Positions 1 to 64,000 of a DNA stretch of 64,000 nucleotides are shown one piece after another; positions within the stretch are counted from its first letter, which is position 1; the number at the start of each line of letters is the position of its first letter. Location of the stretch: positions 248,001-312,000 of IMG/VR virus record IMGVR_UViG_3300032288_004964; one strand, 5' to 3'. The notes under the pieces were generated by a model. It was not told the DNA's origin. It made no database searches and saw only the letters and a program-made list of their open reading frames with translations. The translations under genes were made by a program, and so were the position numbers.

Positions 1-3000
1 AATCCATCAACACTTACTGCTACAAGACAAGAAACTGATGATGTCATAGATGTTATAATGATATCATTAGCATGAGCCGTATATTGTCTACTTGCGGTTA
101 TGTTAGATCCTAAAATAGAAGATCCTGTCATACCATTTGTAGTATTATTACATCCACCAATTATAGAACCAAATGGTGCATTTGAAGTATTACAATAACC
201 CCCACCTATAGCAGAATAAGATGAGCAATATCCAGAAATTGTATTTTGTTGACCACCTCCTATTGTTGAAAATGATGAATTAGTACCTGATATTGTATTT
301 GCTATACCACCTCCTATTGTTGAATTAATTGAAGAATACCCAGAGATTGTATTTGAATTACCACCATTTATAGTTGAGTGATACGAATAATAACCTGAGA
401 TTGTATTTTGTTGACCACCACCTATATTTGAGTTATTTGAATATTGACCACTTATTGAGTTTAATGATCCACCATTTATAGTTGAGTTGTATGAGTTGAA
501 TCCAGATATTGTATTTTGTTGACCACCTCCTACTGTTGAACTATATGAATTAAATCCAGATATTGTATTTAATGTACCACCGCTTATAGTTGATCTATAT
601 GAATTTGTACCAGATATTACGTTTTGAACACCTCCGCTTATAGTTGAGCAATGTGAATAAGTACCACATATTTTGTTTAAGCGTCCGCCTCCTATTGTTG
701 AATCTATTGAGCAGTATCCAGATATTTCGTTTTGTCTACCACCAGATATAGTTGATTGATGAGAGAATTGACCTGAGATTGTATTTTGACATCCACCACT
801 TATAGTTGAAGAGTTACTAGTAGCTCCAGAGATAATATTACAAGAACCTCCACTTATTGTTGAATAATATGAAATATTTCCAGAGATTAAATTACAATAT
901 CCACCGCTTATAGTTGAAATAGTAGAAGTATTACCAGAGATTGTATTAAGTTTACCACCACCTATAAATGATTGATATGAGTAAAGACCAGAAACTATAT
1001 TATAATAACCACCACTTATAGTTGAAAAACATGAATTGGTACCAGAAATTGAATTAGATCTACCACCGCTTATAGTTGAATATTCCGAATTAATTCCAGA
1101 TATTATATTGGCGTTTCCTCCTCCTATTGCTGAAAAAAATGAGTTAGAACCAGAGATTGTATTACAAGAACCTCCTCCTATTGTCGAATTATCTGAATTA
1201 GGACCAGATATTGTGTTCGTCTGTCCACCGGATATAGTAGAGTAATATGAATTAATTCCAGAAATTGTATTATCACATCCACCACTTATAGTTGATTGAT
1301 ATGAATTTGTACCTGAAATTTTATTTAATTGACCACCAGATATAGTGGAATAATAAGAAGATTTACCAGAGATTGTATTAGTACTACCACCACCTATAGC
1401 TGAGTAATATGAACATTCTCCAGAGATTGTATTTGTTAGACCACCACTTATTGTAGATCTATATGAATTTGTACCTGAAATTATATTATTATAACCCCCA
1501 CCTATAGTAGAAGAATCTGAATTATATCCTGATATTGTATTAGTACCACCACCACTTATAGTTGATTGATATGAATAACAACCAGAGATTGTATTAGTAC
1601 TACCACCACTTATAGTTGATTTTTGTGAGTAAAAACCAGAGATTGTATTAGTACTACCACCACTTATAGTTGATTTTTGTGAATAATATCCAGATATTGT
1701 ATTTTGCTGACCACCTCCTATAGTTGATAAGCACGCACTGTAGTATGATGAAACTGTATTACAACATCCACCACTTATAGTTGATAAACATGAACTCTCT
1801 ATACAATTACAATAACCACCACTTATAGTTGAACAATTTGAGCTAGATATATAATTAAAATAACCACCACTTATAGTTGATCTATATGAATAAGAGCAGA
1901 TCATATTTGCTTCACCACCACTTATAGTTGATAAGCATGAGTCAGTTATACAATTATTCCAACCGCCGCCTATATTAGAGTAATTTGATGCTCTTATTGT
2001 ATTAGAGACTCCACCACTTATAGTTGATAACCATGAAGAACTACATATTGTATTAAATTGACCACCACCTATAGCAGATCTAAGAGATCCGTCACATATT
2101 GTATTACTAGAACCACCAACTATATTAGATGCTAATGAGTTTGAAATTATATTTTGGCTACCACCTGATATAGTTGAGGTGGAACCTGAACTTGTTCCGC
2201 TTATTACATTAAGTTGACCACCTGATATAGTTGATGATCCTGAATTTGTTCCAGATATTGTATTATTTCTTCCACCACCTATAGTAGACCAACAAGAACT
2301 TGTAGCTGATATTATATTATTACAACCACCACTTATAGTGGATTGACGAGAAGAACTAGATATTGTATTAGAATTACCACCACTTACCGTTGAGCAAGCA
2401 CCAGCTGCACTATTACTTAATCCACATCTTTCAGTAGATCCAAGTCCCGAACCTAAAACAATAATTGCTGATGCTGATAATCCTGGACCAGTTGGACCTT
2501 GTATACCTTGTGGACCTTGTGGACCCGGAGATCCTTGAGATGCTAAAAGTGCCCAACTTATAGTATCAATATCTGGTGATGATGTTGTTGGTCCGACTGG
2601 ACTTAAACAAAACCAAGATGCACTTGCATACCCAACTGCATCATTAATTGAATATGATGCTCCACTTGACCAAGATCCCTGCCAAGTTAAACCAGCAGGA
2701 CCTACTGGACCAGCAACACCTTGAGGTCCTATTGGACCTTGTGCACCAATTGAGCCGCTAGTTCCAGATGTGCCAGTTGTTCCAGATGTGCCAGATGTAC
2801 CTGTTGTACCGGATGTTCCACTCGTACCTGATGTTCCAGTTGTACCGGAAGTACCACTTGTTCCATTACTACCATCAGTACCATCTATACCAGATAATCC
2901 AGATGTTCCTGAAGTACCAGATGTTCCTGAAGTACCAGATGTACCGGAAGTGCCATTAGTACCATTAGTTCCAGTAGCTCCGGTTATGGTAACATAAGCA

Positions 3001-3848
3001 CCTGTTAAATTAACCCACCATTGACTATAAGTATTACCAACAGATTCTGAATAGTTAACTACTATTGCCATTGTTCCTGAAATAGGATCATAAGAATCTA
3101 CTTCACCAATCATATATCCACCATAAGTATCTACAACATAATCATCTATGTATAAACCAGGAAAATAATCAAACATAACGACTGACTGGCCATATGAATA
3201 AGCCAACCCAGGCTGAACTTGAAAATTAACAACATATCCAACACCAGGTACTTCAATAGTTGTACTTGATGTACCTCTATATCTATCACCTACTGGACCT
3301 GTTGCTCCGGTAGGACCTTGTAATCCTATTGATCCTGTAAATCCTTGAGGACCAGTAGGACCAGATATCCAATATCCAGATAGGTTTACATACCATTGAC
3401 TATAGGTGTTACCAACAGATTCAGAATAATTAACAACTAATGATATAGATCCTGTTATTTTATCATAAGAATCTACTTCACCAATAATATATCCACCGTA
3501 AGTATCTACAGTATAGTCATCTACATATAGTCCTGGGAAATAATCAAACATAACAACAGACTGACCATATGTATATGCTAAATCAGGTTGAATATTAAAG
3601 TTAATTACACTACCAACTAAAGGAACTTCTATTGTATTACTTGATGTGCCTCTATATCTATCACCAAATCCAGTTGCTCCCGTGGGACCAATACCACCAC
3701 TAGTAGCAGTTGATCCAATTGGGGTAATAACTCCAAATTGGTCTTTTTGTTTTAAAATATTATCTACATCATATGCAACTAAATAACCAGTTGAAGGTGT
3801 AGCTGCTGTAGTTAAAGACATTGTATTCCCAAAAAGTATAGAACTCAT
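1..3848 (-). CDS. Large tail-fibre/adhesin-like protein, 3'-truncated by the window edge; duplicated ~95-aa domain, collagen-like GxY and GTS repeats, ~18-aa STISGGxxNTISG repeats
   Basis: ATG at 3848 (MSSILFGNTMSL...); frame read as open to the window start, so it is absent from the ORF track; AATATATA motif upstream. Confidence 0.8.
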   Translation of the reverse strand, partial: MSSILFGNTMSLTTAATPSTGYLVAYDVDNILKQKDQFGVITPIGSTATSGGIGPTGATGFGDRYRGTSSNTIEVPLVGSVINFNIQPDLAYTYGQSVVMFDYFPGLYVDDYTVDTYGGYIIGEVDSYDKITGSISLVVNYSESVGNTYSQWYVNLSGYWISGPTGPQGFTGSIGLQGPTGATGPVGDRYRGTSSTTIEVPGVGYVVNFQVQPGLAYSYGQSVVMFDYFPGLYIDDYVVDTYGGYMIGEVDSYDPISGTMAIVVNYSESVGNTYSQWWVNLTGAYVTITGATGTNGTNGTSGTSGTSGTSGTSGTSGLSGIDGTDGSNGTSGTSGTTGTSGTSGTSGTTGTSGTSGTTGTSGTSGSIGAQGPIGPQGVAGPVGPAGLTWQGSWSSGASYSINDAVGYASASWFCLSPVGPTTSSPDIDTISWALLASQGSPGPQGPQGIQGPTGPGLSASAIIVLGSGLGSTERCGLSNSAAGACSTVSGGNSNTISSSSRQSTISGGCNNIISATSSCWSTIGGGRNNTISGTNSGSSTISGGQLNVISGTSSGSTSTISGGSQNIISNSLASNIVGGSSNTICDGSLRSAIGGGQFNTICSSSWLSTISGGVSNTIRASNYSNIGGGWNNCITDSCLSTISGGEANMICSYSYRSTISGGYFNYISSSNCSTISGGYCNCIESSCLSTISGGCCNTVSSYYSACLSTIGGGQQNTISGYYSQKSTISGGSTNTISGFYSQKSTISGGSTNTISGCYSYQSTISGGGTNTISGYNSDSSTIGGGYNNIISGTNSYRSTISGGLTNTISGECSYYSAIGGGSTNTISGKSSYYSTISGGQLNKISGTNSYQSTISGGCDNTISGINSYYSTISGGQTNTISGPNSDNSTIGGGSCNTISGSNSFFSAIGGGNANIISGINSEYSTISGGRSNSISGTNSCFSTISGGYYNIVSGLYSYQSFIGGGKLNTISGNTSTISTISGGYCNLISGNISYYSTISGGSCNIISGATSNSSTISGGCQNTISGQFSHQSTISGGRQNEISGYCSIDSTIGGGRLNKICGTYSHCSTISGGVQNVISGTNSYRSTISGGTLNTISGFNSYSSTVGGGQQNTISGFNSYNSTINGGSLNSISGQYSNNSNIGGGQQNTISGYYSYHSTINGGNSNTISGYSSINSTIGGGIANTISGTNSSFSTIGGGQQNTISGYCSSYSAIGGGYCNTSNAPFGSIIGGCNNTTNGMTGSSILGSNITASRQYTAHANDIIITSMTSSVSCLVAVSVDG
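150..2400 (-). repeat. Degenerate ~54-bp coding tandem repeat (beta-helix/YadA-head-like motif)
   Basis: Recurrent gattgtatt...ccaccacttatagttga with ~54-nt period, e.g. near-identical units at ~1587-1695. Confidence 0.85.
2755..2980 (-). repeat. 9-bp coding repeat encoding (GTS)n
   Basis: gttccagat/gtaccagat units; the + strand VPD ORFs are its shadow. Confidence 0.85.
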
Positions 3849-3928
3849 GTATAAGATTTATTTTATTATAGTGTATATATTATTTTATTAAATCCTTTTT
3901 ATTTTTTATCTTTGTAAAAAGAAATAAA

Positions 3929-4351
3929 ATGGGACATTGTATATCAGTATATTTAATTAAAAAAGAAGATTTAAGAGATGAAAAACTATCTGAAGTATTA
4001 GATGGTAAAAAACAAACAAAGATTGTCTGGACAGAGTTAAAAGAAGGAATTTTAGCTACTCCATTCATACCAGATATTAGAGAATTCGGTAGAGATAAAA
4101 CAATTGCTAAAATTGAAACCGACTATTTTGGAGGACCCGGTTATCAGGAAGCTAAACTATTTGTAAATAATAAGAAAGAATATAATAAGTCTAGTGAGTT
4201 TGACCATTTAGTAAGTCCTATTAATGATGTACTAAAACTAATGGGTATTATTAAAAGGGAAGGTATGGATGAATTTGATACTATTGGGTTAGGAAACTAT
4301 AGATCTAATAGAGATTTTAACCACCAAGAAGCAGAAATTGGAGAATTATAA
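3929..4351 (+). CDS. Hypothetical protein
   Basis: ORF track; TATCTTTG promoter element just upstream. Confidence 0.7.
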   Translation: MGHCISVYLIKKEDLRDEKLSEVLDGKKQTKIVWTELKEGILATPFIPDIREFGRDKTIAKIETDYFGGPGYQEAKLFVNNKKEYNKSSEFDHLVSPINDVLKLMGIIKREGMDEFDTIGLGNYRSNRDFNHQEAEIGEL

Positions 4352-4917
4352 TGAAAAAAGAAGAAATACTAAGTAGTAGAAAAAAATCAATTTATATTTA
4401 TAAAAACACATTTACTACAGGTATAGTAGATGGTCAGTTTATTTTAGATAGAGATTTATTTGATAAACATTGTAGAAAATATGACTTTATACATGGTGAC
4501 ATTAAATCTCCAAATATAATGGGTCAATATTTTTTATATGAGTCTTTAATAGATGGTAGGTTTAAGTCAAATATGTTACACGATCTTGAGTTACATTATC
4601 CAAAATTAGGAGTCTATTTAAACTCTCTTCCATGTGATCAAACAATTGAAGTTGAATGGGTTGATTACAGGAGAACTTGGGAATGGAATATTGAATATGA
4701 TTACAATTACCAGGAAAAGGTATATCAAAATTATATGGCTGAAATTCCAACCGAGATCCAAAGACTACCTCTTTGGTCTGACTCTTTATTAGTTTATGGT
4801 GTTTGGGATTCTAAACCAAATTGGAAACAACTAAAACAAGCTTATGAAAAAACTTGGTGGTTTCATAGAAGTGTAGAAGACCTGAGAGACCTACAATTAG
4901 AAAGATTATTAAAATGA
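4351..4917 (+). CDS. Hypothetical protein (C-terminal RDxxLxxLL motif)
   Basis: ORF track, coupled starts and stops. Confidence 0.7.
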   Translation: MKKEEILSSRKKSIYIYKNTFTTGIVDGQFILDRDLFDKHCRKYDFIHGDIKSPNIMGQYFLYESLIDGRFKSNMLHDLELHYPKLGVYLNSLPCDQTIEVEWVDYRRTWEWNIEYDYNYQEKVYQNYMAEIPTEIQRLPLWSDSLLVYGVWDSKPNWKQLKQAYEKTWWFHRSVEDLRDLQLERLLK

Positions 4918-5207
4918 TTAAAGACTTCAATTACATAAAATATCCAGAAGATAGATTATATCTAAGGGTTGGTAATTTATGTCAAGTTATGAAAGACAAT
5001 CTCCAAGCAAAGAGCTTTACAATATCTTGGGTGTATTTGGCTGAGATTCAAAGAAGAATAAAGTCTGATGTCGATCCCGAAGAAATTAAGAGAATTGAAT
5101 CACATCTTCTTTCACCTGAATTTATTAATCAAAAGTGTTTTAGTGATTCGGATAAACAAAACCTCAAATCAATTATTAGAGAATATAAACTAAAGCAAAT
5201 TCTATGA
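4914..5207 (+). CDS. Hypothetical protein (C-terminal REYKLKQIL)
   Basis: ORF track, ATGA overlap. Confidence 0.7.
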   Translation: MIKDFNYIKYPEDRLYLRVGNLCQVMKDNLQAKSFTISWVYLAEIQRRIKSDVDPEEIKRIESHLLSPEFINQKCFSDSDKQNLKSIIREYKLKQIL

Positions 5208-5479
5208 GTTGGGATGGAATATACGCAAAAGATAGAGTTTATCCACAATTTGAGCCTGGTGATGAAGTATTTACAACTAAAAGTAGTTGGAGAGCAATTA
5301 GTGCCAATAAACCATATCAAGTTGTTAAATGTCACAAGAAACCAGGTATGACCGTTGATATTTGGGTCATTACTTTAATAACCGATGGTGGATATGAAAG
5401 TGATTATGCTTCCTATCAGTTTCAGAAAACAAAAAGACAAATAAGAGAAGATAAAATTAAATCTATACTTAATATCTAG
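5204..5479 (+). CDS. Hypothetical protein (C-terminal REDKIKSIL)
   Basis: ORF track, ATGA overlap. Confidence 0.7.
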   Translation: MSWDGIYAKDRVYPQFEPGDEVFTTKSSWRAISANKPYQVVKCHKKPGMTVDIWVITLITDGGYESDYASYQFQKTKRQIREDKIKSILNI

Positions 5480-5834
5480 GAATTTTCATATCCGTAGTAA
5501 TCTCTATCTTAAATCCAAATCCTGTATCTTCATCTGAACTATATTTAACTTCAGAATCATATCCGTTTCTACCATCAAATGTAGTTGGTCTTGGACCATA
5601 CATTCTTTGTTGTCTTCTCATTTCTTCTTCTTTTAACTTAGCTTCATGTTGGGCAACCATTTCTTCAAATGTTAATCCTTGTTGTTCAACCTGTTGCGGC
5701 TCTTGATGTGTAGAAAATTGTTGAGGTTGATGTCCATATTTTCTTAATAATTGTTCAGCTTCCCAACTATTAATATTAGCTGGTTGAGTATGTTCTTCTT
5801 GACTTTGGACTATTCTTACTTGAGGTCTTTCCAT
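5469..5834 (-). CDS. Hypothetical Q/E-rich protein
   Basis: ORF track. Confidence 0.65.
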   Translation of the reverse strand: MERPQVRIVQSQEEHTQPANINSWEAEQLLRKYGHQPQQFSTHQEPQQVEQQGLTFEEMVAQHEAKLKEEEMRRQQRMYGPRPTTFDGRNGYDSEVKYSSDEDTGFGFKIEITTDMKIPRY

Positions 5835-5843
5835 AATATTAAA

Positions 5844-6320
5844 TTAAGTTTTTATCAAATTAATTCTATTTCCACCAAAGTATTCTAATTTGTAACCAGG
5901 TATAGGATTTCTTTGTAAGTATCTTAAATAAACTTTTGTTCTTTGTGATATATATTCTTTTTCTTGTTCCTTTGGAAGACCAACCATTGTTATTTTTTTA
6001 ACCCAAGATTTTCTTTTTATAAAATCTTTTAATATACCACCAAATATAGTTTCTACCGTTCTATATAAATTAACATTTACAATTTTAGAAACTTCATAGT
6101 ATTCTTTTTCTGGATCATATACAAAATATGACAATTCATATTCTGTTCCTAAATTATTTGATTTAAGTATAGGTATATTTTTAAATTCAACTAGATACCA
6201 ATTATCAATAGTATCTTGAAATCTATATCTTACTTTTTTATCATTATCGGAAGCCAATTCCCAAGAATAAGATTCAACAGATTCTAATAATAAATCATAT
6301 ATAGAATTAATATATTTCAT
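5844..6320 (-). CDS. Hypothetical protein, putative late gene
   Basis: ORF track; TAATATATA motif immediately upstream. Confidence 0.7.
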   Translation of the reverse strand: MKYINSIYDLLLESVESYSWELASDNDKKVRYRFQDTIDNWYLVEFKNIPILKSNNLGTEYELSYFVYDPEKEYYEVSKIVNVNLYRTVETIFGGILKDFIKRKSWVKKITMVGLPKEQEKEYISQRTKVYLRYLQRNPIPGYKLEYFGGNRINLIKT

Positions 6321-6406
6321 AGTATTATATATTAAATTTGAAAATATTTAAATTATTTTTAAAAAATAACAAAACAAAGAATAAATATTTAATATATAGT
6401 ATATAT

Positions 6407-6502
6407 TGCGGGGTAGAGAAGTGGTCAACTCGCTAGGCTCATTTTAGACTATCTAATGAAGAAATAACCTAGAGATCACAGGTTCGAATCCTGTCCCCGC
6501 TA
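6407..6502 (+). tRNA. Initiator-type tRNA-Met(CAT) with 23-nt insertion in the anticodon loop
   Basis: TGCGGGG/CCCCGCT acceptor with 1:72 mismatch; CTAGG-CTCAT[23 nt]AA-CCTAG; GGTTCGAATCC. Confidence 0.8.
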
Positions 6503-6590
6503 CAAAAAGGAAGATTTGAAACCCAACAAAAAAAGATTATATAAACGGGGTTCTTTTGAAATTCATTTCTTCTGAAGAATTAAAAAAATA

Positions 6591-6623
6591 TTTGGTGATT
6601 AATAAAAATCACCTTATATTTGT
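6591..6623 (+). promoter_or_regulatory. Bacteroidota-type sigma promoter (-33 TTTG, -7 TATATTTG) driving leader 1 and tRNA cluster 1
   Basis: tttggtgattaataaaaatcaccttatatttgta. Confidence 0.75.
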
Positions 6624-6656
6624 AAAAGAAAATTAAAACATATTAAAAATTAAAAA

Positions 6657-6737
6657 ATGAACACAACTACTAACATATTGTCTTATTATTATGAGGAGAA
6701 AAACCCTTCTATCAGACAAGTATTGTTTGTGTTGTAA
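6657..6737 (+). CDS. Attenuator leader peptide 1 (Tyr/Glu sensor) MNTTTNILSYYYEEKNPSIRQVLFVL
   Basis: TAT TAT TAT GAG GAG run; followed by a terminator and Tyr/Glu tRNAs. Confidence 0.85.
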   Translation: MNTTTNILSYYYEEKNPSIRQVLFVL

Positions 6738-6758
6738 TTATTATTATAATATTAAATG

Positions 6759-6795
6759 AAACCCAGTCTGATTATCAGACTGGGTTTTTTGTTTT
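6759..6795 (+). terminator. Attenuator terminator 1
   Basis: aaacccagtctga-tta-tcagactgggttt plus U tract; ATCAGAC at 6711-6717 in the leader is complementary to the 5' arm. Confidence 0.85.
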
Positions 6796-6815
6796 ATATA
6801 TGTTCTTTGAAAATT

Positions 6816-6906
6816 GGGAGTATAACGTCAGCGGAATGTAAGCCGCCCCTCGTAAATATATGGCGTATGGCTTGAGGTAACTAGTGTTCGAATCCTGGTA
6901 CTCCCA
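6816..6906 (+). tRNA. Atypical tRNA-Tyr-like gene (irregular anticodon arm containing GTA)
   Basis: GGGAGTA/TACTCCC acceptor identical to tRNA-Tyr at 7660; TTCGAATCC T-loop. Confidence 0.5.
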
Positions 6907-6911
6907 CAAAT

Positions 6912-6983
6912 GGTCTTGTCGACTAATGGTTAGGTCAACACCCTTTCAAGGTGTAGATGCGGGTTCGATCCCCGTCAAGACTA
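6912..6983 (+). tRNA. tRNA-Glu(TTC)
   Basis: Cloverleaf; acacc-CTTTCAA-ggtgt. Confidence 0.9.
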
Positions 6984-6992
6984 CAAATAAAT

Positions 6993-7078
6993 GCTACGGT
7001 ATGCAAACCGGAATAAGCGACCAGACTTTCAATCTGGACATCGAAAGATGTGTGCGGGTTCGAGCCCCGTCCGTAGTA
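6993..7078 (+). tRNA. tRNA with TTC (Glu) anticodon and long variable arm
   Basis: ccaga-CTTTCAA-tctgg; acatc-gaaa-gatgt V-arm; A73. Confidence 0.8.
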
Positions 7079-7081
7079 CAA

Positions 7082-7223
7082 AAATATCAGGAGTACCTGT
7101 CGTAGAAAGTTAATCACTTTCCCTGATATTTATAAAACTCAATGAAGTAAGTGACTTTAGGTAGTACCGACAGGAGGGTGAATTTGATTAAGTTCTTTGG
7201 GGTTCGAATCCCACCATTGAGTT
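7082..7223 (+). ncRNA. Hairpin plus tRNA-like element (acceptor stem and T-arm) with potential mutual pairing
   Basis: actcaatg/cattgagt stem; GGTTCGAATCC; cctgtcg(7096)/cgacagg(7168) complementarity. Confidence 0.45.
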
Positions 7224-7228
7224 GTTTT

Positions 7229-7312
7229 GGGAATGCGCCAACGTTGGAGAGTTGGGCTAGTCTGTAAAACTAGTGGCTTATGCCTGAGTGAGTTCGATTC
7301 TCACCATTCCCA
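7229..7312 (+). tRNA. tRNA-Tyr(GTA)
   Basis: ctagt-CTGTAAA-actag; long V-arm. Confidence 0.85.
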
Positions 7313-7316
7313 CAAG

Positions 7317-7541
7317 ATGAAGATAATAGATTTTTTAATACAAGTAGGTACCTTCAAAAGTAAAGGTGAGGCAATTAGAGCTGTAAAAAACAAAATGACT
7401 TTGAAGATAAGAGGTACTGATGAAAGTAATGTTCAATATAAAGATATCATAATAGATGAAAGTAATATAAATGGTTATATCTATATTGAAAATGAAAAGG
7501 TTTATGTAACAAATTTTGATATAAAAGATTTGGTAGATTGA
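7317..7541 (+). CDS. Small S4-like RNA-binding-domain protein
   Basis: True start likely ATG 7317 after the tRNA; IIDFLIQVGTFKSKGEAIRAV resembles the S4 motif of the TyrRS C-terminus. Confidence 0.55.
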   Translation: MKIIDFLIQVGTFKSKGEAIRAVKNKMTLKIRGTDESNVQYKDIIIDESNINGYIYIENEKVYVTNFDIKDLVD

Positions 7542-7578
7542 ACTTTTTTATTTATCTTTGTAAAACAAATATAAAAAT

Positions 7579-7651
7579 GCACCGTTAGTGAAGCGGCTAA
7601 CACGTCTCCCTTTCACGGAGAAGATCATCGGTTCGAACCCGATACGGTGTA
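7579..7651 (+). tRNA. tRNA-Glu(TTC)
   Basis: tctcc-CTTTCAC-ggaga; own TTTG...TATCTTTG promoter at ~7529-7562. Confidence 0.9.
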
Positions 7652-7659
7652 CAAATTTT

Positions 7660-7739
7660 GGGAGTATCGCATAGCGGCAATTGCAGTAGACTGTAAATCT
7701 ACCCTTTCGAGTTCGAAGGTTCGAGTCCTTCTACTCCCA
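7660..7739 (+). tRNA. tRNA-Tyr(GTA)
   Basis: gtaga-CTGTAAA-tctac. Confidence 0.9.
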
Positions 7740-7743
7740 CAAA

Positions 7744-8373
7744 TTATATATCAGAGTCACTCCTAAGTAATCCACACTTTTGACACTCTTCAAATCCATC
7801 ACCATCTTTATCTCCCCAAATGTGTTCACAATTTCTGTGTTCAAAATATTCATCAATATCCCCATCACCATCAGTATCATATCCGTCATTAACACCATCA
7901 CCATCTTCATCAACTTCAACCTTTTCAAAAACAGGTTTTGACTCGACTGGAATATTAACTACTTCAGTTTTTCTTTTCATTGATGATGTATAGTCAGGCA
8001 TAACTGTTTCTTTCTTTGGTTCATCCGGAAACTCACCTGCTTTTGAAAGTGACATTCCATCCTCTTCATCAACTTTTTGAATTAACATTTTATCTCTATC
8101 TTCTGAATTAAATCAATAATCAATAACTTTATTTAAATTACCAACAAAAGCACCTAATAAAATTAATAACATTTCTTTCCAGTCCTCTCCAATTGATATT
8201 CCAAAAAATACCGCTGAATTAATACCAACAATTATAAGTATAAATATACCTAATACTATGGCGGTTATTCTCCATCTATTTGCCTGCATTTGCTGAAGCA
8301 TATAATAAAATCTATTTTTATCTTCAACTTTTATATAATCTGTTTTACTACTAAAGAATTTTCCCAATCCCAT
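7744..8373 (-). CDS. Two-TM membrane protein with acidic DxDGDG C-terminus, interrupted by an in-frame TGA at 8113-8115
   Basis: ORFs 8113..8373 and 7744..8088 share a frame and are joined by TGA-TTT-AAT-TCA-GAA-GAT-AGA-GAT-AAA. Confidence 0.6.
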
Positions 8374-8476
8374 AATTAATTTTTATTTTTATATATTAAT
8401 TTAAAAATAAAAAAAATAAAAAAATTATTAGGGGGAGTGAAACTTTTTATATATATTTGTATAAGAGATTAAAACT

Positions 8477-8560
8477 ATGAAAAATTTACATAACATATCA
8501 ATAGCGATTATAGCGGGCGGCGCGGGGAGCGACTGTCATTGGCTGAGTTATGTGTTGTAA
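8477..8560 (+). CDS. Attenuator leader peptide 2 (Ile/Ala/Gly sensor) MKNLHNISIAIIAGGAGSDCHWLSYVL
   Basis: ATA/GCG/GGC/GGG codon run; followed by a terminator and Ile/Gly/Ala tRNAs. Confidence 0.85.
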   Translation: MKNLHNISIAIIAGGAGSDCHWLSYVL

Positions 8561-8587
8561 ATAATAAATATATTTATAATAATATTG

Positions 8588-8618
8588 AAACCCAGTCACA
8601 AAATGACTGGGTTTTTTT
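8588..8618 (+). terminator. Attenuator terminator 2
   Basis: aaacccagtca-caaaa-tgactgggttt plus U tract; tggctgagtt (8540-8549) can pair with the 5' arm. Confidence 0.85.
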
Positions 8619-8627
8619 AATTTATAT

Positions 8628-8701
8628 AGGTGAGTAGCTTAGATGGTAAAAGCATGTGTCTTATACACACAAGATAGTGGGATCGTTACCCACCTCACCT
8701 A
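8628..8701 (+). tRNA. tRNA-Ile(TAT)
   Basis: tgtgt-CTTATAC-acaca; T-loop ATCGTTA. Confidence 0.85.
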
Positions 8702-8929
8702 CTGAAAAAAATAAAAATGAAAGGAAAAATGAAAAGTTGAAATTGAATTGTTGGTTTATTTATAGATGTGTTAATAGTAATATCTATTTTCACCGTGTTA
8801 AATAAGAATATTAAATGTCGTATTTATGAAAATGAATATGAGACATGGGTACCTGACTTAAACGGTAACATACAACGTAAAGAAACTAAAACAATTGTTA
8901 TTAACTTCTTAAGAAGATTAGGATAACAA

Positions 8930-9003
8930 GCAATAGTGGTGTTAATGGTTTAGCACATCTGACTTCCAATCAGAAGGTGTCGGTTCGAATCCGGTCTAAT
9001 GCA
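8930..9003 (+). tRNA. tRNA-Gly(TCC)
   Basis: tctga-CTTCCAA-tcaga. Confidence 0.85.
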
Positions 9004-9050
9004 CAAAGTGAGAAAACACTTAAAAACCATCCCACCAGGATGTAAAAATC

Positions 9051-9133
9051 GCGGGTGTAGTATAGTGGAGGCGAAAGCCGTATTATATCGGTCTTCCAAA
9101 CCGAAGATGTGAGTTCGATTCTCATCACCCGCT
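9051..9133 (+). tRNA. tRNA-Gly(TCC) with D-loop hairpin insertion
   Basis: tcggt-CTTCCAA-accga; ggc-gaaa-gcc in the D-loop. Confidence 0.85.
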
Positions 9134-9146
9134 CAAATAATGTAAT

Positions 9147-9222
9147 GGGGTTACATGTACCAAGGCTTAGGCGAGACTGCTTTGCAAGCAATCTGTGGTG
9201 GGTTCGATTCCCACTAGCTCCA
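9147..9222 (+). tRNA. tRNA-Ala(TGC)
   Basis: TTTGCAA loop; G3.U70 pair; atypical D arm. Confidence 0.75.
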
Positions 9223-9234
9223 CAAAAAAAACAA

Positions 9235-9307
9235 GCGAAAGTAGCTCAGTTGGTAGAGCGTAACCTTGCCAAGGTTAAGGTCGCGGGTTCGAGACCCGTC
9301 TTTCTCT
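9235..9307 (+). tRNA. tRNA-Gly(GCC)
   Basis: taacc-TTGCCAA-ggtta. Confidence 0.85.
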
Positions 9308-9308
9308 C

Positions 9309-9452
9309 AAGATAGTAGCAATGTAAGAGTGTTACTTCGTATTTCAAACGACTAGTTCAGGTTCGAATCCTGGGTTCCGCTCAAAATAATATAAGCGGAA
9401 TTAGTGTAACGGCAGCACAGTAAAAACACACTCAGCAAATTTTCTCTATCTT
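9309..9452 (+). ncRNA. YrlA/Y-RNA-like permuted tRNA mimic
   Basis: Long closing stem (agatag/ctatct, gagtgt/acactc, ttact/agtaa) enclosing T-arm, loop-closed acceptor stem, then D-arm. Confidence 0.6.
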
Positions 9453-9456
9453 ATTA

Positions 9457-9529
9457 GGGCCAGATGCCAACGGCAGGTCAACTCGCTTGCACCGAGATTG
9501 TTTGGGTTCGATTCCCACTGTGTCCACCA
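9457..9529 (+). tRNA. Atypical tRNA-Ala(TGC), encoded CCA
   Basis: ctcg-CTTGCAC-cgag; G3.U70; bulged acceptor stem. Confidence 0.65.
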
Positions 9530-9559
9530 ATGTATTTGGACAAGAACCTAAATTAAAAT

Positions 9560-9590
9560 AAAAAAAGCCTCATTTGATGAGGCTTTTTTT
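9560..9590. terminator. Bidirectional intrinsic terminator
   Basis: aaaaaaagcctcat-ttg-atgaggcttttttt between convergent units. Confidence 0.8.
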
Positions 9591-9592
9591 AT

Positions 9593-11056
9593 TTAAGATA
9601 TTTTAATTTTCATTTTTGTTCCGGTGTCTATTTTATCACAGGATAAATCAAATTTGTGTTCTTTTAATATGGCAAAACAGATATTTAGTCCAAGCCCGGA
9701 TTCACTTTCTTTCTCTACTGAATAAGAAGATAATATTTTATCAAATTTATTTTGAGTCAATCCTATACCATTGTCTTCAATAATTAAATATTCATTCTCC
9801 ATGTATATTTTAACTTTTTTACTTTCGCTTTTATTATATTTTAAACCATTTTTTATTAGATTATCAATAGCGTTCCAGAAAAGTGTCTCATTTACTATAG
9901 CATTTGGTAAATCTTCGACTTCTACTTGTGTAGAATATGATGTTGTGAGAATACATCTATTTAATAAATCTTTTAAATTTACATCAGTTTTATCTAACAC
10001 TACATTTTGTTTAACAAGATTGGTAAACTCATATACCGACTTATAAACTTTTTGAGTATGATTAAGTCCTTCTTTAATCATTTTAACTGGTCCATCAATT
10101 TTTAATTTTTGTAATTCTTCTGGAGTAACTCTTTTCTCTAAAGAGTTTATACCTCGAGGAATATAAGTATTTATACCAGAGTGCATATCATGTCTAATAA
10201 TTCTAGCGGCATGTTCTAAATAAGTATTCTTTTTATTAATATCTCTTAGTTGTTTTTCAATTTCTTTATCTTGTACTTTAATTGTTTTTCTTTGTAAAAG
10301 AGCAAGTATAGAAAGCCCCATAATTGAAGCACATATAATTGCCCATATTAAATAAGTTCTTAATTTTGATTTTTGAACTTCTAAATCTTTATTTTCTACT
10401 TGTAACTCTCCTTTAACAACAGTAAGATCTATTATGTCTTTTTCTTTAGATAATGTTTTAATTGTACCTGTCTTAGAATCTATTACTTGTTGATTAGCAT
10501 TAGCCTTTTGTAGTGAATCTTTTTCAAATATTAATTTTTTAATTTTGTTATCAATTTCTTCAGCTACCTTTTTTAAGTCTTCTTTTGATAAATTATCATA
10601 AGATTGTGGAAGATTTTTAATAAAATTTTGGTCATTCTTAACTTGATTAGCTTCATTTTCATCTAATTCTGCAGGAGTAGGTGCGGGTACCATTATCTCT
10701 TTGATAAGATAAATATACTCTTTAGAAGCAGATATTTGTGATTCAATAGGACGTATTTTTGAGTTAATAGACTTGTTGAACCACCAATTAGCTCCCTCAA
10801 ATTCTTTTCTCGAATAAAGAGCCAATCCTATTTCTAAACTAATTGATTTTTCTTCAGGTGATAATTCCGAATTTTCGCTATCTCTGATTTTATAGATATC
10901 AATTTTATCCATAAGATTATTAATGTAATTATCATCTGGGCAAATAGGAACTCCTTGGTCCCAAACAGATTCAACACTTTCTGTTGTATCTATCTTAGTT
11001 TGTGAATAAGAGGCCAAACAGATAAGGCTAAATAATATTAAGAAATATTTTTTCAT
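9593..11056 (-). CDS. Membrane sensor histidine kinase
   Basis: Signal peptide, TM helix, H-box RHDMHSG, N-box NLIKNGLKY, G1 DNGIG, G2 GLGL. Confidence 0.85.
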   Translation of the reverse strand: MKKYFLILFSLICLASYSQTKIDTTESVESVWDQGVPICPDDNYINNLMDKIDIYKIRDSENSELSPEEKSISLEIGLALYSRKEFEGANWWFNKSINSKIRPIESQISASKEYIYLIKEIMVPAPTPAELDENEANQVKNDQNFIKNLPQSYDNLSKEDLKKVAEEIDNKIKKLIFEKDSLQKANANQQVIDSKTGTIKTLSKEKDIIDLTVVKGELQVENKDLEVQKSKLRTYLIWAIICASIMGLSILALLQRKTIKVQDKEIEKQLRDINKKNTYLEHAARIIRHDMHSGINTYIPRGINSLEKRVTPEELQKLKIDGPVKMIKEGLNHTQKVYKSVYEFTNLVKQNVVLDKTDVNLKDLLNRCILTTSYSTQVEVEDLPNAIVNETLFWNAIDNLIKNGLKYNKSESKKVKIYMENEYLIIEDNGIGLTQNKFDKILSSYSVEKESESGLGLNICFAILKEHKFDLSCDKIDTGTKMKIKIS

Positions 11057-11153
11057 AGTGGTTGTATAATTTATTTTTAAAAAACTTCTTCAATCACTAT
11101 ATATATTATTTCAGGATTGAAAAACCTTTATAATATTATAATATATAATTTAT

Positions 11154-11291
11154 ATGAATGAGGAAATTGAAAAAATACTAAAAGAGATTGCTGAGAAAAA
11201 TATAGAAAAATTTGGACCACTTCATGAAGAATGTGGGATGTATCAATATTTCTGTAGATGTAAAACTAATGAAAAAAATCCACTTATATAA
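11154..11291 (+). CDS. Small hypothetical protein (45 aa)
   Basis: MNEEIEKILKEIAEK...; TAATATATA motif upstream, terminator downstream. Confidence 0.5.
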   Translation: MNEEIEKILKEIAEKNIEKFGPLHEECGMYQYFCRCKTNEKNPLI

Positions 11292-11303
11292 GTGGATTTT
11301 TTA

Positions 11304-11690
11304 TTAAAAATCAATAGTGTATTTAACACTAAACTGTTTTACTCCTGGATTATAGTTAAATTTTAATCCATTTATAAATATTGGTTTTAAAACAATTGTC
11401 TTATCTGGTAATATTTCTACATAATCATTTATAAACTTTTCAGGTTCATTAACCTTACCCTTTAAATCTATTTTTAATTCACTAACCGGATCTAAAGTTA
11501 GATTATTTGATTTAACCTTTTTATTAAATTTATAACAAGTATCTACTATTGATAACTTAGGCTGATTAAATTTTATAGATTGTGCTTGCATCTTACTAAG
11601 ACCTAAACTCAAAAATGCAGCTATAGATAATATAATATTTTTGAAGAATCCTTCTTCTTCATTTATAAACTCATCATACTTTTTAATCAT
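11304..11690 (-). CDS. Hypothetical protein with MIKKYDEFINE N-terminus
   Basis: ORF track; late-type motif upstream. Confidence 0.7.
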   Translation of the reverse strand: MIKKYDEFINEEEGFFKNIILSIAAFLSLGLSKMQAQSIKFNQPKLSIVDTCYKFNKKVKSNNLTLDPVSELKIDLKGKVNEPEKFINDYVEILPDKTIVLKPIFINGLKFNYNPGVKQFSVKYTIDF

Positions 11691-11729
11691 AATTGTATAT
11701 ATTATTTTTTTTACATATATTTGTAGACT

Positions 11730-12317
11730 ATGATTAAAATTTTAGGTAAAATCCCAAAAGGTGAGTTTGGTTTAGCATGTTCCGGTGGAGTTGATTCTAT
11801 GGCTATTCTTGATTTCCTTATTACCGGGAATCATATTCCACATATTTTATACTTTAATCACAATACAAAACATGGTGATGATGCTGAAAAGTTTATTACT
11901 GATTATTGTAAAGAAAAAAATCTTAAATTAACAATCGGTAGAACATATCTTAAACCAACTTCAAATAAGGAAAAGATTTGGAGTAATGCTCGTTATGAAT
12001 TCTTTTCAAAATTTGATTTTCCTATCATGACTTGTCACCACTTAGATGATTGTGTAGAAACATATATCTTCTCTTGTCTGAGAGGATTTCAATCTGTTAT
12101 CCCATACTCTAAAGGTAATGTGATTAGACCGTTCTTATTGAATGAAAAATCGGTATTTACTAAATGGTGCATTGATAAGGAAGTTCCATTTATTCAAGAT
12201 GATTCAAATGATTGCTTAGACTATTCAAGAAATAGAATTAGACATCAAATTGTACCTGAGTCTTTATTAGTGAACCCAGGATTGAAAACAGTTGTTAAGA
12301 AAATGGTATCAAAATAA
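11730..12317 (+). CDS. tilS: tRNA(Ile)-lysidine synthetase (short form)
   Basis: PP-loop SGGVDS, HHLDD, IRPFL, DDSN...SRNRIRH motifs. Confidence 0.85.
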   Translation: MIKILGKIPKGEFGLACSGGVDSMAILDFLITGNHIPHILYFNHNTKHGDDAEKFITDYCKEKNLKLTIGRTYLKPTSNKEKIWSNARYEFFSKFDFPIMTCHHLDDCVETYIFSCLRGFQSVIPYSKGNVIRPFLLNEKSVFTKWCIDKEVPFIQDDSNDCLDYSRNRIRHQIVPESLLVNPGLKTVVKKMVSK

Positions 12318-12377
12318 ATTTGATACTTTAATTTATCTTTCTTATATTTGTATAATTAACCACTTAAAAATATTACT

Positions 12378-12494
12378 ATGTCTAAGATGAAAGAAATTTA
12401 TATGGAAATTCAAGAACAATTTCCTAATGGTGAAATCCCTGCAGATTTTAATTTTGATGAGTATATTACTCAAAAAGTCTCTAAAATTAAATAA
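12378..12494 (+). CDS. Small hypothetical protein (38 aa)
   Basis: MSKMKEIYMEIQEQF...; host-type promoter upstream. Confidence 0.5.
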   Translation: MSKMKEIYMEIQEQFPNGEIPADFNFDEYITQKVSKIK

Positions 12495-12590
12495 TGTTAA
12501 TAACTAAGAGAAGGTGTTAATATCTTCTCTTCAACTATGCTTAAAAACTCCGTATATTTGTATAAACAATTAAAAAAAATAATAAACACT

Positions 12591-12923
12591 ATGAAAAATT
12601 TCTATCTATCACTAACTATTATGATTATTGTATTATGTGGTCTCTTCTTTATTACCAATGTCTTATTCGGTAATGGAAGTACATTGAGTCATAAATACAC
12701 TAAATCATATGACAGTCTTCAAGTCGGTAAAACCTATCAAATTTCTACTAAATTGGATAAAGACAATCCTTATGAGAAACCATTGATTGATACAGTTATT
12801 GTAGTTTCTAAAACTAATACTGAGAATGGCGCTTATGTAATGTATGTTCCTTCTGATGATACAACAAGTCATCGATCTGGTAAAGAAGAATTTCTGACTA
12901 CTATAATGAAAAAGATTAACTAA
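12591..12923 (+). CDS. Hypothetical membrane-anchored protein
   Basis: Start moved to 12591 because a promoter motif lies at ~12553; N-terminal TM. Confidence 0.65.
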   Translation: MKNFYLSLTIMIIVLCGLFFITNVLFGNGSTLSHKYTKSYDSLQVGKTYQISTKLDKDNPYEKPLIDTVIVVSKTNTENGAYVMYVPSDDTTSHRSGKEEFLTTIMKKIN

Positions 12924-12972
12924 AATTCTAAACCCACTTAAAAGAGTGGGTTTTTTATTTTATATATATTCT

Positions 12973-13344
12973 ATGTTAAAGATAGACTGGTATTTAGAGC
13001 ATCCAATTGACTTTGAGTATAAAAATTATATTCTACTTGACTATATTTTATCAATAGATAAAAGTTATCAAATTCATAAATTAAGCCCTTATCTTCTTTG
13101 GACAGAAAATCTTGTAAATGAGTTAAAATATTTTGAACTAAAAAGAAGTCAATTTTTAGAAAACACTAAACAAAATAAAATAATATTTACAGATGGTTCT
13201 ATAAGATTAATAAAAAAGACAATAGATGAGCCAGAAAGTATTAAAATAATAAAAGAGATAATTGACTACTCTACACCAATATTAGAATCAAAGATAAAAA
13301 CAGGGTATAAACTATTAGAAAAGTATCCACAAATTTTATTTTAG
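12973..13344 (+). CDS. Hypothetical protein
   Basis: ORF track; ATG at 12973 after a terminator. Confidence 0.65.
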   Translation: MLKIDWYLEHPIDFEYKNYILLDYILSIDKSYQIHKLSPYLLWTENLVNELKYFELKRSQFLENTKQNKIIFTDGSIRLIKKTIDEPESIKIIKEIIDYSTPILESKIKTGYKLLEKYPQILF

Positions 13345-13387
13345 AACATAGATTTACTAATATATACAAGTAAATAAATGTATTACA

Positions 13388-13552
13388 ATGCCAGCTAAAG
13401 ATAAAATGTTTTCTCTTAGAGTACCTGAGAAATTACTTGAAGATTATAAAAAATTCTGTGATGAAAATTCTATCAATATTTCAAAAAGACTAAGAAAGTT
13501 TATGGAAAGAGATATTGAAATTTGGAAATCTAAACAAAAAAATAAAGAGTGA
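13388..13552 (+). CDS. Ribbon-helix-helix-like small DNA-binding protein
   Basis: MPAKDKMFSLRVPEKLLEDYKKFCDENSINISKRLRKFMERDI fits the RHH pattern. Confidence 0.6.
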   Translation: MPAKDKMFSLRVPEKLLEDYKKFCDENSINISKRLRKFMERDIEIWKSKQKNKE

Positions 13553-13800
13553 GTGATAAAATTTGTTATATTTGTTTAAGTGATGATATCTATTATGATG
13601 TTGATGAACCACTTATTTGCGATATGTGTGATGAGTATTACTGTTATGAATGTTCATATACCTACTCAATTCATTATCAACATGAAGGATCAAGATGTTA
13701 TCAATGTGCTGACCAGAGTAGGAGAAAACCTTTAAACAGAAGAGACTATAAAATAGATTACATTTTAAGAAATGAAAAAATTAAAAATATTTTAAAATAA
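13549..13800 (+). CDS. Cys-rich zinc-finger-like protein
   Basis: Four CxxC pairs. Confidence 0.65.
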   Translation: MSDKICYICLSDDIYYDVDEPLICDMCDEYYCYECSYTYSIHYQHEGSRCYQCADQSRRKPLNRRDYKIDYILRNEKIKNILK

Positions 13801-13890
13801 ATTAGGCAGATATAAAACTTTTATCTATATTTGTATAAAATAATGACAAAATAAACAAAAGGGACAAAAACTTTTTAATATATATACACA

Positions 13891-14001
13891 ATGACAACAA
13901 TTAATTTAAATATGAACATGAATACACTGACAGTGGTGAATAATACGTTATGTATTAGACCTTGTGAGGGTTTTGATCTATTTAAAGGATTTGTCAATTA
14001 A
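13891..14001 (+). CDS. Attenuator leader peptide 3 MTTINLNMNMNTLTVVNNTLCIRPCEGFDLFKGFVN
   Basis: First 23 codons use only M,T,I,N,L,V,C,R, the amino acids of the downstream tRNA cluster. Confidence 0.85.
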   Translation: MTTINLNMNMNTLTVVNNTLCIRPCEGFDLFKGFVN

Positions 14002-14029
14002 TGTAACAAATTTTTAATAAAAGATACTC

Positions 14030-14062
14030 AAAACCCTCAGTCAAAAACTGAGGGTTTTTTTA
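14030..14062 (+). terminator. Attenuator terminator 3
   Basis: aaaaccctcagt-caaaa-actgagggtttt; perfect 12-bp antiterminator tgagggttttga(13965)/tcaaaaccctca(14028). Confidence 0.9.
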
Positions 14063-14075
14063 TTATAAGAAATTT

Positions 14076-14148
14076 GGACTGGAAGCTAGTATGGTACAGC
14101 TGCGGCCTGTTAAGCCGAGGATAGTGGGATCGTTACCCACCCAGTCCG
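14076..14148 (+). tRNA. tRNA-Asn(GTT)
   Basis: cggc-CTGTTAA-gccg; T-loop ATCGTTA. Confidence 0.8.
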
Positions 14149-14164
14149 CAAAAAGAAATAAAAA

Positions 14165-14243
14165 CGGTGCGTACCGAGCCACACTGATAATGTGGATATT
14201 CGTAATGGTGTTGCAAATGTAGGTTCAAATCCTATCGTACCGA
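14165..14243 (+). tRNA. D-armless tRNA-like gene with GAT (Ile) anticodon and long variable region
   Basis: cggtgcg/cgtaccg; ccaca-CTGATAA-tgtgg; GGTTCAAATCC. Confidence 0.55.
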
Positions 14244-14249
14244 CAAAAT

Positions 14250-14322
14250 GGTTCCTTCGTTCAACTGGACAGGACATCGGTCTTCTAAACCGAGGATATG
14301 GGTTCGAATCCCGTAGGGACTA
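14250..14322 (+). tRNA. tRNA-Arg(TCT)
   Basis: tcggt-CTTCTAA-accga. Confidence 0.9.
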
Positions 14323-14384
14323 CTGAGAGAGACCGTTTATAGTTTTTAACAGGACACAAGAGTGGAAGCGTAGAAAACTAAAAT

Positions 14385-14468
14385 GCCGGAGTGGCGAAAT
14401 GGTTAATACGCGCTAGCCTTAGAAGCTAGTGTCTATATGACGTGTGGGTTCGAGTCCCACCTCCGGTA
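14385..14468 (+). tRNA. tRNA-Leu(TAG)
   Basis: ctagc-CTTAGAA-gctag; long V-arm. Confidence 0.9.
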
Positions 14469-14500
14469 CTGAAGTGAAACTAAAGTTCACTACTAAAAAT

Positions 14501-14586
14501 TACTGTGTTGCCGTAGTGGCCGAACGGTCCAGACTGTTAATCTGGTGACGAATAGTCCAACGTAGGTTCGAATCCTACCACAGTAG
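14501..14586 (+). tRNA. tRNA-Asn(GTT) with long variable arm
   Basis: ccaga-CTGTTAA-tctgg; G73. Confidence 0.8.
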
Positions 14587-14591
14587 CAAAA

Positions 14592-14664
14592 GCCCCCGTA
14601 GCTTAATCGGGAAAGCACTTGTTTTACATACAAGATAGAGTCGGATCGTAACCGGCCGGGGGTA
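14592..14664 (+). tRNA. tRNA-Val(TAC)
   Basis: cttgt-TTTACAT-acaag; T-loop ATCGTAA. Confidence 0.85.
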
Positions 14665-14671
14665 CAAATAT

Positions 14672-14744
14672 TGTCAGTTAGCTCATTTGGTAGAGCACTT
14701 GTCTGATACACAAGAGGTGGTGGGATCGTAACCCGCACTGACAA
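14672..14744 (+). tRNA. tRNA-Ile(GAT)
   Basis: cttgt-CTGATAC-acaag; T-loop ATCGTAA. Confidence 0.85.
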
Positions 14745-14750
14745 CAAAAT

Positions 14751-14833
14751 GGTACTGTGGCCGAGCGGTGTCGAAAGACGAGAGGCAGTAGTCTGCAAAA
14801 CTACTCACACTGGTTCGAATCCAGTCAGTACCT
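14751..14833 (+). tRNA. tRNA-Cys(GCA) with D-loop hairpin insertion
   Basis: gtagt-CTGCAAA-actac; U73; gtc-gaaa-gac in the D-loop. Confidence 0.85.
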
Positions 14834-14845
14834 CAAAAAGAGTTC

Positions 14846-14917
14846 GCTCTCTAAGCATTAATGGTGATGCGCTAGTCTTGTAAACTAGATAAATCGGATC
14901 GTTACCGGTAGAGAGCT
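14846..14917 (+). tRNA. tRNA-Thr(TGT)
   Basis: ctagt-CTTGTAA-actag; T-loop ATCGTTA. Confidence 0.85.
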
Positions 14918-14922
14918 CAAAT

Positions 14923-15068
14923 CGGTAGGACCCTATATTCTGTGGTAACTTCTAGAGAAGCCACAAGATGAATCGGTCTGGGTTAAAAACCAAACTTGGT
15001 TATTTGATATTCTAGAAATCATCATTTAATTAAGATTGGGAAGGTAGGTTCGAATCCTACCCTACTGT
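14923..15068 (+). ncRNA. 146-nt tRNA-like RNA (acceptor stem and T-arm enclosing a multi-hairpin core)
   Basis: cggtagg/cctactg; gtagg-TTCGAAT-cctac; no recognisable anticodon arm. Confidence 0.5.
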
Positions 15069-15075
15069 CAAATAT

Positions 15076-15147
15076 TGTTCTGTAGCTCAATGGGAGAGCA
15101 CTTCCTTGACATGGAAGAGGTAGTCGGATCGTTACCGACCAGAACAA
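15076..15147 (+). tRNA. tRNA-Val(GAC)
   Basis: cttcc-TTGACAT-ggaag; T-loop ATCGTTA. Confidence 0.85.
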
Positions 15148-15148
15148 C

Positions 15149-15267
15149 TTAATGGATGGTGATTGAAAGAGTTACTTCGTTTAATGGAAAAACAATTGAC
15201 TTCTAATCAGTGCACGGTGGTTCGATTCCACCAGTATAAAACCTCTTTCTACCTTTTCCTCCATTAA
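15149..15267 (+). ncRNA. Y-RNA-like element carrying D, anticodon (TCT, Arg) and T arms on a long closing stem
   Basis: ttaatgga/tccattaa and gaaagag/ctctttc stems; shares GTTACTTCG...AGTA(T)AAAAC with the 9309 element. Confidence 0.55.
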
Positions 15268-15269
15268 AT

Positions 15270-15349
15270 GCTGATGTGGCACAGTGGCGACTGCACCAAC
15301 CTTGTAAGTTGGAACACAAACATCGGGGGTTCGAGTCCCTCCATCAGCT
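15270..15349 (+). tRNA. tRNA-Thr(TGT) with extended variable region
   Basis: ccaac-CTTGTAA-gttgg. Confidence 0.8.
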
Positions 15350-15356
15350 CAAAAAT

Positions 15357-15443
15357 GCTTCTGTGGCGAAATTGGCAGCACGCGAGGGACTTAAAATCCC
15401 TTGGACCGGAAAGTCCGTATCGGTTCGAGTCCGATCAGAAGTA
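15357..15443 (+). tRNA. tRNA-Leu(TAA)
   Basis: aggga-CTTAAAA-tccct. Confidence 0.9.
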
Positions 15444-15449
15444 CTAAAA

Positions 15450-15521
15450 TGCGATATAGCTTAATGGAAGAGCGGCTCCAGACATAGGGAGTTAGTCTTG
15501 GTTCGATTCCAGGTATCGCGA
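15450..15521 (+). tRNA. tRNA-Met-like with 8-nt anticodon loop (AGA-CAT-AG)
   Basis: gctcc-AGACATAG-ggagt; normal D and T arms. Confidence 0.6.
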
Positions 15522-15526
15522 CAAAT

Positions 15527-15596
15527 GGCGTGGCTTAGTGGAAAAGAGCAGTCTCTCATAAGGACTGATAAGTGGGTTCGAACCCCATACACGCTA
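15527..15596 (+). tRNA. Atypical tRNA with CAT anticodon (Met or Ile2)
   Basis: agtct-CTCATAA-ggact; short acceptor/D connector. Confidence 0.6.
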
Positions 15597-16247
15597 CTAA
15601 TTAATTTTATTAGGATATCCTAACTTAGCCTTATTAACTATGTTTATATGTTCAACATTTTTTGGGAATAATCTTGGATGATAATTATCATATTGGTCTA
15701 AAAACTTAAAATCTTCTTTTTTAAGTTTCATTCCATCAAATCTATTTAAGAAGTTTATAAATGATTGTAAAGATTCATCTACTAAACCAAATACAGTATT
15801 ACTTCTATCAAAATTAGAACCATAAGAAGTATATTGAATTACTTTTATTTTATTCGGTTCTTCAATACTAAATTCACAGGTCATGGCATCACCATATGTT
15901 ATATCAATAGTTAATGTTATATTACCATCTTTGTCATCTTTAGCAAAATAAATATCAAATTCTAAAGTATCGGGTGTTCCCCATATCTCTCCTGATTCTT
16001 TACTACCAAGTGGTGTAGAAGCATAAGTTATCTGAACCATGTCAGAGTGTAACATTATATTATCTTTCTTAAATTTATAAAGATTATTGTGATAATTTAT
16101 TGTAATGAATTCTGATAGTTCGTTTTCCCATCTCTTATCATAGATAGTATTTAAAGTATTAGTCTTACTATCTATATTAGGTTTTATATTACCATTAGCT
16201 TTAATTGTAGCTTCAATATCTTCATTAAATCTTCTTAAATATTTCAT
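15597..16247 (-). CDS. Hypothetical protein, paralog of 22092..22820
   Basis: Shared PDxLxFDI...IDxTYGDxMxxEFxIxxPNK motif; MKYLRRFNE start. Confidence 0.75.
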   Translation of the reverse strand: MKYLRRFNEDIEATIKANGNIKPNIDSKTNTLNTIYDKRWENELSEFITINYHNNLYKFKKDNIMLHSDMVQITYASTPLGSKESGEIWGTPDTLEFDIYFAKDDKDGNITLTIDITYGDAMTCEFSIEEPNKIKVIQYTSYGSNFDRSNTVFGLVDESLQSFINFLNRFDGMKLKKEDFKFLDQYDNYHPRLFPKNVEHINIVNKAKLGYPNKIN

Positions 16248-16302
16248 ATTGTATATATTTGTTTTTTAGAATTCTTTTCTTATATTTGTATAAAATAAAA
16301 AT

Positions 16303-16443
16303 ATGTTAGGACTTTGTAAAAAACTGCAAGATAAAACTGGAATTGACCGTTTTTGGTTTAGATTACTTTTTATAATTTGGTTCATCGGTATTGGTGGATG
16401 GGCTATTATTTGGTATATTCTACTCTCGTTTATTATTGATTAA
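16303..16443 (+). CDS. PspC-domain small membrane protein
   Basis: MLGLCKKLQDKTGIDRFWFRLLFIIW...IIWYILL resembles the PspC GVCxGL...GID...RL pattern. Confidence 0.65.
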   Translation: MLGLCKKLQDKTGIDRFWFRLLFIIWFIGIGGWAIIWYILLSFIID

Positions 16444-16464
16444 AAACTTATAAAAAATTATAAA

Positions 16465-17922
16465 ATGAAAAATATTGTAACAAGAATTGCTCCTTCTCCA
16501 ACTGGTAAGTTTGTCCATTTAGGAAACTTAAGAACTTTACTTTATAATTACTTCCTTGCTAAAAGACACGGTGGTAAATTCCTTGTGCGTTTAGAAGATA
16601 CTGACCGTGACCGTTATACTCCAGAATTTCTACAATATTTTAAAGATACTTGTGATTGGTTAGGAATTGTACCTGATAATTCTTTTTGGAATCCAGATCC
16701 ATCAATTGGTTCATTTATTCAATCAGAAAGAGATTATTCTGACAAAGTTAAATTTCTATTAGATAATGGATTGGCTTATTATGCTTTTGATACAAAAGAT
16801 GATTTAGATATTTTAAAGTCTAAAGGTCTTAAATATGATGCAACCACTCGTATGTCTATGAATAACTCATTGACAAGACCTGATACTGATATTAATTCTG
16901 TTCCTTATGTTATTCGTTTTGCTGTTACACCAGATGTAGATATTACTTTTACAGATGCAATCTTAGGTGATATTACTATTAACACAAATACTTTAGATGA
17001 TAAGGTTTTAATTAAATCCAATGGTATTGGTTCTTATCATCTTTGTAATGTTTGTGATGATCATGATATGAAAGTTACTCATGTTCTTCGTGGACAAGAA
17101 TGGGTAAATTCTACTCCTTTTCATATTCTTATGTATAAAGCATTTGGTTGGGATATTCCTACTTTTGCTCACTTACCTCTAATTATGAATCCTGATGGTA
17201 AAGGTAAACTAGCAAAAAGAACGGCTGCTAAATATGGTATTCCTATTGCGCCACTTGGTTATACTGATGATAATGGAGTCTATATCCCAGGTTGGAAAGA
17301 TTTAGGTTATGATCCTAAGGCATTTATCAATTCACTTGCTTTAATTGGTTGGAATCCTGGTAATGATGTTGAAGTTATGTCCTTAGATGATATGATTAAT
17401 TCATTTTCATTAGACAGAGTTCATAAATCAGGTGCTCGTTTTGATATTGATAAAGCAAAATGGATTAACTCACACTATTTAAAGGCTACTGATAATAAAG
17501 ATTTAATTCCTTTTGTTAATATTGTGGATAATAGATATTCTAATGATAAATTAGATAAGATTATTACTTTAGCAAAAGATAGAGCTACTTTTAAGACAGA
17601 CTTAAATAATATTGTTGATTTGTTTTTTGATACACCTGTTATTACAGACTATTCAAAAATTGATGATAACTATATAAAAGTAATGTCTAGTTTTGTTGAT
17701 AATATTGACTCTGTTGATTTCAATGATACTGATAGTATTAAATTAACAATTTCTTCTATCTGTGATGGGTTTGGAATTAAGATTGGTAAAGTAATGCCTG
17801 GTTTGAGAATTGCTTTAGTTGGTGGAATAAGTGGACCAGATTTAATGACCACGATGTCAATTCTTGGTAAAGACCAAGTAAAATTGAGAATTCTTAACTC
17901 TACAAAAACAGTTACTGTATAA
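16465..17922 (+). CDS. gltX: Glutamyl-tRNA synthetase
   Basis: RIAPSPTG, HLGN (HIGH), RLEDTD, DDHDM-VTHVLRG, KLAKR. Confidence 0.92.
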   Translation: MKNIVTRIAPSPTGKFVHLGNLRTLLYNYFLAKRHGGKFLVRLEDTDRDRYTPEFLQYFKDTCDWLGIVPDNSFWNPDPSIGSFIQSERDYSDKVKFLLDNGLAYYAFDTKDDLDILKSKGLKYDATTRMSMNNSLTRPDTDINSVPYVIRFAVTPDVDITFTDAILGDITINTNTLDDKVLIKSNGIGSYHLCNVCDDHDMKVTHVLRGQEWVNSTPFHILMYKAFGWDIPTFAHLPLIMNPDGKGKLAKRTAAKYGIPIAPLGYTDDNGVYIPGWKDLGYDPKAFINSLALIGWNPGNDVEVMSLDDMINSFSLDRVHKSGARFDIDKAKWINSHYLKATDNKDLIPFVNIVDNRYSNDKLDKIITLAKDRATFKTDLNNIVDLFFDTPVITDYSKIDDNYIKVMSSFVDNIDSVDFNDTDSIKLTISSICDGFGIKIGKVMPGLRIALVGGISGPDLMTTMSILGKDQVKLRILNSTKTVTV

Positions 17923-18039
17923 AATTAAAAACCTCTGAATTCTCAGAGGTTTTTAATTTTATAGTAATTTGATTTATATACCCATTTATATCCTTTGTAC
18001 ATAATATTAAAATAGAATAGTCACTTTTTAGCATTATCA

Positions 18040-20271
18040 TTAATTTATTGGATAAGAAGGTAAAAATAATCTTGTGTTAGCATTATCTGCAAAAACTAAG
18101 TATTTAGATGCTTCTCCAATAATAGCCTGATTTAACATCTTATTATGTTCTTCTTTAGGAATAATATCAGTAAATAATCTAATATTAGTCATTTTCATAT
18201 CAGAAGCAAATATTTCAGCATATACACCTTCTAATTGGAATTCAACCGGTGTCATATCTTGAGTATTTTCGTAAACTAATCTAAGTAAAGTATTTGGTAA
18301 GTTTTGAGCATCATCTTCATCATCAACATTTCTCTTATAAATATATTGAGTTATAGTTCTTAGTCTTTGGTCTATATTTAATAAGTAACAATACCAAGTA
18401 TCTTCATCAAAAGCAACTGTATTTGATAAGGTAGCCCCGGTTATATTATAACTATAAGTAGATCCACTTATATTAACTATTAATTCATCATTAATTAAAT
18501 TTGATTTCCATCCTAAATTATTTGTAGAATCATATAAATTAAATAAGTTATAAACATCATCTACAACATAGTTATGTATATTAAACCAAGCCATATATCC
18601 AATATTATCTCCTTTTTTAATATAAGTGTCCATATTTTTGTATCTAACTGCAACTGACCCTAAATCAATTGTTGCTAAATCATAATTTGATTTAGAAATA
18701 ATATTACTTGAATTTTCAATTAATTCTTTATCTATTTGAGCAAAGTAATCCATTCTAATTGGATCCTTTGTTAATGTTGTATATTGTTCTTTGTTAGCTA
18801 CTGCATCTTTATCTTGTTTAACTTCAACACCAAATAATTCTTCAATAGTTGTATTTTTAGTAAGTTCAGCAAGTTTATTTTTAATCTCAGGTGTACCAGG
18901 TTTGACATTTGCTTTCTGAGTGTATTTTTTCAATATCAATTTATAATAGATTGCTGAATTATTAAAATTTCTAAATTGTTGAGCATGTTCTACTTGATAC
19001 ATTCTGTTTAGATCACAGAAGTATAAAAAGTCTTCTTTACTCGGTCTTCTTTGTGGTCCAAATATTTCCTTAAATTGTTGTTTAGTAATATGAGCTTCCA
19101 TTGTTTCAAATAAATTTAAATCAAATTGATTCATAACTATTTGAGAATCAGGGAAATTATTACCTTCTATTGAAACTTTAAGATCACCATTACAAACAAC
19201 ATTATATAATTGATATTCATTTAAAGTATGATCTTGACCCTGTTTATCAGCATCAGTAACAAAATAAGTAACTCTATGACCAAATATTTGTTGAGCATCA
19301 GTGCTTAATTTATTTAATAAATTAATAGCTGTATTTTGTTGATAAGGATTATATAATTGTGATTTATCATTTGATGTTAGACTATATAAAGTATTTGTTG
19401 TGTCACATTGTCCTCCTGAATTTGAAACTCCAGTAGATGATGTATTTGGTATAAAATTACCATTAGCATCATAATAACCAGAAACATTAGATTTACAACA
19501 CTCTCTAATACCATATAAATTAGTTTTGAAATAATCTTTACTAACATTTTGAAAATCACCAATTAAATTAACATCTTGAATTGTTATATTAGATGTTGAA
19601 TTATTCTCTATTGAATATTCAATTTGAAAAAATCTAATAGGGTTTATTCTTAAAGAGGTGATATTCTCTTTAGTAAAGGGTTCCCATCCAGACCAAGTTC
19701 TACTACTATCTTGTGAAAATCTATACTTAATATTAACACCAGTTAGATTAGATGATGAAATAATTTCAATGTCATCTACTTTGAATACTTTATAAATATA
19801 AGGAGCTTTTAATATAGTTGACTCTCCTGCCTTTAGTTTTATAGGCTGATCTCCAGTTTCAATATTTCTTTCAAGTAGTCCACCTAATTTATATTCTAAT
19901 AATCTAATAATACCGATTGTTGATGATCCTTCTCTGGTCCATTTAATATCTATAAATAAAGGATCTTTTGGATCAAATGGTGGAAAATTATCAATATCAT
20001 TTTTTAATTCTTGCCAATCACTCCAAGATGTTGAATTTCTAGATAATCTATAAGTAGTTGTTAAAAATCTTGTATCAGTTGACCCTAAAGTATCATATGA
20101 GAATGTTGTAAGTTTATTAACATCCATTATATCTACAAAACTTATTGTATATTCATCACCTGGTTTAGAAAAAACAGGAGTTGCTTCAGAAGATGAAGTA
20201 GCAGCTGTTATACTAAATTGGTCTGATATAGATAAAGTTCCATTTAGTGTATCTGATATTATTTGTTGCAT
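18040..20271 (-). CDS. Virion protein containing a T4 gp14-like neck/head-closure domain
   Basis: QIFGHRVTYF...QFDLNLFETMEAHITKQQF...RPSKEDFLYF resembles the gp14 family; late motif upstream. Confidence 0.55.
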   Translation of the reverse strand: MQQIISDTLNGTLSISDQFSITAATSSSEATPVFSKPGDEYTISFVDIMDVNKLTTFSYDTLGSTDTRFLTTTYRLSRNSTSWSDWQELKNDIDNFPPFDPKDPLFIDIKWTREGSSTIGIIRLLEYKLGGLLERNIETGDQPIKLKAGESTILKAPYIYKVFKVDDIEIISSSNLTGVNIKYRFSQDSSRTWSGWEPFTKENITSLRINPIRFFQIEYSIENNSTSNITIQDVNLIGDFQNVSKDYFKTNLYGIRECCKSNVSGYYDANGNFIPNTSSTGVSNSGGQCDTTNTLYSLTSNDKSQLYNPYQQNTAINLLNKLSTDAQQIFGHRVTYFVTDADKQGQDHTLNEYQLYNVVCNGDLKVSIEGNNFPDSQIVMNQFDLNLFETMEAHITKQQFKEIFGPQRRPSKEDFLYFCDLNRMYQVEHAQQFRNFNNSAIYYKLILKKYTQKANVKPGTPEIKNKLAELTKNTTIEELFGVEVKQDKDAVANKEQYTTLTKDPIRMDYFAQIDKELIENSSNIISKSNYDLATIDLGSVAVRYKNMDTYIKKGDNIGYMAWFNIHNYVVDDVYNLFNLYDSTNNLGWKSNLINDELIVNISGSTYSYNITGATLSNTVAFDEDTWYCYLLNIDQRLRTITQYIYKRNVDDEDDAQNLPNTLLRLVYENTQDMTPVEFQLEGVYAEIFASDMKMTNIRLFTDIIPKEEHNKMLNQAIIGEASKYLVFADNANTRLFLPSYPIN

Positions 20272-20369
20272 AATCTATATATTAAATTTACCTTTCTATT
20301 TAAATTCCTTCTAAATATTTTTTTATTAACAAAACTGTCCGTATATTTGTAGTATATAATTATAAAGAT

Positions 20370-21617
20370 ATGAACATTAAAGAGAAATTCTTAGAACTAA
20401 CAAGTAGAACTTATCCTCACGGAACTGAAAAGGATATTTTCCCATTACTGAATCCTGAACTAAAAGAGGATGAGTTTGGTAACTTGTTTATTAAAATTGG
20501 TGAAAGTGATGTAATGTTTACTTCTCACTTAGACACTGCTACATCTGCACTTAGTGAAGTTGTACATGTTATTGATGGTGTGAATATCAAAACTGATGGT
20601 AAATCTATTCTCGGTGCTGATGATAAAGCCGGTGTAACTATTATGTTACATATGATTGAAAACAATATCCCTGGTCTTTACTACTTTTTCTTAGGTGAGG
20701 AAGTTGGTTGTGTTGGTTCTAGAAAAGTTGCTTCTAAATATAAAGAAGAAAAAATTGAAGGCATCAACAAAGTAATATCATTTGACCGTAGAGGAACTAC
20801 TTCGATTATTACATTCCAGAGTGGAAGTAGATGTTGTTCAGATAAATTTGGTGATGAACTATCAAAACAATTAAATTCAGCAAATGAGACATTTTCTTAT
20901 AAAAATGACACTACTGGACTTTTAACTGACTCTATTCAGTTTGTTAGATTGTATCCTGAGTGTACTAACATTTCTGTTGGTTATCAAAATGAACACACAT
21001 TTTCAGAGGTTCAAAATATTGAACACTTAGAAAAATTGGCAGAAGCTTGTTTGAAAGTTGATTGGAATAACTTACCTGTTGAGAGAGATCCTTCTAAAAC
21101 TGAATACAGTTATGGTTCTTACGGTGGAGCATGGGGAAGTGAGTATGATTATGACTATGATTATGGTTATAGATCTTGGACTAAACCAAGTGTTCCAGTT
21201 GATAGAACTGAAAAAACTTGGTTTCATGATGCTAAGTTTAACTATGTTTCAAGTGTTGAAATTAACACCTTAACTAAAAAAGTTGTTTCTGTAGACCTTT
21301 GTAAAGAAAGAATTGCTCTTGAGCAAGAAATGATTGATAAATTACTCACTCAACTTGAACTACACTATATTAAATCTGAATGGGATGGATTCAAATTAAA
21401 AGTTTATTATGAATTTGATCATTCATCTGACTGTGATAGAAATGACTTAATTGAATATCTACCAGTTTTAGATTATAAAGAAATTGAGGAGTTAAAGGAT
21501 TATGGAACTGAAGTGTTTTCTAAAGTAGAATCAAAATTAAAACCAACTAATAAACCAACATATAGACCTGTTGATAATGATTCAATGAGTGGATATAGTG
21601 AAGACTTATATGACTAA
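20370..21617 (+). CDS. M20/M28-family metallopeptidase
   Basis: SHLDT, GADDKAG, GEEVG, NEHT metal-ligand motifs. Confidence 0.8.
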   Translation: MNIKEKFLELTSRTYPHGTEKDIFPLLNPELKEDEFGNLFIKIGESDVMFTSHLDTATSALSEVVHVIDGVNIKTDGKSILGADDKAGVTIMLHMIENNIPGLYYFFLGEEVGCVGSRKVASKYKEEKIEGINKVISFDRRGTTSIITFQSGSRCCSDKFGDELSKQLNSANETFSYKNDTTGLLTDSIQFVRLYPECTNISVGYQNEHTFSEVQNIEHLEKLAEACLKVDWNNLPVERDPSKTEYSYGSYGGAWGSEYDYDYDYGYRSWTKPSVPVDRTEKTWFHDAKFNYVSSVEINTLTKKVVSVDLCKERIALEQEMIDKLLTQLELHYIKSEWDGFKLKVYYEFDHSSDCDRNDLIEYLPVLDYKEIEELKDYGTEVFSKVESKLKPTNKPTYRPVDNDSMSGYSEDLYD

Positions 21618-22044
21618 AGAAGTTGAAATATTAAAAATTGGAAGTATCATACCACCAGTAAGAATTAATGGTATGTATGATACTTCCATCAAACCTACCG
21701 CTATGGTAGTTTTTGATGCTGGATCAATATATGATCACTATGTCTCTATTCTTAGAGAAGAATGTAAAAATGATTATAGATTTCTAAAAACAGAAAAGTC
21801 TATTATTTCAGATAGATTCTCAAATAGGGTTGCTGGTAGAATAGGAGAAGGACATTCTTATGTTGGTAAGTTTGATGATGAACCACAAGTTGGTAAATCA
21901 TTTACTCTTGGTAATGGATCTTGGTCTACAACTACAGTTATTAATATAATTGATGAGAATATAATTATCACAAAGAATTCTATATATGCTATTCATGATG
22001 TCTCGAAAATGAGAGATAAAAAATTGAAAGATTTAGGAATATAA
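21610..22044 (+). CDS. Hypothetical protein (C-terminal RDKKLKDLGI)
   Basis: ORF track; ATG at 21610 overlapping the upstream stop is the likely start. Confidence 0.65.
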   Translation: MTKEVEILKIGSIIPPVRINGMYDTSIKPTAMVVFDAGSIYDHYVSILREECKNDYRFLKTEKSIISDRFSNRVAGRIGEGHSYVGKFDDEPQVGKSFTLGNGSWSTTTVINIIDENIIITKNSIYAIHDVSKMRDKKLKDLGI

Positions 22045-22091
22045 ACCCACTTTTGTGGGTTTTTTTATGATACATTTTTAATATATAGAAT

Positions 22092-22820
22092 ATGAAACAT
22101 ATTAAAAAATTCAATGAAAATAAAGTATCAATTTTTGATTCTTCTGAATGGCTAAAACTTCTACCTAAAAAATTAACTATTATTAATCAAAATGGTGAGT
22201 TTACACTAGATGTTAGAGGTTTAGATCCAGAAGATGGTTATTCTGGTGTGTATAATTTGATGAATTCTATTTCTATTTCTTATTCTCAAAATACTATTGA
22301 GAAAGAAGATGATGATCCAACGGCTGATGGTGAACCAGATAGTCTTCAATTTGATATTTCTATTGTTAAAGATAACAAAGGTGATGAAGCAAATCCTTCA
22401 AATTCTTTAAGATTAAATATTGACTTAACATATGGTGACTCAATGATGTATGAGTTTACAATTGATTATCCAAATAAAGTAAATGTTCATCATTATAATG
22501 GTAAAGATTCTTTATATGATCCTGAAACATACTTTGGATTTTCTGATGAGTCATTAAAGGAATTAGTTAATTTTTTCAATAGATTTGGATTCAATACTAC
22601 TACAGATGATTTTAAATTTATAGATAGTGATATAGATAGTTATGATTATAAACATCCTACTGAAAAGTATTTAAAAGACCCTCAAACAATCGGTAATAAA
22701 TTAATACCTATGATTATGGATGATGAGATGAAATCAGAGATTGATACTCTAAAAGGTGGTGATAAGATCAAAAGATATCATGAATTTGATTTTAAAAAGA
22801 AAAATAATTTGGCGGATTAA
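22092..22820 (+). CDS. Hypothetical protein, paralog of 15597..16247
   Basis: MKHIKKFNE start; TAATATATA upstream. Confidence 0.75.
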   Translation: MKHIKKFNENKVSIFDSSEWLKLLPKKLTIINQNGEFTLDVRGLDPEDGYSGVYNLMNSISISYSQNTIEKEDDDPTADGEPDSLQFDISIVKDNKGDEANPSNSLRLNIDLTYGDSMMYEFTIDYPNKVNVHHYNGKDSLYDPETYFGFSDESLKELVNFFNRFGFNTTTDDFKFIDSDIDSYDYKHPTEKYLKDPQTIGNKLIPMIMDDEMKSEIDTLKGGDKIKRYHEFDFKKKNNLAD

Positions 22821-22987
22821 AAAATCTACCTTATATTTGTGAAACAATTGGGATGGGAAACGATTCAGATACAAGTCTCAATTTTTTTTTACAAAAATAA
22901 TTTGGCAGATATAAAACTTTTTTCTATATTTGTATAAAATAAGAACAAATAACAAAAAGAGAGAATAACTTTATAATATATACTGAA

Positions 22988-23086
22988 ATGAAAAACTTAA
23001 ACTTAAATATCGTTAACCCGCAACCTCAAGTTGTAATCGATCAGGATCCTGATACGATAGGGGCTAACTATGTGGTTTTAAGTTAA
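22988..23086 (+). CDS. Attenuator leader peptide 4 (Pro/Gln/Asp sensor) MKNLNLNIVNPQPQVVIDQDPDTIGANYVVLS
   Basis: PQPQ..DQDPD run; followed by a terminator and Asp/Pro/Gln tRNAs. Confidence 0.85.
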   Translation: MKNLNLNIVNPQPQVVIDQDPDTIGANYVVLS

Positions 23087-23110
23087 AGAATAATATTAAC
23101 TATGAAACGT

Positions 23111-23150
23111 AACCCAGTTAGTCGAAAGATTAACTGGGTTTTTTGTTTTT
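23111..23150 (+). terminator. Attenuator terminator 4
   Basis: aacccagttagtc-gaaa-gattaactgggtt plus U tract; ggctaact (23062-23069) pairs with agttagtc. Confidence 0.85.
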
Positions 23151-23223
23151 TATAAATTATAGAAATGAGTATATAAAAATAAAAAGTACTCTTTAGAGAA
23201 TAGAGTAAAAGAATTCTCAAATT

Positions 23224-23297
23224 GGTTCGTTAGTAGAGTTGGTTACAATATCGCACTGTCACTGCGAAGGTCACGGGTTCGAATCCCGTACGAACCG
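23224..23297 (+). tRNA. tRNA-Asp(GTC)
   Basis: tcgca-CTGTCAC-tgcga. Confidence 0.9.
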
Positions 23298-23302
23298 CAA
23301 AA

Positions 23303-23374
23303 GGTCTTGTCGTCCAATGGTAGGATAACCCGTTGTCTGCGGGAAGGTTGTGGGTTCGAATCCCATCAGGACCG
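23303..23374 (+). tRNA. tRNA-Asp(GTC)
   Basis: cccg-TTGTCTG-cggg; G73. Confidence 0.8.
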
Positions 23375-23383
23375 CTAAAATTT

Positions 23384-23456
23384 CGGGGTGTAGCGCAGTT
23401 GGTAGCGCGCCTGGTTTGGGACCAGGAGGTCGTCAGTTCGAGCCTGGCCACTCCGA
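23384..23456 (+). tRNA. tRNA-Pro(TGG)
   Basis: cctgg-TTTGGGA-ccagg. Confidence 0.9.
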
Positions 23457-23469
23457 CAAAAAATTAAAA

Positions 23470-23554
23470 CGAGATGTAGCCTAGAGGTTTCCGTATGGAT
23501 AAAGGCACTTGGTTTGGGACCAAGACGACGCAGGTTCGAATCCTGCCATCTCGA
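23470..23554 (+). tRNA. tRNA-Pro(TGG) with D-loop hairpin insertion
   Basis: cttgg-TTTGGGA-ccaag; tcc-gtat-gga in the D-loop. Confidence 0.85.
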
Positions 23555-23585
23555 CAAAGAAAAAAAATATTAATAAATAGAAATT

Positions 23586-23639
23586 ATGAGAACAACAACA
23601 CAATACCAACAACAACAACAAATTAATCCAACAGATTGA
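23586..23639 (+). CDS. Attenuator leader peptide 5 (Gln sensor) MRTTTQYQQQQQINPTD
   Basis: Six CAA codons; followed by a terminator, two tRNA-Gln and glnS. Confidence 0.9.
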   Translation: MRTTTQYQQQQQINPTD

Positions 23640-23667
23640 TAATGGTATCGTATTGTTTAAACTTTAC

Positions 23668-23702
23668 AAACCCTACTCAATCTGATTGAGTAGGGTTTTT
23701 TT
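23668..23702 (+). terminator. Attenuator terminator 5
   Basis: aaaccctactcaat-ctg-attgagtagggttt plus U tract; cagattga(23632)/tcaatctg(23677) antiterminator. Confidence 0.9.
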
Positions 23703-23704
23703 AT

Positions 23705-23778
23705 TGTCCGGTGGCGAAATTGGTAGACGCACTAAGCTTTGACCTTAGTTTTTGTAGGTTCGAACCCTACCCGGACAG
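23705..23778 (+). tRNA. tRNA-Gln(TTG)
   Basis: ctaag-CTTTGAC-cttag. Confidence 0.85.
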
Positions 23779-23785
23779 CAACAAT

Positions 23786-23857
23786 TGGAAAATAGTATAA
23801 TGGTTATTATTTCTGACTTTGAATCAGAAGATACAGGTTCGATCCCTGTTTTTCCAA
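23786..23857 (+). tRNA. tRNA-Gln(TTG)
   Basis: tctga-CTTTGAA-tcaga. Confidence 0.85.
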
Positions 23858-23876
23858 CTAAAAAAATATAAAAATT

Positions 23877-25511
23877 ATGAATTTCATAGAAGAAAAAATA
23901 TTAGAAAAAGGAAATCTCGATAAGTTAAAACTTCGTTTTCCACCAGAACCAAATGGGGCTATACTAAACGATGGTAGAGTTGTCGGTGGTCTTCACTTAG
24001 GACATGCTAAATCCATTATACTAAATTTTGGATTAGCAGAAAAGTATAATGCTACATGTGTGTTAAGGTTTGATGATACAAATCCAACTACTGAAAGAAA
24101 AGAGTTTGTAGATTCAATGATTGAGGATATCAAATGGCTTGGTTATACTCCAAGTGAAATCAGATACACATCTGATTATTTTGATTTTCTTTATGAATGT
24201 GCTGTTACTTTAATTAAGAAAGGATTAGCTTATGTTGATGATTCAACATCTGAAGAAATTGCTAACTTAAAAGGAACTCCAACTTCAGTTGGTAAAGACT
24301 CACCTTATAAATCTAGAAGTATAGAAGAAAACTTAGACTTATTTAATAGAATGAGATTAGGTGAATTCTATGAAGGTTCTAAAATCTTGAGAGCCAATAT
24401 TGATATGACTTCTCCTAATATGATTTTAAGAGATCCGGTTCTTTACAGAATAATATCTAAGTCACATCACAGAACTGGTGATACTTGGAAGATTTATCCA
24501 ATGTATGACTTTGCTCATCCACTTTCAGATTATAAAGAAGGTATCACTGATTCCCTTTGTACTTTAGAATTTGAAGTTCATAGACCTTTATATATGTGGG
24601 TCTTAGAAAATTGTGATTTAGAAAATTCTTTACCAGAAGAAACTGAGTTTGCTCGTTTGAACATTGACTATACGGTTATGTCAAAGAGAAAACTAAAAAG
24701 ATTAGTTGAAGAAGGATTTGTTGATGGGTGGAATGATCCAAGAATGCCAACTATTTCTGGTTTAAGAAGAAGAGGTTTTACTCCAAACGCTATTAAAGAT
24801 TTCTGCGATAGAATTTCTGTTACCAGAAAAGAATCAGTTGTTTCTTATTTGCTTTTAGAAGAATGTTTAAGAACTGATTTGAATATAGTTACCAATAGAT
24901 TAATGGGTGTTATGGATCCAGTTAAGTTAGTTATTACTAATTGGGATAGCGGAACTGAAATGGTTGAAGTTGAAAATAATCCTGGCGATGAAAGTGCTGG
25001 AGTGAGAATGATTCCTTTTAGTGGTGAATTATTTATTGAAAGAGAAGATTTCAGAGAAGAAGCCAATAAAAAATTTCATAGATTGAAATTAGGTGGAGAA
25101 GTAAGACTAAAAGGAGCTTATGTTATTATGGCTAACGAAGTTATCAAAGATGAATTTGGGGAAATCACTGAGATCAGATGTACTTATGATCCTTTAACAA
25201 GATCGGGTATGACTTTTGAAAGAAAGATTAAAGGAACTATTCACTGGGTATCTGCTGAACACGGAGTTAGAATGGATGTAAATGAATATGATAGATTGTT
25301 CAATGATGAATCACCAGATAAAAATGAAGATGATTTTATCAATTATATCAACCCAGATTCACTTATAATTAATGATAAGGCAATCTTTGAACCTCACGTT
25401 TTAAACGTCAAGGCACCAGTTCAAATGATGAGAAAGGGGTATTATATTTTAGATACTGACGGTAAAAGTTTCAATAAAACGGTAAGTTTGAAAGAAGGTT
25501 GGGTAGGTTAA
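23877..25511 (+). CDS. glnS: Glutaminyl-tRNA synthetase
   Basis: RFPPEPNG, HLGH, RFDDTNP, YPMYDFAH, MSKRK, GWNDPRMPT. Confidence 0.95.
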   Translation: MNFIEEKILEKGNLDKLKLRFPPEPNGAILNDGRVVGGLHLGHAKSIILNFGLAEKYNATCVLRFDDTNPTTERKEFVDSMIEDIKWLGYTPSEIRYTSDYFDFLYECAVTLIKKGLAYVDDSTSEEIANLKGTPTSVGKDSPYKSRSIEENLDLFNRMRLGEFYEGSKILRANIDMTSPNMILRDPVLYRIISKSHHRTGDTWKIYPMYDFAHPLSDYKEGITDSLCTLEFEVHRPLYMWVLENCDLENSLPEETEFARLNIDYTVMSKRKLKRLVEEGFVDGWNDPRMPTISGLRRRGFTPNAIKDFCDRISVTRKESVVSYLLLEECLRTDLNIVTNRLMGVMDPVKLVITNWDSGTEMVEVENNPGDESAGVRMIPFSGELFIEREDFREEANKKFHRLKLGGEVRLKGAYVIMANEVIKDEFGEITEIRCTYDPLTRSGMTFERKIKGTIHWVSAEHGVRMDVNEYDRLFNDESPDKNEDDFINYINPDSLIINDKAIFEPHVLNVKAPVQMMRKGYYILDTDGKSFNKTVSLKEGWVG

Positions 25512-25882
25512 ACTACCTCCCATCTTCCGTCTGATAAAAATTTATAAGAGCCGACAAACTCAAATTTTTTCCATTGGTCTGGAGATATTAAAGAAAGGAA
25601 TTCTTCATTGGATTCCTTTTTATAAAGGTTATATATTTCACCTGTTACTGGTTCAAAATTATGATTAGATTTATATAATCTTTCATTAATTTGAATATCT
25701 TTCATCAGTAGTTCATATTGATTAGCAATTTCTTCAAATTTAGTAGAATAGTATTTCTTTACTTTAGTATTTTTCTCCATTTTAAACAAAGATATATCAT
25801 CTGGTTTAAAATTCTGAGATCCAATTTCGGTTGGATAAGATTTAATTATTTTATCTTCTACAAAGTTATCTGGTCTTTTCAT
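25508..25882 (-). CDS. Hypothetical protein (DUF2452-like)
   Basis: FEPVTGEIYNLY...FLSLISPDQW pattern. Confidence 0.55.
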   Translation of the reverse strand: MKRPDNFVEDKIIKSYPTEIGSQNFKPDDISLFKMEKNTKVKKYYSTKFEEIANQYELLMKDIQINERLYKSNHNFEPVTGEIYNLYKKESNEEFLSLISPDQWKKFEFVGSYKFLSDGRWEVV

Positions 25883-25992
25883 ATTAATTATATAATATAG
25901 TATTTATTAGTTTAAAGTATATCATGATGATACATGAATTTGCTTTTATTAGTTAAATTTTTTTCTTATATTTGTAAATAATATATAATTTA

Positions 25993-26448
25993 ATGACCTC
26001 GGTATTCAAAATAAAATTCGATAAAAATTCTGACTTCTTAAATGATGATTATGAAAGATTGGCAGAGTATGAAAAAGAAGTTATTTCTAATATTGAAGTT
26101 GAATCATTTTTTGATTATGATGATGATGATGATAAATACAACTGTATTTTAATCACAACACACATTGAAATTGAAAAATATATTAGTATATTAAACAATA
26201 ATTTAATTAAATATGAACTAAAAGATTTATCTAAAAGTATATTAAAAGGTAAAATTGATATAGAAGATTTACTAAAAGATAAATATTTACCAACAAGTCA
26301 GATAAAATTTAATATCTTTATGGAAGGTATTAATTACTGGACAATGGAAAATATAGATATTGATACTATACTTGATAGAATATCAGAAGTAGGAATGAAC
26401 AATTTAAAAGAAGTAGAAAAAGATTTTCTCAAAAACTATAAAATATGA
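25993..26448 (+). CDS. Hypothetical protein
   Basis: ORF track; C-terminal IDTILDRISEVGMNNL. Confidence 0.65.
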   Translation: MTSVFKIKFDKNSDFLNDDYERLAEYEKEVISNIEVESFFDYDDDDDKYNCILITTHIEIEKYISILNNNLIKYELKDLSKSILKGKIDIEDLLKDKYLPTSQIKFNIFMEGINYWTMENIDIDTILDRISEVGMNNLKEVEKDFLKNYKI

Positions 26449-26601
26449 AAAATATAATCACTAAAATTTGCCAATCTTTGGCTGATAAAATTATTAAAAA
26501 CATTAAAGAATCTCAGACAGATTTTGAGTATGAGTTTTGGATTTCACAAGGATTAAACCTTGATGATTTCTGTATTAGAAGAGGTATTTATTTAAATTAA
26601 A

Positions 26602-27015
26602 ATGAACTTATTTTTAGACGACATCCGCACTCCGGATATGTCACATAAACCCGGTAAAGGTTTAGGCACAGATTATTCTGATAAAAACAAATGGGTTATT
26701 GCCAGAGATTACTTCCAATTTGTTGATATCATTAATAATCATTTTGATGAAATTGAATTAGTTTCATTTGACCATGACCTTGCTTGTGTTAAAGATGGTA
26801 AAGAATATACTGGTAAAACAGCTGCTGACTACTTAATTAATTACTGTTTAGACAATGATAAAAAGTTTCCAAGTTGGTATGCACATACTGATAATACATC
26901 TGGTCGTCAAAATATAATTGGAGGTATTACTTCTTATTTGAAGAATGTTGAAGGAGTTGATATGTCTAATTTTAGATATTTTCATAATGGAATTTTAAAT
27001 GGTAAAATGGTATGA
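26602..27015 (+). CDS. Cyclic-phosphate-processing receiver-like domain protein
   Basis: LFLDDIR, SFDHDL, TG, HTDN motifs. Confidence 0.65.
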   Translation: MNLFLDDIRTPDMSHKPGKGLGTDYSDKNKWVIARDYFQFVDIINNHFDEIELVSFDHDLACVKDGKEYTGKTAADYLINYCLDNDKKFPSWYAHTDNTSGRQNIIGGITSYLKNVEGVDMSNFRYFHNGILNGKMV

Positions 27016-27326
27016 GTAATTTTATAGCAAGACATATAATAAGTAAAATAGAATCAGAGATAAAAAAGAAACAAGCTATTTTAAAGCATGAAAGTTTCTA
27101 TTACTTTGATGTTCCTGTTAGTAACGGTGTTAAAAAAATTAATAGATTTAATAGATGGAACCCTTATATGACAGAAGAAATATTACCTTATAGTTGGTAT
27201 ACTTTACAAGGTAGTACTCTTATGGAGATTTTAGATAAAATTAAAAACAATAAATTCTACATTTATAAAAAAGTAAATGGTAAAGATTGTAAAACAAGAA
27301 TAAGAAATGAGCAAATTAAAAGATAA
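27012..27326 (+). CDS. Hypothetical protein
   Basis: ORF track. Confidence 0.6.
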   Translation: MSNFIARHIISKIESEIKKKQAILKHESFYYFDVPVSNGVKKINRFNRWNPYMTEEILPYSWYTLQGSTLMEILDKIKNNKFYIYKKVNGKDCKTRIRNEQIKR

Positions 27327-28026
27327 GGATTTTAAAGGATATGGTTTACAATATGAGTATAATACTCAAAGTAATTGTTATGAACATGCTTGTGATGATG
27401 AAGGAATTTGTCGTTGTTCTACAATAGAAAATGCTCGTGTTGAAAATGTTGATGTTAAAATAATTGTAGATAAGATTTATGCTTTATATTTTGATAATTC
27501 AAAATCTACTAAAAGACATAATACTATCAATTCTATTTTATATGGAATGGATAAAGAAATTGACATCTATACTATAGATAGAATTGTTAGAGCTCATAAA
27601 ATTTGGAAAAATGATAATTGGGATATTTCAATTGAAGGTGGTTATTATGGAGAAGAATTAGGAGATATTAAAATAATTGAGTCACTTGCTAAAAGAATTG
27701 AGAGTGATTTAGAATTGGCTTTTGATATTGATGATTTGGATAAAAGAATTGAATTCATTCTAAATGTTGAATATGGATATATTTTACCAGAATTAGTAAA
27801 TTCTAAATATGAAATAGTGGATATTAAAAAATCAGATATTATATTTGGAAGCGATGATCATTATAAAAAAATACAAACAGAAAATTTAGAACATTATTCT
27901 AATAAGAATTATACTGGTATCAGGGGTATTGTTAAGGAAAAAGATAGTAAGTTTAGACTAATAGATGGATATCACCGTGTCTATAAATTTGATGGTGATT
28001 TAATTAAAGTTTTAAAAGCAAAATGA
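27307..28026 (+). CDS. Hypothetical protein with C-terminal ParB-like motif
   Basis: LIDGYHR. Confidence 0.6.
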   Translation: MSKLKDKDFKGYGLQYEYNTQSNCYEHACDDEGICRCSTIENARVENVDVKIIVDKIYALYFDNSKSTKRHNTINSILYGMDKEIDIYTIDRIVRAHKIWKNDNWDISIEGGYYGEELGDIKIIESLAKRIESDLELAFDIDDLDKRIEFILNVEYGYILPELVNSKYEIVDIKKSDIIFGSDDHYKKIQTENLEHYSNKNYTGIRGIVKEKDSKFRLIDGYHRVYKFDGDLIKVLKAK

Positions 28027-28448
28027 TTAATTTTTTTCATCATGGAAATAATATCGGATTCTCCTTTAATGGAGTTTCCGGTTTTATTTTGCTATTTTTT
28101 TTAATATATGAAGTAGGATTTTTTCTTTTTACAAGAACATTTACTATTCATAAAATATACCTTTACATTGTAGTTAGAAGACAATTAAAACAAATGATAC
28201 CTAAATGGTGGGAAATAAACAGTATGAGTTTTGTTTATATTCATAAAAAAAATAAATACTATGAGGTTTATATTAAACTTCGTAGAAAATTTAATGAAGG
28301 ATGGGCAAATGATTTTATTAAAGTAAATTCTATCGGTAAAATAATTAACTCAGATTTTATGAACTATATTAATGAATATGATCAAAAATATCAAAATGAA
28401 ATTAAACAATGGATGAGAAATAAGGCTTTAGAAGATATTGGAATTTAA
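28023..28448 (+). CDS. Hypothetical membrane protein
   Basis: N-terminal TM; C-terminal RNKALEDIGI. Confidence 0.6.
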   Translation: MINFFHHGNNIGFSFNGVSGFILLFFLIYEVGFFLFTRTFTIHKIYLYIVVRRQLKQMIPKWWEINSMSFVYIHKKNKYYEVYIKLRRKFNEGWANDFIKVNSIGKIINSDFMNYINEYDQKYQNEIKQWMRNKALEDIGI

Positions 28449-30319
28449 GACCAAGATTCATTTTCTAACTCTTCAAACCTTTCTGATAATTTATTTAATC
28501 TTTTTCTTACTTTATCTCTGTATTCTTCTTCATTTTCAAATTCTAATTCTAATTTTAATTGACCTGTATAAGATAAAATATCATTTAATCTTTTAATTTC
28601 ATATTTATATCTTGATGTTAATGTCTTTATAACTGGTGCTAAATTTAATTGATATGAAAATTTATCAATATTTATATGAACATCATCTTCTATATCATAA
28701 CCTAAAATATCAGCATCTGACTTAGATAAATATTCAATACCCATTATATCAACAGAATCATCTTTATTTGGCCCAGTTACCAAATATACAGTAGTTGATA
28801 TAGCCTTAGGAATCCAATTGCTCTTACTGTCTTTAGTCATTATTGATTTTAAAATATAAGAATAATCATTCCATTCATTCCATCTATCAGATAATTTTTC
28901 AAACCAATAAGAACTTTCATCTATTCCAACAATATTTGGATCTCCATCATAGTACCAATCCGCCTCATCCCAATCTTCAATACTACCATCTGAATAAACT
29001 TTACTAATTGCTTTTTGAGCATTCTCTTTGTATATATGGTAACCTTTAGCTTCTGAATAAACACAATCATTAACATGTAAATATTCATCAATAGATTCAT
29101 CAAATACTATCTCTTCATAATCATCAGGATACCAACCTCTGTATCTTCTACTTCCCATAGTAACTTGAACTGATTGGTCTCTTAGAAGAAAATCACCAAG
29201 TGGATCAGAATAAACAGATTCATCTTCGGGTATTCTTCTATCATACCATTCAGAATAAACACCACCTTCTATTTCATTATATCCACCAGATGTTGAATCT
29301 AAGATATATTGGCCTTCATTTTCATCTGTATCATCATCATTATAAAAATAACCATCATTTGGATTATATCTTCTGAAAGTATCCATATAAGGATATTTAA
29401 GATAATCATAATCTCCATCTTTAAATGGTTTAACCTTTACAGTCATTCCAACATTTTTGTCTACACCTTCTATATTAACTGTTCCATAGCTGTGGTGATT
29501 GTTATATGACTTATAACACCAACCTTGTTCTTTAGCATAATTTCTAAACTTTTGAACATCAGAATCTTTTATAGTATATTGTCTATCCATAAAATATTCA
29601 ATACCTTCTACTGGTTTACCTAAACTTCTGATAGATGTTAATTTCCAAACAAGAGCTCTTCCTAAAATCTTATCATCTTCTTTTAAGATAACCATTTTAC
29701 ATACTTCAGGATTCATTTCATATATTCTAAATATAGAACTATTTTTCTCAGCCATACAAGAACTACCAAGTGTTCCAGATACTTCAGCATAGTTTTTAGA
29801 ATTATACCAAAATCCAATATCAACACCTTCAACAACTTCAAATTTCTCAGTGGATTTTTCTAAAGCAGCTTTAAATGAATTAACAAAATCTTCTCTTTGT
29901 TTATCATTATATTTACCAGGAAATAATTTATTAATGAATTTGCCTATTGTAATTTGACTTCTTGATTTGGTTGAAACACCACTAGCTCTTGATGATCCTC
30001 TTTTATCTAAATCAAAAAGTTCATCTGCTAAAGCTCTATCAACTTTAGTATCAATATCATCTATATGTGGGAATTTCTCAATAATATTCTTTTTAGCATT
30101 TCTCATAGTTGAGAAACTTAAATACCCTTCTTTGTCTAAATCAACAAAAGTAATATCTGGTTTAATATCAGTAGTTTCTGATCTTCTTAAATCTAAAGCA
30201 ATATCAGAATCTATTTTACCAATAATCTTTCTTAAATCAGGAGAATAATAAAGTATAGACTCATTTATTGCCTTCTCAAGTAATAACTCAGATAAAAAAC
30301 TATTATATTTGCTAATCAT
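28445..30319 (-). CDS. Large acidic hypothetical protein
   Basis: ORF track; MISKYNSFLSE start; late motif upstream. Confidence 0.7.
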   Translation of the reverse strand: MISKYNSFLSELLLEKAINESILYYSPDLRKIIGKIDSDIALDLRRSETTDIKPDITFVDLDKEGYLSFSTMRNAKKNIIEKFPHIDDIDTKVDRALADELFDLDKRGSSRASGVSTKSRSQITIGKFINKLFPGKYNDKQREDFVNSFKAALEKSTEKFEVVEGVDIGFWYNSKNYAEVSGTLGSSCMAEKNSSIFRIYEMNPEVCKMVILKEDDKILGRALVWKLTSIRSLGKPVEGIEYFMDRQYTIKDSDVQKFRNYAKEQGWCYKSYNNHHSYGTVNIEGVDKNVGMTVKVKPFKDGDYDYLKYPYMDTFRRYNPNDGYFYNDDDTDENEGQYILDSTSGGYNEIEGGVYSEWYDRRIPEDESVYSDPLGDFLLRDQSVQVTMGSRRYRGWYPDDYEEIVFDESIDEYLHVNDCVYSEAKGYHIYKENAQKAISKVYSDGSIEDWDEADWYYDGDPNIVGIDESSYWFEKLSDRWNEWNDYSYILKSIMTKDSKSNWIPKAISTTVYLVTGPNKDDSVDIMGIEYLSKSDADILGYDIEDDVHINIDKFSYQLNLAPVIKTLTSRYKYEIKRLNDILSYTGQLKLELEFENEEEYRDKVRKRLNKLSERFEELENESWS

Positions 30320-30395
30320 ATAACTCTATATATTAAAATTTAGTTTTTAATAAATAGATTTAGTATATTTGTATATCAAAAAATAATTTACATTA

Positions 30396-31478
30396 ATGAA
30401 AATAAAAAAGTTTAATCAGTTTAATACATCTGAATGGATTGGTCCTCTTGAAATATTGGATATAAAAGATAATATTGTCTTTACTAACTTTGGTAATTTC
30501 TCTAATAAATCAGGAAATAAACTTACTATTGGTTATTCTTATATTTTAAGAGTTGTTGGTAATGAAATAATTGATACGGGAATGAGTTGTGTGGATTTAG
30601 TTGTTCTAGTTAAATCTACAAAAGGTTATAAAGTTCTTTCTATTAAAAGAGGTAGACCGCCATTTGTAGGTATGTGGGCTAATCCAGGTGGGAATATTGA
30701 TGAAGGTGAGAAACCTTTAGATGCTGCTGTTAGAGAATTAGAAGAAGAAACTGGATTGGTTATACCTGGTAAAAGTTTTAATTATGTTGGATCATTTGAT
30801 AAAGAGTTTAGAGATCCTCGTAATAAAAATTGTGTAAGTCACGCTTTTAGTATTGTTCTTGATGAACAACCTTCTGTTAAAGCAGGTGATGATGCTACAG
30901 AGTGTACTTGGAATGATGTAGATGAAAATGGTAATGTAAAAGTAGATATGGCTTTTGACCATTCTGAAATAATTAAAAAATCTGTAAATATGTTAAATTT
31001 AAAAAATGTTAAAGAACCATTTGTTATTGTCTTGGTTGGACCACCATTATCTGGTAAAACAACTTGGATTAAAAATAATTATCCAACAACTGAGGTGATT
31101 AGTCGTGATGAGATTGTTATGGAAGTTTATGGTTCTAAAAACTATACAGAGGCATTTAAAAATGTTGACCAAAAAGAAGTAGATAAAGTTTTACATGAAA
31201 GACTTGTTGATGCTAACTTGAAAAAGAAAAATGTTATTATTGACATGACTCATATGGCTTCTAAACGCAGAAAACATAATCTAAATTACTTTTCTGATGA
31301 TTATTACAAGATGGCTGTTATTTTCCCTATTCTTTCAGATGATGAATATGAAAGAAGAAATAAAAAAAGAATTGAAGAAGAGAATAAAGATCTTCCAATG
31401 AATATTGTAAAAAGTATGATTTCATCATATCAACCTATCAGTCCAGAGGAAGGCTTTGATAAAGTTATCTCAATTTAA
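30396..31478 (+). CDS. NUDIX hydrolase fused to a P-loop (polynucleotide-kinase-like) domain
   Basis: GGNIDEGE...AAVRELEEETG NUDIX box; GPPLSGKT Walker A followed by ISRD. Confidence 0.8.
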   Translation: MKIKKFNQFNTSEWIGPLEILDIKDNIVFTNFGNFSNKSGNKLTIGYSYILRVVGNEIIDTGMSCVDLVVLVKSTKGYKVLSIKRGRPPFVGMWANPGGNIDEGEKPLDAAVRELEEETGLVIPGKSFNYVGSFDKEFRDPRNKNCVSHAFSIVLDEQPSVKAGDDATECTWNDVDENGNVKVDMAFDHSEIIKKSVNMLNLKNVKEPFVIVLVGPPLSGKTTWIKNNYPTTEVISRDEIVMEVYGSKNYTEAFKNVDQKEVDKVLHERLVDANLKKKNVIIDMTHMASKRRKHNLNYFSDDYYKMAVIFPILSDDEYERRNKKRIEEENKDLPMNIVKSMISSYQPISPEEGFDKVISI

Positions 31479-31558
31479 TAAAAAAATCCAAGATTAATCT
31501 TGGATTTTTTGGTATTTAAGAACATTTATATTATATTTGTCTTAAATATAAGATATAT

Positions 31559-31915
31559 ATGAACAATTTAGATACAACATACTCTTTGAAGCTAAATAAT
31601 CTTAAATTACAAGATGGTGACTATGTAAAATCAAGTAATTGGGATGAAAAGATTTATGAGTCTGGTGGATTCTCAAGAGATGATCAGTTTATGGTTTTTA
31701 ATTGTGATGGTATCGAAGTTGTTGTTGATTTTGAACTTACTGTTGCTGGTAGAGTTAGTTATGATCCAGGTGATTATTGGACTCCACCATATACTGACAT
31801 AGATTTTACCGATATTGAAGTAAAAGTAAAGTCTTTAGTTGTTGATGAATGGGAAGTTGAATTGACCAAGGAAATTGAAGATTTCCTTGTAAAAGAAATA
31901 AAAAATTATTTATAA
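31559..31915 (+). CDS. Hypothetical protein
   Basis: ORF track; GDYWTPP motif. Confidence 0.65.
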   Translation: MNNLDTTYSLKLNNLKLQDGDYVKSSNWDEKIYESGGFSRDDQFMVFNCDGIEVVVDFELTVAGRVSYDPGDYWTPPYTDIDFTDIEVKVKSLVVDEWEVELTKEIEDFLVKEIKNYL

Positions 31916-31916
31916 A

Positions 31917-32255
31917 ATGAATAAAGTCTATTTTGACAAAGAGTTTTATGGATGTTGGGTGGTAAAAGAACTTGATGATATTTACACCTTTAAATACATT
32001 AACATAAAAACAAATGAGGAATTCAATGGAATTCTTACTTGGAAAAAATCAGTTAATAATGAAGATTATGGATTAGATGATAATTGTCGTCTTTATTCAT
32101 TAGATTTAATGGATGAAGAATTTCTATTTTATGGTAAATACATTAATGATAGATTTTTTATCTATTCAATTGATAAAGATAAATTAGAAAAACTTTTTAC
32201 AGAAAAAGATATTGCATTTGTTGGTAGTGAACTAGTAGAAGATGTTAGTAACTAA
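31917..32255 (+). CDS. Hypothetical protein
   Basis: ORF track. Confidence 0.6.
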   Translation: MNKVYFDKEFYGCWVVKELDDIYTFKYINIKTNEEFNGILTWKKSVNNEDYGLDDNCRLYSLDLMDEEFLFYGKYINDRFFIYSIDKDKLEKLFTEKDIAFVGSELVEDVSN

Positions 32256-32529
32256 GGAAGAAGTAATTGAATATACTAAGAATCATCTAAAAATGAGTAG
32301 TGACTTTGGCCCATTTTATAAGATCAAAGATATCAAAATTTTAGAAGTTACTATAAATGATCCATTTGCAGTAGCATATGTTCAATATAAAACAGAAGTC
32401 TATAAAATACATGATGGATTTATTCCAAATGTTGGTAAGTTTGTAGATGGTACTTTAACAATTGATTTAACTGAACCCGAATTTAAAAGAGATATAAAAA
32501 TAAATAGAATATTAAACCCAGATAATTAG
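32242..32529 (+). CDS. Hypothetical protein (C-terminal RDIKINRIL)
   Basis: ORF track. Confidence 0.6.
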   Translation: MLVTKEEVIEYTKNHLKMSSDFGPFYKIKDIKILEVTINDPFAVAYVQYKTEVYKIHDGFIPNVGKFVDGTLTIDLTEPEFKRDIKINRILNPDN

Positions 32530-32559
32530 TCTGGGTTTTTTATTTTAATATATACTCTT

Positions 32560-33411
32560 ATGAAAGTAAGAAAATTAGGAGATAAAAAGCCAAAAGTTTT
32601 AATATTTCAAGGTTCACCAAGAGATAAAGATACTTGTCCTAATATGGATTCTAAAACACATGGTGTTGTAGATCATATGGTTGATAAATGGTCTCCATTT
32701 GTTAATTTCAAAGTTATAGATCTTGCTGTTAATCAATCTAAAAGACCTACAATTCAACCTTGTAAAGGATGTGTATCAACTGCTGGTGGATATCACTGTC
32801 ACTTTCAGTGTTCTTGTTACTATAAAGGTGATAAACAAAAGCCAGATTTGTTAAAAGAATTAGATGTTTATAATTTATTACAAGAGTGTGATGCTTTTAT
32901 TATAGTTTCACCGATTCATTGGCATTCACTTTCCTCACAAATAAAATTATTATTTGACCGTTTAGTTTGTGTTAATCAAACATTGACTATTGAAGATGCT
33001 AGAAAGATAATGGGTGATGGTAATATTAAAAATTCTGAAATAACTGGTAAGTTTGCCCGTTCTGGAAAACATGATGATATGTTAAGAAATCATTTAGAAG
33101 GAAAAGTTGCGGCTTTTTATACACATGGTGATGATGGTGCTGATGATTATGAAGGTAAGGAAATGCCTGAATCATATAATGATGTAATGCATGACCCTTT
33201 CTCTATTGACCCAAAAAGTGTTTTAACACCTTTTATATTACAATTAAAATACTCTGGTATTTTTGTTCCTGATAATTTAGTAGAAGCTTTTTATACTAAT
33301 AAGGGAATGAATTATTATGATGCTAATAAAACATTTAATAAGAATAAAGAGTTCTTTGATAGAGCTGATAACTTATTAGAAAATTTATTAGATTATTTAG
33401 ATACTCTTTAA
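32560..33411 (+). CDS. Flavodoxin-like / iron-sulfur flavoprotein (FMN reductase family)
   Basis: GSPR, PCKGC...CHFQCSC, SPIHW...IKLLFDRL. Confidence 0.75.
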   Translation: MKVRKLGDKKPKVLIFQGSPRDKDTCPNMDSKTHGVVDHMVDKWSPFVNFKVIDLAVNQSKRPTIQPCKGCVSTAGGYHCHFQCSCYYKGDKQKPDLLKELDVYNLLQECDAFIIVSPIHWHSLSSQIKLLFDRLVCVNQTLTIEDARKIMGDGNIKNSEITGKFARSGKHDDMLRNHLEGKVAAFYTHGDDGADDYEGKEMPESYNDVMHDPFSIDPKSVLTPFILQLKYSGIFVPDNLVEAFYTNKGMNYYDANKTFNKNKEFFDRADNLLENLLDYLDTL

Positions 33412-33610
33412 AACTTCCTTTAATTTTTTTATAGAAATTTTACAAAAAATTTGGTGAGATTAAAAATCCTCCTTATCTTTGTATAAGAAATCAGAAATGA
33501 TTTTAGTTCATTGAAATAGTTTATTGAAAATATACCAAAACGGTGAGAGATATTAAAAGTAGTACACTAAGTACGAGCTCATATGGGAGGCTGTCACCGT
33601 CCGCAAATTT

Positions 33611-33695
33611 GAGGAAGTTCCAGAGTGGTCAAATGGGGCTGTGTAGTAACACGGCTGACTTTTAGTCTTCAGAGGTTCAAATCCTTTCTTTCTCA
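33611..33695 (+). tRNA. tRNA-Tyr-like with 8-nt anticodon loop
   Basis: gctgt-GTAGTAAC-acggc; long V-arm; A73. Confidence 0.6.
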
Positions 33696-33785
33696 CAAAA
33701 AATATTTTGAAAAACATTTGGTAGAATAAAAAAAAGTTTCTATCTTTGTAAAACAAAATTAAAAGGTATTATATAAAAAACATAT

Positions 33786-33861
33786 TGCGGGAGGGTGAAA
33801 CGGAAAATCATTCCAGGCTCATAACCTGACGAGATACTTGGTTCGACTCCAAGTCCCGCTA
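33786..33861 (+). tRNA. Initiator-type tRNA-Met(CAT)
   Basis: cagg-CTCATAA-cctg; 1:72 mismatch. Confidence 0.75.
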
Positions 33862-33895
33862 CTAAAAAAAGTTTTTATAAATTTTTTACAAAAGA

Positions 33896-33976
33896 TTTGG
33901 ATAATTAAAAAAAAGTTTCTATCTTTGTAAAACAAAATTAAAAACAAAACTATAAAAATAGTTCTTTAACATATTG
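33896..33976 (+). promoter_or_regulatory. Host-type promoter followed by a boxA-like element
   Basis: tttggataatt...tatctttgta, then gttctttaacatattg; the promoter is nearly duplicated at ~33717. Confidence 0.65.
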
Positions 33977-33979
33977 AAA

Positions 33980-34840
33980 TTACAGAAATAATGACTTCGG
34001 TCATTAAAGTAAGTAGGGCGGCTTATAGTCCATAAATAATCTCTGAAAGGAGGATAAAGTGATCACAAATGCTAAATGTGATTGCGGCTTGACCGAAAGG
34101 TTGAGCTCGGGTAAGCGAGTGGAATACCATTATTCCTGAGTAGCCGAGGGTAACACTGTAGGCGAAATGGTTTAGTGATTAGGCGATGTAGATCGTCTGA
34201 TTGACTTCGGAAGAAGAATAGGAATAATCCATAGGAATCTTTGCAAGAAGTGGTGACCCACCAGTTATCATCATTGCGAATTCCAACTTGAGAGGTATCT
34301 CAAAGTCGAAAGACAATTTAGTGTACAGGTGGTGCTGTTACTAAACACTAAACTGACTACCAAGTCGGTGACCTTGCTAAGGTGAGGTCTGGTGAAGATA
34401 TCTTAAAGAGTTGTGATGGAGGCATCACACGGAGTAGTCTAGTATTCTTGAGGCCAAAAGCTTTGGGAACTAAGAGATAACCACTACTTCGACAAAATCT
34501 ACAGCACTAAAATTTACTTTTTGACGTAAAAATTAAAACTTAAATCGAAAGTGTTATCTAGTTACTGATAGAAAGGTACCTACTTAGTTATGGGTTGTCC
34601 ATAGCCACATAAGTCCGAAAGACTGGTGTGATTTTACCGAAAAGCTTATAGGGGGTCGAATCCCGAACTAGCCTGCGAGGGTTGGATAAGTAGAGTAAGT
34701 AGAGAGTATTCAGTGACTCAAGGGGTGGTTAGTCTAACTAACCGGTACTGACAAGATACCATTCAAAAGATGGTGGATAGATTTGGGAATACATAATCCA
34801 AACAAAGACTTGTCATATTAAGATGTAATCTCAGTCTTTT
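33980..34840 (+). ncRNA. Large structured ncRNA, GOLLD-like
   Basis: ~850 nt with no ORF in the track, higher GC than flanks, many GNRA/UUCG-capped hairpins, flanked by tRNAs; family name is from size and context only. Confidence 0.6.
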
Positions 34841-34844
34841 ATTT

Positions 34845-34920
34845 GGTCAGTTCGTCTAGCGGCATTCAGGACGGATATCTATTCAGATATCAAACATTGG
34901 TTCGAATCCAATACTGACTA
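34845..34920 (+). tRNA. tRNA-Glu-like with 8-nt anticodon loop
   Basis: gatat-CTATTCAG-atatc; normal D and T arms. Confidence 0.6.
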
Positions 34921-34999
34921 CTAAGTTTTCGTAGTGGTTAACTTACTCCGAAAGGGGGGTCTGTCAATGACAGTGTGACTACCTCAAAGTCACACATAT

Positions 35000-35099
35000 G
35001 GCCCGTTAGTCTACAGGACTCGCAAGAGAATCAGATTTATCTGATTAGGACGGTCAACTTTTCGGTTGATAGATATTGGTTCGAATCCAATACGGGCTA
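35000..35099 (+). tRNA. tRNA-Glu-like with 8-nt anticodon loop and two hairpins in the D-loop
   Basis: gtcaa-CTTTTCGG-ttgat; nested in a 10-bp stem 34925/35124. Confidence 0.55.
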
Positions 35100-35133
35100 C
35101 AGAAATCACGGTCTTTTGACCGTCTACGAAAAC

Positions 35134-35162
35134 ACCCACTAATTATTTTAGTGGGTTTTTTG
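35134..35162 (+). terminator. Intrinsic terminator ending the ncRNA operon
   Basis: acccactaa...ttagtgggt plus U tract. Confidence 0.75.
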
Positions 35163-35211
35163 TTTTAAATAAACTTTTTGCTTATATTTGTATATTAAAA
35201 ATAATTAAAAT

Positions 35212-35676
35212 ATGAAAGAGTTATTTGAACTAACACAGGAACTAGAAGTTCTAAAATACATTTTTCCAAAAATTATTGTCGCAACAATCTGTGGTTCTAT
35301 CATCGGATGGGAAAGAGAGCGTAAAAATAAAGTCGCTGGTTTAAGAACCAATGTCTTAATCTGTGTAGGATCTGCGATATTTACCATTGTTTCCTTCTTA
35401 TGTTCTAAATACTACAACATATCTGACCCAACAAGAATTCTATCAACTATAGTTACCGGTATTGGTTTCTTAGGTGGTGGGGTTATTATGAAACATGATG
35501 ATAGAATTGTTGGTATGACATCAGCAGCATTTATTTGGACCATTTCAGCAATTGGTATACTTTGTGGTATGGGTTTTATCATATCACCTATTCTCCTAAC
35601 TATTGGTTTACTAACCGTATCACTTTATTTTGAAAAAGTAGAAAAATATATTAAAAAAGATATAAACAAGAAATGA
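35212..35676 (+). CDS. MgtC/SapB family membrane protein
   Basis: IGWERE...AGLRTN, DPTRI, GIGFLGGG motifs. Confidence 0.85.
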   Translation: MKELFELTQELEVLKYIFPKIIVATICGSIIGWERERKNKVAGLRTNVLICVGSAIFTIVSFLCSKYYNISDPTRILSTIVTGIGFLGGGVIMKHDDRIVGMTSAAFIWTISAIGILCGMGFIISPILLTIGLLTVSLYFEKVEKYIKKDINKK

Positions 35677-36161
35677 AATTAGAAATCGAACGCAAATTCT
35701 TACTAAAGGCTATGCCTGATAAGACACCATCTGAAATTGTTAAAATTGACCAATGGTATTGGAAAAACTCAAAGGGTGTCTGGGAAAGAGCCAGGTCTTG
35801 GGATTCCAATATTAATGGTGTGTCTTGGATACATACTATTAAGAAGTCTGTATCAAAAGGTATTAATATAGAAGATGAGCACAATATTGATAAGGAAGAG
35901 TATGACTTCTTTATTAAAAGATGTAAGACTCCTGGTGAAGATGCTAAATTCATTTCTAAAGAAAGATGGATTTATCCTGATGGTGATCTTAAATGGGAAG
36001 TTGATATATTTAATAGTGGGCATCATTTGATAGTCGCTGAAATTGAAATTCCTAAAAAATCATTTAAGGTTAATATACCTGATTTTATTAAGGATAAACT
36101 TCTTATGGAAGTTACTGAAATTAAACAATTCAGTAATAGAAACTTATCCAACAAAATTTAA
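35673..36161 (+). CDS. CYTH-domain protein
   Basis: EIERKFL...WEVDIF...AEIE. Confidence 0.8.
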   Translation: MKLEIERKFLLKAMPDKTPSEIVKIDQWYWKNSKGVWERARSWDSNINGVSWIHTIKKSVSKGINIEDEHNIDKEEYDFFIKRCKTPGEDAKFISKERWIYPDGDLKWEVDIFNSGHHLIVAEIEIPKKSFKVNIPDFIKDKLLMEVTEIKQFSNRNLSNKI

Positions 36162-36168
36162 ATAAAAA

Positions 36169-36756
36169 ATGAAAAATAAATTAGAGCTTAGGATGATGGG
36201 TTTAGTCCCATATAATATCTCACCAATTCAACAAGCAATCCAATTTGGACATGCTGTTGTTGAATATGGTCAGAATGTAAAATCATATGATGTAATAAAT
36301 AATATTGAATTAAAAAAGTATAATGATTGGGCTGATAGTTGGAAAACATTTATTATACTAAATGGTGGTACATCTAACCACTCTATAAACAGATATCATC
36401 AATCAGATGAACCATTTGTTGGAACAATGGAATCAAATTTAGTTTTATTAGAACAAAATGATATTGAGTTGGCTACTTTTTATGAGCCAGATTTAAATGA
36501 TATGTTATCGGCTATTGTTTTTATTGTGGATGAAAGAGTATTTAATAGAAAAAAATATCCTGACTTTGAAGACTGGGTTATTGATAACTATGGTGATTTA
36601 ATTAGTAGTAGTGGTGATGTTTATCAAATTGCTAAAAGAATAAAAGAATCAACTTCAAAAGAGGATCAAAAAGTTTATCAATCTTGGACTAAATTAGTTG
36701 GTGGTGAAAAGAATATTTTCTTGAGAGATTTCTTAAAAAACTTTAGATTGGCATAA
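36169..36756 (+). CDS. Peptidyl-tRNA hydrolase 2-like phage protein
   Basis: IQFGHA...KTFIIL...FYEPDL pattern. Confidence 0.5.
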   Translation: MKNKLELRMMGLVPYNISPIQQAIQFGHAVVEYGQNVKSYDVINNIELKKYNDWADSWKTFIILNGGTSNHSINRYHQSDEPFVGTMESNLVLLEQNDIELATFYEPDLNDMLSAIVFIVDERVFNRKKYPDFEDWVIDNYGDLISSSGDVYQIAKRIKESTSKEDQKVYQSWTKLVGGEKNIFLRDFLKNFRLA

Positions 36757-37133
36757 TGGGATATATAGCACCACATAAAGAAAATGTTAATTGGATTAAA
36801 ATAGATAATGACCCATTTGATGTTATTGATGTAACGGTTCAATTTTCTATTGGGTCACACACAACAACTTATATAAGTTTTGATTTAAATAAATATCCTA
36901 AATATTTAAATTATATTACTTCATTGTATGAGAATCATCAAAGATTTGAATTAAGTAGTAATAGATTTATAGCTCCTGGATCATATATTAAATCTATTGA
37001 TGTTGACTTTGATACAAAAATGAATGTAACTGTTAAATCAGATATTTTTAATGCTGTTGATACTCAACAAAGGCGGGATGAAATTATAGATGAGTTGTTA
37101 AATAATAAAACTTCTGAAAATAAAACAATATAA
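36756..37133 (+). CDS. Hypothetical protein
   Basis: ORF track. Confidence 0.6.
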   Translation: MGYIAPHKENVNWIKIDNDPFDVIDVTVQFSIGSHTTTYISFDLNKYPKYLNYITSLYENHQRFELSSNRFIAPGSYIKSIDVDFDTKMNVTVKSDIFNAVDTQQRRDEIIDELLNNKTSENKTI

Positions 37134-37156
37134 AATAAATAAACCTAATTGTAACT

Positions 37157-39292
37157 ATGATAAATGAAAAATTAGATGGTAGTGAATACCTAAAAAATCT
37201 TCCTGATGTTAAAGCATCATTAGAAGATGATGAGGACGAAGATAAGTCTTTTAGTTCTAAAAAACCAGACAGTAAGTCTAAGACTCCCGTTTTAGATACT
37301 TATAGCCGTGATTTAACCAAAATGGCTGAAGAAGGAAAACTAGACCCTATTGTTGGTAGAGAAAAAGAAATTGAAAGAGTTTCTCAAATTCTTTCACGTA
37401 GAAAGAAAAACAACCCAATTTTAATTGGTGAACCAGGTGTTGGTAAATCTTCAATTGCTGAAGGATTAGCACTTCGTATTATCCAAAGAAAAGTAAGTAG
37501 AATTCTTTTTAACAAAAGAGTTGTAATGTTAGACTTGGCTTCAATGGTTGCTGGTACTAAATACCGTGGTCAATTTGAAGAAAGAGTTAAGGCTTTAATG
37601 GGAGAACTTGAAAAAGAACCAAATGTAATTCTTTTCATTGATGAGATTCATACTATGATTGGTGCTGGTGGAGCATCAGGATCATTAGATGCCTCTAATA
37701 TGTTCAAACCCGCTTTAGCAAGAGGTGAAATCCAAATCATTGGTGCTACTACTTTGGATGAATACCGTAAACACATTGAGAAAGATGGAGCTTTAGAAAG
37801 AAGATTTCAGAAAGTTATGGTTGAGCCAGCTTCTCCGGAAGAAACTTTACAAATCATTTCTAACATCAAAGACAAGTATGAGTCGCATCACAATGTTACT
37901 TATACTGAAGAAGCTATCAAAGCTTGTGTTGATTTAACTTCTCGTTATATGAATGATAGATTCCTTCCAGATAAAGCTATTGATGCTTTAGATGAGGCTG
38001 GGTCTCGTGTTCATATCTCAAACATTGTAGTTCCTAAAGAAATCACTGATATTGAAAAGAAAATTGTAGATATCAAGGATAAAAAGAATGAAGTAATTCG
38101 TTCTCAAAAGTATGAAGAAGCTGCTAAGTTAAGAGATGTTGAAAGACAATTAAATGAATCTTTAGAATCAGCTAGAAAAGCTTGGGAAGAAGACTCTTCT
38201 AAAAACAGACAAACTGTTACAGAAGATAATGTTGCTGAAGTTGTTTCAATGATGACTGGAATTCCTTTACAAAAAGTAACTCTTAATGAAACTAACAAGT
38301 TAGGTAAAATGCAAGAGTCTATTATTGGTAAGGTAATTGGTCAAGATGATGCTGTTAAAAAGATTGTTAAAGCAATTCAAAGAGGTCGTGTTGGTCTTAA
38401 AGATCCAAACAAACCAATTGGTTCATTTATGTTCTTAGGACCAACTGGTGTAGGTAAAACACAATTAGCTAAGGTATTGGCTAAGTATCTATTTGATTCA
38501 GAAGATTCTTTAATTAGAATTGATATGTCTGAATATATGGAGAAATTCGCAGTATCTCGTTTGATTGGAGCTCCTCCAGGATATGTTGGACATGATGAAG
38601 GTGGTCAATTAACTGAAAAAGTTAGACGCAAACCTTATTCAGTTGTTCTTCTTGATGAGATTGAGAAGGCTCATCCTGAAGTGTTCAACTTATTACTTCA
38701 AGTTTTAGATGATGGTCAATTAACTGATTCATTGGGTAGAAAAGTTAATTTCAAAAACACTATCATTATTATGACTTCTAATACAGGTTCACGTCAATTA
38801 AAAGACTTTGGAACTGGAGTTGGTTTCTCCACTAAGAACAGAGAAAGTAAAGGACAAGAAGAATCAAATGCTGTTATTGATAAGGAATTAAAAAAGAAAT
38901 TCGCACCAGAATTCTTAAACCGTATTGATGATGTGGTTATGTTTAACTCTCTTGTAAAAGAAGATATTAACAAGATTATCTCTATTGAGTTAGAAAAGTT
39001 AGTAGGCCGTGTCCAAGAAATGGAATACAACTTAGATATCACATCAGAAGCTGTTGATTATATTGCATCTGAAGGATTTGACCCAGAGTATGGAGCAAGA
39101 CCTTTGAAGAGAGCAATTCAAAGATTAGTTGAAGATGTTCTAACCGAAGAGATTATTCAAAGTAATCCGGATAAAGGATCTAAACTTTCTTTAAGTTATA
39201 ACAAAGAAGAAGAAAAGATGGTTGTTCAAATTACCCCACCTGAATCTAAAGTTGCTAAGAAAAGAGCACCTAAGAAAAAAGATGATAAGTAA
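37157..39292 (+). CDS. clpC: ClpC-type AAA+ chaperone lacking the N-terminal Clp-repeat domain
   Basis: Two Walker A motifs ([16 protein letters not shown]); UVR middle domain YEEAAKLRD; GVGF ClpP-docking loop. Confidence 0.85.
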
Positions 39293-39388
39293 TCAAATCA
39301 ATGTGAAAAGAGAAAGTTTATACTTTCTCTTTTTTATTTTTAAACTATTAGTATTGTATAAACTATAAGATAAAAAGTATTTTATTAA

Positions 39389-40090
39389 ATGATACATATA
39401 CTATGGTGCACTCTAAGACCAGCACAATTCAAATTCGCTCATTCTGAGTGGATTAAAAGAGCTGACAATCCTCAAAATATTCAAACTTATGTAGCTGTTA
39501 ATTGGCAACAACAAGCAGATGAATTAAGAGAATATTTAAAATCAAATTTCTTAATAACACTTAATACAAATAAGATTGGAGTTTGTTATCCATCTTACCA
39601 ACTAAGTTCTAATTTAGGTATTAAAATGGGTCAATGTAAAGATGATGATATTGTTGTTTTTGCTTCTGATGATTTTATGACTCCTCAAGGTTGGGACACT
39701 TATCTAATTAATAAGATAAATGGTAAAGGAGATGTTGGTTTAATGGTTAGAGATGGTTATCAACTTCCAGATTCTTCTAATATGTTATATCCTGCTATTA
39801 CAATTCCTATTATGACTTATGGTTGTTTGAAGAAATTGAATATGACTATTTATCATCCTGCTTATAATCATATGTTTTCAGATTGTGAGTTATATAATAA
39901 TTTAAAAGACTTAGGATTATTATATGATGATAGAAAAAATGATACTACAGTTTTTGAGCACTTACATCATGCTGCTGGTAAAAGAAATGCTGATGGTGCG
40001 GATCAAGCTTATAATGCTAAATGGAAAGATGATGAAATAACTTGGAATAAAAGAAAGTTATTACCATTAGAAGAAAGAATTAAAGTATGA
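39389..40090 (+). CDS. GT2-like glycosyltransferase
   Basis: ASDD motif; HMFSDCEL; EHLH. Confidence 0.6.
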   Translation: MIHILWCTLRPAQFKFAHSEWIKRADNPQNIQTYVAVNWQQQADELREYLKSNFLITLNTNKIGVCYPSYQLSSNLGIKMGQCKDDDIVVFASDDFMTPQGWDTYLINKINGKGDVGLMVRDGYQLPDSSNMLYPAITIPIMTYGCLKKLNMTIYHPAYNHMFSDCELYNNLKDLGLLYDDRKNDTTVFEHLHHAAGKRNADGADQAYNAKWKDDEITWNKRKLLPLEERIKV

Positions 40091-40914
40091 GAAAAAAGAT
40101 AAAAATTAACTTTACTGATTTTTGGGGAGGTTTTGATAAAACAAATAACTATTTCTATAACTTATTGAAAGATGAGTTTGATATTGAGATATCAAATAAT
40201 CCAGAATATTTATTCTTTTCTTTGTTTGGAAATCAACATCAACAATTTAAATGTAAAAAGATATTTTACACAGGTGAAAATGTTGCTCCACCATTACAAT
40301 ATTGTGATTGGTCATTTTCATTTGACTATTTAGATGATGAAAGGAATTACAGATTACCACATTATTTATTATATGATGGTTACTATGAATTACAAAGAGA
40401 AAAGATAATAGATGAATCTTTTGCTAAAAGAAAGTTCTGCAATTTTGTAGCATCTAATGGTAATTGTAATGATAGAAATCGGTTTTTTACAGAGCTATCA
40501 AAATATAAAAAAGTAGATTCTGGTGGTAGATTTATGAATAACATAGGTCAACCTGTTTCTGATAAAAGAAAATTTCAGTCTGAGTATAAATTTTCAATTG
40601 CTTTTGAAAATAATGCTTATAGACCTCAACAACCTGGTTATACAACTGAAAAGATTATGGAACCAATGACTGTGAATTCTATTCCTTTGTATTGGGGTAA
40701 TCCTTTAATCAATAAAGAATTTAATACTAAATCATTTGTTAACTTTTATGACTTTAATTCTGAAAAAGATATGATTGATTACATAGTAGAGTTAGACAAA
40801 GATGATACTAAATACTTAGAAGTATTAAAACAACCCTGGTTTGAGGAGTATAATATACCAGATAATAATAAGATTGAGAATATAAAATCATTCTTATATA
40901 AAATATTTAATTAA
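40087..40914 (+). CDS. GT10 alpha-1,3-fucosyltransferase-like
   Basis: KFCNFVASN, YKFSIAFEN, YTTEKI, IPLYWG. Confidence 0.85.
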   Translation: MRKKIKINFTDFWGGFDKTNNYFYNLLKDEFDIEISNNPEYLFFSLFGNQHQQFKCKKIFYTGENVAPPLQYCDWSFSFDYLDDERNYRLPHYLLYDGYYELQREKIIDESFAKRKFCNFVASNGNCNDRNRFFTELSKYKKVDSGGRFMNNIGQPVSDKRKFQSEYKFSIAFENNAYRPQQPGYTTEKIMEPMTVNSIPLYWGNPLINKEFNTKSFVNFYDFNSEKDMIDYIVELDKDDTKYLEVLKQPWFEEYNIPDNNKIENIKSFLYKIFN

Positions 40915-40915
40915 T

Positions 40916-41707
40916 ATGGGTAAAAAATGTGCTTTAGTTTTAATAACTGGTGATAGAGTTGATTACATAGACAGTTCTATTAAATCTTGTCTTAATCTTA
41001 TCAATAAGTATAATAGTGAGATTGAAACTGATATATACTTGGTGTCATTTAATGATGTTAAATTAGTATCAAATAATAACATTAAAACTTTATCTTTTAA
41101 TAGACCATCTATAGATTCTGATATTGTTTTAAATTTCCCAAGAAGTGTTCAACAAGTAAATAACTATTCAAATGATATTGAGTTGACTAAAAGAATATCA
41201 TTAGGTCATTTAATTCTATTTGGTCTTGTTCCTGATACAATTTTTAAAAATAAAGACATATTTAGTCAATATGATTATATTTTAAAGTCTAGAGCTGATT
41301 TAGTTTTTGATTTTAATGAAAATGATATATCTAAATTTAATTCAATCAATCAACTATTAACATTTGAATGTTTTTGGGGAGGTTGTAGATATAATCCAAA
41401 CTTTACTAATGACCATTTTGTTTTTGGTGAAAGTTCTGATGTATTAAAATTAATATCATTTCCTATTAGTGAGTGTATTATTAATAAATTCTGGAATCCT
41501 GAGCAATATATGACATATCTTTTCACAAAATCTAATAAAAGTAAAGTTCAAATGAGCACCGATAAATATTATCTTTTATCTAAAGATAGAGATAGTAGAA
41601 AGTGGATTGGATTTCCTTTAGAAAAAATAAATAAAAATGATATTATATTTTTAGAAAATATGAATATAGATATCACAAAAATTAAATTTACAAATGAATA
41701 TGAATGA
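40916..41707 (+). CDS. Putative glycan-modification protein
   Basis: YDYILKSRADL motif; context. Confidence 0.5.
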   Translation: MGKKCALVLITGDRVDYIDSSIKSCLNLINKYNSEIETDIYLVSFNDVKLVSNNNIKTLSFNRPSIDSDIVLNFPRSVQQVNNYSNDIELTKRISLGHLILFGLVPDTIFKNKDIFSQYDYILKSRADLVFDFNENDISKFNSINQLLTFECFWGGCRYNPNFTNDHFVFGESSDVLKLISFPISECIINKFWNPEQYMTYLFTKSNKSKVQMSTDKYYLLSKDRDSRKWIGFPLEKINKNDIIFLENMNIDITKIKFTNEYE

Positions 41708-42335
41708 AAAATTAGAAAGAGTTGAAAAAAAATATAATCAGTTATGTTTAACAAGATCAGATATCAATGAACATTTACCTACATTATTTAAATATGCTAA
41801 GGAATGCGAAAGTATTTTAGAAACCGGTGTTAGGGGAGTTGTATCTTCTTGGGCACTATCATATGGTTTACTTTGTAATAATTCTGAAAATAAAAGAATA
41901 TTATTTAATGATATATCTGAATGTAATATTGGTGAAATCTTAGATTGTTTAAAAGACTTAAATGTTAATACATCTTTTGAGTGGATTAACAATCTAAACC
42001 TTAATCTAAATGAAAGATTTGATATGGTATTTATAGATACATGGCATATCTATGGTCAGTTAAAAAGAGAGTTAAATAAATTTGCTCCTATTACAAATAA
42101 ATATATCATAATGCATGATACTACGGTTGATGAGATTTATGGCGAAACTATAAGATGGATGGGTGGTGAAGGAGTAGCAACTCAACAGTCGCTATCAACT
42201 GGAATTCCTGTTGATGAAATATTAAAAGGATTAGGACCAGCTATCCATGAATTTTTAAATACTAATACTGATTGGGTATTAAAAGAGAAATTCACTAATA
42301 ATAATGGATTAACAATTTTAGAAAAAATATCTTAA
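41694..42335 (+). CDS. Class I SAM-dependent methyltransferase-like
   Basis: LETGVRG, FIDTWH, MHDT. Confidence 0.7.
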   Translation: MNMNEKLERVEKKYNQLCLTRSDINEHLPTLFKYAKECESILETGVRGVVSSWALSYGLLCNNSENKRILFNDISECNIGEILDCLKDLNVNTSFEWINNLNLNLNERFDMVFIDTWHIYGQLKRELNKFAPITNKYIIMHDTTVDEIYGETIRWMGGEGVATQQSLSTGIPVDEILKGLGPAIHEFLNTNTDWVLKEKFTNNNGLTILEKIS

Positions 42336-42338
42336 CTA

Positions 42339-43064
42339 GTGAAGAATATAATAGCATATAGTTTGTGGGGAGATAAACCTATTTACTGGATAGGAGCAAT
42401 TGCTAATATAAATTTAGCAAAGCAATATTTTCCAAATTTTATCTGTAGATTTTATATAGATGAAAATTGCGATTCAAAATTAATTGAAACTATAAAAGGA
42501 GATAATGTTGAAGTTGTTCTTGTTGGTAAAGAAAAAGAATACCAAGGAATGTATTGGAGGTTTGAGGCATCTCAAGATAATGATGTTAATGTGTTTTTAT
42601 CTAGAGACTGTGATTCTAGACTCTCTGAGAGAGAAAGTAAAGCAGTTAGTGAGTGGATTTTATCAAATAAAGATTTTCATATAATGAGGGATCATCCATA
42701 TCATACAGTTCCAATTTTAGGAGGAATGTGGGGATCTAAAAATGGATTAATGCGAAAAATTAACTTATTACAACTAATAGAAGATTGGAGAATAAAAAGA
42801 AATCAAGATATTGTAAGGATATCGGGTCATAGACAACATTCTATTAATGCTTATGGTGATGACCAAGACTTTTTAAGACAAGTTGTTTATCCATTAGTAA
42901 AAGATAATACCATAGAACATTCTGAATTTAATTTAAGATTTGGTGGTGAAATAAAAAATTTTCCATCTATTAGACAAAATTATGAGTTTGTTGGTGATGT
43001 TTTTGATGAAAATGATGTAAGACATCCAGAATATTGGAAAATAATAAAAAATGTAATAGGATAA
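42339..43064 (+). CDS. Putative glycosyltransferase-like protein
   Basis: SRDCDSR, MRDHPYH, LGGMWG, DQDFL. Confidence 0.55.
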   Translation: MKNIIAYSLWGDKPIYWIGAIANINLAKQYFPNFICRFYIDENCDSKLIETIKGDNVEVVLVGKEKEYQGMYWRFEASQDNDVNVFLSRDCDSRLSERESKAVSEWILSNKDFHIMRDHPYHTVPILGGMWGSKNGLMRKINLLQLIEDWRIKRNQDIVRISGHRQHSINAYGDDQDFLRQVVYPLVKDNTIEHSEFNLRFGGEIKNFPSIRQNYEFVGDVFDENDVRHPEYWKIIKNVIG

Positions 43065-43065
43065 A

Positions 43066-43935
43066 ATGAAAATAGTTATTATACAGGAAGCTGGTAGACA
43101 TGAAAAAAATAAAAACTTTAGAGAATCTCTAAATCTACACAGAGCTTTATCCAAAATTGAAGGAGTTGAATCTAAAGTTTGGGGTCTAAATTATCCAGAT
43201 TATTTAATTCCATTTTCTGAAATAGAAAGTTGGGCTGATGTTATATTTATAATTGAGAATTATACATCTGGTTGGTTACCTATTAATGAAATTTCAAATA
43301 GTAAAAAATTAAAAATATTTTGGAGTATAGATAGTCATTGTGTATTAGAACAACACAAAACTCTTTGTAAAATTTTAAATATTGATATATTGTTAAACTC
43401 AACAGAATCATATATACCAAACTTTAATGGTTTGGTTAAAAAATCATATTGGTTTCCTAATTCCTATCCTGATGAGTTAATGTTTCCAAAACAAATAGAA
43501 AAAAATATAGATATTGGATTTTGTGGCAATGTTTTAAATAGAGGTCAGGTAATTAACTCACTTGATAAATATGGTATAAAAAAGGACATTTTTGTTATTG
43601 GTGATGATATGGTAAATGCAATAAACACATATAAAATACACCTAAATTGTAACATATCAAATGATATTAATTATAGAACATTTGAAACAACAGGATGTGG
43701 AACTTTCTTACTTACCAATTATACTCCCGGTCTTGAAAAACTATTTGATATTGGAAAAGAAATTGTTGTTTACAATGATTTAAATGATTTAGATAATAAA
43801 GTAAAATATTATTTAGAGAATGAAGAAGAAAGAGAAGGAATAGCAAAAGCTGGATATGAAAGATCAAAAAAAGATCATACTTACTACGAACGTGCTAAAA
43901 CATTATTAGATATTATAAATAATAATAAAATATGA
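43066..43935 (+). CDS. CgeB/YkvP-like glycosyltransferase
   Basis: NYRTFETTGCG...LFDIGKEIVVY...HTY. Confidence 0.75.
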   Translation: MKIVIIQEAGRHEKNKNFRESLNLHRALSKIEGVESKVWGLNYPDYLIPFSEIESWADVIFIIENYTSGWLPINEISNSKKLKIFWSIDSHCVLEQHKTLCKILNIDILLNSTESYIPNFNGLVKKSYWFPNSYPDELMFPKQIEKNIDIGFCGNVLNRGQVINSLDKYGIKKDIFVIGDDMVNAINTYKIHLNCNISNDINYRTFETTGCGTFLLTNYTPGLEKLFDIGKEIVVYNDLNDLDNKVKYYLENEEEREGIAKAGYERSKKDHTYYERAKTLLDIINNNKI

Positions 43936-45788
43936 AAGTTTTATTTTTTTTCACATCACATCGTCAATCATTTGAATTCTACTATCAATCTAAAATAATA
44001 AATAATTATAAATTATTTAAACCAGATATTTTAGTTTATAATAACAATATTGAAATAGAATATAAGGATTTAGTAAATAAATTCTATCTAAATAATAATA
44101 TTAAATTAGAGATTTATCAAGATTCTGAAAATACTGGTTATGTCACTGGTTTATTTACTGGATTAGTTAAATGCTTTGATAAGTTTGCTAATTATGATTA
44201 TGTGGTGCATCTACATCCTGACGTTTTTTTAATAAATGAGAATAAAATATTTGAAATTTTAAAACAAAATTTGTTTAGTGATGTTGAAATGTTAATTTCA
44301 AAATTTCCAGAAGAATATCCACAAAAATCTTTTTATACTGACTTTTTTATATTTAAGCCTAAGAAAAACTTTTTTATAAATTATAACAAATATAGTCATA
44401 TTGGAGCTGCGGAGCAAATTCTATTTAATTTATGTAAGAGAGAAAATATTACTTTTTTTGAAAGATATAAAGATTCAAATGATTTTAATATTCTTCAAAG
44501 AAGAATTGATAGATTTAATATTTTACACACTCATGATTTAAGAATTTTTCAAAATAACTTGATTCATTGGGATAGAAGTATCAATGATTTAGACTCTATA
44601 GTAAAAAAATTAATCTTTTTAACAAAAGATGAGAATGGAAGAGAGATTGGTATTTACAATTTAAAAGATGTTAAAGTAACTGGTCATAATTTATTCTATC
44701 CAAATGTTTTACTTTATTCGCAAAATAAATTATATAATCCAATCAAAGAACAAACCATGTCTCTAAAATTGGCTGATGTCAATAATGTGTTTGATTACAA
44801 ATATGAAAATGTATTAAATACCGAATATAATCCTGTTTTTTATTTTATTTATAACACTGATAACTATTATCACTTTGTTTATGATACTTTACCATATCTT
44901 ATATCATTTCTTGACATAAGAAGTCAAATTCCAAATATAAAAATTCTTATGAATTATTCAAATCCAACCATGAGTGATTTTTATAAATTTGTTTCCGAGT
45001 TTTTAGATTTACTAGATATTAAAGAAAGTGATATTTTAATAGTTGATAAAAATACTGAGTATAAAAATGTTTTCATATCATCATCTTACACACATGGACA
45101 TGATTCAAATTTACCACCAAGAAAAGAAATATACTCTTTTTATAAAAATATAGTTGATATAGTTAAAAGTAAATATAAATTAGATACACCTAAGAAGATT
45201 TATATTTCTAGAAGAACTTGGTTACATAATAATTTCTCCAATATAGGGACAAATTATACAACTAGAAGAAAACTAAACAATGAAGATGAATTAGTTGACT
45301 TATTAATTAAAAATGGATATGAGGAAATATTTACTGAGAATCTATCAACAATTGAAAAGATTATTACTTTTGCTAATGCTGATGTTATTGTTGGTGCTAT
45401 AGGAGGTGGTATATCAAATGTTTTATTTTCTAAAAAAGAAGCTAAATTAGTAGCTCTTATTTCACCTACCTTTTTAGATATTAATAATAGATTCAGATAT
45501 AGTTTAGATTGTGTTAATACTATTTATTTTAATAAATCATCACATGTTGAAACTGAATATTGGAAAAAATATATGAGAATTAAATCTAATGATATAATTG
45601 GTGAAATAGAAGAAGTTAAAGAAAGGACATTAATAATATCCTATACTGATGAGATGGTAGCTGGGTGGAATAGTAAAATAGAATTTAAAAAAATAGAAAT
45701 AGAAAAGTCTAATTGTAAAGCTTTAGATAACGGATTAAATTCTGCTTGGATAATTGACATAGAAGATTTGAAAAAATATATAAATTAA
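43932..45788 (+). CDS. Fusion protein with GT61-like domain
   Basis: NYYHF, KIYISRR, RKLNNEDE, F.NADVIVG. Confidence 0.7.
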   Translation: MKVLFFFTSHRQSFEFYYQSKIINNYKLFKPDILVYNNNIEIEYKDLVNKFYLNNNIKLEIYQDSENTGYVTGLFTGLVKCFDKFANYDYVVHLHPDVFLINENKIFEILKQNLFSDVEMLISKFPEEYPQKSFYTDFFIFKPKKNFFINYNKYSHIGAAEQILFNLCKRENITFFERYKDSNDFNILQRRIDRFNILHTHDLRIFQNNLIHWDRSINDLDSIVKKLIFLTKDENGREIGIYNLKDVKVTGHNLFYPNVLLYSQNKLYNPIKEQTMSLKLADVNNVFDYKYENVLNTEYNPVFYFIYNTDNYYHFVYDTLPYLISFLDIRSQIPNIKILMNYSNPTMSDFYKFVSEFLDLLDIKESDILIVDKNTEYKNVFISSSYTHGHDSNLPPRKEIYSFYKNIVDIVKSKYKLDTPKKIYISRRTWLHNNFSNIGTNYTTRRKLNNEDELVDLLIKNGYEEIFTENLSTIEKIITFANADVIVGAIGGGISNVLFSKKEAKLVALISPTFLDINNRFRYSLDCVNTIYFNKSSHVETEYWKKYMRIKSNDIIGEIEEVKERTLIISYTDEMVAGWNSKIEFKKIEIEKSNCKALDNGLNSAWIIDIEDLKKYIN

Positions 45789-46567
45789 TGGAAAATGGAT
45801 TATTATACTTTCATCAGGGATATTCTGATATAATTAATTGTTTATCTCTCGTAAATTATTATGCTGAAAAATATACTTCATTAAAAGTTTTAATGAGAGA
45901 TGATTTTAGAGAAACTTTTGATTTTTATATAAAAGGCTTAAACAATGTAGAAGGTTTGTATCTTCCAAAATCACAATTAGATAGGAATAATTTTTCATCT
46001 ATTTCTAATTTATCAATAGACCATGATATTTTATTTCATGGGTATAGTGACTTTTATAGAAGAGATAAATTCAGAGGTTCATTTCATAGTAATATTTTTA
46101 ATGTTAAAGGATTCTATACAATATATGGCATAGACTATATAAATAAAATAAACTATTTTTCATTTGAAAGAAATTTAGAATCAGAGGATGAGTTTTATAA
46201 AAAAATTATTGGAGAAGAAAAGGATTATATAGTTTATCATGAAAATGATGACAATAAAGTAAATATAGATAAAATTAATTATAAGTGTGTAGATTTAAAT
46301 GGCATTTCTAATAATATATTTGAAACTATTAAAGTTCTAGAGATGTCTAAAGAAATACACATAGTTGATTCAATTTGGGCAGCATTTTGTTATTTACTTG
46401 ATTGTAAATATCAAATTTTTCAAAATAAAAAAATATACTTATATCCATTTTATAATAGAAGCGGGTCTTGTTTAGCGGGACCTGATTGTGAAAGATTTAC
46501 TAATAGTAAATATTCGCAAAGTTTAGATCCTATTCATCCAGAAAATTGGACAATAATAAAGTATTAA
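45788..46567 (+). CDS. Putative glycosyltransferase
   Basis: HQGYSD...EIHIVDS; context. Confidence 0.5.
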   Translation: MENGLLYFHQGYSDIINCLSLVNYYAEKYTSLKVLMRDDFRETFDFYIKGLNNVEGLYLPKSQLDRNNFSSISNLSIDHDILFHGYSDFYRRDKFRGSFHSNIFNVKGFYTIYGIDYINKINYFSFERNLESEDEFYKKIIGEEKDYIVYHENDDNKVNIDKINYKCVDLNGISNNIFETIKVLEMSKEIHIVDSIWAAFCYLLDCKYQIFQNKKIYLYPFYNRSGSCLAGPDCERFTNSKYSQSLDPIHPENWTIIKY

Positions 46568-46568
46568 T

Positions 46569-48032
46569 ATGAAAGTAGCATTGCTAATATCAGGATATTT
46601 AAGAACTTTTAAATTAAATATACCGCTTATAAAATCAAAAATTTTAGACCAATTTGATGATGTTGATGTTTATATACACATAACAAAAAATGAATCTAAA
46701 GATGATAGATACTTCAATCTTACAAATGAAATTGAAGATATTACTTATATAAATAATATACTTAACCCTACATCTCTTATATTTGAAGATAATATTGATA
46801 TATCTAAAAATAAAAAGAAGAATGATGTTAGCAATCTTTGGATTAAATATTATAAGTTAAATGAACTTAAAAAAATAAATGAATCTATATCTGGTAAATA
46901 TGATTTGGTTATTAAGTATAGACCAGATTTAAACTTAATATCAGATAATTTATTTACTAATGATATAAATAAGGATATTGTTTATATACCAAAAGATAGT
47001 GTAATTGATAAATCCAAATTAGCTAATATAAATGATAGATACATATGTGATATATTTGCTTATGGTAATACTAATGTGATGAATGAGTATTTCAATGTTT
47101 ATAATAATATTGAAGAAATTGGTGATAAATATGGGTATGTATCTGAAACATTATTATACAACCATTTAACTAAAAATAATATTCAATATGAATTAGTTGA
47201 TATAGAATATAATGTTATTTTATCTATGTGTAATGTTTTTGCTATATGTGGTGACTCCGGTTCAGGTAAAACAACATTAGGTAACATATTAAAAAAATAT
47301 TTTAACAATTCTTTTATGTTAGAATGTGATAGATATCATAAATGGGAAAGAGGAGATGAAAACTGGAAAAAATTTACACATCTAAATCCAGATGCTAATT
47401 ATATAACAAAAATGAATGATGATATTTTTGATTTAAAAATAGGTAAATCAATATATCAAGTTGATTATAATCATAGTAATGGTAAGTTCACAGAAAAAGA
47501 ACAAATAGATAAATCGGATAATATTATTGTTTGTGGGTTACATAGTTTATATTCTAAAAATGATAATGTTTACAACTTAAAAATATTTATAGACACAGAT
47601 GTTAATTTAAAGAAGAAGTGGAAAATAAAAAGAGATATTACCAAAAGAGGATATACAATTGATCAAATATTGAATCAAATTAATAGTAGAGAAGAAGATT
47701 TTCAAAAGTTTATTTATCCTCAAAGAGAAAAATCTGATATAATTATTAATTTTTTCACAAATGTTGAATTTGTTTTAGATGATATAGATAAAGAATCTGA
47801 TATTTACCTAAGGATATTTATTAATAAAAAATACCCACTTATTGATATTTTAAGTAATTTATCAAAAAAAGAAATTGAATTTCAAATAGATTCTGAATCA
47901 GATGAAAATTTTAACAAAATTACTTTTTATAAATATAAAGAATGTGATATATTAGGTGATTATTATCATTTAAATAATTACTATGATTATATAATGTTTT
48001 TTATTCTATCTTTACGACAAACAAATAATTAA
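46569..48032 (+). CDS. Glycan-related domain fused to a phosphoribulokinase/uridine-kinase-like domain
   Basis: ISGYLR and RPDL N-domain; GDSGSGKTT, DRYHKWER, VCGLH. Confidence 0.7.
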   Translation: MKVALLISGYLRTFKLNIPLIKSKILDQFDDVDVYIHITKNESKDDRYFNLTNEIEDITYINNILNPTSLIFEDNIDISKNKKKNDVSNLWIKYYKLNELKKINESISGKYDLVIKYRPDLNLISDNLFTNDINKDIVYIPKDSVIDKSKLANINDRYICDIFAYGNTNVMNEYFNVYNNIEEIGDKYGYVSETLLYNHLTKNNIQYELVDIEYNVILSMCNVFAICGDSGSGKTTLGNILKKYFNNSFMLECDRYHKWERGDENWKKFTHLNPDANYITKMNDDIFDLKIGKSIYQVDYNHSNGKFTEKEQIDKSDNIIVCGLHSLYSKNDNVYNLKIFIDTDVNLKKKWKIKRDITKRGYTIDQILNQINSREEDFQKFIYPQREKSDIIINFFTNVEFVLDDIDKESDIYLRIFINKKYPLIDILSNLSKKEIEFQIDSESDENFNKITFYKYKECDILGDYYHLNNYYDYIMFFILSLRQTNN

Positions 48033-48066
48033 AATATTAGTATAATAGTAAATTACTAATATTTTT

Positions 48067-49125
48067 ATGATAAAGATTGCTTTTTATTCACATGAAATTG
48101 ATTTTGCTGGAACATGGAGATCTCATGAAAGAATAATAGAAGAATTACAAAATTATGATGAGTTCAAAACATATGTCTTATATAGTCCAGATGTGACTAA
48201 TAATCGTCTTGATATTTGTAAAAAAATACTAAATAAAACAGAATTTATTCCATTTAACAGAAGTAAACAAAAAACTGGACCAAATGAGGGATGGACTCCA
48301 ATAGAAACTAACTTTTCAGAAGTTTGTCTAAAATTAGACTTAGATATATTACACTTTGCAAGATCTGGATATTTTGAATGGCCATTTAATAATAGAAACG
48401 CCAAACTACAAATAGAAACAAATATATTTGGATATGATGATAACTCTCCATATTTAGATAGATCAATAGCTATAGCTAATGTTATTCAAAATTTGAAGAA
48501 AAAGAAATCAGATATAATTATCCCAAATCCAATACCATCAGAAACAAATCAATATGAAAGTTTAATTGATATGAGAGATGATTTTGGATTTTTAAAAAGT
48601 GATATAATTCTTGGAAGAATAGGAAGAGCTGCTAATTTTAATCCAATCGCATTAAATGGATACGCAATTGCAAAATCTAAATTTCCAAATTTAAAATATT
48701 TAATTATATCTCCTTGTGATGATACAATAAATTTTGTTAACTCTAACAATATAAAAGATGTTTTTTATATAAATCCTACAAATGATGATACTATTATAGA
48801 AAGATTTCATAAAACAATAGATATTTTTGCACATTATAGATCGGATGGTGAGATACATAGTACCGCAATTGCACAAGCTATGATTTATGGTATTCCAGTT
48901 ATATCGCACTATGCTGGTCTAAATGGTCAAGTAGAAACAATAGGTTTAGGTGGATTTTGTGTATCAAATCCTAATGAATATGCAGAAGCTATAGTAAAGT
49001 TAACAGATATTGACGAGAGAAATAGAATCGGAGAATTAGGTAAAAACTTTACAAAAGAAAGATCAGAACAAAAAAATATTGGATTGATATTATCCAAAAA
49101 ATATAAAGAATGGTTGAATTATTAA
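48067..49125 (+). CDS. GT4-like glycosyltransferase
   Basis: GRIGR, GEIHSTAIAQAMIYGIPVI. Confidence 0.75.
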   Translation: MIKIAFYSHEIDFAGTWRSHERIIEELQNYDEFKTYVLYSPDVTNNRLDICKKILNKTEFIPFNRSKQKTGPNEGWTPIETNFSEVCLKLDLDILHFARSGYFEWPFNNRNAKLQIETNIFGYDDNSPYLDRSIAIANVIQNLKKKKSDIIIPNPIPSETNQYESLIDMRDDFGFLKSDIILGRIGRAANFNPIALNGYAIAKSKFPNLKYLIISPCDDTINFVNSNNIKDVFYINPTNDDTIIERFHKTIDIFAHYRSDGEIHSTAIAQAMIYGIPVISHYAGLNGQVETIGLGGFCVSNPNEYAEAIVKLTDIDERNRIGELGKNFTKERSEQKNIGLILSKKYKEWLNY

Positions 49126-49760
49126 AAATGTCACATTTATTAAGTCCCTATGTTATAGGAGCTGAAGGAAATGTTTCTTGTAAAGTGAATGATGCTTTTT
49201 ATATTAAAGGCAGTGGTAAATCTCTTTCTTCTCTTACTATAGAAGATTTAGTTTTATGTGATATGAGTGGTAATGCACATTCATCTTCAAAAAATAGACC
49301 GAGTATAGAAACTGGATTTCATGCATGGTTACTAAGTAATTTAGATATAAACTTTGTAGCTCATACACATCCAATAAATACATTAAAAATATTATGTAGT
49401 AAAGAAATATATAATTTTTCAAAATTTAGATTATTTCCAGACCAAGTTGTTTTTAATGGACCCGAATCCTGTGTAGTTGACTATTATCACCCAGGTGATG
49501 AGTTATTAGATGGTATCAAAATATCAGTAAATGAATACTTATTAAAATATGGATACCCACCAAAAATTATTTTACTTAAAAATCATGGAGTAATAACTTT
49601 TGGTAAGAGTATAAATGAGTGTATTTTATCAACACAAATGTGTGAAAAATCAGCTGAGATATTTTTAGGATCTTTATTTAATCCTGACTATCTATCAAAT
49701 GATGATATTAATAAAATTATAAATGATAATAAAGAAAAATATAGACAATCGCTATTATGA
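49110..49760 (+). CDS. Class II aldolase/adducin family protein
   Basis: EGNVS, PSIETGFH, HTH, LLKNHG. Confidence 0.85.
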   Translation: MVELLKMSHLLSPYVIGAEGNVSCKVNDAFYIKGSGKSLSSLTIEDLVLCDMSGNAHSSSKNRPSIETGFHAWLLSNLDINFVAHTHPINTLKILCSKEIYNFSKFRLFPDQVVFNGPESCVVDYYHPGDELLDGIKISVNEYLLKYGYPPKIILLKNHGVITFGKSINECILSTQMCEKSAEIFLGSLFNPDYLSNDDINKIINDNKEKYRQSLL

Positions 49761-50050
49761 AAGTTATTTATGTAGACATTGACGAGACAATCTGTGAAAC
49801 TCCTAACCCAAGGAATTATTTTAATGCTAAACCAATAAAAGAAAATATTGAAAAGATTAATAAGCTATATGATGAGGGTAATACAATAGTATATTGGACA
49901 GCCCGTGGTAGTAGAACTCAAATTAATTGGTATGAGTTAACTAAAAAACAACTTATAGAATGGGGAGCAAAACATCATGAATTAAATGTTACTAAACCAT
50001 ATTATGATTTGTTTATAGATGATAAAACATTAAGAATTGAAGAAATATGA
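49757..50050 (+). CDS. Small HAD-family phosphatase
   Basis: VDIDET, WTARG, KP..D.FIDDK. Confidence 0.8.
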   Translation: MKVIYVDIDETICETPNPRNYFNAKPIKENIEKINKLYDEGNTIVYWTARGSRTQINWYELTKKQLIEWGAKHHELNVTKPYYDLFIDDKTLRIEEI

Positions 50051-50535
50051 AACTAATATCACATAGAGGAAATATAATAGGTCCAAATCCAAGTAGAGAA
50101 AACTCACCATCTTATATTGATACCGCTATATCAGCTGGTTATGAAGTTGAGGTTGATATAAACTATAATAATGGTGTTTTCTATTTAGGCCATGATACAC
50201 CTGACTTTGAAATAAGTGAGAAATGGATAACTAAAAGAATAAATAATATCTGGTTTCATTGTAAGAATTTAGAAGCAGCTACTCAGCTTTCTAAGTTGTC
50301 AGATAAATTTGGTGAAGTTAAATTTTTTTGTCATTCTTCAGACTCATATGTTTTAACCAGTACTAATCATATTTGGGTACATGATTTAAGTATGAGACTA
50401 AGTGATAGATGTATAATTCCATTATTAAATGATACTGATATTTTAAAATATGAGGGCAATGTAGTATATGCTGTTTGTACTGACTATATCACACTAGCTG
50501 AATTTAACTTAAAACAAAAAGGACTTTTTAAATAA
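50047..50535 (+). CDS. GDPD-like phosphodiesterase domain protein
   Basis: ISHRGN, EVEVD, LGHD, HCKN, VCTD. Confidence 0.7.
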   Translation: MKLISHRGNIIGPNPSRENSPSYIDTAISAGYEVEVDINYNNGVFYLGHDTPDFEISEKWITKRINNIWFHCKNLEAATQLSKLSDKFGEVKFFCHSSDSYVLTSTNHIWVHDLSMRLSDRCIIPLLNDTDILKYEGNVVYAVCTDYITLAEFNLKQKGLFK

Positions 50536-52109
50536 TGAGAAATATTAAATTAATAATACCAATGTCTGGTATAGGCAAAAGGTTTGTAGATGCGGGTTAT
50601 AAAGATCCTAAACCTTTAATAGAAGTTGATGGTTATCCTGTAATCAAACATGTTGTTGATTTATTTCCTGGTATTACAGATGTTACTTTTATATGTAATG
50701 AATTACATATGAAAGAAACTAATATGAGAGATATTCTTAATAAAATTTGTCCTAATTGTAAAATATTAGAAGTTTCTAATGAGAACAGAAGAGGACCGGT
50801 AGATGCTGTTTTACAAATAAAGGATTATATTAGTGATGAATGTGAGGTAATAGTTAGTTACTGTGACTATGGAACTGTTTGGGACTTTGATAAGTTTTTA
50901 GACAAAACATCATCTGGTGAGTTTGATGGTATGATTCCATGTTATACCGGATTTCATCCACATATGTTAGGAAGTGATAATTATGCTTTTTGTAAAGAAG
51001 ATAATATGAAACTTATTCAGATAAAGGAAAAAGAACCTTTTACTGATAATAAAATGAGTGAGTTTGCTTCTAATGGAACATATTATTTCAAATCTGGAAA
51101 AAATCTTAAAAAGTATTTTCAAGAATTAATGGACCTAGATATAAATCTAAAAGGTGAATTCTATATTAGTTTAGTTTATAATTTGCTTGTTAGAGATGGT
51201 CTAAATGTTGGAATATTTGAAATTGAGAAAATGTTACAATGGGGTACACCTTATGATTTAGAAATCTATAAAGGATGGTCAAGTTATTTTTCAAATATTA
51301 AAAATGTCCAATCAGATATAACAAATCCAAAAAATACAACTCTTATTTTACCAATGGCTGGCAAAGGAAGTAGATTTACTGAAAAGGGATATGAACTACC
51401 AAAGCCACTTTTAGATGTTGATGGATTACCTATGATTATTCAAGCTGTTAATTGTCTACCAAAATCGGATGAAAATATATTTATATGTTTAGAAGAACAT
51501 ATTAAAAATTATAATCTTGTTAGTGAACTTAGTTTTAATTATCCAGGTTGTAAAATTAAAACTATTAGCGAAACAACTCAAGGTCAGGCTTGTACTTGTG
51601 AGATAGGAATAAATGAATTTGATGTGAATTTAGAAAACCCTATAATGATTTCAGCCTGTGATAATGGTGTTTATTATGATAAAGAAGAATATTTAAAATT
51701 AGTAAATGATGAATCTATAGATATAATAGTATGGTCTTTTAGAAATAATCAAACAAGTAAAGTTAATCCAAATATGTATGCTTGGTTAGATGTTGATGAT
51801 GAGAATTTTATAAAGCATGTTTCTTGTAAAAAATTCATCTATGATGATCCTTTAACAACACATGCTATTATAGGAACTATGTTTTTTAGAAAGGCTAAAT
51901 ATTTTATAGATGGATTAAACAAAAACTATACAGAAAATATAAAAACTAATGGTGAGTTTTATGTTGACGATGTTTTAAATCAAAACATAAAAGATGATTT
52001 GAGAGTAAAAGTGTTTGAGGTAAAAAACTATATCTGTTGGGGAACACCAGATGACTACAAAACATATAACTATTGGAAGGAATATTTTAAAAATAAAAAT
52101 ATAAAATGA
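50535..52109 (+). CDS. Tandem two-domain nucleotidyltransferase
   Basis: Two copies of PMxGxGxRF...PKPL...GEFY...WGTP. Confidence 0.8.
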   Translation: MRNIKLIIPMSGIGKRFVDAGYKDPKPLIEVDGYPVIKHVVDLFPGITDVTFICNELHMKETNMRDILNKICPNCKILEVSNENRRGPVDAVLQIKDYISDECEVIVSYCDYGTVWDFDKFLDKTSSGEFDGMIPCYTGFHPHMLGSDNYAFCKEDNMKLIQIKEKEPFTDNKMSEFASNGTYYFKSGKNLKKYFQELMDLDINLKGEFYISLVYNLLVRDGLNVGIFEIEKMLQWGTPYDLEIYKGWSSYFSNIKNVQSDITNPKNTTLILPMAGKGSRFTEKGYELPKPLLDVDGLPMIIQAVNCLPKSDENIFICLEEHIKNYNLVSELSFNYPGCKIKTISETTQGQACTCEIGINEFDVNLENPIMISACDNGVYYDKEEYLKLVNDESIDIIVWSFRNNQTSKVNPNMYAWLDVDDENFIKHVSCKKFIYDDPLTTHAIIGTMFFRKAKYFIDGLNKNYTENIKTNGEFYVDDVLNQNIKDDLRVKVFEVKNYICWGTPDDYKTYNYWKEYFKNKNIK

Positions 52110-52744
52110 GTATAATTACAATATCAGAGCATTCAATATTGCCTGAATTAATAAAAAAAGATGGATGGATATTAGATTTAGGATGTGTGAATTTTACATT
52201 CTCTGTGGAAATGAAAAAATATTGCAATAATATTATTTGCTTAGATCCAAATGATAATATAACTAATATTCCTGATGGGTTAATATATGAAAAAAAAGCA
52301 TTAGTAGATAATAATGATAAAGAAGTAACATTTTATATTTATAATGATATTCAAGGATATTCTACTCTAAATCCAAAAAAAGATTGGTGTAAATTAAATG
52401 AGGTTATAAAAGTCGAAGCTTGTAACTTACAAGATATCATGAATAAATATAACATTAAACAATTTGAATTGATTAAATTTGATATAGAAGGTGCTGAATA
52501 CTCTATTTTAGAAAATATTGATTGGACAATATCAAAGCAGTTTTCTATAGAATTTCATGATTTTAGATTTATGAATCCTTTCTTTCCTAATAATGAAGAA
52601 TATTACAATAATTTGAAAATTAAAATGGAAAAATATTGCGACATTTATCAACATGAATGTACCGACCATGATGGTTTTCCAAAAGGAATGGGTAAAAATT
52701 ATTGGGATAGTCTATTTATTTTGAAAAAAAAATACTGGAAATGA
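52106..52744 (+). CDS. FkbM-family methyltransferase
   Basis: LDLG, KFDIEGAE, IEFH. Confidence 0.8.
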   Translation: MSIITISEHSILPELIKKDGWILDLGCVNFTFSVEMKKYCNNIICLDPNDNITNIPDGLIYEKKALVDNNDKEVTFYIYNDIQGYSTLNPKKDWCKLNEVIKVEACNLQDIMNKYNIKQFELIKFDIEGAEYSILENIDWTISKQFSIEFHDFRFMNPFFPNNEEYYNNLKIKMEKYCDIYQHECTDHDGFPKGMGKNYWDSLFILKKKYWK

Positions 52745-53397
52745 TTATTGGAAATGGATTGATAGCATCTGCATTTTCCAATTTTGAAAATGATGACTAT
52801 ATAATATTTGCATCAGGTGTTTCTTTTTCCTTAGAAAACAGAAAAGAAGAATTTTACCGTGAGGAAAAATTATTAAAAAGTCTGTTTAATACTGATAAAA
52901 AAATAGTTTATTTTAGCACAGTAAACCTATTTGATAATAATAATCCCTATTTTAGTCATAAAAAGAAAATGGAAAAAATAATATGTGATAATTTCAAAAA
53001 CTATCTCATTTTTAGACTTCCACAGGTTATCGGTAAAGGAGGAAATAGTAATAATCTATTTAATTACTTTAAAAATAAAATTATTAATGATGAGTTTATT
53101 TATGTTGAAAAAAATTCCACCAGATCACTCATAGATATTGAAGATGTTAGAGATATATGTTTGTTCTGCTTCAAGTATAACAATAAAATTTTAAACATTT
53201 CAAATATAAATACCATAAAGGTTTATGATATGGTAAATATTATGTATAAATATCTAAATAAAATTAGTAAAATTATACAAATAGATTCTTTACCAAATAA
53301 AATAATTGAAAATTCTTATGAAATTGAAGAATGTATATTATTACTTAATCTGAAAAAAGAAAACTACACTGAAAAAATTATACAAAAATATATATGA
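52741..53397 (+). CDS. NAD-dependent epimerase/dehydratase-like protein
   Basis: IIGNGLIA, FASGVS, YFSHK. Confidence 0.7.
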   Translation: MIIGNGLIASAFSNFENDDYIIFASGVSFSLENRKEEFYREEKLLKSLFNTDKKIVYFSTVNLFDNNNPYFSHKKKMEKIICDNFKNYLIFRLPQVIGKGGNSNNLFNYFKNKIINDEFIYVEKNSTRSLIDIEDVRDICLFCFKYNNKILNISNINTIKVYDMVNIMYKYLNKISKIIQIDSLPNKIIENSYEIEECILLLNLKKENYTEKIIQKYI

Positions 53398-54299
53398 TAA
53401 ATATCTCAGAATTAACACACTCAAATTTATACAGTTATCCTATTGATGATTGTATAGAATACATTAATAAAATACCTGAGGTTAAATATGAAGGTAATGA
53501 AAAAATAAAATTTCATGCTTATTGGTTTATTGGAAAAGAATTTGGTAGAAAACAAACTCTTTTGCTAAAATCATATTTAGCAACACAAAATTTAGAAAAA
53601 ACTGAATTTATTTTGTGGTGTAATGTAGATATAACAGATAATGATTTTCTTAGACCATTTCTACCATATATAACTTTTAAAATTTATAATCCAATTAAAG
53701 AGAGTATAGATACACCAATAGAAGATAGAATTGATATTCTTAGTTTAAATGATGAAAAGAACTGGTCTGGTGGTGACTTGTTTAGACTATTAGTTCTTCA
53801 TAATTATGGTGGTATCTATTTAGATATGGATATGGTTTTACTGAGAGATTTTTCACCACTCTTTTACCAAGAGTTTATGTATAAATGGGGTTGTCTACCA
53901 TTTGATACATCTAGTGATATAAATGGAGCTTGTATGGGTATTTTTAAAAAAAGTAAACTTAGTTTCGATCTTTTACAAACAATCAAATCCTTACCACTTT
54001 CACCTTTAACAACAATGTGGAGTAGTAATTTATATAAAATGGTTAGAAAAAATAATAGTAATTGGTCAGTATTACCAGCAGCCTTTTTTAATCCTGAGTG
54101 GCAAGATGATCCTAATAGAAATTGGGGATCTAATGATAATAATGCGTTTGCTGACAATCCATATAAATTATATGAAGGTGTTTTTTCTTGGCATTGGCAC
54201 AACAGATGGGATAATGATATACATCCAAATTCTAAGTGGAAAAAAATAGAAGATATAATTGAAAATAAATTAAAAAAATTAAATATACCAAATGAATAA
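53394..54299 (+). CDS. GT32-like (DXD) glycosyltransferase
   Basis: DLFRLLVLHNYGGIYLDMD. Confidence 0.8.
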   Translation: MINISELTHSNLYSYPIDDCIEYINKIPEVKYEGNEKIKFHAYWFIGKEFGRKQTLLLKSYLATQNLEKTEFILWCNVDITDNDFLRPFLPYITFKIYNPIKESIDTPIEDRIDILSLNDEKNWSGGDLFRLLVLHNYGGIYLDMDMVLLRDFSPLFYQEFMYKWGCLPFDTSSDINGACMGIFKKSKLSFDLLQTIKSLPLSPLTTMWSSNLYKMVRKNNSNWSVLPAAFFNPEWQDDPNRNWGSNDNNAFADNPYKLYEGVFSWHWHNRWDNDIHPNSKWKKIEDIIENKLKKLNIPNE

Positions 54300-55083
54300 T
54301 GTTATTATAACACAACTAAGAAATCAATCAGGAAGAATTTTAGATTGGATTTTATACCACTACGAAGAAGGATTTGATACATTTATAATATATGACGACT
54401 ATTCTGAAGATAGTACAGTCTCTGAAATAAATAATATTATGTCAAAATATAATATTAGTATTATACTAAAAAATACGGATGGTTTAGGTAAAAAATATAA
54501 TATACTAGATTGTTCTAATTCAGAGTCATATGTTTTTGATAATTCATTAAATAGAAGAATCAAGAGGTCCTATTCAGCTGGTAATTCTATTGTTAAATCT
54601 ATTAATCCAGATGCAATTTGTGCAATTATTGATATTGATGAATTTCTTGTTTCAAATAGTGATAAAAAACTAACAGATATTATTAGAGAAAATCTAATAC
54701 TAAAGAATGTTGATCAGTTAGTAATAAACTCATTCGATGTATATAACAATTATAAATTAGGTGACTGGTACACTACATCTGATGATACATCTAATAGATG
54801 GGACTTTAATGATACTTTTAGAACTCATTTTAAAAATAGATATAAATCTGTGATAATATCAAAGTCTCTTGATGTGTGTAACTCACCACACATACTGAGA
54901 TGGGAAAATGATCCAATAGTTGATAATAAAAATCTAATAGATTCATTTAGAATTTTGGATTTTAATTTATTAAGAATTCATCACTTTAGAAAACCAAATT
55001 TAAAAATTAATATAAATTTTACAAATGACTCTACTTTAATTAATAAAATGAGAATTATTAAAAATAAATATGAAAAATTATAA
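54292..55083 (+). CDS. GT2/GT92-like glycosyltransferase
   Basis: WILYH...YDDYSED, IDIDEF. Confidence 0.7.
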   Translation: MNNVIITQLRNQSGRILDWILYHYEEGFDTFIIYDDYSEDSTVSEINNIMSKYNISIILKNTDGLGKKYNILDCSNSESYVFDNSLNRRIKRSYSAGNSIVKSINPDAICAIIDIDEFLVSNSDKKLTDIIRENLILKNVDQLVINSFDVYNNYKLGDWYTTSDDTSNRWDFNDTFRTHFKNRYKSVIISKSLDVCNSPHILRWENDPIVDNKNLIDSFRILDFNLLRIHHFRKPNLKININFTNDSTLINKMRIIKNKYEKL

Positions 55084-56173
55084 TTATTTAATAGTTGGAT
55101 CAGGTCTTTTTGGATCAGTTTTTGCACATGAGATGACAAAGGCTGGTAAAAAATGCCTTATAATTGAAAAAAGAAATCACATAGGTGGAAATTGCTATAC
55201 TGAAAATAAAGATGATATAAATATACACACTTATGGTCCTCATATTTTCCACACCAATGATAGGGGAATTTGGGAATGGATAAATCAATTTACTGAATTT
55301 CACAATTATAAACACTCTCCTAAAGTTTTTTATGATGGTAATATGTATTCTTTTCCAATTAATTTAATGACTCTACACCAACTATGGGGAGTTAAGACAC
55401 CAAAAGAAGCCGAAGATAAATTAAAAGAAGTTTCTATTCAAAATAGCAATCCCCAAAATTTAGAAGAGTGGATTCTATCTCAAGTAGGTGAAGATATTTA
55501 TAATACTTTTATTAAAGGATATACTCAAAAACAATGGAATAAAGATCCTAAAGATCTACCAACATCTATTATCAAAAGACTTCCTATTAGAACAAATTTT
55601 GATGATAACTATTTTTTTGATAAATATCAAGGAATACCTGTAGGTGGATACACTCAAATATTTGAAAAAATGTTAGAAGGTATAGAAGTTAGAACAGGTA
55701 TAGATTATTTTTCTGATAAAGAATATTATAATTCACTTGCTGAAAAAATAGTATTTACCGGTAAGGTAGATGAATTTTTTGATTATAGATTCGGTGAATT
55801 AGAATATAGATCTTTAAAATTTGTAAATCAAAAGATTGATATAGAAGATTATCAAGGATGTTCAATAGTTAATTATACAGATTATGAAATACCATACACT
55901 AGAATAACAGAACATAAACATTTTGAGGGGTCTAAATCAGATGTAACTTGGATTACCAAAGAATATCCTTTAGATTATAAAAGAGGTGAAACACCTTATT
56001 ATCCAATTAATGATGAAAAGAATAATACTATCTATAATAAGTATAAAGAATTATCTAAAGATTCTAATGTTATATTTGGTGGTAGATTATCCGAATATAA
56101 ATATTATGACATGCATCAAATAATTGGATCGGCTCTTACTAAAGCAAAAAAAGAATTATCAAATGAAAAATAA
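55070..56173 (+). CDS. glf: UDP-galactopyranose mutase
   Basis: VGSGLFG, HIGGNCY, YGPHIFHT, YQGIP, GRLSEYKYYDM. Confidence 0.95.
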   Translation: MKNYNYLIVGSGLFGSVFAHEMTKAGKKCLIIEKRNHIGGNCYTENKDDINIHTYGPHIFHTNDRGIWEWINQFTEFHNYKHSPKVFYDGNMYSFPINLMTLHQLWGVKTPKEAEDKLKEVSIQNSNPQNLEEWILSQVGEDIYNTFIKGYTQKQWNKDPKDLPTSIIKRLPIRTNFDDNYFFDKYQGIPVGGYTQIFEKMLEGIEVRTGIDYFSDKEYYNSLAEKIVFTGKVDEFFDYRFGELEYRSLKFVNQKIDIEDYQGCSIVNYTDYEIPYTRITEHKHFEGSKSDVTWITKEYPLDYKRGETPYYPINDEKNNTIYNKYKELSKDSNVIFGGRLSEYKYYDMHQIIGSALTKAKKELSNEK

Positions 56174-56384
56174 AACAGGAGCTGGTGGTGAAATTTATTC
56201 AAATAAAACCGCCGATAGATTAAGTAAAGATTATGGAATTGATGCAGCTGATGAGTTGAGTAAAATGTTATCTGAGCAAATTGCAAAAGAAATTGATAAA
56301 GAAATTCTAAAAAGTATGGGTATTTATAATAGAAATATAAGAAGAATGAATTCTATTAATAAGATATTTAAATCTTCTGAATAA
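56163..56384 (+). CDS. Small protein resembling a helix of the T4-like major capsid protein
   Basis: YGIDAADELSKMLSEQIAKEIDKEIL. Confidence 0.55.
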   Translation: MKNKTGAGGEIYSNKTADRLSKDYGIDAADELSKMLSEQIAKEIDKEILKSMGIYNRNIRRMNSINKIFKSSE

Positions 56385-56967
56385 TTGTAGGTAGTGATCC
56401 TAATTCTAAAACTTTTCTATTATCTAATAAGAACTCAATATCATAGAAGTTAAACATAAATGTCATTGTAAATTCTTTAGCATTTACTCTCATTTGTGAA
56501 TAGTTAAATGTATTATCAGATAAACCTTTAATTATTAATTGTTTGAAATTAAGTCTATAAATACCATCTCTATGTATATCAACACAAGTTATAGAAAATG
56601 GATGAACATAAAGTTCTTCAACATCTAAGTAGTGTTTTGTAACAATATCAAACATTAGCCAGTAGTTCAAATCAGAATCAACAGATCTAAATGTAACCGT
56701 TAGTTCTCTTGTTGTTATAATATCTTGAACATTCTTTGCTGGCTTGTAGTATTTTTCCTTACCTCTTGGATAAATTTGCTTAACAGATTCAAATCCAATT
56801 CCTGGAAAGTTAACAGACTTTATAGTAGAGTTAAGATAATCAATAATATTTTCATATTGAATATGATTCTTTTCTAAAATAGGAGCATATTGTGGTATAA
56901 TCTCCGCTGGTAAAAAATCTGAAGGAAGATTAAACACAAATTGACTATTCTGACTACTTAATCTCAT
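56368..56967 (-). CDS. Putative tail tube/tail-completion-like protein
   Basis: IKSVNFPGI...LTVTF...NY pattern of T4 gp19/gp3-like folds. Confidence 0.5.
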   Translation of the reverse strand: MRLSSQNSQFVFNLPSDFLPAEIIPQYAPILEKNHIQYENIIDYLNSTIKSVNFPGIGFESVKQIYPRGKEKYYKPAKNVQDIITTRELTVTFRSVDSDLNYWLMFDIVTKHYLDVEELYVHPFSITCVDIHRDGIYRLNFKQLIIKGLSDNTFNYSQMRVNAKEFTMTFMFNFYDIEFLLDNRKVLELGSLPTIIQKI

Positions 56968-56971
56968 TTAT

Positions 56972-58807
56972 TTATCCGCCATTATTTTTTGTGTTAGGAT
57001 TAGCTGTAGTTGTACTTAATACTTTCTTTCTTGTTACAATTGCAGTTTCCTGTTTAGTATTTGGATCATCAATAATTCTAGGATTATCAGATATAGTTGA
57101 TATAGTTGGTATATTTTGATTTAAATCATTAACATTGCTATTAGAATCATACATTTTATATAATCCAGTATAGATAACGGTAGTTACATCATCAGTTGTT
57201 GTTGTAATATAAAATACATTAATTCCACTTTCATATATTTTTCTAATATCTGGAATTTTATTTTTAGCTATTTTGAATACAACTTGGCCAAGTGCTAAAT
57301 TATTTTCAGCATCTCTATAAATAGGAACACTAACATCAATTGTTGGATTTTTAAATTCCATCTTAATATCATTCATATTACTCATATCTAAATACTGAAT
57401 TTGAGATGTTGTGTCAGAAGTTCCTGTAAAGTCAATAGCGATTACAAAATTGATTATATTATCAAATGGAAATACATTTATTAATAACTTACCTATTCCG
57501 TAATATTTATTTTTTTGAAATACTACATTATCTGATTTTCCAATAATATATGTTCTATCTATCATAACTGGGAAAGGAACTTTAATTGTAGACACATTTA
57601 TATTGTTTCCATTGCCCATACCCATACCATTACCCATTCCAAGTCCCGAATTAGCATCTCCGAATCCTGAACCAGATCTAGTATTATAGATTTTAGGCTT
57701 ATTAGCATTTCTTAAATTAATTTTAGAAAGGTTTAAACTATATTTTGATACTTCATCTTGTAACATACCATATGAAGCCATTCTAACTATATAAGAGTCA
57801 TCTACAGCGTCTATCAAACGCATTTCAACATCTATTATAGCTGTAGTTGTTGAATACTTTATAATAGGTCTATATTCTATTTTTTCATTAAAGTCATCAC
57901 TTACTATAACCTTCATTGATTTACCTTTAATATTTTGCTCATATAAAGTAATTGTATATTCTAAATAATATCTATTACCAAGAGCTACCGAATTATCTAA
58001 AAATAGTTTTAATTCAGCAATTGTATCATTATATGTTCCATAAATTTCAAAAAAGTCACCATTTACAGAATGGTCAATTCTTAGACCTAATTGCTCAAAT
58101 TCTGGTGTTTGAGGTACAGTAACAGTTACTTTACTAGATAGTAGATAAGTTGTAACACTATTTAATGTTTGTGATTTATTAATAAAGTAAAAATCAATAA
58201 ATATAGGAGATGTTTGACTTAAACCTATACCACCTGTTAAGTTAGAGTTTATACTATTATTTTTTACAACACCATTAACTCTTTGATTTGCAATTTGATT
58301 AACTGCTGGTATTTCAATAGTTAAATTTTTACCCCATAGTTTTTCTTGAAAGAAAAGTGGTGGAGATGTATAGTTTAATAAGTAGGATTGATTAACATCT
58401 GATATGTCAAAATAAAAATTTGATAATTCATATAATTTTTTATTATCATATCCATATGTATAAACTTTAATATAAGCACCAATGTGTTCACCAAAAGTGT
58501 AATTAATAGGTAAATGTAACTTTATGGTATCATATCTAACTGGAATACCTGCTGAATAATCAGCATCTTTTAGAAATGAATAATAAGATGTGTCAACTTT
58601 TCCAAATTTATTGGTAACTGCATCAATTTTAAATAATTGATTTGTTTTAATATTACCAGTGGCACTTGCATCTCCTGATAGAAAAGAAGATATACTATCC
58701 TTTACATTAGATAGAATTTTATATTTCTCACTTATTAAATTACCATCATTATAAACATATTCTAATAGAACATCTCTATCTACCTTTGCAAATTTTGAAA
58801 TTTTCAT
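56972..58807 (-). CDS. Putative virion structural protein
   Basis: ORF track; beta-rich composition; context. Confidence 0.55.
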   Translation of the reverse strand: MKISKFAKVDRDVLLEYVYNDGNLISEKYKILSNVKDSISSFLSGDASATGNIKTNQLFKIDAVTNKFGKVDTSYYSFLKDADYSAGIPVRYDTIKLHLPINYTFGEHIGAYIKVYTYGYDNKKLYELSNFYFDISDVNQSYLLNYTSPPLFFQEKLWGKNLTIEIPAVNQIANQRVNGVVKNNSINSNLTGGIGLSQTSPIFIDFYFINKSQTLNSVTTYLLSSKVTVTVPQTPEFEQLGLRIDHSVNGDFFEIYGTYNDTIAELKLFLDNSVALGNRYYLEYTITLYEQNIKGKSMKVIVSDDFNEKIEYRPIIKYSTTTAIIDVEMRLIDAVDDSYIVRMASYGMLQDEVSKYSLNLSKINLRNANKPKIYNTRSGSGFGDANSGLGMGNGMGMGNGNNINVSTIKVPFPVMIDRTYIIGKSDNVVFQKNKYYGIGKLLINVFPFDNIINFVIAIDFTGTSDTTSQIQYLDMSNMNDIKMEFKNPTIDVSVPIYRDAENNLALGQVVFKIAKNKIPDIRKIYESGINVFYITTTTDDVTTVIYTGLYKMYDSNSNVNDLNQNIPTISTISDNPRIIDDPNTKQETAIVTRKKVLSTTTANPNTKNNGG

Positions 58808-58855
58808 TAAAGTGTATTCCTTTTGTAGTATATATAAAAAAGAAAAACCTTTCTA

Positions 58856-59245
58856 TTATGAAAGGTTTCTTTTTTTCAACTCATTTTGAATTATTGTTAG
58901 AATTTCTTCATTACTTAATTCAATATAGTTTAACTTTATTTGGTCATATAAAGATTGCTCTTCTTTAACCAACTGCTGTATCTTATCATTAATTGGATCC
59001 ACCATTTTTTGAATCTTTTGAGTTTCTTCTTCTAATTCAAAAATAAATTTTAGAGATTTCTGCTTTGTCTCATCTTCTGTTAGATTGTCAATATTCTTAA
59101 TAATATCCTCTAACCCACCAATTGTGTCTTCAACTTTATTTTTTAGATTCTCAATTAACTTTTTATAGTTATTTGCGTCTCTGTTCAGAGAAAGATATTC
59201 TTTTCTAATGCCTACTGCTCTATCTATGAAAATTTGTGATATCAT
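58856..59245 (-). CDS. Coiled-coil hypothetical protein
   Basis: ORF track. Confidence 0.65.
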   Translation of the reverse strand: MISQIFIDRAVGIRKEYLSLNRDANNYKKLIENLKNKVEDTIGGLEDIIKNIDNLTEDETKQKSLKFIFELEEETQKIQKMVDPINDKIQQLVKEEQSLYDQIKLNYIELSNEEILTIIQNELKKRNLS

Positions 59246-60141
59246 TATCCTATTTCTTTTTTAGTTCTAACCTTTTTAGTTGTTTTTTTACCACCTTCAT
59301 TTATCATCTGTGGTTCCGAAATAATGACTTTAGCTGGATCAATCTGAATAGATTCTTTTTGTTCTACTTTAGTTTTAACTTCAGCACCGTAAACTAACTC
59401 TTTAATCTTTTGCTTAATCATATCTTCTATGATTTGTGGATTTTTAAGTAAGTTATCAGTAAATTCGGATGCCAAGAAATCAATAATACTTGTATTATAT
59501 GAATCTTCCATCATTTCAATAAAGTCAAGTCTAGGAATTTTATTTTTAATCTCAAGAGATATAGAAAATTCTTTAACTCTTTTAACATTTTTAAACATTG
59601 TAATAATAGGATCTTCAACTTTTGGTTGAACATATTGTTGAGGCTCATCTCTTCTAACTTCAACTCTTTGAACTTCTTCTTTAGGTTGAACTGGTAACTC
59701 ATTATCATCTCCTAAAATTTTAGCAAAAGCCTCATTTTGTTTATTGATAGAATTATTATTAGTATTAACTCCGTATTTTCTGGCCAATTCTGCTTTTTCA
59801 TCTTCTTCAGATGTCATAAATACAACTGGTTCATTCATAGCGGGTTTAAATGGATTGTTTAGACTACTACCATCTATACTAATAGATACTTCACCTGATA
59901 CATCATCTCTGATTTTATCAGCTGGTATGCTTTTAATTTTTTCTGCTAAGTTATTATAAGCACCTTGATTGTTGAAAAAATTACTTGGATCTATTTGTTC
60001 TGTATAGAAGTTTATATCCATTAACTTTTTAACATCAACTTTTTGTTTATTCTCAAGAATGGCAATATTTTCAAAAGATCCAATGACCTTTACTATTTCA
60101 CCTGTTTTATTATCCTTGAATGATTTATTTGATAAGTCCAT
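59245..60141 (-). CDS. Hypothetical protein
   Basis: ORF track. Confidence 0.65.
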   Translation of the reverse strand: MDLSNKSFKDNKTGEIVKVIGSFENIAILENKQKVDVKKLMDINFYTEQIDPSNFFNNQGAYNNLAEKIKSIPADKIRDDVSGEVSISIDGSSLNNPFKPAMNEPVVFMTSEEDEKAELARKYGVNTNNNSINKQNEAFAKILGDDNELPVQPKEEVQRVEVRRDEPQQYVQPKVEDPIITMFKNVKRVKEFSISLEIKNKIPRLDFIEMMEDSYNTSIIDFLASEFTDNLLKNPQIIEDMIKQKIKELVYGAEVKTKVEQKESIQIDPAKVIISEPQMINEGGKKTTKKVRTKKEIG

Positions 60142-60191
60142 ATTATTAAAAGTTTTTTATAATGGTTTATACTATAAAAAGTTATATTTGT

Positions 60192-60881
60192 TTAAGTATT
60201 ACCAGAATAAAAATTTACCTTACCTCGTTTAATATTTCTATTAATAATTGAATCCAGTGGTTGTAAATTTAAATAGTGATTTAGTCTAATTACATCCTCC
60301 TCACTAATCGCTGTGCATAATGGAATAATATGGTCTATATCCCAAACATACCCATGATTAGACCAATTCATGTTGTCTGTAAATTTACTCTCAAGGTGAT
60401 TTTTAAATTCTTCAATAGAACATCCAAGTATTTCAATAGTCTTATTACTTTTTAATAATCCTTTCTTCTTAAAAGATTGTCTAATTAGTTTTGATATTGA
60501 TGATTTTAGTTTGAATATAGGATCCGTTTTTCTACGGTTCCTTTGATATGTTGTCTTATACTTTGTTATCTTATCTTTATTCTTTTTTGTATGTTCGGAT
60601 TTATATTTTGCTACTTTTTCCTTATTATTAATGGAGTATTGTCTTTGATATTCTATTTTTTGATCACTATTAGACTCATAGTGTTCTTTTCTTTTCTTTA
60701 GTATATCTTCTCTATTTAAATAGTAATAATCAATTCCTGACTTTCTTAACTTTTCTATATTTTTTATTCTATAGTTTTTCTTATACTCTTTCATACATTC
60801 CTTACAAGAGTTTGTATTAGATACAAATAGAAGACTATCCTTTTCTATATTACACTTTATACATAATTTTTTTGTTATCAT
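60192..60881 (-). CDS. HNH-type homing endonuclease-like protein
   Basis: N-terminal CxxC pairs; WDIDHIIPL...LNHYLNLQPL. Confidence 0.75.
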   Translation of the reverse strand: MITKKLCIKCNIEKDSLLFVSNTNSCKECMKEYKKNYRIKNIEKLRKSGIDYYYLNREDILKKRKEHYESNSDQKIEYQRQYSINNKEKVAKYKSEHTKKNKDKITKYKTTYQRNRRKTDPIFKLKSSISKLIRQSFKKKGLLKSNKTIEILGCSIEEFKNHLESKFTDNMNWSNHGYVWDIDHIIPLCTAISEEDVIRLNHYLNLQPLDSIINRNIKRGKVNFYSGNT

Positions 60882-60958
60882 AAATTATATATTAAATAAA
60901 AATCCCTGAAAAATGACTTCTTCAGGGATTTATAAAATAAATATTTAAAAATATTCAA

Positions 60959-61930
60959 TTAAATATCTTTAAAAAAATCATCTTCTTCTTCAATAGCTGA
61001 TGATTTAGTTGTAGTTTTTTCTGCGAAGTTATCATCAAAATCAAAGTCATCAGATGATGGTTTTGTTTCAGCTTTAGCTCCTGAGAAAGAAGAAGAAGAC
61101 TTACCAGTTAAGAAATTTGTAATTTCTGTAATCTTAGATTGTTGTTCTTCTGTTAACTTCTTAGGTGAAAACTCTTCTAAATCGTGTTCACGATCCATTA
61201 AGAATTCTTTTACTTTACCTTGAACAGATGGGTCAATTTTACCTTCTACAAGTGGTGCATTTTTGAAAACACCTTTCTCTTTGAAATAAATCGGAAGAGA
61301 TGTAGCTTCTGGTTTGAACATACTCATCTTGTAATCAGGATAAGTTTCATCACCGGTTTGGATTTCTTTTACTACTAATACGAAGTCTTTACCTGAATCT
61401 AAAGAGAAAACATTACAACTTACTCCAGAGATTTCTCCGTTTCTTTCAGCTTGAATTTTATCTTTAATAGTTTTACCATATTGCATGATAAGGATTTTAC
61501 CAACTAATTCTGGTTGTTGTTCGTCTTCAATAACTAATACATAAGAGTAGTATTTCTTAGAATATTTTAATTGTTTTGACTTCTCAATTAAAATTGCATT
61601 TTTTGAATTTTGCATTGTGTAGTATAAGTCAGTCAAAGGACACTTCTCATTGAAGTTCTTTGGTGAATCAAACCATCCGCTTAATTCTTTTGGTTGTTTG
61701 ATATCAACATAGTGAGTAATTTTCTCAATAGCTGATTGTCCTACTTTACCATCTTTTGTTAAGTTAGGTAAAAATCTTACTACAGATCTCCAACCTCTTT
61801 TTTTGTCTTTCACTTTAGAAAGATCTACACGGTAGATACCGTCATTGTTTGTTGCCTTTTGTTCATTTAAGAAGTCCATTTTAGTGTCTAAACTGCCATT
61901 AAATAAATCATCGATTTCATTTGCTGCCAT
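60959..61930 (-). CDS. T4 gp32-like single-stranded DNA-binding protein
   Basis: VRFLP, KCP, YSYVLVIED...GK...YGKTIKDKI, GKDF, YPDY; acidic tail EEEDDFFKDI. Confidence 0.8.
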   Translation of the reverse strand: MAANEIDDLFNGSLDTKMDFLNEQKATNNDGIYRVDLSKVKDKKRGWRSVVRFLPNLTKDGKVGQSAIEKITHYVDIKQPKELSGWFDSPKNFNEKCPLTDLYYTMQNSKNAILIEKSKQLKYSKKYYSYVLVIEDEQQPELVGKILIMQYGKTIKDKIQAERNGEISGVSCNVFSLDSGKDFVLVVKEIQTGDETYPDYKMSMFKPEATSLPIYFKEKGVFKNAPLVEGKIDPSVQGKVKEFLMDREHDLEEFSPKKLTEEQQSKITEITNFLTGKSSSSFSGAKAETKPSSDDFDFDDNFAEKTTTKSSAIEEEDDFFKDI

Positions 61931-62046
61931 AATTGCTTTTTATTTTTTTGTTATATCAAATACTTTGTGTATCTGATTATTAGTTATATTAATTGTTTGT
62001 GAAAAAGTTTTAAGATTTGTTGTGTTATTTAAGAAATAATAGTATA

Positions 62047-62748
62047 TTATAAAAAATAATTAATCATTTCAGATGTTTTACCACCATTATTAAAAATCTT
62101 ACAAAGATTCTTATATTCTATATCATTTACTTTATAAAGTTGTAAATCAGCACCATATAAAGTATTAATATCACCTGTATTTTCGTCTAAATAATCTTCT
62201 GACCACATTGATGAGGTTGGTCTAAATCCAGTTACTTCATATAATCTTTTTAGACAATCTATAACTACTGGAAATTTATCTGGATTAAAAAGACCTAAAT
62301 TTAGATAGATAACTGAGTAACCAGGAATGGTATTATTTAATATATTCTCTTGTAGTCTTTCAAGATAACTCTTACCAGATCTATTTTTTGATTCTTCAAC
62401 CTCCGAAAAATAAACATCATTGTAGTTCTTACTAGCCAATTTAATCATATCATTTGATAAAGGTTTAGATAAATCAATAAACATATTTTTCCAAGTATCT
62501 TGAGTGGATTCACATTCTTTATTAATCCAATTCTCTTCAAAACTCATATCATAAAATAATTGATGTCTAATAGGTCTTGTTATATTATCAGTTGTAAAAA
62601 ATTGATATCCAGACTCATATAATTTACACTTAGATAGAGACTCCTCATCTGTTAAATCATAGAATAGTTCTTGAATATCCAATTCAGTCGGAAATTCAGA
62701 TTCGGTAATAACTGATTCAAATAACTTATATGTTTTTAAATATTTCAT
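62047..62748 (-). CDS. Hypothetical protein, MKYLKTYKLFES family
   Basis: ORF track. Confidence 0.7.
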   Translation of the reverse strand: MKYLKTYKLFESVITESEFPTELDIQELFYDLTDEESLSKCKLYESGYQFFTTDNITRPIRHQLFYDMSFEENWINKECESTQDTWKNMFIDLSKPLSNDMIKLASKNYNDVYFSEVEESKNRSGKSYLERLQENILNNTIPGYSVIYLNLGLFNPDKFPVVIDCLKRLYEVTGFRPTSSMWSEDYLDENTGDINTLYGADLQLYKVNDIEYKNLCKIFNNGGKTSEMINYFL

Positions 62749-62751
62749 AAT

Positions 62752-63198
62752 TTAATTTTTAAATTCAGCTCCAAATCCACATTCTACTCCAAAAACTCTA
62801 ACTTTAATTTCCACATATGATATTTTATAGTCTATCATATTGTATTCATCATCCATTAAATTTTCATTATTTATGACAACTTTTTCTTTTTGATTTACAT
62901 GATGTTTTCTTGGAATATAAATCTCCCAACTACATCTACTATCTTTTAAGTAATTATCAACTCTAAGAATAAATTCCTTAATTTCATTTATATCAAAGAG
63001 CTCTTTATATCCTCTAAACTTGTCTATTGTAATTCTAAACTCAGGATAATATCCAAAACTTTTATAATATGTATCTTCGGTATCTTCTACTTTTACTCTG
63101 AATCCAGTATCTTGAAATTCAAGAGACATATCTATAATATCATTTTTAATATTATCTCCTCTAGATTCAAATAACTTATATGTTTTTAAATGTTTCAT
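62752..63198 (-). CDS. Hypothetical protein, MKHLKTYKLFES family
   Basis: ORF track. Confidence 0.7.
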   Translation of the reverse strand: MKHLKTYKLFESRGDNIKNDIIDMSLEFQDTGFRVKVEDTEDTYYKSFGYYPEFRITIDKFRGYKELFDINEIKEFILRVDNYLKDSRCSWEIYIPRKHHVNQKEKVVINNENLMDDEYNMIDYKISYVEIKVRVFGVECGFGAEFKN

Positions 63199-63704
63199 AA
63201 TTTTATCATTAATCTAAAGTTTGTAAAAGAAATATAATCACCAATACCATCAAAATCTTCTTCTTTACTACAACCAGTTAAAAACTCTACGCCACTAGCA
63301 AAAAATCTTAAAGGTGATTTATCTTTATCGGTTCTATATTTAGTTTCTTTATCTATTGGGTCATAAATTGAATATGTTGAATAATACCATTCGGTTAAAC
63401 TAATAATACTATCTTTTATTTCATACCAAAAGAAAAGATTACCTGGATAACCACCTTGTGGATTAACAACTCCTGGTATTTCTCTATTTCCAGCACCCCA
63501 AGGTTTACTAATATAAACTTCTAAATAAATATCAGTTCTTGTCTTATTAAAGTATCTTTCTGGGTCAATCTCTACATCCTTTCTAATTCTACTAATGTTA
63601 ACTTGTAGACCGTTATCTTCCAATTCAAGAAGAATATCATTAACATAATTTTCAAGATCATCAATACTAGATTCAAATATTTTATATGTTTTTAAATATC
63701 TCAT
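63195..63704 (-). CDS. Hypothetical protein, MRYLKTYKIFES family
   Basis: ORF track. Confidence 0.7.
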   Translation of the reverse strand: MRYLKTYKIFESSIDDLENYVNDILLELEDNGLQVNISRIRKDVEIDPERYFNKTRTDIYLEVYISKPWGAGNREIPGVVNPQGGYPGNLFFWYEIKDSIISLTEWYYSTYSIYDPIDKETKYRTDKDKSPLRFFASGVEFLTGCSKEEDFDGIGDYISFTNFRLMIKL

Positions 63705-63705
63705 T

Positions 63706-64000
63706 TTACATTTTATATATTTTTATCATAATAAGACTAGCTTGTCTACCAATCAATTCTATATCTTTATGATCATCAAGATCAATCCATCTGCCATTCT
63801 CATAGAATAATTCAATGTATTCAGGGCCTGAAAATGATATGCTAATACCATATTCTTTTTCAGATATGTATTCTGATATTCTTTCTAATGTGTTTTTAAT
63901 ATTATCTGTTATATCAAATAAATGTGGCCATTTACCATGATCCGATTCTATATCAAAGTATCCTTCACCCCAATGTTTACAAGTTAGCCCTTCATCTTGG
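63706..64000 (-). CDS. Partial CDS entering from the right edge, probable paralog of the adjacent family
   Basis: Open frame QDEGLTCKHW...IKNTLERISEYI...KM* ending at TAA 63706-63708. Confidence 0.55.
   Translation of the reverse strand, partial: QDEGLTCKHWGEGYFDIESDHGKWPHLFDITDNIKNTLERISEYISEKEYGISISFSGPEYIELFYENGRWIDLDDHKDIELIGRQASLIMIKIYKM

What the first reader, a model, noticed from the sequence alone, without database searches (positions are those of the whole stretch)
6657..7312. Attenuator 1: YYYEE leader ahead of a Tyr/Glu-only cluster
TAT-TAT-TAT-GAG-GAG at 6684-6698. ATCAGAC (6711-6717) can pair with terminator arm GTCTGAT, while the overlapping AGACAA can instead pair with upstream TTGTCT. 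All identifiable downstream tRNAs are Tyr or Glu. A second Glu+Tyr pair (7579-7739) has its own promoter with no leader, suggesting basal plus inducible copies (inference).
Basis: partly seen in the sequence, partly recalled or inferred. Interest (0 to 1): 0.85.

Follow-up and report, generated by a model that had tools for sequence, protein, structure and literature searches.

The report
Leader-peptide attenuators controlling phage tRNA genes
A huge phage places a tiny test gene and a stop-transcription hairpin ahead of each block of its tRNA genes. The test gene is written in exactly the codons those tRNAs read, so the phage probably makes a given tRNA only when the cell runs short of it; this control logic is not described for tRNA genes in the literature I could search.

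Summary
Positions 6591-6794 hold a Bacteroidetes-type promoter and a 26-codon ORF (MNTTTNILSYYYEEKNPSIRQVLFVL). They also hold a 7-bp antiterminator (6711-6717 with 6766-6772) and a 14-bp intrinsic terminator. Glu and Tyr tRNA genes follow.

It is not an isolated case. The window has five such units: Y/E, I/A/G, N/R/L/V/I/T/M/C, D/P/Q and poly-Q. The poly-Q unit precedes two tRNA-Gln genes and a glutaminyl-tRNA synthetase. All are conserved in two 630-640 kb Bacteroidetes "Mahaphages".

Across 232 sequences I found 96 assessable terminator-to-tRNA junctions. Of these, 86 have a short ATG-ORF ending 10-45 nt before the hairpin, against 20% at random positions. Leader composition tracks the downstream tRNA set (z about 18; 0 of 20,000 permutations). 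All 20 amino acids are enriched 1.6-8.2 fold when their tRNA lies downstream. Some matches are isoacceptor-specific (Arg CGT vs AGA, Ile ATA vs ATT).

The cultured Cellulophaga phage phi4:1 has three units, so the idea is testable. Eight literature searches and the huge-phage paper gave no prior description.

Verdict: a new variant of ribosome-mediated attenuation, of high interest.

The parts
6591..6622 (+). Unit 1 promoter, Bacteroidetes type (TTTG ... TAnnTTTG)
   Evidence: Motif scan. The same consensus (TTTGGnnGAT...TTATATTTG) precedes other units and genes in the window.
6657..6737 (+). Unit 1 leader ORF, MNTTTNILSYYYEEKNPSIRQVLFVL
   Evidence: Homologous ORFs with Y/E runs occur in six other phage contigs.
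6684..6698 (+). Regulatory codons TAT TAT TAT GAG GAG
   Evidence: Best-segment score p = 0.003 against small ORFs.
6678..6683 (+). Region 1 (TTGTCT), a possible anti-antiterminator partner of 6714-6719
   Evidence: Pairs in the full-length minimum-energy fold. Not conserved across the family.
6711..6719 (+). Region 2. Positions 6711-6717 (ATCAGAC) form the antiterminator strand.
   Evidence: Pairs with 6766-6772 in nascent RNA. In the family, 87.8% of cells are paired against 14-33% for slid controls, and two pairs show compensatory changes.
6758..6794 (+). Intrinsic terminator: 14-bp hairpin 6758-6788 plus T tract
   Evidence: Hairpin energy -20.0 kcal/mol. 97.6% paired in the family, with three compensatory pairs.
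6816..6908 (+). tRNA-Tyr-like element not called by ARAGORN or Rfam (aberrant or insert-bearing)
   Evidence: By eye it shares acceptor ends with tRNA-Tyr 7660-7740. Only unreliable low-threshold calls were obtained.
6912..6984 (+). tRNA-Glu (TTC)
6993..7079 (+). tRNA-Glu (TTC), 87 nt
7229..7313 (+). tRNA-Tyr (GTA)
7317..7541 (+). 74-aa ORF starting 4 nt after tRNA-Tyr, probably in the same operon; identity unclear
   Evidence: Below-threshold Pfam match to the TyrRS C-terminal domain (E 0.006). Weak PDB match to an ASCH domain (E 0.012). AlphaFold2 pLDDT 54.
7529..7560 (+). Second promoter, with no leader
7579..7740 (+). tRNA-Glu (TTC) and tRNA-Tyr (GTA) directly behind the second promoter
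8477..8615 (+). Unit 2: leader MKNLHNISIAIIAGGAGSDCHWLSYVL (8477-8560) and terminator 8587-8615
   Evidence: Score p = 0.0016.
8628..9526 (+). Unit 2 tRNAs: Ile(TAT), Gly(TCC) x2, Ala(TGC)-like, Gly(GCC), Ala(TGC), plus unassigned tRNA-like pieces
   Evidence: Anticodons at 9051-9133 and 9147-9225 were read by eye.
13891..14058 (+). Unit 3: leader MTTINLNMNMNTLTVVNNTLCIRPCEGFDLFKGFVN (13891-14001) and terminator 14030-14058
   Evidence: An 11-bp antiterminator, TGAGGGTTTTG, pairs with the terminator 5' arm.
14076..15599 (+). Unit 3 tRNAs: Asn, Arg(TCT), Leu, Asn, Val, Ile(GAT), Cys(GCA, 14751-14833), Thr, Val, Thr, Leu, Met and odd ones
   Evidence: The Cys anticodon was read by eye.
22901..23140 (+). 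Unit 4: promoter 22901-22932, leader MKNLNLNIVNPQPQVVIDQDPDTIGANYVVLS (22988-23086), terminator 23111-23140
23224..23555 (+). Unit 4 tRNAs: Asp, Asp, Pro, Ser
23586..23698 (+). Unit 5, internal to the unit 4 operon: leader MRTTTQYQQQQQINPTD (23586-23639) and terminator 23668-23698
   Evidence: Homologous poly-Q leaders occur in six other contigs.
23705..25511 (+). Unit 5 cargo: tRNA-Gln x2 (23705-23858) and a glutaminyl-tRNA synthetase (23877-25511)
   Evidence: Pfam tRNA-synt_1c 3e-93 with both C-terminal domains. The same tRNA-Gln then GlnRS order is seen in L004, L005 and L060; in L062 GlnRS lies about 750 nt beyond the called Gln tRNAs.

Best explanation
Unit 1 is a ribosome-mediated transcription attenuator that gates a block of phage tRNA-Tyr and tRNA-Glu genes. 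It is one of five such units in this window.

Proposed sequence of events:
1. Transcription starts at the promoter (6591-6622).
2. A ribosome begins translating the 26-codon leader.
3. If charged tRNA-Tyr or tRNA-Glu (host plus phage pool) is scarce, the ribosome stalls on TAT TAT TAT GAG GAG (6684-6698).
4. Region 2 (6711-6717) is then left free. It pairs with the loop-proximal half of the terminator 5' arm (6766-6772) as soon as that arm is transcribed.
5. The terminator cannot nucleate, and RNA polymerase reads on into the tRNA genes.
6. If decoding is fast, the ribosome runs over region 2 and sits at the stop codon, 20 nt before the hairpin. The 14-bp terminator then forms and transcription ends at about 6790.

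The result would be negative feedback on the supply of exactly those tRNAs. Because each leader lists the codons of all tRNAs behind it, shortage of any one would switch on that block.

Shown: the sequence anatomy, its conservation, the leader/tRNA correspondence and the alternative pairings.
Inferred: translation of the leader, the polarity of the switch, and tRNA supply as the signal.
For: Anatomy in the window:
- Promoter, ORF and terminator.
- Alternative folds, and folds with a ribosome mask.

Five units in the window, each leader matching its own tRNAs:
- In the leader-by-set matrix for the first four units (unit 5 was found later), diagonal p is 0.0016-0.005 and off-diagonal pairings are not significant.
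- The first 23 residues of the unit 3 leader all belong to its tRNA set, once tRNA-Cys at 14751-14833 is included.

Conservation:
- The four units examined there (1-4) are conserved in LR756502 and LR745206 with synonymous codon variation; poly-Q leaders like unit 5's precede their tRNA-Gln genes too.

Generality:
- 86 of 96 terminator-to-tRNA junctions carry a short ATG-ORF chosen by a rule blind to the tRNAs, against 20.2% of random positions (p 2e-48).
- With one representative for each of 49 leader clusters, the score is 379.5 against 130.4 +/- 14.1 under permutation, and 0 of 20,000 permutations reach it.
- All 20 amino acids are enriched when their tRNA is downstream.

Geometry is tightly constrained:
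- Stop codon to terminator is 18-33 nt, median 26.
- Region 2 begins a median 6 nt after the regulatory run.

Antiterminators:
- Each unit's own leader pairs with its own terminator arm better than other leaders do (Wilcoxon p 1.9e-5).
- In the unit 1 family, 87.8% of cells are paired against 14-33% for slid controls, with compensatory changes.

Isoacceptor level:
- The unit 2 leader uses ATA and has Ile(TAT) downstream. The unit 3 leader uses ATT and has Ile(GAT) downstream.
- In phage phi4:1, leader A uses CGT and precedes Arg(ACG), while leader B uses AGA and precedes Arg(TCT).
- Overall, 159 of 247 informative codons are readable by downstream anticodons, against 127 expected.

The poly-Q leader also gates a GlnRS, which parallels the known pheST attenuator.
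Against: - There are no expression, ribosome-profiling or termination data. Everything rests on sequence.
- At equilibrium the terminator state is much more stable (-31.1 vs -17.1 kcal/mol), so the switch works only kinetically.
- Region 2 starts only about 6 nt after the last regulatory codon. A ribosome stalled on the final codons would cover it, so only stalls earlier in the run would give read-through.
- The classical 1:2 pairing is not conserved.
- There is no Shine-Dalgarno sequence. That is expected for Bacteroidetes from general knowledge, but it means leader translation is unproven.
- 24 of 49 cluster representatives score below my 'strong' cut-off. Causes may include incomplete tRNA calls or false units.
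- Two tRNA-like elements in unit 1 could not be assigned.
Confidence: 0.8

Rival explanations
1. The device is the same, but it senses amino-acid starvation (uncharged tRNA) rather than tRNA abundance, as in classical biosynthetic attenuators. The tRNA cargo would then be a by-product of a general starvation response.
For: Stalling reports charged tRNA, so it cannot by itself separate lack of amino acid from lack of tRNA. Unit 5 also controls a GlnRS, which is a charging function.
Against: Making more tRNA does not relieve amino-acid starvation. Leaders mirror the exact tRNA set, down to isoacceptors: Arg CGT vs AGA and Ile ATA vs ATT. This fits a sensor of decoding capacity.
Confidence: 0.1
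2. The polarity is reversed. Smooth translation of the leader, made possible by the phage tRNAs, promotes read-through, giving positive feedback, and stalling causes termination.
For: Region 2 begins only a median 6 nt after the regulatory run. A ribosome stalled on the last regulatory codons would mask the antiterminator.
Against: Leader stop codons lie 18-33 nt upstream of the hairpin, so a translating ribosome never reaches the terminator to melt it. Most regulatory codons lie more than 12 nt upstream of region 2, so most stalls leave region 2 free.
Confidence: 0.05
3. Sensing is independent of translation. The codon run would pair directly with tRNA anticodons, like a multi-specifier T-box.
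For: The codon run is complementary to the anticodons of the downstream tRNAs by construction.
Against: No T-box or other Rfam family matches. The runs are always in frame in an ATG-ORF with a stop at a fixed distance from the hairpin. Homologues differ by synonymous codons.
Confidence: 0.03
4. It is coincidence. The hairpin is an ordinary terminator or insulator, and YYYEE is a chance run in a spurious ORF.
For: AT-rich DNA is full of short ORFs: 20% of random positions pass my ORF rule.
Against:: 0 of 20,000 permutations reach the observed association, five matched units sit in one window, and the units are conserved across unrelated phages.
Confidence: 0.01

Closest known systems
Leader-peptide transcription attenuators of amino-acid operons (trpL, hisL, leuL, pheL, thrL, ilvL)
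   Same: All share a short leader ORF with a run of regulatory codons, an intrinsic terminator, an overlapping antiterminator, and a ribosome stall that decides between the two.
   Different: The cargo here is tRNA genes, so the sensed molecule is the product itself. Leaders are multi-amino-acid 'barcodes' of up to 8-12 residue types. The 1:2 anti-antiterminator is not conserved. The units are phage-borne, sit behind Bacteroidetes-type promoters, and can lie inside tRNA operons (unit 5). There is no sequence match to the Rfam leader families.
pheST (phenylalanyl-tRNA synthetase) attenuator of E. coli (from general knowledge)
   Same: A leader-peptide attenuator that controls a component of the translation apparatus for the same amino acid. 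Unit 5 (poly-Q leader, then tRNA-Gln x2, then GlnRS) is the nearest parallel.
   Different: pheST controls only the synthetase. Here tRNA genes are the first, and usually the only, cargo.
T-box riboswitches
   Same: Both couple the state of a specific tRNA to read-through of a terminator ahead of translation-related genes.
   Different: A T-box binds uncharged tRNA directly, without translation, through one specifier codon and a conserved T-box motif. Neither is present here.
Anabaena trn operon (26 tRNA genes) repressed by TrcR (PMC10272220; only the start of its abstract was seen)
   Same: It is a supplementary tRNA array that is off by default and conditionally activated.
   Different: Control there is by a protein repressor at the promoter, not by codon-matched leader peptides.

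Membership tests
Ribosome-mediated (leader-peptide) transcription attenuators | Short translatable ORF between promoter and terminator | tested here: met
   ORF 6657-6737 lies behind promoter 6591-6622. 86 of 96 junctions have such an ORF, against 20% at random positions.
Ribosome-mediated (leader-peptide) transcription attenuators | Run of regulatory codons cognate to what the operon supplies | tested here: met
   YYYEE precedes Tyr and Glu tRNAs. The family-wide association has z about 18.
Ribosome-mediated (leader-peptide) transcription attenuators | Intrinsic terminator between the leader and the regulated genes | tested here: met
   14-bp hairpin plus T tract at 6758-6794. 97.6% paired in homologues.
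Ribosome-mediated (leader-peptide) transcription attenuators | Mutually exclusive antiterminator using the terminator 5' arm, placed downstream of the regulatory codons | tested here: met
   Own-versus-other complementarity gives p 1.9e-5.
Ribosome-mediated (leader-peptide) transcription attenuators | Anti-antiterminator (1:2) pairing that gives termination when the ribosome has left | tested here: inconclusive
   It is present in the window. It is not conserved in the unit 1 family: 58.8% paired, 128 of 500 shuffles as good.
Ribosome-mediated (leader-peptide) transcription attenuators | Cargo is amino-acid biosynthesis or aminoacyl-tRNA synthetase genes | tested here: not met
   The cargo of unit 1 is tRNA genes. 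Only unit 5 adds a GlnRS.
Ribosome-mediated (leader-peptide) transcription attenuators | Read-through rises when the cognate charged tRNA is limiting | not testable with these tools
   This needs reporter, Term-seq or in vitro transcription-translation assays.
Rfam leader families (His, Leu, Thr, Trp, Phe leaders) | Covariance-model match at gathering score | tested here: not met
   No hit at gathering score. Only sub-threshold terminator-driven hits appear at E up to 1.
T-box riboswitch | Stem I specifier loop and conserved T-box sequence (Rfam model) | tested here: not met
   No T-box match.

The most novel reading that the evidence does not exclude
Phage tRNA arrays may be organised as demand-responsive regulons. 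Each sub-array would be guarded by a codon 'barcode' leader that reports, isoacceptor by isoacceptor, whether the infected cell can still decode those codons. This would let a phage detect and repair loss of specific host tRNAs, for example after cleavage by anticodon-nuclease defences or host shut-off, while paying for only the tRNAs it needs. The same device may also exist in cellular genomes (see the Acidobacteriota tRNA-Cys lead).
Probability: 0.35. Interest if true: 0.95.

Novelty: new variant of a known kind. Interest (0 to 1): 0.9.

Why it matters
Why phages carry tRNA genes, and how those genes are used, is a long-running question. Proposed answers include codon-usage compensation, replacement of degraded host tRNAs, and escape from tRNA-cleaving defences.

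If these leaders work as attenuators, the phage itself tells us what its tRNAs are for. They would be switched on by failure to decode the matching codons, block by block.

This would also extend a textbook mechanism to a new class of cargo (RNA genes, with the product as the signal). It would explain the grouping of tRNAs within phage arrays. It would give natural, reprogrammable sensors of decoding capacity for single tRNA species. It would also re-annotate many 'hypothetical proteins' inside tRNA arrays, such as Phi4113_075, as leader peptides.

A cultured pair exists, Cellulophaga baltica and phage phi4:1, so the idea can be tested directly.

Tried and rejected
- Rfam at gathering score and at E up to 1: no known leader, T-box or other cis-regulatory family.
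- An exact-pattern scan for the unit 2 leader in IMG/VR found only the window's own contig.
- ARAGORN at lowered thresholds on the odd tRNA-like pieces gave contradictory, unreliable calls. I did not use them. My first by-eye reading of 9051-9133 as Trp was wrong; the anticodon is Gly(TCC).
- Choosing the 'longest ORF' as leader mis-picked unit 5. I replaced it with a distance rule that is blind to the tRNAs.
- The 1:2 anti-antiterminator as a conserved element is not supported.
- Equilibrium folding does not favour the antiterminator, so only a kinetic model is tenable.
- GluRS (16465-17922) was checked for a Glu leader. It has only a 46-aa hydrophobic ORF upstream and no attenuator.
- ORF 7317-7541: Pfam, PDB and AlphaFold2 were all inconclusive.
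- Cellular control: the same terminator-plus-T-loop pattern in 120 genome loci gave only 11 junctions and 3 small ORFs.
- Eight literature searches and the huge-phage paper turned up no description of tRNA-gene attenuators. The library is incomplete, so this is absence of evidence only.
- The metagenome scan was not used, because the viral collection gave enough.

Full report
**What is there**

The window is part of a 385-kb IMG/VR phage contig, IMGVR_UViG_3300032288_004964. It is AT-rich and carries about 30 tRNA genes and a GOLLD RNA. It also encodes GluRS, GlnRS and a TilS-like enzyme. Its nearest public relatives are LR756502 (642 kb) and LR745206 (635 kb). These are huge phages of the 'Mahaphage' clade, predicted to infect Bacteroidetes (PMC7162821). 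Promoters in the window fit the Bacteroidetes pattern TTTG...TAnnTTTG.

- A promoter motif lies at 6591-6622.
- It is followed by an ATG-ORF at 6657-6737 encoding MNTTTNILSYYYEEKNPSIRQVLFVL, with TAT TAT TAT GAG GAG at 6684-6698.
- A 14-pair hairpin at 6758-6788 and a T tract come next.
- The called tRNAs that follow are Glu, Glu and Tyr (6912-7313).
- A second Glu+Tyr pair at 7579-7740 sits directly behind its own promoter, with no leader.

**Alternative RNA structures in unit 1**

- The full-length leader folds with TTGTCT (6678-6683) paired to AGACAA (6714-6719), plus the terminator: -39 kcal/mol, z -4.9.
- RNA ending before the terminator's 3' arm folds with ATCAGAC (6711-6717) paired to GTCTGAT (6766-6772): -17.1 kcal/mol, z -4.3.
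- With a ribosome mask over the Tyr/Glu run, the same antiterminator forms in the nascent RNA. With the mask over region 2, it cannot form.
- At equilibrium the terminator state wins (-31.1 vs -17.1), so the choice must be kinetic.
- The antiterminator sequesters the loop-proximal 7 nt of the 5' arm, which is where the hairpin must nucleate.

**It is one of five units in the window**

| Unit | Leader | Downstream cargo |
|---|---|---|
| 2 (8477-8615) | MKNLHNISIAIIAGGAGS... | Ile(TAT), Gly(TCC) x2, an Ala-like tRNA, Gly(GCC), Ala(TGC) |
| 3 (13891-14058) | MTTINLNMNMNTLTVVNNTLCIRP... | Asn, Arg(TCT), Leu, Val, Ile(GAT), Cys, Thr, Met |
| 4 (22988-23140) | ...NPQPQVVIDQDPD... | Asp, Asp, Pro, Ser |
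| 5 (23586-23698) | MRTTTQYQQQQQINPTD | two tRNA-Gln, then a GlnRS gene 19 nt later |

- In unit 3, the first 23 residues all belong to the downstream tRNA set.
- Unit 5 lies inside the unit 4 operon.
- Sources.
- In a leader-by-tRNA-set matrix for the first four units (unit 5 was found later), scored against 628 small ORFs, only the diagonal is significant, at p 0.0016-0.005.

**Conservation**

- LR756502 and LR745206 keep the four units examined (units 1-4); poly-Q leaders like unit 5's also precede their tRNA-Gln genes. The leaders have diverged but keep the same amino-acid sets, with synonymous codon changes.
- In the unit 1 family of seven contigs, antiterminator pairs are 87.8% intact, against 14-33% when the partner is slid. 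Two pairs carry compensatory changes.
- One example: ATCAGAC/GTCTGAT in the window becomes GTCAGAC/GTCTGAC in LR745206.
- The terminator is 97.6% paired in the same family.
- The arrangement poly-Q leader, tRNA-Gln, GlnRS recurs in L004, L005 and L060; in L062 GlnRS lies about 750 nt beyond the called Gln tRNAs.

**Generality**

Two pattern scans of IMG/VR, plus the window and the two large phages, gave 232 sequences. These contain 98 terminator-to-tRNA junctions, 96 of them with at least 150 nt of upstream sequence to assess.

- A rule blind to tRNA identity (an ATG-ORF of at least 10 aa, with its stop 10-45 nt before the hairpin) finds a leader at 86 of the 96 assessable junctions. The rate at random positions is 20.2% (p 2e-48).
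- Many amino-acid sets not seen in the window appear:
  - MRNYTTYTKQYQPKGGKSQGQ... before Pro, Lys, Thr, Tyr, Gln, Glu
  - ...KHKHFSKSSKWF... before Phe, His, Lys, Trp
  - ...SSSRSSS... before Arg, Ser
  - ...LSLSLLSSLWS... before Leu, Ser, Trp
  - ...PQPQQHPQ... before Pro, His, Gln
- With one representative for each of 49 leader clusters, the summed best-segment score is 379.5. Permuting the tRNA sets gives 130.4 +/- 14.1, and 0 of 20,000 permutations reach the observed value.
- Every one of the 20 amino acids is 1.6-8.2 times more frequent in leaders whose block carries its tRNA.
- Each leader pairs with its own terminator arm better than other leaders do (p 1.9e-5).
- Geometry is tight. 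The stop codon lies 18-33 nt before the hairpin, and leaders are 15-46 aa long. Region 2 starts a median 6 nt after the regulatory run.

**Isoacceptor resolution**

- Among amino acids with several anticodon classes, 159 of 247 leader codons are readable by a downstream anticodon, against about 127 expected from codon usage. That is about 4 sd (my arithmetic).
- The unit 2 leader uses ATA and has Ile(TAT) downstream. The unit 3 leader uses ATT and has Ile(GAT) downstream.
- In Cellulophaga phage phi4:1, leader A uses CGT ahead of Arg(ACG), and leader B uses AGA ahead of Arg(TCT).

**A cultured system**

Cellulophaga phage phi4:1_13 (KT962245.1; host Cellulophaga baltica) splits its 23-gene tRNA array (22 ARAGORN-typed tRNAs plus one annotated pseudo-tRNA) into three units.

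| Unit | Leader | Downstream tRNAs |
|---|---|---|
| A | MKIQRLHLQELEQPIISGGTGV | Pro, Glu, Gln, His, Leu, Leu, Arg |
| B | ...KKIKVQLTKTGITVIDKTKGARAY... (the annotated 'hypothetical protein' Phi4113_075) | Ala, Lys, Ile, Gly, Met, Asp, Thr, Val, Arg, Met |
| C | MKTNYCTYNNSNWSFSY... | Tyr, Ser, Asn, Trp, Phe |

**Mechanism and its status**

The best-supported model is classical ribosome-mediated attenuation applied to tRNA genes. Slow decoding of the listed codons leaves region 2 free, so the antiterminator forms and the tRNAs are transcribed. Fast decoding lets the terminator form.

- The polarity is inferred from geometry. Stop codons never reach the hairpin, and most regulatory codons lie far enough upstream of region 2.
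- Translation of the leaders, the response to tRNA supply, and the biological trigger (codon demand, host tRNA loss, or defence nucleases) are all untested.

**Comparison with what is known**

- It works like the trp/his/pheST attenuators.
- It fails the membership feature 'biosynthetic or synthetase cargo'.
- It lacks a conserved 1:2 element.
- It matches no Rfam leader or T-box model.
- Eight full-text searches and the huge-phage paper gave no description of leader-peptide control of tRNA genes.

I therefore class it as a new variant of a known kind, of high interest. The literature check has limits, because the library is incomplete.

Noticed in passing
L323:5150-5410 (MAG of an uncultured Acidobacteriota bacterium, CAWIQN010000005.1): In a cellular genome of 57% GC, a small ORF (...ATACCCPCCYAS...) is followed by a hairpin terminator and a lone tRNA-Cys(GCA). 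This may be a cellular analogue of the phage tRNA attenuators. Compare the cysteine-responsive poly-Cys short ORFs of mycobacteria (bioRxiv 10.1101/834739, listed).
   Followed up: partly
window 34430-34837 (probably extending upstream to about 33960): A GOLLD RNA (Rfam RF02032, 270 bits) lies behind its own promoter (33896-33927). It is flanked by unusual tRNA genes.
   Followed up: no
window 15450-15522, 33611-33696, 34845-34921: ARAGORN gives these tRNA-like genes four-base anticodons (acat, agta, attc), meaning 8-nt anticodon loops. A similar one is at L005:47365-47437. They could be frameshift-suppressor-like or aberrant tRNAs.
   Followed up: no
window 6407-6503 and 35000-35100: These tRNA genes are predicted to carry insertions or introns: Met(CAT) with a 23-nt insert and Gln(CTG) with a 14-nt insert. 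Several other tRNAs have D-arm insertions, for example Gly(TCC) at 9051-9133 and Cys(GCA) at 14751-14833.
   Followed up: partly
window 9309-9457: A tRNA 3' half (T arm plus acceptor strand GGTTCCGC) is followed 12 nt later by a matching 5' half (GCGGAA... plus D arm). The order is that of a permuted tRNA gene, though it could instead be debris from a rearrangement.
   Followed up: no
window 7317-7541: A 74-aa ORF starts 4 nt after tRNA-Tyr, inside the Tyr/Glu operon. It has weak, conflicting similarities: TyrRS C-terminal domain (Pfam E 0.006, below cut-off) and an ASCH domain (PDB 3iuw, E 0.012). The AlphaFold2 model was too poor to use.
   Followed up: partly
window 11730-12317, 16465-17922, 23877-25511: The tRNA clusters lie among phage-encoded translation genes: a PP-loop (TilS-like) enzyme, a glutamyl-tRNA synthetase and a glutaminyl-tRNA synthetase.
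   Followed up: partly
window leaders at 6657, 8477, 13891, 22988; many loci: Most leaders share an N-terminal pattern, M-(K/R/N/T)-(T/N)-(I/L/M)-x-x-N-I. This suggests that the units are paralogues that spread by duplication, or that there is a constraint on translation initiation.
   Followed up: no
window 1-3900, minus strand: An open reading frame of at least 1285 codons runs off the start of the window. It was not examined.
   Followed up: no

Follow-up and report, generated by a model that had tools for sequence, protein, structure and literature searches.

A block of tRNA genes in a huge bacteriophage is preceded by a short leader reading frame and an intrinsic transcription terminator, an arrangement most probably representing a ribosome-mediated attenuator, such that these tRNAs are probably made only when ribosomes read the matching codons slowly. 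The analysis concerns a stretch of 64,000 nucleotides (hereafter the window), positions 248,001 to 312,000 of the virus record IMGVR_UViG_3300032288_004964. The unit of interest, denoted A2, occupies positions 8441-9594 and comprises, on the plus strand, a promoter-like motif, a 27-codon leader ORF with the core ISIAIIAGGAG, an intrinsic terminator, tRNA-Ile(UAU), three tRNA-Gly genes, two degenerate Ala(UGC)-like elements and a final terminator. It is one of five such units in the window (A1 to A5). The first-pass annotation, made from the sequence alone, had described an attenuator at this site with an Ile/Ala/Gly leader, unusually GC-rich codons and an antiterminator paired at 9 of 10 positions, and these observations are confirmed, except that the two genes it listed as Ala tRNAs are only tRNA-like. 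Its interpretation as an attenuator in front of the tRNA cluster is supported by every test that could be run, and its proposal that sensing occurs at the level of isoacceptors rather than amino acids is supported comparatively, with the caveats given below.

The leader ORF runs from the ATG at 8477 to the TAA at 8558-8560 and encodes MKNLHNISIAIIAGGAGSDCHWLSYVL. The promoter-like motif AACTTTTTATATATATTTGTA (8441-8461), which contains a TAnnTTTG element of the Bacteroidota -7 type, lies 15 nt upstream of the ATG. It is an exact match to a motif that occurs 15 times in the window against 3.9 expected, a number not reached in any of 100 shuffles, and the same motif is found 15-19 nt before the ATG of ordinary genes (25993 and 35212) and before attenuators A3 and A4. 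The ORF is thus placed to be translated. The control codons (8495-8527) are ATA, TCA, ATA, GCG, ATT, ATA, GCG, GGC, GGC, GCG and GGG, i.e., three ATA and one ATT, three GCG, two GGC and one GGG. In 44 long ORFs of the window (14,037 codons) GCG accounts for 3% of the Ala codons, GGC and GGG for 3% and 4% of the Gly codons, and ATA for 38% of the Ile codons. Given the amino acids, this codon set is therefore very improbable, and multiplication of the background frequencies yields about 1e-9. Ten of the 11 core codons encode Ile, Ala or Gly, against a background of 17% (about 2e-7).

The leader RNA has the classic four-region layout of an attenuator. Region 1 (8484-8507), which includes the motif AACATA, forms the 5′ strand of a 1:2 (anti-antiterminator) hairpin with region 2 (8540-8562), the whole of which pairs with region 1 and which ends at the stop codon. 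At the apex lies a small GC-rich hairpin (8516-8537) made of the Gly and Ala codons (GGCGGCGC / GGGGA / GCG.CUGUC), possibly a pause hairpin. Region 3 (8587-8598, GAAACCCAGTCA) and region 4 (8604-8618, TGACTGGGTTTT) are the 5′ and 3′ arms of the terminator (8587-8618), which has a hairpin energy of -16.7 kcal/mol, runs into seven T and ends 9 nt before tRNA-Ile. The segment TGGCTGAGTT (8540-8549) of region 2 pairs with AACCCAGTCA (8589-8598) of region 3 at 9 of 10 positions, with eight Watson-Crick pairs, one G-U pair and one A-C mismatch. In the minimum-free-energy fold the full leader adopts the 1:2 and 3:4 hairpins (-41.6 kcal/mol, z-score -4.9), whereas RNAfold predicts the 2:3 duplex once the 3′ arm of the terminator is removed. 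In the absence of a ribosome, however, the equilibrium fold at the decision point slightly favours the antiterminator (-26.3 against -24.4 kcal/mol for 1:2), so that termination without translation would rely on co-transcriptional kinetics. In a ribosome-footprint model the antiterminator forms with the A site on any codon up to GGG/AGC and is lost from GAC onward, which makes the control codons the last A-site positions that still leave region 2 free. Attenuators A1, A3 and A5 show the same boundary just after their control codons, but in this model A4 shows no clean switch, and in A3 a ribosome at the stop codon does not cover region 2.

A mechanism in which tRNA is sensed by direct RNA-tRNA contact, as in a T-box, or by another riboswitch, would follow the same regulatory logic, with tRNA status controlling a choice between terminator and antiterminator, but is very unlikely. 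No T-box or other riboswitch model matches, either at gathering thresholds over the whole window or at E <= 1 over 8400-9620, the leader (about 110 nt) is too short for Stem I plus an antiterminator bulge, and what is conserved is an ORF with amino-acid-level variation. The Rfam leader families (His_leader, Thr_leader, Leu_leader, Trp_leader, Phe_leader and others) do not match anywhere in the window either, with only chance-level hits (E of about 0.6-0.9) within 8477-8620.

Only tRNA and tRNA-like genes lie between 8628 and the closing terminator. The tRNA-Ile gene (8628-8702), with anticodon UAU reading AUA, is called by ARAGORN and by the Rfam tRNA model (61.1 bits). The first tRNA-Gly(UCC) (8930-9003) scores 59.9 bits with Rfam, while ARAGORN calls a shorter gene at 8939-9004. 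The second tRNA-Gly(UCC) (9051-9133) carries a 14-nt hairpin inserted in the D loop, scores 58.3 bits and folds as a cloverleaf (z-score -3.9). The tRNA-Gly(GCC) (9235-9307) is called by ARAGORN and by Rfam (63.6 bits). These four tRNA genes are solid. In contrast, the two Ala elements are degenerate. Element 9147-9225 has a UGC anticodon loop and a G3:U70 pair but an aberrant D arm; neither ARAGORN nor the Rfam tRNA model calls it, and its only database match is to the tRNA-like part of the tmRNA model (E = 9e-8, below gathering). Element 9458-9529, Ala(UGC)-like and ending in CCA, scores 29.0 bits, exactly at the Rfam threshold, with several broken pairs. A further fragment (9310-9385) with a T arm and an anticodon-like arm was read from the sequence and its predicted fold but is called by no program and is unassigned; a brief examination of 9310-9529 as a permuted tRNA did not resolve the region. 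Canonical Ala tRNAs do occur in the homologous clusters of relatives. The operon is closed by a bidirectional terminator (9556-9594) shared with the convergent gene 11056..9593. No promoter motif is found between 8462 and 11513, and hence none within the cluster, although an unrecognised promoter type is not excluded.

To examine whether this architecture is conserved, homologous leaders were collected. A pattern scan of viral contigs based on the leader itself (AACATATCA...GGCGCGGR) gave almost only chance hits, and was replaced by a pattern on tRNA-Ile(UAU), which also avoids selection on the attenuator. The 29 A2-type leaders thus retrieved through the tRNA sequence alone all contain an intact ORF of 20-28 codons starting at the aligned ATG, and the terminator stem is invariant. 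The antiterminator is 78% paired, against 20-44% in shifted registers. Fourteen cells carry compensatory changes, at two pairs, and the covariation score is 0.130 against 0.071 ± 0.010, a value reached in 0 of 500 shuffles. One of the two pairs involves a base in the terminator loop, so the terminator cannot explain it. The 1:2 hairpin is predicted in nearly all 29 homologues, with 72% of the cells paired against 27-45% in shifted registers. RNAalifold finds only the terminator, so the alternative pairings were tested by explicit pair counts. Taken one sequence at a time, the energy of the region 2/3 duplex is only marginally better than that of shuffles (median p = 0.056), because the zone is G-rich and region 3 is C-rich; the case rests on conserved register and covariation, and since the sequences are related the counts are not independent events. 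Covariation is stronger in A3-type homologues, which have entirely different region 2/3 sequences that still pair, with compensatory changes at five pairs.

The four sister units, all on the plus strand, have leaders that match their own tRNAs. Attenuator A1 (6657-6788), with leader MNTTTNILSYYYEEKNPSIRQVLFVL (YYYEE) and a terminator, is followed by Glu and Tyr tRNAs (6912-7740). Attenuator A3 (13891-14058), with leader MTTINLNMNMNTLTVVNNTLCIR... and a terminator, is followed by Asn, Arg, Leu, Val, Ile, Thr and Met tRNAs (14076-15599), the leader being composed of T/N/L/M/V/I/R. Attenuator A4 (22988-23140), with leader ...NPQPQVVIDQDPD... (PQPQ..DQDPD) and a terminator, is followed by two Asp, one Pro and one Ser tRNA (23224-23555). 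Attenuator A5 (23586-25511), with leader MRTTTQYQQQQQINPTD (QQQQQ) and a terminator at 23668-23698, is followed by two tRNA-Gln genes (23705-23858) and GlnRS (23877-25511), an order also found in LR745206 and LR756502. The true pairing of the five leaders with the five clusters is the single best of 120 permutations, at both the amino-acid and the codon level.

Further types are present in related huge phages, i.e., LR756502 and LR745206, the only two related genomes among GenBank phages, and many metagenome contigs. These include KHKHF before Phe/His/Lys, SRSRSS before Ser/Arg and, in a relative, an IIII leader before IleRS, while fused Glu/Tyr/Ile/Gly/Ala clusters carry fused leaders such as ...IEAIGYAYEAG.... 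Over 101 distinct leaders, 30.6% of the residues match the leader's own cluster, against 17.6 ± 0.9% when pairings are permuted, and 25.8% against 14.2 ± 0.8% at the codon level. These observations make it very unlikely that the hairpins are ordinary constitutive terminators or insulators, possibly overridden by a phage antitermination protein for temporal control, with the short ORFs as chance features of AT-rich DNA. Stems of the AAACCC...GGGTTT type are indeed the general terminator style of this genome, and a 27-codon ORF is not rare in a single frame of AT-rich DNA (an estimated 13% or so for 24 codons). However, five of five such terminators in the window have a promoter motif or a short ORF whose composition matches the tRNAs behind it, the ORF is kept in all 29 homologues, a base in the terminator loop covaries with the leader, and leaders change when cluster content changes.

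Codon choice follows the anticodons for Ile and Arg. Leaders of Ile(UAU) clusters contain 111 ATA and 59 ATY codons, whereas those of Ile(GAU) clusters contain 3 ATA and 12 ATY (p = 1e-3). Arg(UCU) clusters show 11 AGR and 3 CGN codons, against 3 AGR and 11 CGN for Arg(NCG) clusters (p = 7e-3). For Ala, isoacceptor-level sensing is supported in the sense that GCR makes up 97% of the Ala codons in A2-type leaders although GCT, at 66%, is the preferred Ala codon genome-wide. In addition, an LR756502 leader contains CAG codons where its cluster adds Gln(CUG). It is possible, though considerably less likely, that the attenuator senses amino-acid or overall aminoacyl-tRNA supply, and that the GC-rich codons serve to build RNA structure (a pause or apex hairpin and region 1) rather than to address anticodons. 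The string GGCGCGGG is conserved at the nucleotide level, and the third base of GGC is predicted to be paired in 48 of 53 cases, almost always in the small GC hairpin, so these codons may be structural. Motif AACATA in region 1 pairs with TATGTT near the stop codon, so that one ATA codon is structurally constrained. Some ATT/ATC codons occur in the core, and six relatives show only Ala(GGC) by ARAGORN yet use GCR codons. In contrast, the third base of GCG is mostly unpaired (35 of 52); pairing thus largely explains GGC but not GCG. The idea that leaders always use the wobble partner of the encoded anticodon, as the most sensitive codon, was also considered. It fits GCG, GGG, GTG, CTG and GAG, but fails for GGC, the Watson-Crick partner of GCC, and for ACA, CAA, AAA and TTA.

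Together these data lead to a model in which transcription starts just after the promoter-like motif and a ribosome loads on the leader. If aminoacyl-tRNAs reading ATA, GCG/GCA and GGN are scarce, the ribosome would dwell on codons 7-17, covering region 1 and leaving region 2 free to pair with region 3, so that the terminator cannot form and RNA polymerase runs on into the tRNA genes. If those tRNAs are plentiful, the ribosome would move on over region 2 towards the stop codon at its 3′ end, region 3 would pair with region 4, and transcription would end before the first tRNA. Because the products are the molecules being sensed, this would be a negative feedback loop that tops up particular decoding capacities on demand. 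The sequence anatomy, its conservation and covariation and the correspondence of codons with anticodons are established by the analysis, whereas translation of the leader, the coupling of transcription to translation, the response of termination to stalling and the resulting feedback are inferred; the phage is uncultured, its host is unknown, no transcript, ribosome-profiling or reporter data exist, and the dependence of termination on leader translation and charged tRNA was not measured. Within these bounds confidence in the model is high. The unit is one module of a family in this clade of huge phages, predicted by others to infect Bacteroidota, in which each tRNA cluster and some aminoacyl-tRNA synthetase (aaRS) genes carry a leader written in their own codons. 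The tRNA-Ile(UAU) pattern, searched for a bacterial origin or a clue to the host, has no match in 185,579 species genomes.

The closest known systems are the leader-peptide attenuators of the amino-acid biosynthetic operons (trp, his, leu, thr, ilvGMEDA and pheA of E. coli/Salmonella), which likewise combine a short ORF rich in regulatory codons, alternative 1:2, 2:3 and 3:4 hairpins, an intrinsic terminator and a stop codon placed such that a non-stalled ribosome blocks the antiterminator. Rare codons serve as sensors there too, as with CUA in the leu leader. The described members regulate amino-acid biosynthesis, transport or aaRS genes; in A2 the regulated genes are tRNA genes, no amino-acid pathway is involved, the element is encoded by a phage, and one leader multiplexes two to about eight amino acids that match a mixed tRNA cluster. 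In the pheST attenuator of E. coli a Phe-rich leader controls phenylalanyl-tRNA synthetase, a component of the translation apparatus, according to decoding of the cognate codons. The Q-rich leader before tRNA-Gln and GlnRS and the IIII leader before IleRS are direct analogues, but pheST encodes only the enzyme, whereas A2 contains no protein gene. T-box riboswitches also sense tRNA status with codon/anticodon specificity and decide between a terminator and an antiterminator, but bind uncharged tRNA directly, have no ORF and have a conserved Stem I and T-box sequence, none of which is present here. Phage tRNA clusters occur in T4, T5, KVP40, mycobacteriophages and huge phages, in the latter together with aaRS genes (Al-Shayeb et al. 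2020, PMC7162821). They are described as promoter-driven arrays without codon-specific regulation. The huge-phage paper contains neither 'attenuat' nor 'leader', and no description of leader peptides before tRNA genes was found in Rfam 15 or in full-text literature searches, which covered few subscription journals, so that this use of a classic bacterial switch appears undescribed.

Why phages carry tRNAs is a long-standing question, the candidate reasons being compensation for codon usage, replacement of tRNAs lost during infection and escape from tRNA-cleaving host defences. A sensor that releases a tRNA cluster only when its own codons are read slowly would mean that these tRNAs are conditional spare parts, deployed according to the state of the host's pool, and makes the question directly testable. 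In a more far-reaching reading, which is more likely than not, huge phages of this clade carry a modular set of codon-addressed sensors, each tRNA cluster and some aaRS genes being switched on only when ribosomes decode that cluster's own codons slowly, and would measure, isoacceptor by isoacceptor, what the infected cell's tRNA pool lacks, whether from codon-usage mismatch, tRNA decay or anticodon-nuclease defence, and replenish exactly that. This would be the first known case of tRNA genes under leader-peptide attenuation and of autogenous feedback on tRNA supply. Classical attenuation is thereby extended to RNA genes whose product is the ligand, with multiplexed leaders reporting on up to eight amino acids at once, and the leaders are natural, compact, codon-specific sensors of decoding capacity that could be used as reporters. 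As leaders change with cluster content, the family is also a ready-made comparative data set on how attenuators evolve. Attenuators were looked for on all translation genes: GluRS (16465-17922) has only a promoter and a small membrane-type ORF upstream, and the tRNAs next to the GOLLD RNA have promoters but no leader.

The window is AT-rich (25-32% GC over most of its length) and carries more than 30 tRNA genes in clusters on the + strand, a GOLLD RNA, and genes for GluRS and GlnRS. The GluRS is 100% identical to one on a 385-kb IMG/VR viral contig, and the closest GenBank relatives are the 642-kb and 634-kb 'uncultured phage' genomes LR756502 and LR745206. Al-Shayeb et al. 2020 (PMC7162821) predicted that their genomes above 634 kb, all within the Mahaphage clade, replicate in Bacteroidetes. 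The full-length GOLLD RNA (34430-34837, 270 bits) sits among tRNA and tRNA-like genes (33611-33862 and 34845-35110), each of which has its own TAnnTTTG-type promoter but no leader ORF or terminator, so that not all tRNAs of this phage are attenuated. Similarly, GluRS has no leader-terminator unit; between a promoter motif and this gene lies only a small ORF (16293-16443) with a hydrophobic, membrane-protein-like sequence (MLGLCKKLQDKTGIDRFWFRLLFIIWFIGIGGW...).

The leader ORF described in the first-pass annotation proved to be exact. From ATG 8477 to TAA 8560 it encodes MKNLHNISIAIIAGGAGSDCHWLSYVL, with ATA used three times, ATT once, GCG three times, GGC twice and GGG once. In the 14,037 codons of the long ORFs of the window, GCG, GGC and GGG each account for 3-4% of their synonymous families, and the codon choice in the leader is therefore far from chance. 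The ORF is followed by a strong intrinsic terminator (stem 8587-8615, seven T, -16.7 kcal/mol), and tRNA-Ile(UAU) begins at 8628, only 9 nt after the T tract. Next come Gly(UCC), a second Gly(UCC) with a 14-nt insertion in the D loop, and Gly(GCC). The two Ala tRNAs that had been assigned to the cluster are degenerate elements with UGC anticodon loops, 9147-9225 (which has G3:U70) and 9458-9529, and their decayed appearance is a weak point of the interpretation given below. One further tRNA-like fragment is unassigned. This T-arm-containing element (window 9310-9401) has its 3' acceptor strand GTTCCGC (9374-9380) complementary to GCGGAAT at 9395-9401, which lies downstream instead of upstream, an arrangement reminiscent of a circularly permuted tRNA gene, although it could also represent two decayed genes. 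Several tRNA genes of the window carry insertions (9051-9133, 6993-7079, 14501-14587, 15270-15350 and 6407-6502); whether these are removed or tolerated is unknown. One example is the 14-nt GGCGAAAGCC hairpin in the D loop of Gly(UCC), and others are 81-96-nt genes for tRNAs that normally lack a long variable arm. A bidirectional terminator at 9556-9594 closes the unit.

Upstream of the leader, positions 8441-8461 match exactly a motif (AACTTTTnnnnTATATTTGTA, containing TAnnTTTG) that occurs 15 times in the window against 3.9 expected, and that sits 15-19 nt before the start codons of ordinary genes as well as before this leader. No copy lies inside the cluster. On the other strand, a gene interrupted by an in-frame TGA (8373..7744) diverges from the promoter, while an HATPase_c protein gene (11056..9593) converges on the closing terminator. 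The interrupted gene comprises two ORFs (8373..8113 and 8088..7744) in the same frame, separated by a single TGA at 8110-8112, and is either a broken gene or a read-through/recoding site; neither piece matches a Pfam family.

The whole leader RNA folds into two elements (-41.6 kcal/mol, z-score -4.9). The first is a long hairpin in which 8484-8507 (region 1, including AACATA and ATAGCG) pairs with 8540-8562 (region 2, which ends at the stop codon), with a small GC hairpin built from the Gly/Ala codons at its apex. The second is the terminator, formed by regions 3 and 4. If region 4 is left out, region 2 (TGGCTGAGTT) pairs with region 3 (AACCCAGTCA) at 9 of 10 positions, in agreement with the antiterminator pairing proposed in the first-pass annotation. 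Together these pairings constitute the classical 1:2 / 2:3 / 3:4 layout, although the equilibrium fold without a ribosome slightly favours the antiterminator, which is a further weak point. To examine the effect of a ribosome, a simple model was used in which 28 nt around the A site are masked and the RNA made up to the terminator loop is folded. In this model the 2:3 antiterminator forms with the ribosome on any codon up to GGG/AGC and is lost from GAC onward, and the I/A/G run therefore occupies the last positions from which a stalled ribosome still permits read-through. In three other leaders of the window, described below, the same boundary falls just after YYYEE(K) (A1), after the Q run (A5) and between ...CIR and P (A3). 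Two other weak points are that leader A4 shows no clean switch in the model, and that in A3 a ribosome at the stop codon does not cover region 2. 

The leader at 8477 (A2) is one of a family. Every terminator in the window that precedes a tRNA cluster is itself preceded by a short ORF written in the amino acids of that cluster. In A1 the leader MNTTTNILSYYYEE... is followed by Glu and Tyr tRNAs, in A3 the leader MTTINLNMNMNTLTVVNNTLCIR... by Asn, Arg, Leu, Val, Ile, Thr and Met tRNAs, and in A4 the leader ...NPQPQVVIDQDPD... by Asp, Asp, Pro and Ser tRNAs. Within the A1 cluster a promoter-like motif (7542-7562, 3 mismatches) lies just before tRNA-Glu 7579 and tRNA-Tyr 7660, and the last two tRNAs of that cluster may therefore also be expressed independently of the attenuator. 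In A5 (23586-25511) the leader MRTTTQYQQQQQ... is followed by two tRNA-Gln and then by GlnRS, whose ATG is 19 nt after the second tRNA. The order of Q-leader, tRNA-Gln and GlnRS recurs in both GenBank genomes (loci L233 and L234, in LR745206 and LR756502). Across these loci, a Gln-rich leader and terminator are followed by two to four tRNA-Gln genes and then by GlnRS 19-30 nt after the last tRNA, such that one attenuator would control both the tRNA and its synthetase. In LR756502, where the cluster includes Gln(CUG), the leader contains CAG codons.

Relatives add further types, including KHKHF..K..KWF followed by Phe, His and Lys tRNAs, with Trp in some, and SSRSRSS followed by Ser and Arg tRNAs. 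In LR745206 (locus L002, 35888-38243) an IIII leader, MNFNTIIIIRYSIPWSIPIG, and a terminator lie directly upstream of a phage IleRS (TIGR00392, 674 bits), which is a classical aaRS-type attenuator in a relative. Where the Glu/Tyr and Ile/Gly/Ala tRNAs form a single cluster, as in the metagenome and viral contigs L210, L232, L209, L226, L201, L218 and L040, the leader is a fusion of both codon sets (for example MRTIINIEAIGYAYEAG and MRTIINIEAIGYAYEAGS...). These are natural swaps that link leader content to cluster content.

In the window alone, the true pairing of the 5 leaders with the 5 clusters is the unique best of 120 permutations, at both amino-acid and codon level. The comparison was extended to 101 distinct leaders, for which the longest ORF ending near a tRNA-proximal terminator was chosen without regard to the match. 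In these leaders 30.6% of residues have a tRNA in their own cluster, against 17.6 +/- 0.9% for permuted pairings (maximum 21.0% in 2,000 permutations). The sequences are related, so these figures, like those at codon level, are descriptive and do not represent independent trials. At codon level, under standard wobble rules, the values are 25.8% against 14.2 +/- 0.8%.

To avoid selection on the attenuator itself, homologues were sought in viral and metagenome collections with a pattern taken from tRNA-Ile(UAU) only, which returned 74 loci. Twenty-eight candidate leaders lay directly upstream of the tRNA, one of which (L179) proved a false positive; the remaining 27, together with two A2-type leaders found earlier in the analysis (L001 and L169), gave an alignment of 29 rows. 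All 29 rows keep an ORF of 20-28 codons from the aligned ATG, and the terminator stem is invariant. Pairing between regions 2 and 3 holds in 78% of cells, against 20-44% when the partner is slid by 1-3 columns, and fourteen cells at two pairs carry compensatory changes. The covariation score is 0.130 against 0.071 +/- 0.010, a value reached by 0 of 500 shuffles. One of the two covarying positions (column 145) lies in the terminator loop, and the terminator therefore cannot explain its covariation with the leader. The 1:2 helix is paired in 72% of cells against 27-45%, and single-sequence folds predict it in nearly every homologue. In the sister A3 type, regions 2 and 3 have been rewritten together: TGAGGGTTTT pairs with AAAACCCTCA, GGTTCGGGTT with AACCCGAACC, and TCTAGGGGTT with AACCCCTAGA. 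This gives 5 compensated pairs, a count reached by 7 of 500 shuffles.

The leaders track anticodons, and not only amino acids. Clusters with Ile(UAU) have leaders with 111 ATA and 59 ATY codons, whereas clusters with Ile(GAU) have 3 ATA and 12 ATY (Fisher p = 1e-3). Likewise, Arg(UCU) clusters have 11 AGR and 3 CGN codons, whereas Arg(ACG/UCG/GCG) clusters have 3 AGR and 11 CGN (p = 7e-3), although CGN is only 10% of Arg codons genome-wide. In A2-type leaders Ala is 65% GCG and 32% GCA, both readable by UGC, and 3% GCY, while GCT is 66% of Ala codons in the genome. Gly is about 50% GGC, 21% GGG, 23% GGA and 8% GGT, against 3/4/36/57% in the genome. Structure explains part of this bias, since the third base of GGC is predicted to be paired, in the apex hairpin, in 48 of 53 cases; the third base of GCG, however, is unpaired in 35 of 52 cases. 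Two observations do not fit sensing of individual isoacceptors: six relatives show only Ala(GGC) by ARAGORN yet keep GCR codons, and some ATT/ATC codons sit in the core. It is concluded that the suggestion of isoacceptor-level sensing made in the first-pass annotation is well supported for Ile and Arg and plausible for Ala, and that the 'GC-rich' look of the leader mixes rare-codon sensing with a structural hairpin. Rare sensor codons have a precedent in the CUA codons of the leu leader.

The most likely mode of action is classical ribosome-mediated attenuation. In this view, slow decoding of codons 7-17 would hold the ribosome on region 1, so that region 2 pairs with region 3 and RNA polymerase reads into the tRNAs, whereas fast decoding would carry the ribosome over region 2 to the stop codon, so that regions 3 and 4 pair and transcription ends. 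Because the products are the sensed tRNAs, the loop would be self-limiting. The analysis itself demonstrates the anatomy of the sequence, its conservation and covariation, and the correspondence between codons and anticodons, while translation of the leader, coupling and the response itself are inferred from these.

The device would work like the trp, his, leu, thr, ilv and pheA attenuators and, most closely, like the pheST attenuator, and it fulfils each structural criterion that could be tested. It departs from these in what it regulates, namely only tRNA genes, with multiplexed leaders and in a phage. No Rfam leader family or T-box model matches it, and neither full-text literature searches, in a collection that omits most subscription journals, nor a term search of the huge-phage paper (PMC7162821) found a description of leader peptides ahead of tRNA genes. 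The main interest of the arrangement is that it turns the question of what phage tRNAs are for into a direct test. As to its origin, leaders of different specificity (window 6657, 8477, 13891, 22988 and 23586, and homologues) share their first codons (for example MKNL.N., MNT.TNI, MTTINLN and MRTTT) and the AAACCCAGT terminator core, which suggests that the modules arose by duplication followed by rewriting of the control codons.

Follow-up and report, generated by a model that had tools for sequence, protein, structure and literature searches.

In a freshwater jumbo phage with a genome of ~385 kb, positions 9309-9453 of the window encode an RNA that is very likely a divergent Y RNA of the YrlA type. 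The element is a member of a known RNA family (YrlA) and not a new kind of element. The window is the whole stretch of DNA that was analysed, 64,000 nucleotides long; it corresponds to G000:C1:248,001-312,000, where G000 is an IMG/VR virus record of 385,333 bp and 95% completeness. This part of the phage is AT-rich and holds ~30 tRNA genes together with one GOLLD RNA. The phage DNA was found in freshwater, plankton and groundwater metagenomes, and its nearest public relatives are huge uncultured phages, for example LR745206 (635 kb).

The element lies in a tRNA/Y RNA operon (~8616-9594) that is bracketed by terminators at 8587-8615 and 9556-9594, and tRNA genes flank it closely on both sides:

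9235 to 9308, plus strand: tRNA-Gly(GCC), called by ARAGORN and Rfam (63.6 bits); its 3' end is at 9307/9308 and abuts the 5' end of the element.
9309 to 9453, plus strand: whole putative YrlA-type Y RNA, ~145 nt, delimited by the self-match of model R1 (see below), the MFE fold and homologues.
9458 to 9526, plus strand: tRNA-Ala(UGC)-like gene, 4 nt downstream of the element, with an Rfam tRNA match of 29 bits, exactly at threshold.
9556 to 9594, plus strand: predicted intrinsic terminator, end of the tRNA/Y RNA operon.

The tRNA-Gly(GCC) gene does not encode CCA. The tRNA-Ala(UGC)-like gene has acceptor-stem mismatches and a D stem of 3 bp, and it is also kept beside the copy of the element in L004, a 476-kb viral contig. 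In LR745206, tRNAs lie 1 nt away from the homologue on both sides and the downstream one is a clean tRNA-Ala. This close packing recurs in the family, where an upstream tRNA lies 0-2 nt from the RNA in 9 of 34 members and a downstream one 1-6 nt from it in 7. When 1,001 bases were compared with four metatranscriptome sets (contigs), coverage was obtained only for the conserved tRNA-Gly(GCC) and came from other organisms; it carries no information on the element.

The window holds further tRNA genes of uncommon form. A tRNA-Gly(UCC) at 9051-9133 (plus strand), found also at L004:777-856, is 83 nt long with an extra ~10-nt hairpin in the D loop; it matches the Rfam tRNA model with 58 bits and received no ARAGORN call. 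ARAGORN reports tRNA-like genes with 4-base anticodons (acat, agta and attc) at 15450-15522, 33611-33696 and 34845-34921, all on the plus strand, and several other tRNAs of the window are unusually long (85-88 nt, ARAGORN). The GOLLD RNA is full-length (34430-34837, plus strand, 270 bits), with tRNA-like genes flanking it at 33611-33862 and 34845-34921.

The initial annotation had described, at 9309-9452, an anticodon-like hairpin, a T arm, a loop-closed acceptor stem and a D arm, all within a bulged terminal stem. We recovered every one of these modules; the start of that span held, and its end did not, as the element extends to 9453. Its parts are as follows:

9309 to 9315, plus strand: 5' strand of closing helix P1 (AAGAUAG), pairing with 9446-9452; double changes in 7/7 pairs, 94.9% paired in 34 sequences.
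9315 to 9321, plus strand: GUAGCAA motif of the internal loop, for which the family has the conserved consensus GUAGYRA; conserved in TROVE-adjacent hairpins too.
9327 to 9332, plus strand: 5' strand of helix P2 (GAGUGU), pairing with 9428-9433; 6/6 pairs doubly changed.
9331 to 9339, plus strand: GUUACUUCG, the most conserved motif, near-invariant in 34 sequences, which includes the YUAY of YrlA.
9337 to 9351, plus strand: V arm with a 4-bp stem and the 7-nt loop AUUUCAA (UCGU-AUUUCAA-ACGA); the stem covaries.
9357 to 9373, plus strand: T arm UCAGG-UUCGAAU-CCUGG with loop UUCGAAU; 99.4% paired, 3 covarying pairs, GG/CC invariant.
9374 to 9401, plus strand: acceptor-like stem GUUCCGCU/AGCGGAAU of 7 bp plus 1, closed by a 12-nt A/U-rich loop; compensatory changes in 8/8 pairs.
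9402 to 9418, plus strand: UA linker (positions 8-9) and D arm GUGU-AACGGCA-GCAC (D arm 9404-9418); 100% paired.
9428 to 9433, plus strand: 3' strand of helix P2 (ACACUC); covariation in 34 sequences.
9440 to 9446, plus strand: 3'-side internal-loop motif UUUUCUC, conserved in the family and in TROVE-adjacent hairpins.
9446 to 9452, plus strand: 3' strand of closing helix P1 (CUAUCUU); covariation in 34 sequences.

The minimum free energy structure computed by RNAfold is the proposed fold (-34.5 kcal/mol, z = -3.3), and 1 of 200 shuffled sequences gave a fold that was equally good. Helix P2 is the equivalent of the tRNA anticodon stem, and the hairpin that had been called anticodon-like is the V arm of YrlA. 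The acceptor-like stem carries no CCA, and a tertiary pair A15:U48 is present, with U48 at 9356. Since the V segment folded alone (MFE) often misfolds, we restricted loop statistics to the 18 family members with a clear, MFE-predicted 7-nt V loop: U occupies position 2 in 18 of them and a purine position 6 in 16, and the loops display 12 triplets.

A blastn search against the phage collection matched only the neighbouring tRNAs. An exact 23-mer search yielded one close relative, the copy in L004, which is ~93% identical. Element, L004 copy and the proposed structure served to build a covariance model (R1), whose self-match spans 9309-9453. R1 found a homologue in LR745206 with 125 bits and many compensatory changes in the acceptor-like stem (GCGGAAU/GUUCCGC in the element, GUCGGUG/CACCGGC in LR745206) and in the small hairpin, and further homologues in L038, L026 and L090 at 98-133 bits. 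We then used the pattern GTTACTTCG-gap-GGTTCRANTCC to fetch 80 viral loci; ARAGORN left 86 of 94 pattern matches without a tRNA call. On the 80 loci R1 produced 84 matches at E <= 0.01, some of the weaker ones overlapping ordinary tRNA genes; 34 of the 84 are full-length at E <= 1e-6 and come from contigs of 28-65% GC. More than 30 viral contigs hold full-length relatives of the element.

In the 34-sequence alignment, which is fitted to R1, standard pairs occupy 95.6% of cells, as compared with 37-46% when the partners are slid, and 30 of 34 pairs are changed on both sides. We repeated the analysis on 12 homologues with MAFFT and RNAalifold, where the alignment is not fitted to the model, and obtained the same six helices, including an independent prediction of P1, with compensatory changes in 21 of 30 pairs and a covariation term of -10.5 kcal/mol. 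The tertiary Levitt pair 15:48 covaries as well (G15:C48 in 17 of 34 sequences, A15:U48 in 11), and a tetraloop closes the acceptor stem in many family members. Of the grounds on which the initial annotation was to be given up (no model hit, no transcript, no covariation in the closing stem), two are contradicted, as the closing stem is doubly changed at each of its pairs and relatives of the element give model hits. Every helix covaries in the 34-sequence alignment and recurs in the unfitted prediction; the structure is, on comparative sequence grounds, real and under selection.

To which family does this structure belong? In published YrlA RNAs the two ends pair into a stem, which bears in turn the V hairpin, of lesser conservation, the T arm, an acceptor-like stem (AS) that is closed, and the D arm; the RNAs carry a conserved YUAY before V and, near the 5' end, the motif GNCGAAN0-1G, a putative Rsr contact, and they usually lie at most 4 kb from a Ro60 gene on the same strand (PMC4201824). 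The crystal structure of YrlA displays the L-shape of a true tRNA, in which the stem stands where a tRNA has its anticodon stem (10.1101/312249; PDB 6CU1). Several of these features are found in the phage element: (i) the T arm lies 5' of the D arm, with the loop-closed acceptor stem between them, on an end-formed stem; (ii) the tRNA core of YrlA (T loop UUCRANY, D-loop GG, UA linker and covarying 15:48; PMC4201824) is present as UUCGAAU, AACGGCA (G18G19), UA and A15:U48; (iii) YUAY is present as UUAC (9332-9335) at the start of the V region, and the Rfam YrlA alignment of L061 places it against CUAc; and (iv) R1 detects rsr-adjacent YrlA RNAs, with full-model matches of 28-49 bits beside TROVE in 8 bacterial loci. 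Module order, YUAY, core nucleotides and these R1 matches all support the YrlA-like reading first proposed from the sequence.

The element departs from published YrlA RNAs at the 5' motif and in its distance from the Ro60 gene. GNCGAAN0-1G is not found; the element has GUAGCAAUG there, and the family GUAGYRA. The GUAGCAA site is at the position of the YrlA GNCGAA motif, opposite CgaAUG in the Rfam alignment of L061. GUAGYRA is a variant of the published 5' motif, and GUAGCAA is a candidate Ro60 contact. As for the distance, the element is on the same strand as the Ro60-like gene of the phage and 143 kb from it, not within ~4 kb.

The Rfam YrlA model (RF02553) does not match the element, either at its gathering score (69 bits) or at E <= 10. 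A weak match of 17.5 bits at 9278-9333 proved to be the T arm of the neighbouring tRNA-Gly and was discarded. The Infernal check that had been suggested for this locus therefore fails on the element itself and succeeds on relatives recovered by R1: phage members match Rfam YrlA over model positions 1-114 with 52.7, 48.4, 45.1 and 44.3 bits (E 3.5e-9 to 1e-6). Scores of relatives overall range from 33 to 53 bits, and none of more than 30 members attains the gathering score. We examined 18 bacterial loci (L226-L297), of which 12 hold R1 matches, 8 of them beside a TROVE gene. R1 matches beside same-strand TROVE genes, located by tblastn with the phage TROVE protein, extend over several bacterial phyla and occur in Paenibacillus, Cohnella, Amycolatopsis, Haliscomenobacter, Pontibacter, Hyphomonadaceae and Clostridia contigs; at the 69-bit gathering score Rfam YrlA matched 0 of the 18 loci. 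Since rsr-adjacent bacterial YrlA-like RNAs also miss this cutoff, the failure of Rfam on the phage element says little. The YrlA family is probably much under-annotated under RF02553, and a large, diverse phage branch of it is missed by current models.

Does the phage encode a protein partner? A Ro60 gene is indeed missing from the window, as the initial annotation stated; elsewhere the phage does encode one, and a search for TROVE/Ro60 located it 143 kb upstream of the element:

G000 112,966 to 114,417, plus strand: protein of 483 aa in which a TROVE domain (E 5.9e-17) is combined with a vWA domain.

Among solved structures, Ro60 from Thermus phage phiLo comes closest to this protein (E 1e-23). 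A tblastn search with the phage protein matched 99 of 50,697 phage records, and among the records with an R1 match TROVE is encoded in 28 of 33, and in all 12 of those that are at least 90% complete. The element and the TROVE gene are 143 kb apart in G000, 135 kb in G001 and 126 kb in LR745206; in many other phages (small contigs), relatives of the element sit directly upstream of TROVE. RtcB, which we also looked for, is absent from the phage genome, so that there is no operon of the rsr-rtcB type. Y RNAs with tRNA-like domains are already known, and so are phage Ro60 proteins and Y-like RNAs (PMC4201824; PMC12135203; PMC7824862).

A further connection between element and protein came from short repeats. 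Two stretches of the element's stem, the 12-mer AGTGTTACTTCG and the 10-mer AAAACACACT, each occur exactly twice on the plus strand of the 385-kb genome, and the second copy of both lies in a 77-nt hairpin ~370 nt upstream of the TROVE gene. Related phages keep this hairpin ahead of their TROVE genes, and changes in its stem are compensatory; in the TROVE-adjacent copies, P2 is exchanged from GUGU/ACAC to GAGU/ACUC to AAGU/ACUU. We built a second model (R2) from the TROVE-adjacent 77-nt hairpin and found the element to be its only significant match in the 64-kb window (24 bits), with the tRNA-like part as an 83-nt insertion; the LR745206 homologue scored 42 bits. Common to element and hairpin are GUAGYRA, GUUAC and UUUUCUC, which flank the covarying helices and form a candidate protein-binding site. 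TROVE co-occurrence, shared stem motifs and the R2 back-match tie the element to Ro60, and, as far as sequence evidence can tell, it most likely partners the phage-encoded Ro60-like protein.

Could the element instead be a tRNA-like decoy or sensor that works independently of Ro60, for example for host tRNA-targeting nucleases, with the V hairpin as bait? In many members the V hairpin has the geometry of an anticodon arm (7-nt loop, U at 2, purine at 6), the element is located in a tRNA array, the phage has tRNA repair genes and, in this clade, the element is unlinked from the Ro60 gene. We nevertheless consider this explanation improbable, because the presence of TROVE in 28 of 33 records and the stem motifs common to the TROVE-adjacent hairpin tie the element to Ro60. 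A decoy role and Ro60 partnering are not mutually exclusive, and the decoy is unneeded to explain the data.

Alternatively, the element could be a circularly permuted tRNA gene whose transcript is cleaved and joined again at the closing stem, and opened in the loop of the acceptor stem, to give a decoding tRNA with anticodon UUC (Glu). The order of 3' half, linker and 5' half does resemble that of permuted tRNA genes, a resemblance noted in published discussion (10.1101/312249). Two positions of the loop AUUUCAA resemble U33 and A37, the acceptor stem has 7 bp, and the genes of the phage include those for an Rnl1-type RNA ligase and for a CCA-adding enzyme. However, the triplet varies even in close relatives (UUC with C at 37 in L004, GCA in LR745206, UCC in L090) and takes 12 different forms across the family, at odds with the conserved anticodon and identity elements expected of a decoding tRNA. 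The geometry also fits poorly: the hairpin stem of the element is just 4 bp, seven nucleotides rather than one separate the D arm from the stem, and many members close the acceptor stem with a tetraloop. Neither ARAGORN nor Rfam calls a tRNA within 9309-9453, which speaks against a canonical tRNA too. RtcB is missing from the genome, and bacteria are not known to have a splicing endonuclease. Finally, the family co-occurs with TROVE, and its stem is common to a hairpin that has no tRNA part. With a variable triplet and tetraloop closures, the alternative originally offered, a permuted tRNA processed from its flanks, is not supported as a decoding tRNA and appears very unlikely. We give hardly any credence to a functionless, decaying remnant of two tandem tRNA genes with an accidental fold, even though the element sits among duplicated, partly odd tRNA genes and a dimeric-tRNA origin of YrlA has been proposed (10.1101/312249), because every helix shows compensatory changes across phages of 28-65% GC and bacteria, the unpaired motifs are conserved, TROVE co-occurs, and the divergence of the homologues excludes that they are assembly copies of one sequence.

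How would a YrlA-type Y RNA be produced and used by this phage? The element would be transcribed as the second-to-last unit of the polycistronic tRNA operon. Since tRNA genes abut the element and members of its family, we infer release by tRNA-processing enzymes: 3' processing of the abutting tRNA-Gly would generate its 5' end, and an RNase P cut of the downstream tRNA-Ala-like unit its 3' end. As structure and covariation show, the end-formed bulged stem bears an L-shaped tRNA mimic made of T arm, closed acceptor stem and D arm, the stem replacing the anticodon stem and the V hairpin taking the variable-arm position. Motif sharing and co-occurrence point to GUAGYRA, GUUAC and UUUUCUC as the elements that may bind the phage Ro60/Rsr-like ring protein (TROVE and vWA). 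By extension of published Y RNA work, the tRNA-like module could tether the Ro60-like protein to a tRNA-recognising partner, or gate it. Candidates for the partner are RNA repair enzymes and, by the precedent of RYPER complexes, host PNPase.

An additional maturation step may be envisaged. Of the YrlA RNAs studied, only that of Mycobacterium smegmatis has an acceptor stem of 7 bp, and in vivo this RNA is cleaved by RNase P and receives a CCA tail. By analogy, it is plausible that RNase P opens the 7-bp acceptor stem of the phage element, with its long A/U loop, and that a CCA tail is then added. The phage itself encodes RNA enzymes, namely an Rnl1-type ligase, a second RNA_ligase-domain protein and an enzyme of the CCA-adding/poly(A)-polymerase family:

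G000 330,848 to 331,450, 154,209 to 154,673 and 383,124 to 383,492, outside the window: phage RNA repair genes.

The RNA ligases and the CCA-adding enzyme amount to a tRNA repair toolkit alongside Ro60.

The same genome holds other RNAs in which a Y-type stem is found, with or without a tRNA body:

15149 to 15268 of the window, plus strand: non-permuted Y-like RNA between tRNA-Val(GAC) and tRNA-Thr(UGU).
L193:409-538 (G000 245,608 to 245,737), 2.3 kb before the window start: open-acceptor tRNA-shaped RNA.
L006:929-1005 and L006:1018-1297 (G000 ~112,523 to 112,891), upstream of the TROVE gene: 77-nt Y-stem hairpin followed by a ~280-nt RNA.

The RNA at 15149-15268 has a closing helix AAUGGA/UCCAUU, GGUGA, a helix GAAAGAG/CUCUUUC and GUUACUUCG; its stem encloses a D-like region, an anticodon-like hairpin (loop CUUCUAA) and a T arm in non-permuted order. 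Its orientation resembles that of Yrn1, it scores 24.4 bits with R2 and matches the Rfam tRNA model in part, and look-alikes are present in LR756502 and LR745206. The RNA at L193:409-538 is a circular permutation of the 9309-9453 element: it has a free 7-bp acceptor stem, a D arm, a V hairpin and a T arm, and in place of the anticodon arm a closed stem with Y-stem motifs. ARAGORN makes no tRNA call on it. Its homologue in G001 shows compensatory changes in the acceptor and T stems, and RNAs of the same fold occur in G001 (a second copy), G020, G027 and G035, with relatives in at least four other, TROVE-encoding phages. A model of this open-acceptor form (R3) matched mostly ordinary tRNAs, and only its matches longer than 110 nt were inspected, by folding. 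The ~280-nt RNA, which is conserved, has a closing helix GCAAAC/GUUUGC, which is GAGGAC/GUCCUC in relatives, contains the AUAGCGAUAG and GAGAUACUUCG motifs and lacks a T loop; a terminator is placed just before the TROVE start.

The topologies found are thus (i) the bare hairpin and the ~280-nt RNA, (ii) the permuted YrlA type, (iii) the non-permuted D/anticodon/T type and (iv) the open-acceptor single chain, and one genome can carry several Y-stem/tRNA chimeras. Taken together, these RNAs suggest that the putative Ro60-binding stem is a module which has been combined with tRNA bodies in more than one topology, and they provide a simple route to the YrlA order by duplication. That the stem is a portable module, grafted in this huge-phage clade onto tRNA bodies in every topology, is a tentative idea that we hold to be rather unlikely. 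If it were true, the open-acceptor form would be the missing intermediate for the origin of YrlA, as a tandem duplication of an open-acceptor gene, if reading began halfway through the first copy and stopped halfway through the second, would give the exact YrlA order. The chimeras could then bring the phage Ro60 to the CCA-adding enzyme, Rnl1, RNase P or the translation apparatus, and such delivery could counter host tRNA-cleaving defences. Irrespective of this idea, huge phages suggest that a tRNA-like Y RNA need not stay linked to the Ro60 gene and can, presumably, mature within a tRNA operon. Such RNAs may be annotated where GUUACUUCG is accompanied by the V hairpin, T loop, closed acceptor stem and D arm and the genome also encodes TROVE at another site, and their compactness suits them to experiments on the partners recruited by the tRNA-like module.

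How does the phage element compare with known systems? Permuted tRNA genes of the Cyanidioschyzon merolae type likewise place the 3' half first, have an initially closed acceptor stem and have ends that pair; they mature to decoding tRNAs via a splicing endonuclease and a circular intermediate, whereas in the phage element the triplet is not conserved and the stem bears Ro60-type motifs. Phage phiLo, with its Ro60 and the RNAs Yrl1 and Yrl2 (PMC12135203; PDB 9KOP, 9L5Y), shares with our phage an encoded Ro60 and Y-like RNAs upstream of its gene. Yrl1 and Yrl2 differ in that they contain the CGAA motif and are not described as tRNA-like, and no unlinked copy in a tRNA array is reported for them (PMC12135203). 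With the M. smegmatis YrlA the element has in common the 7-bp acceptor-like stem; cleavage of the phage RNA is a prediction, and the M. smegmatis RNA lies just upstream of rsr. YrlA itself (RF02553) is a tRNA-like Y RNA of bacteria and mycobacteriophages and binds Rsr/Ro60 (Chen et al. 2014, PMC4201824). The tRNA modifications pseudouridine 55 and dihydrouridine also count among the traits of YrlA RNAs. From this family the element differs by scoring below every Rfam threshold, by having GUAGYRA for GNCGAAN0-1G, by a well-formed, anticodon-arm-like V hairpin that is an insertion to the Rfam model, and by its place in a tRNA operon 143 kb from the Ro60 gene, where its ends would be set by neighbouring tRNAs. 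What it shares with YrlA is the module order, YUAY, the T and D arms, the UA linker, the Levitt pair, a variable acceptor stem, same-strand co-occurrence with TROVE and model homology in both directions.
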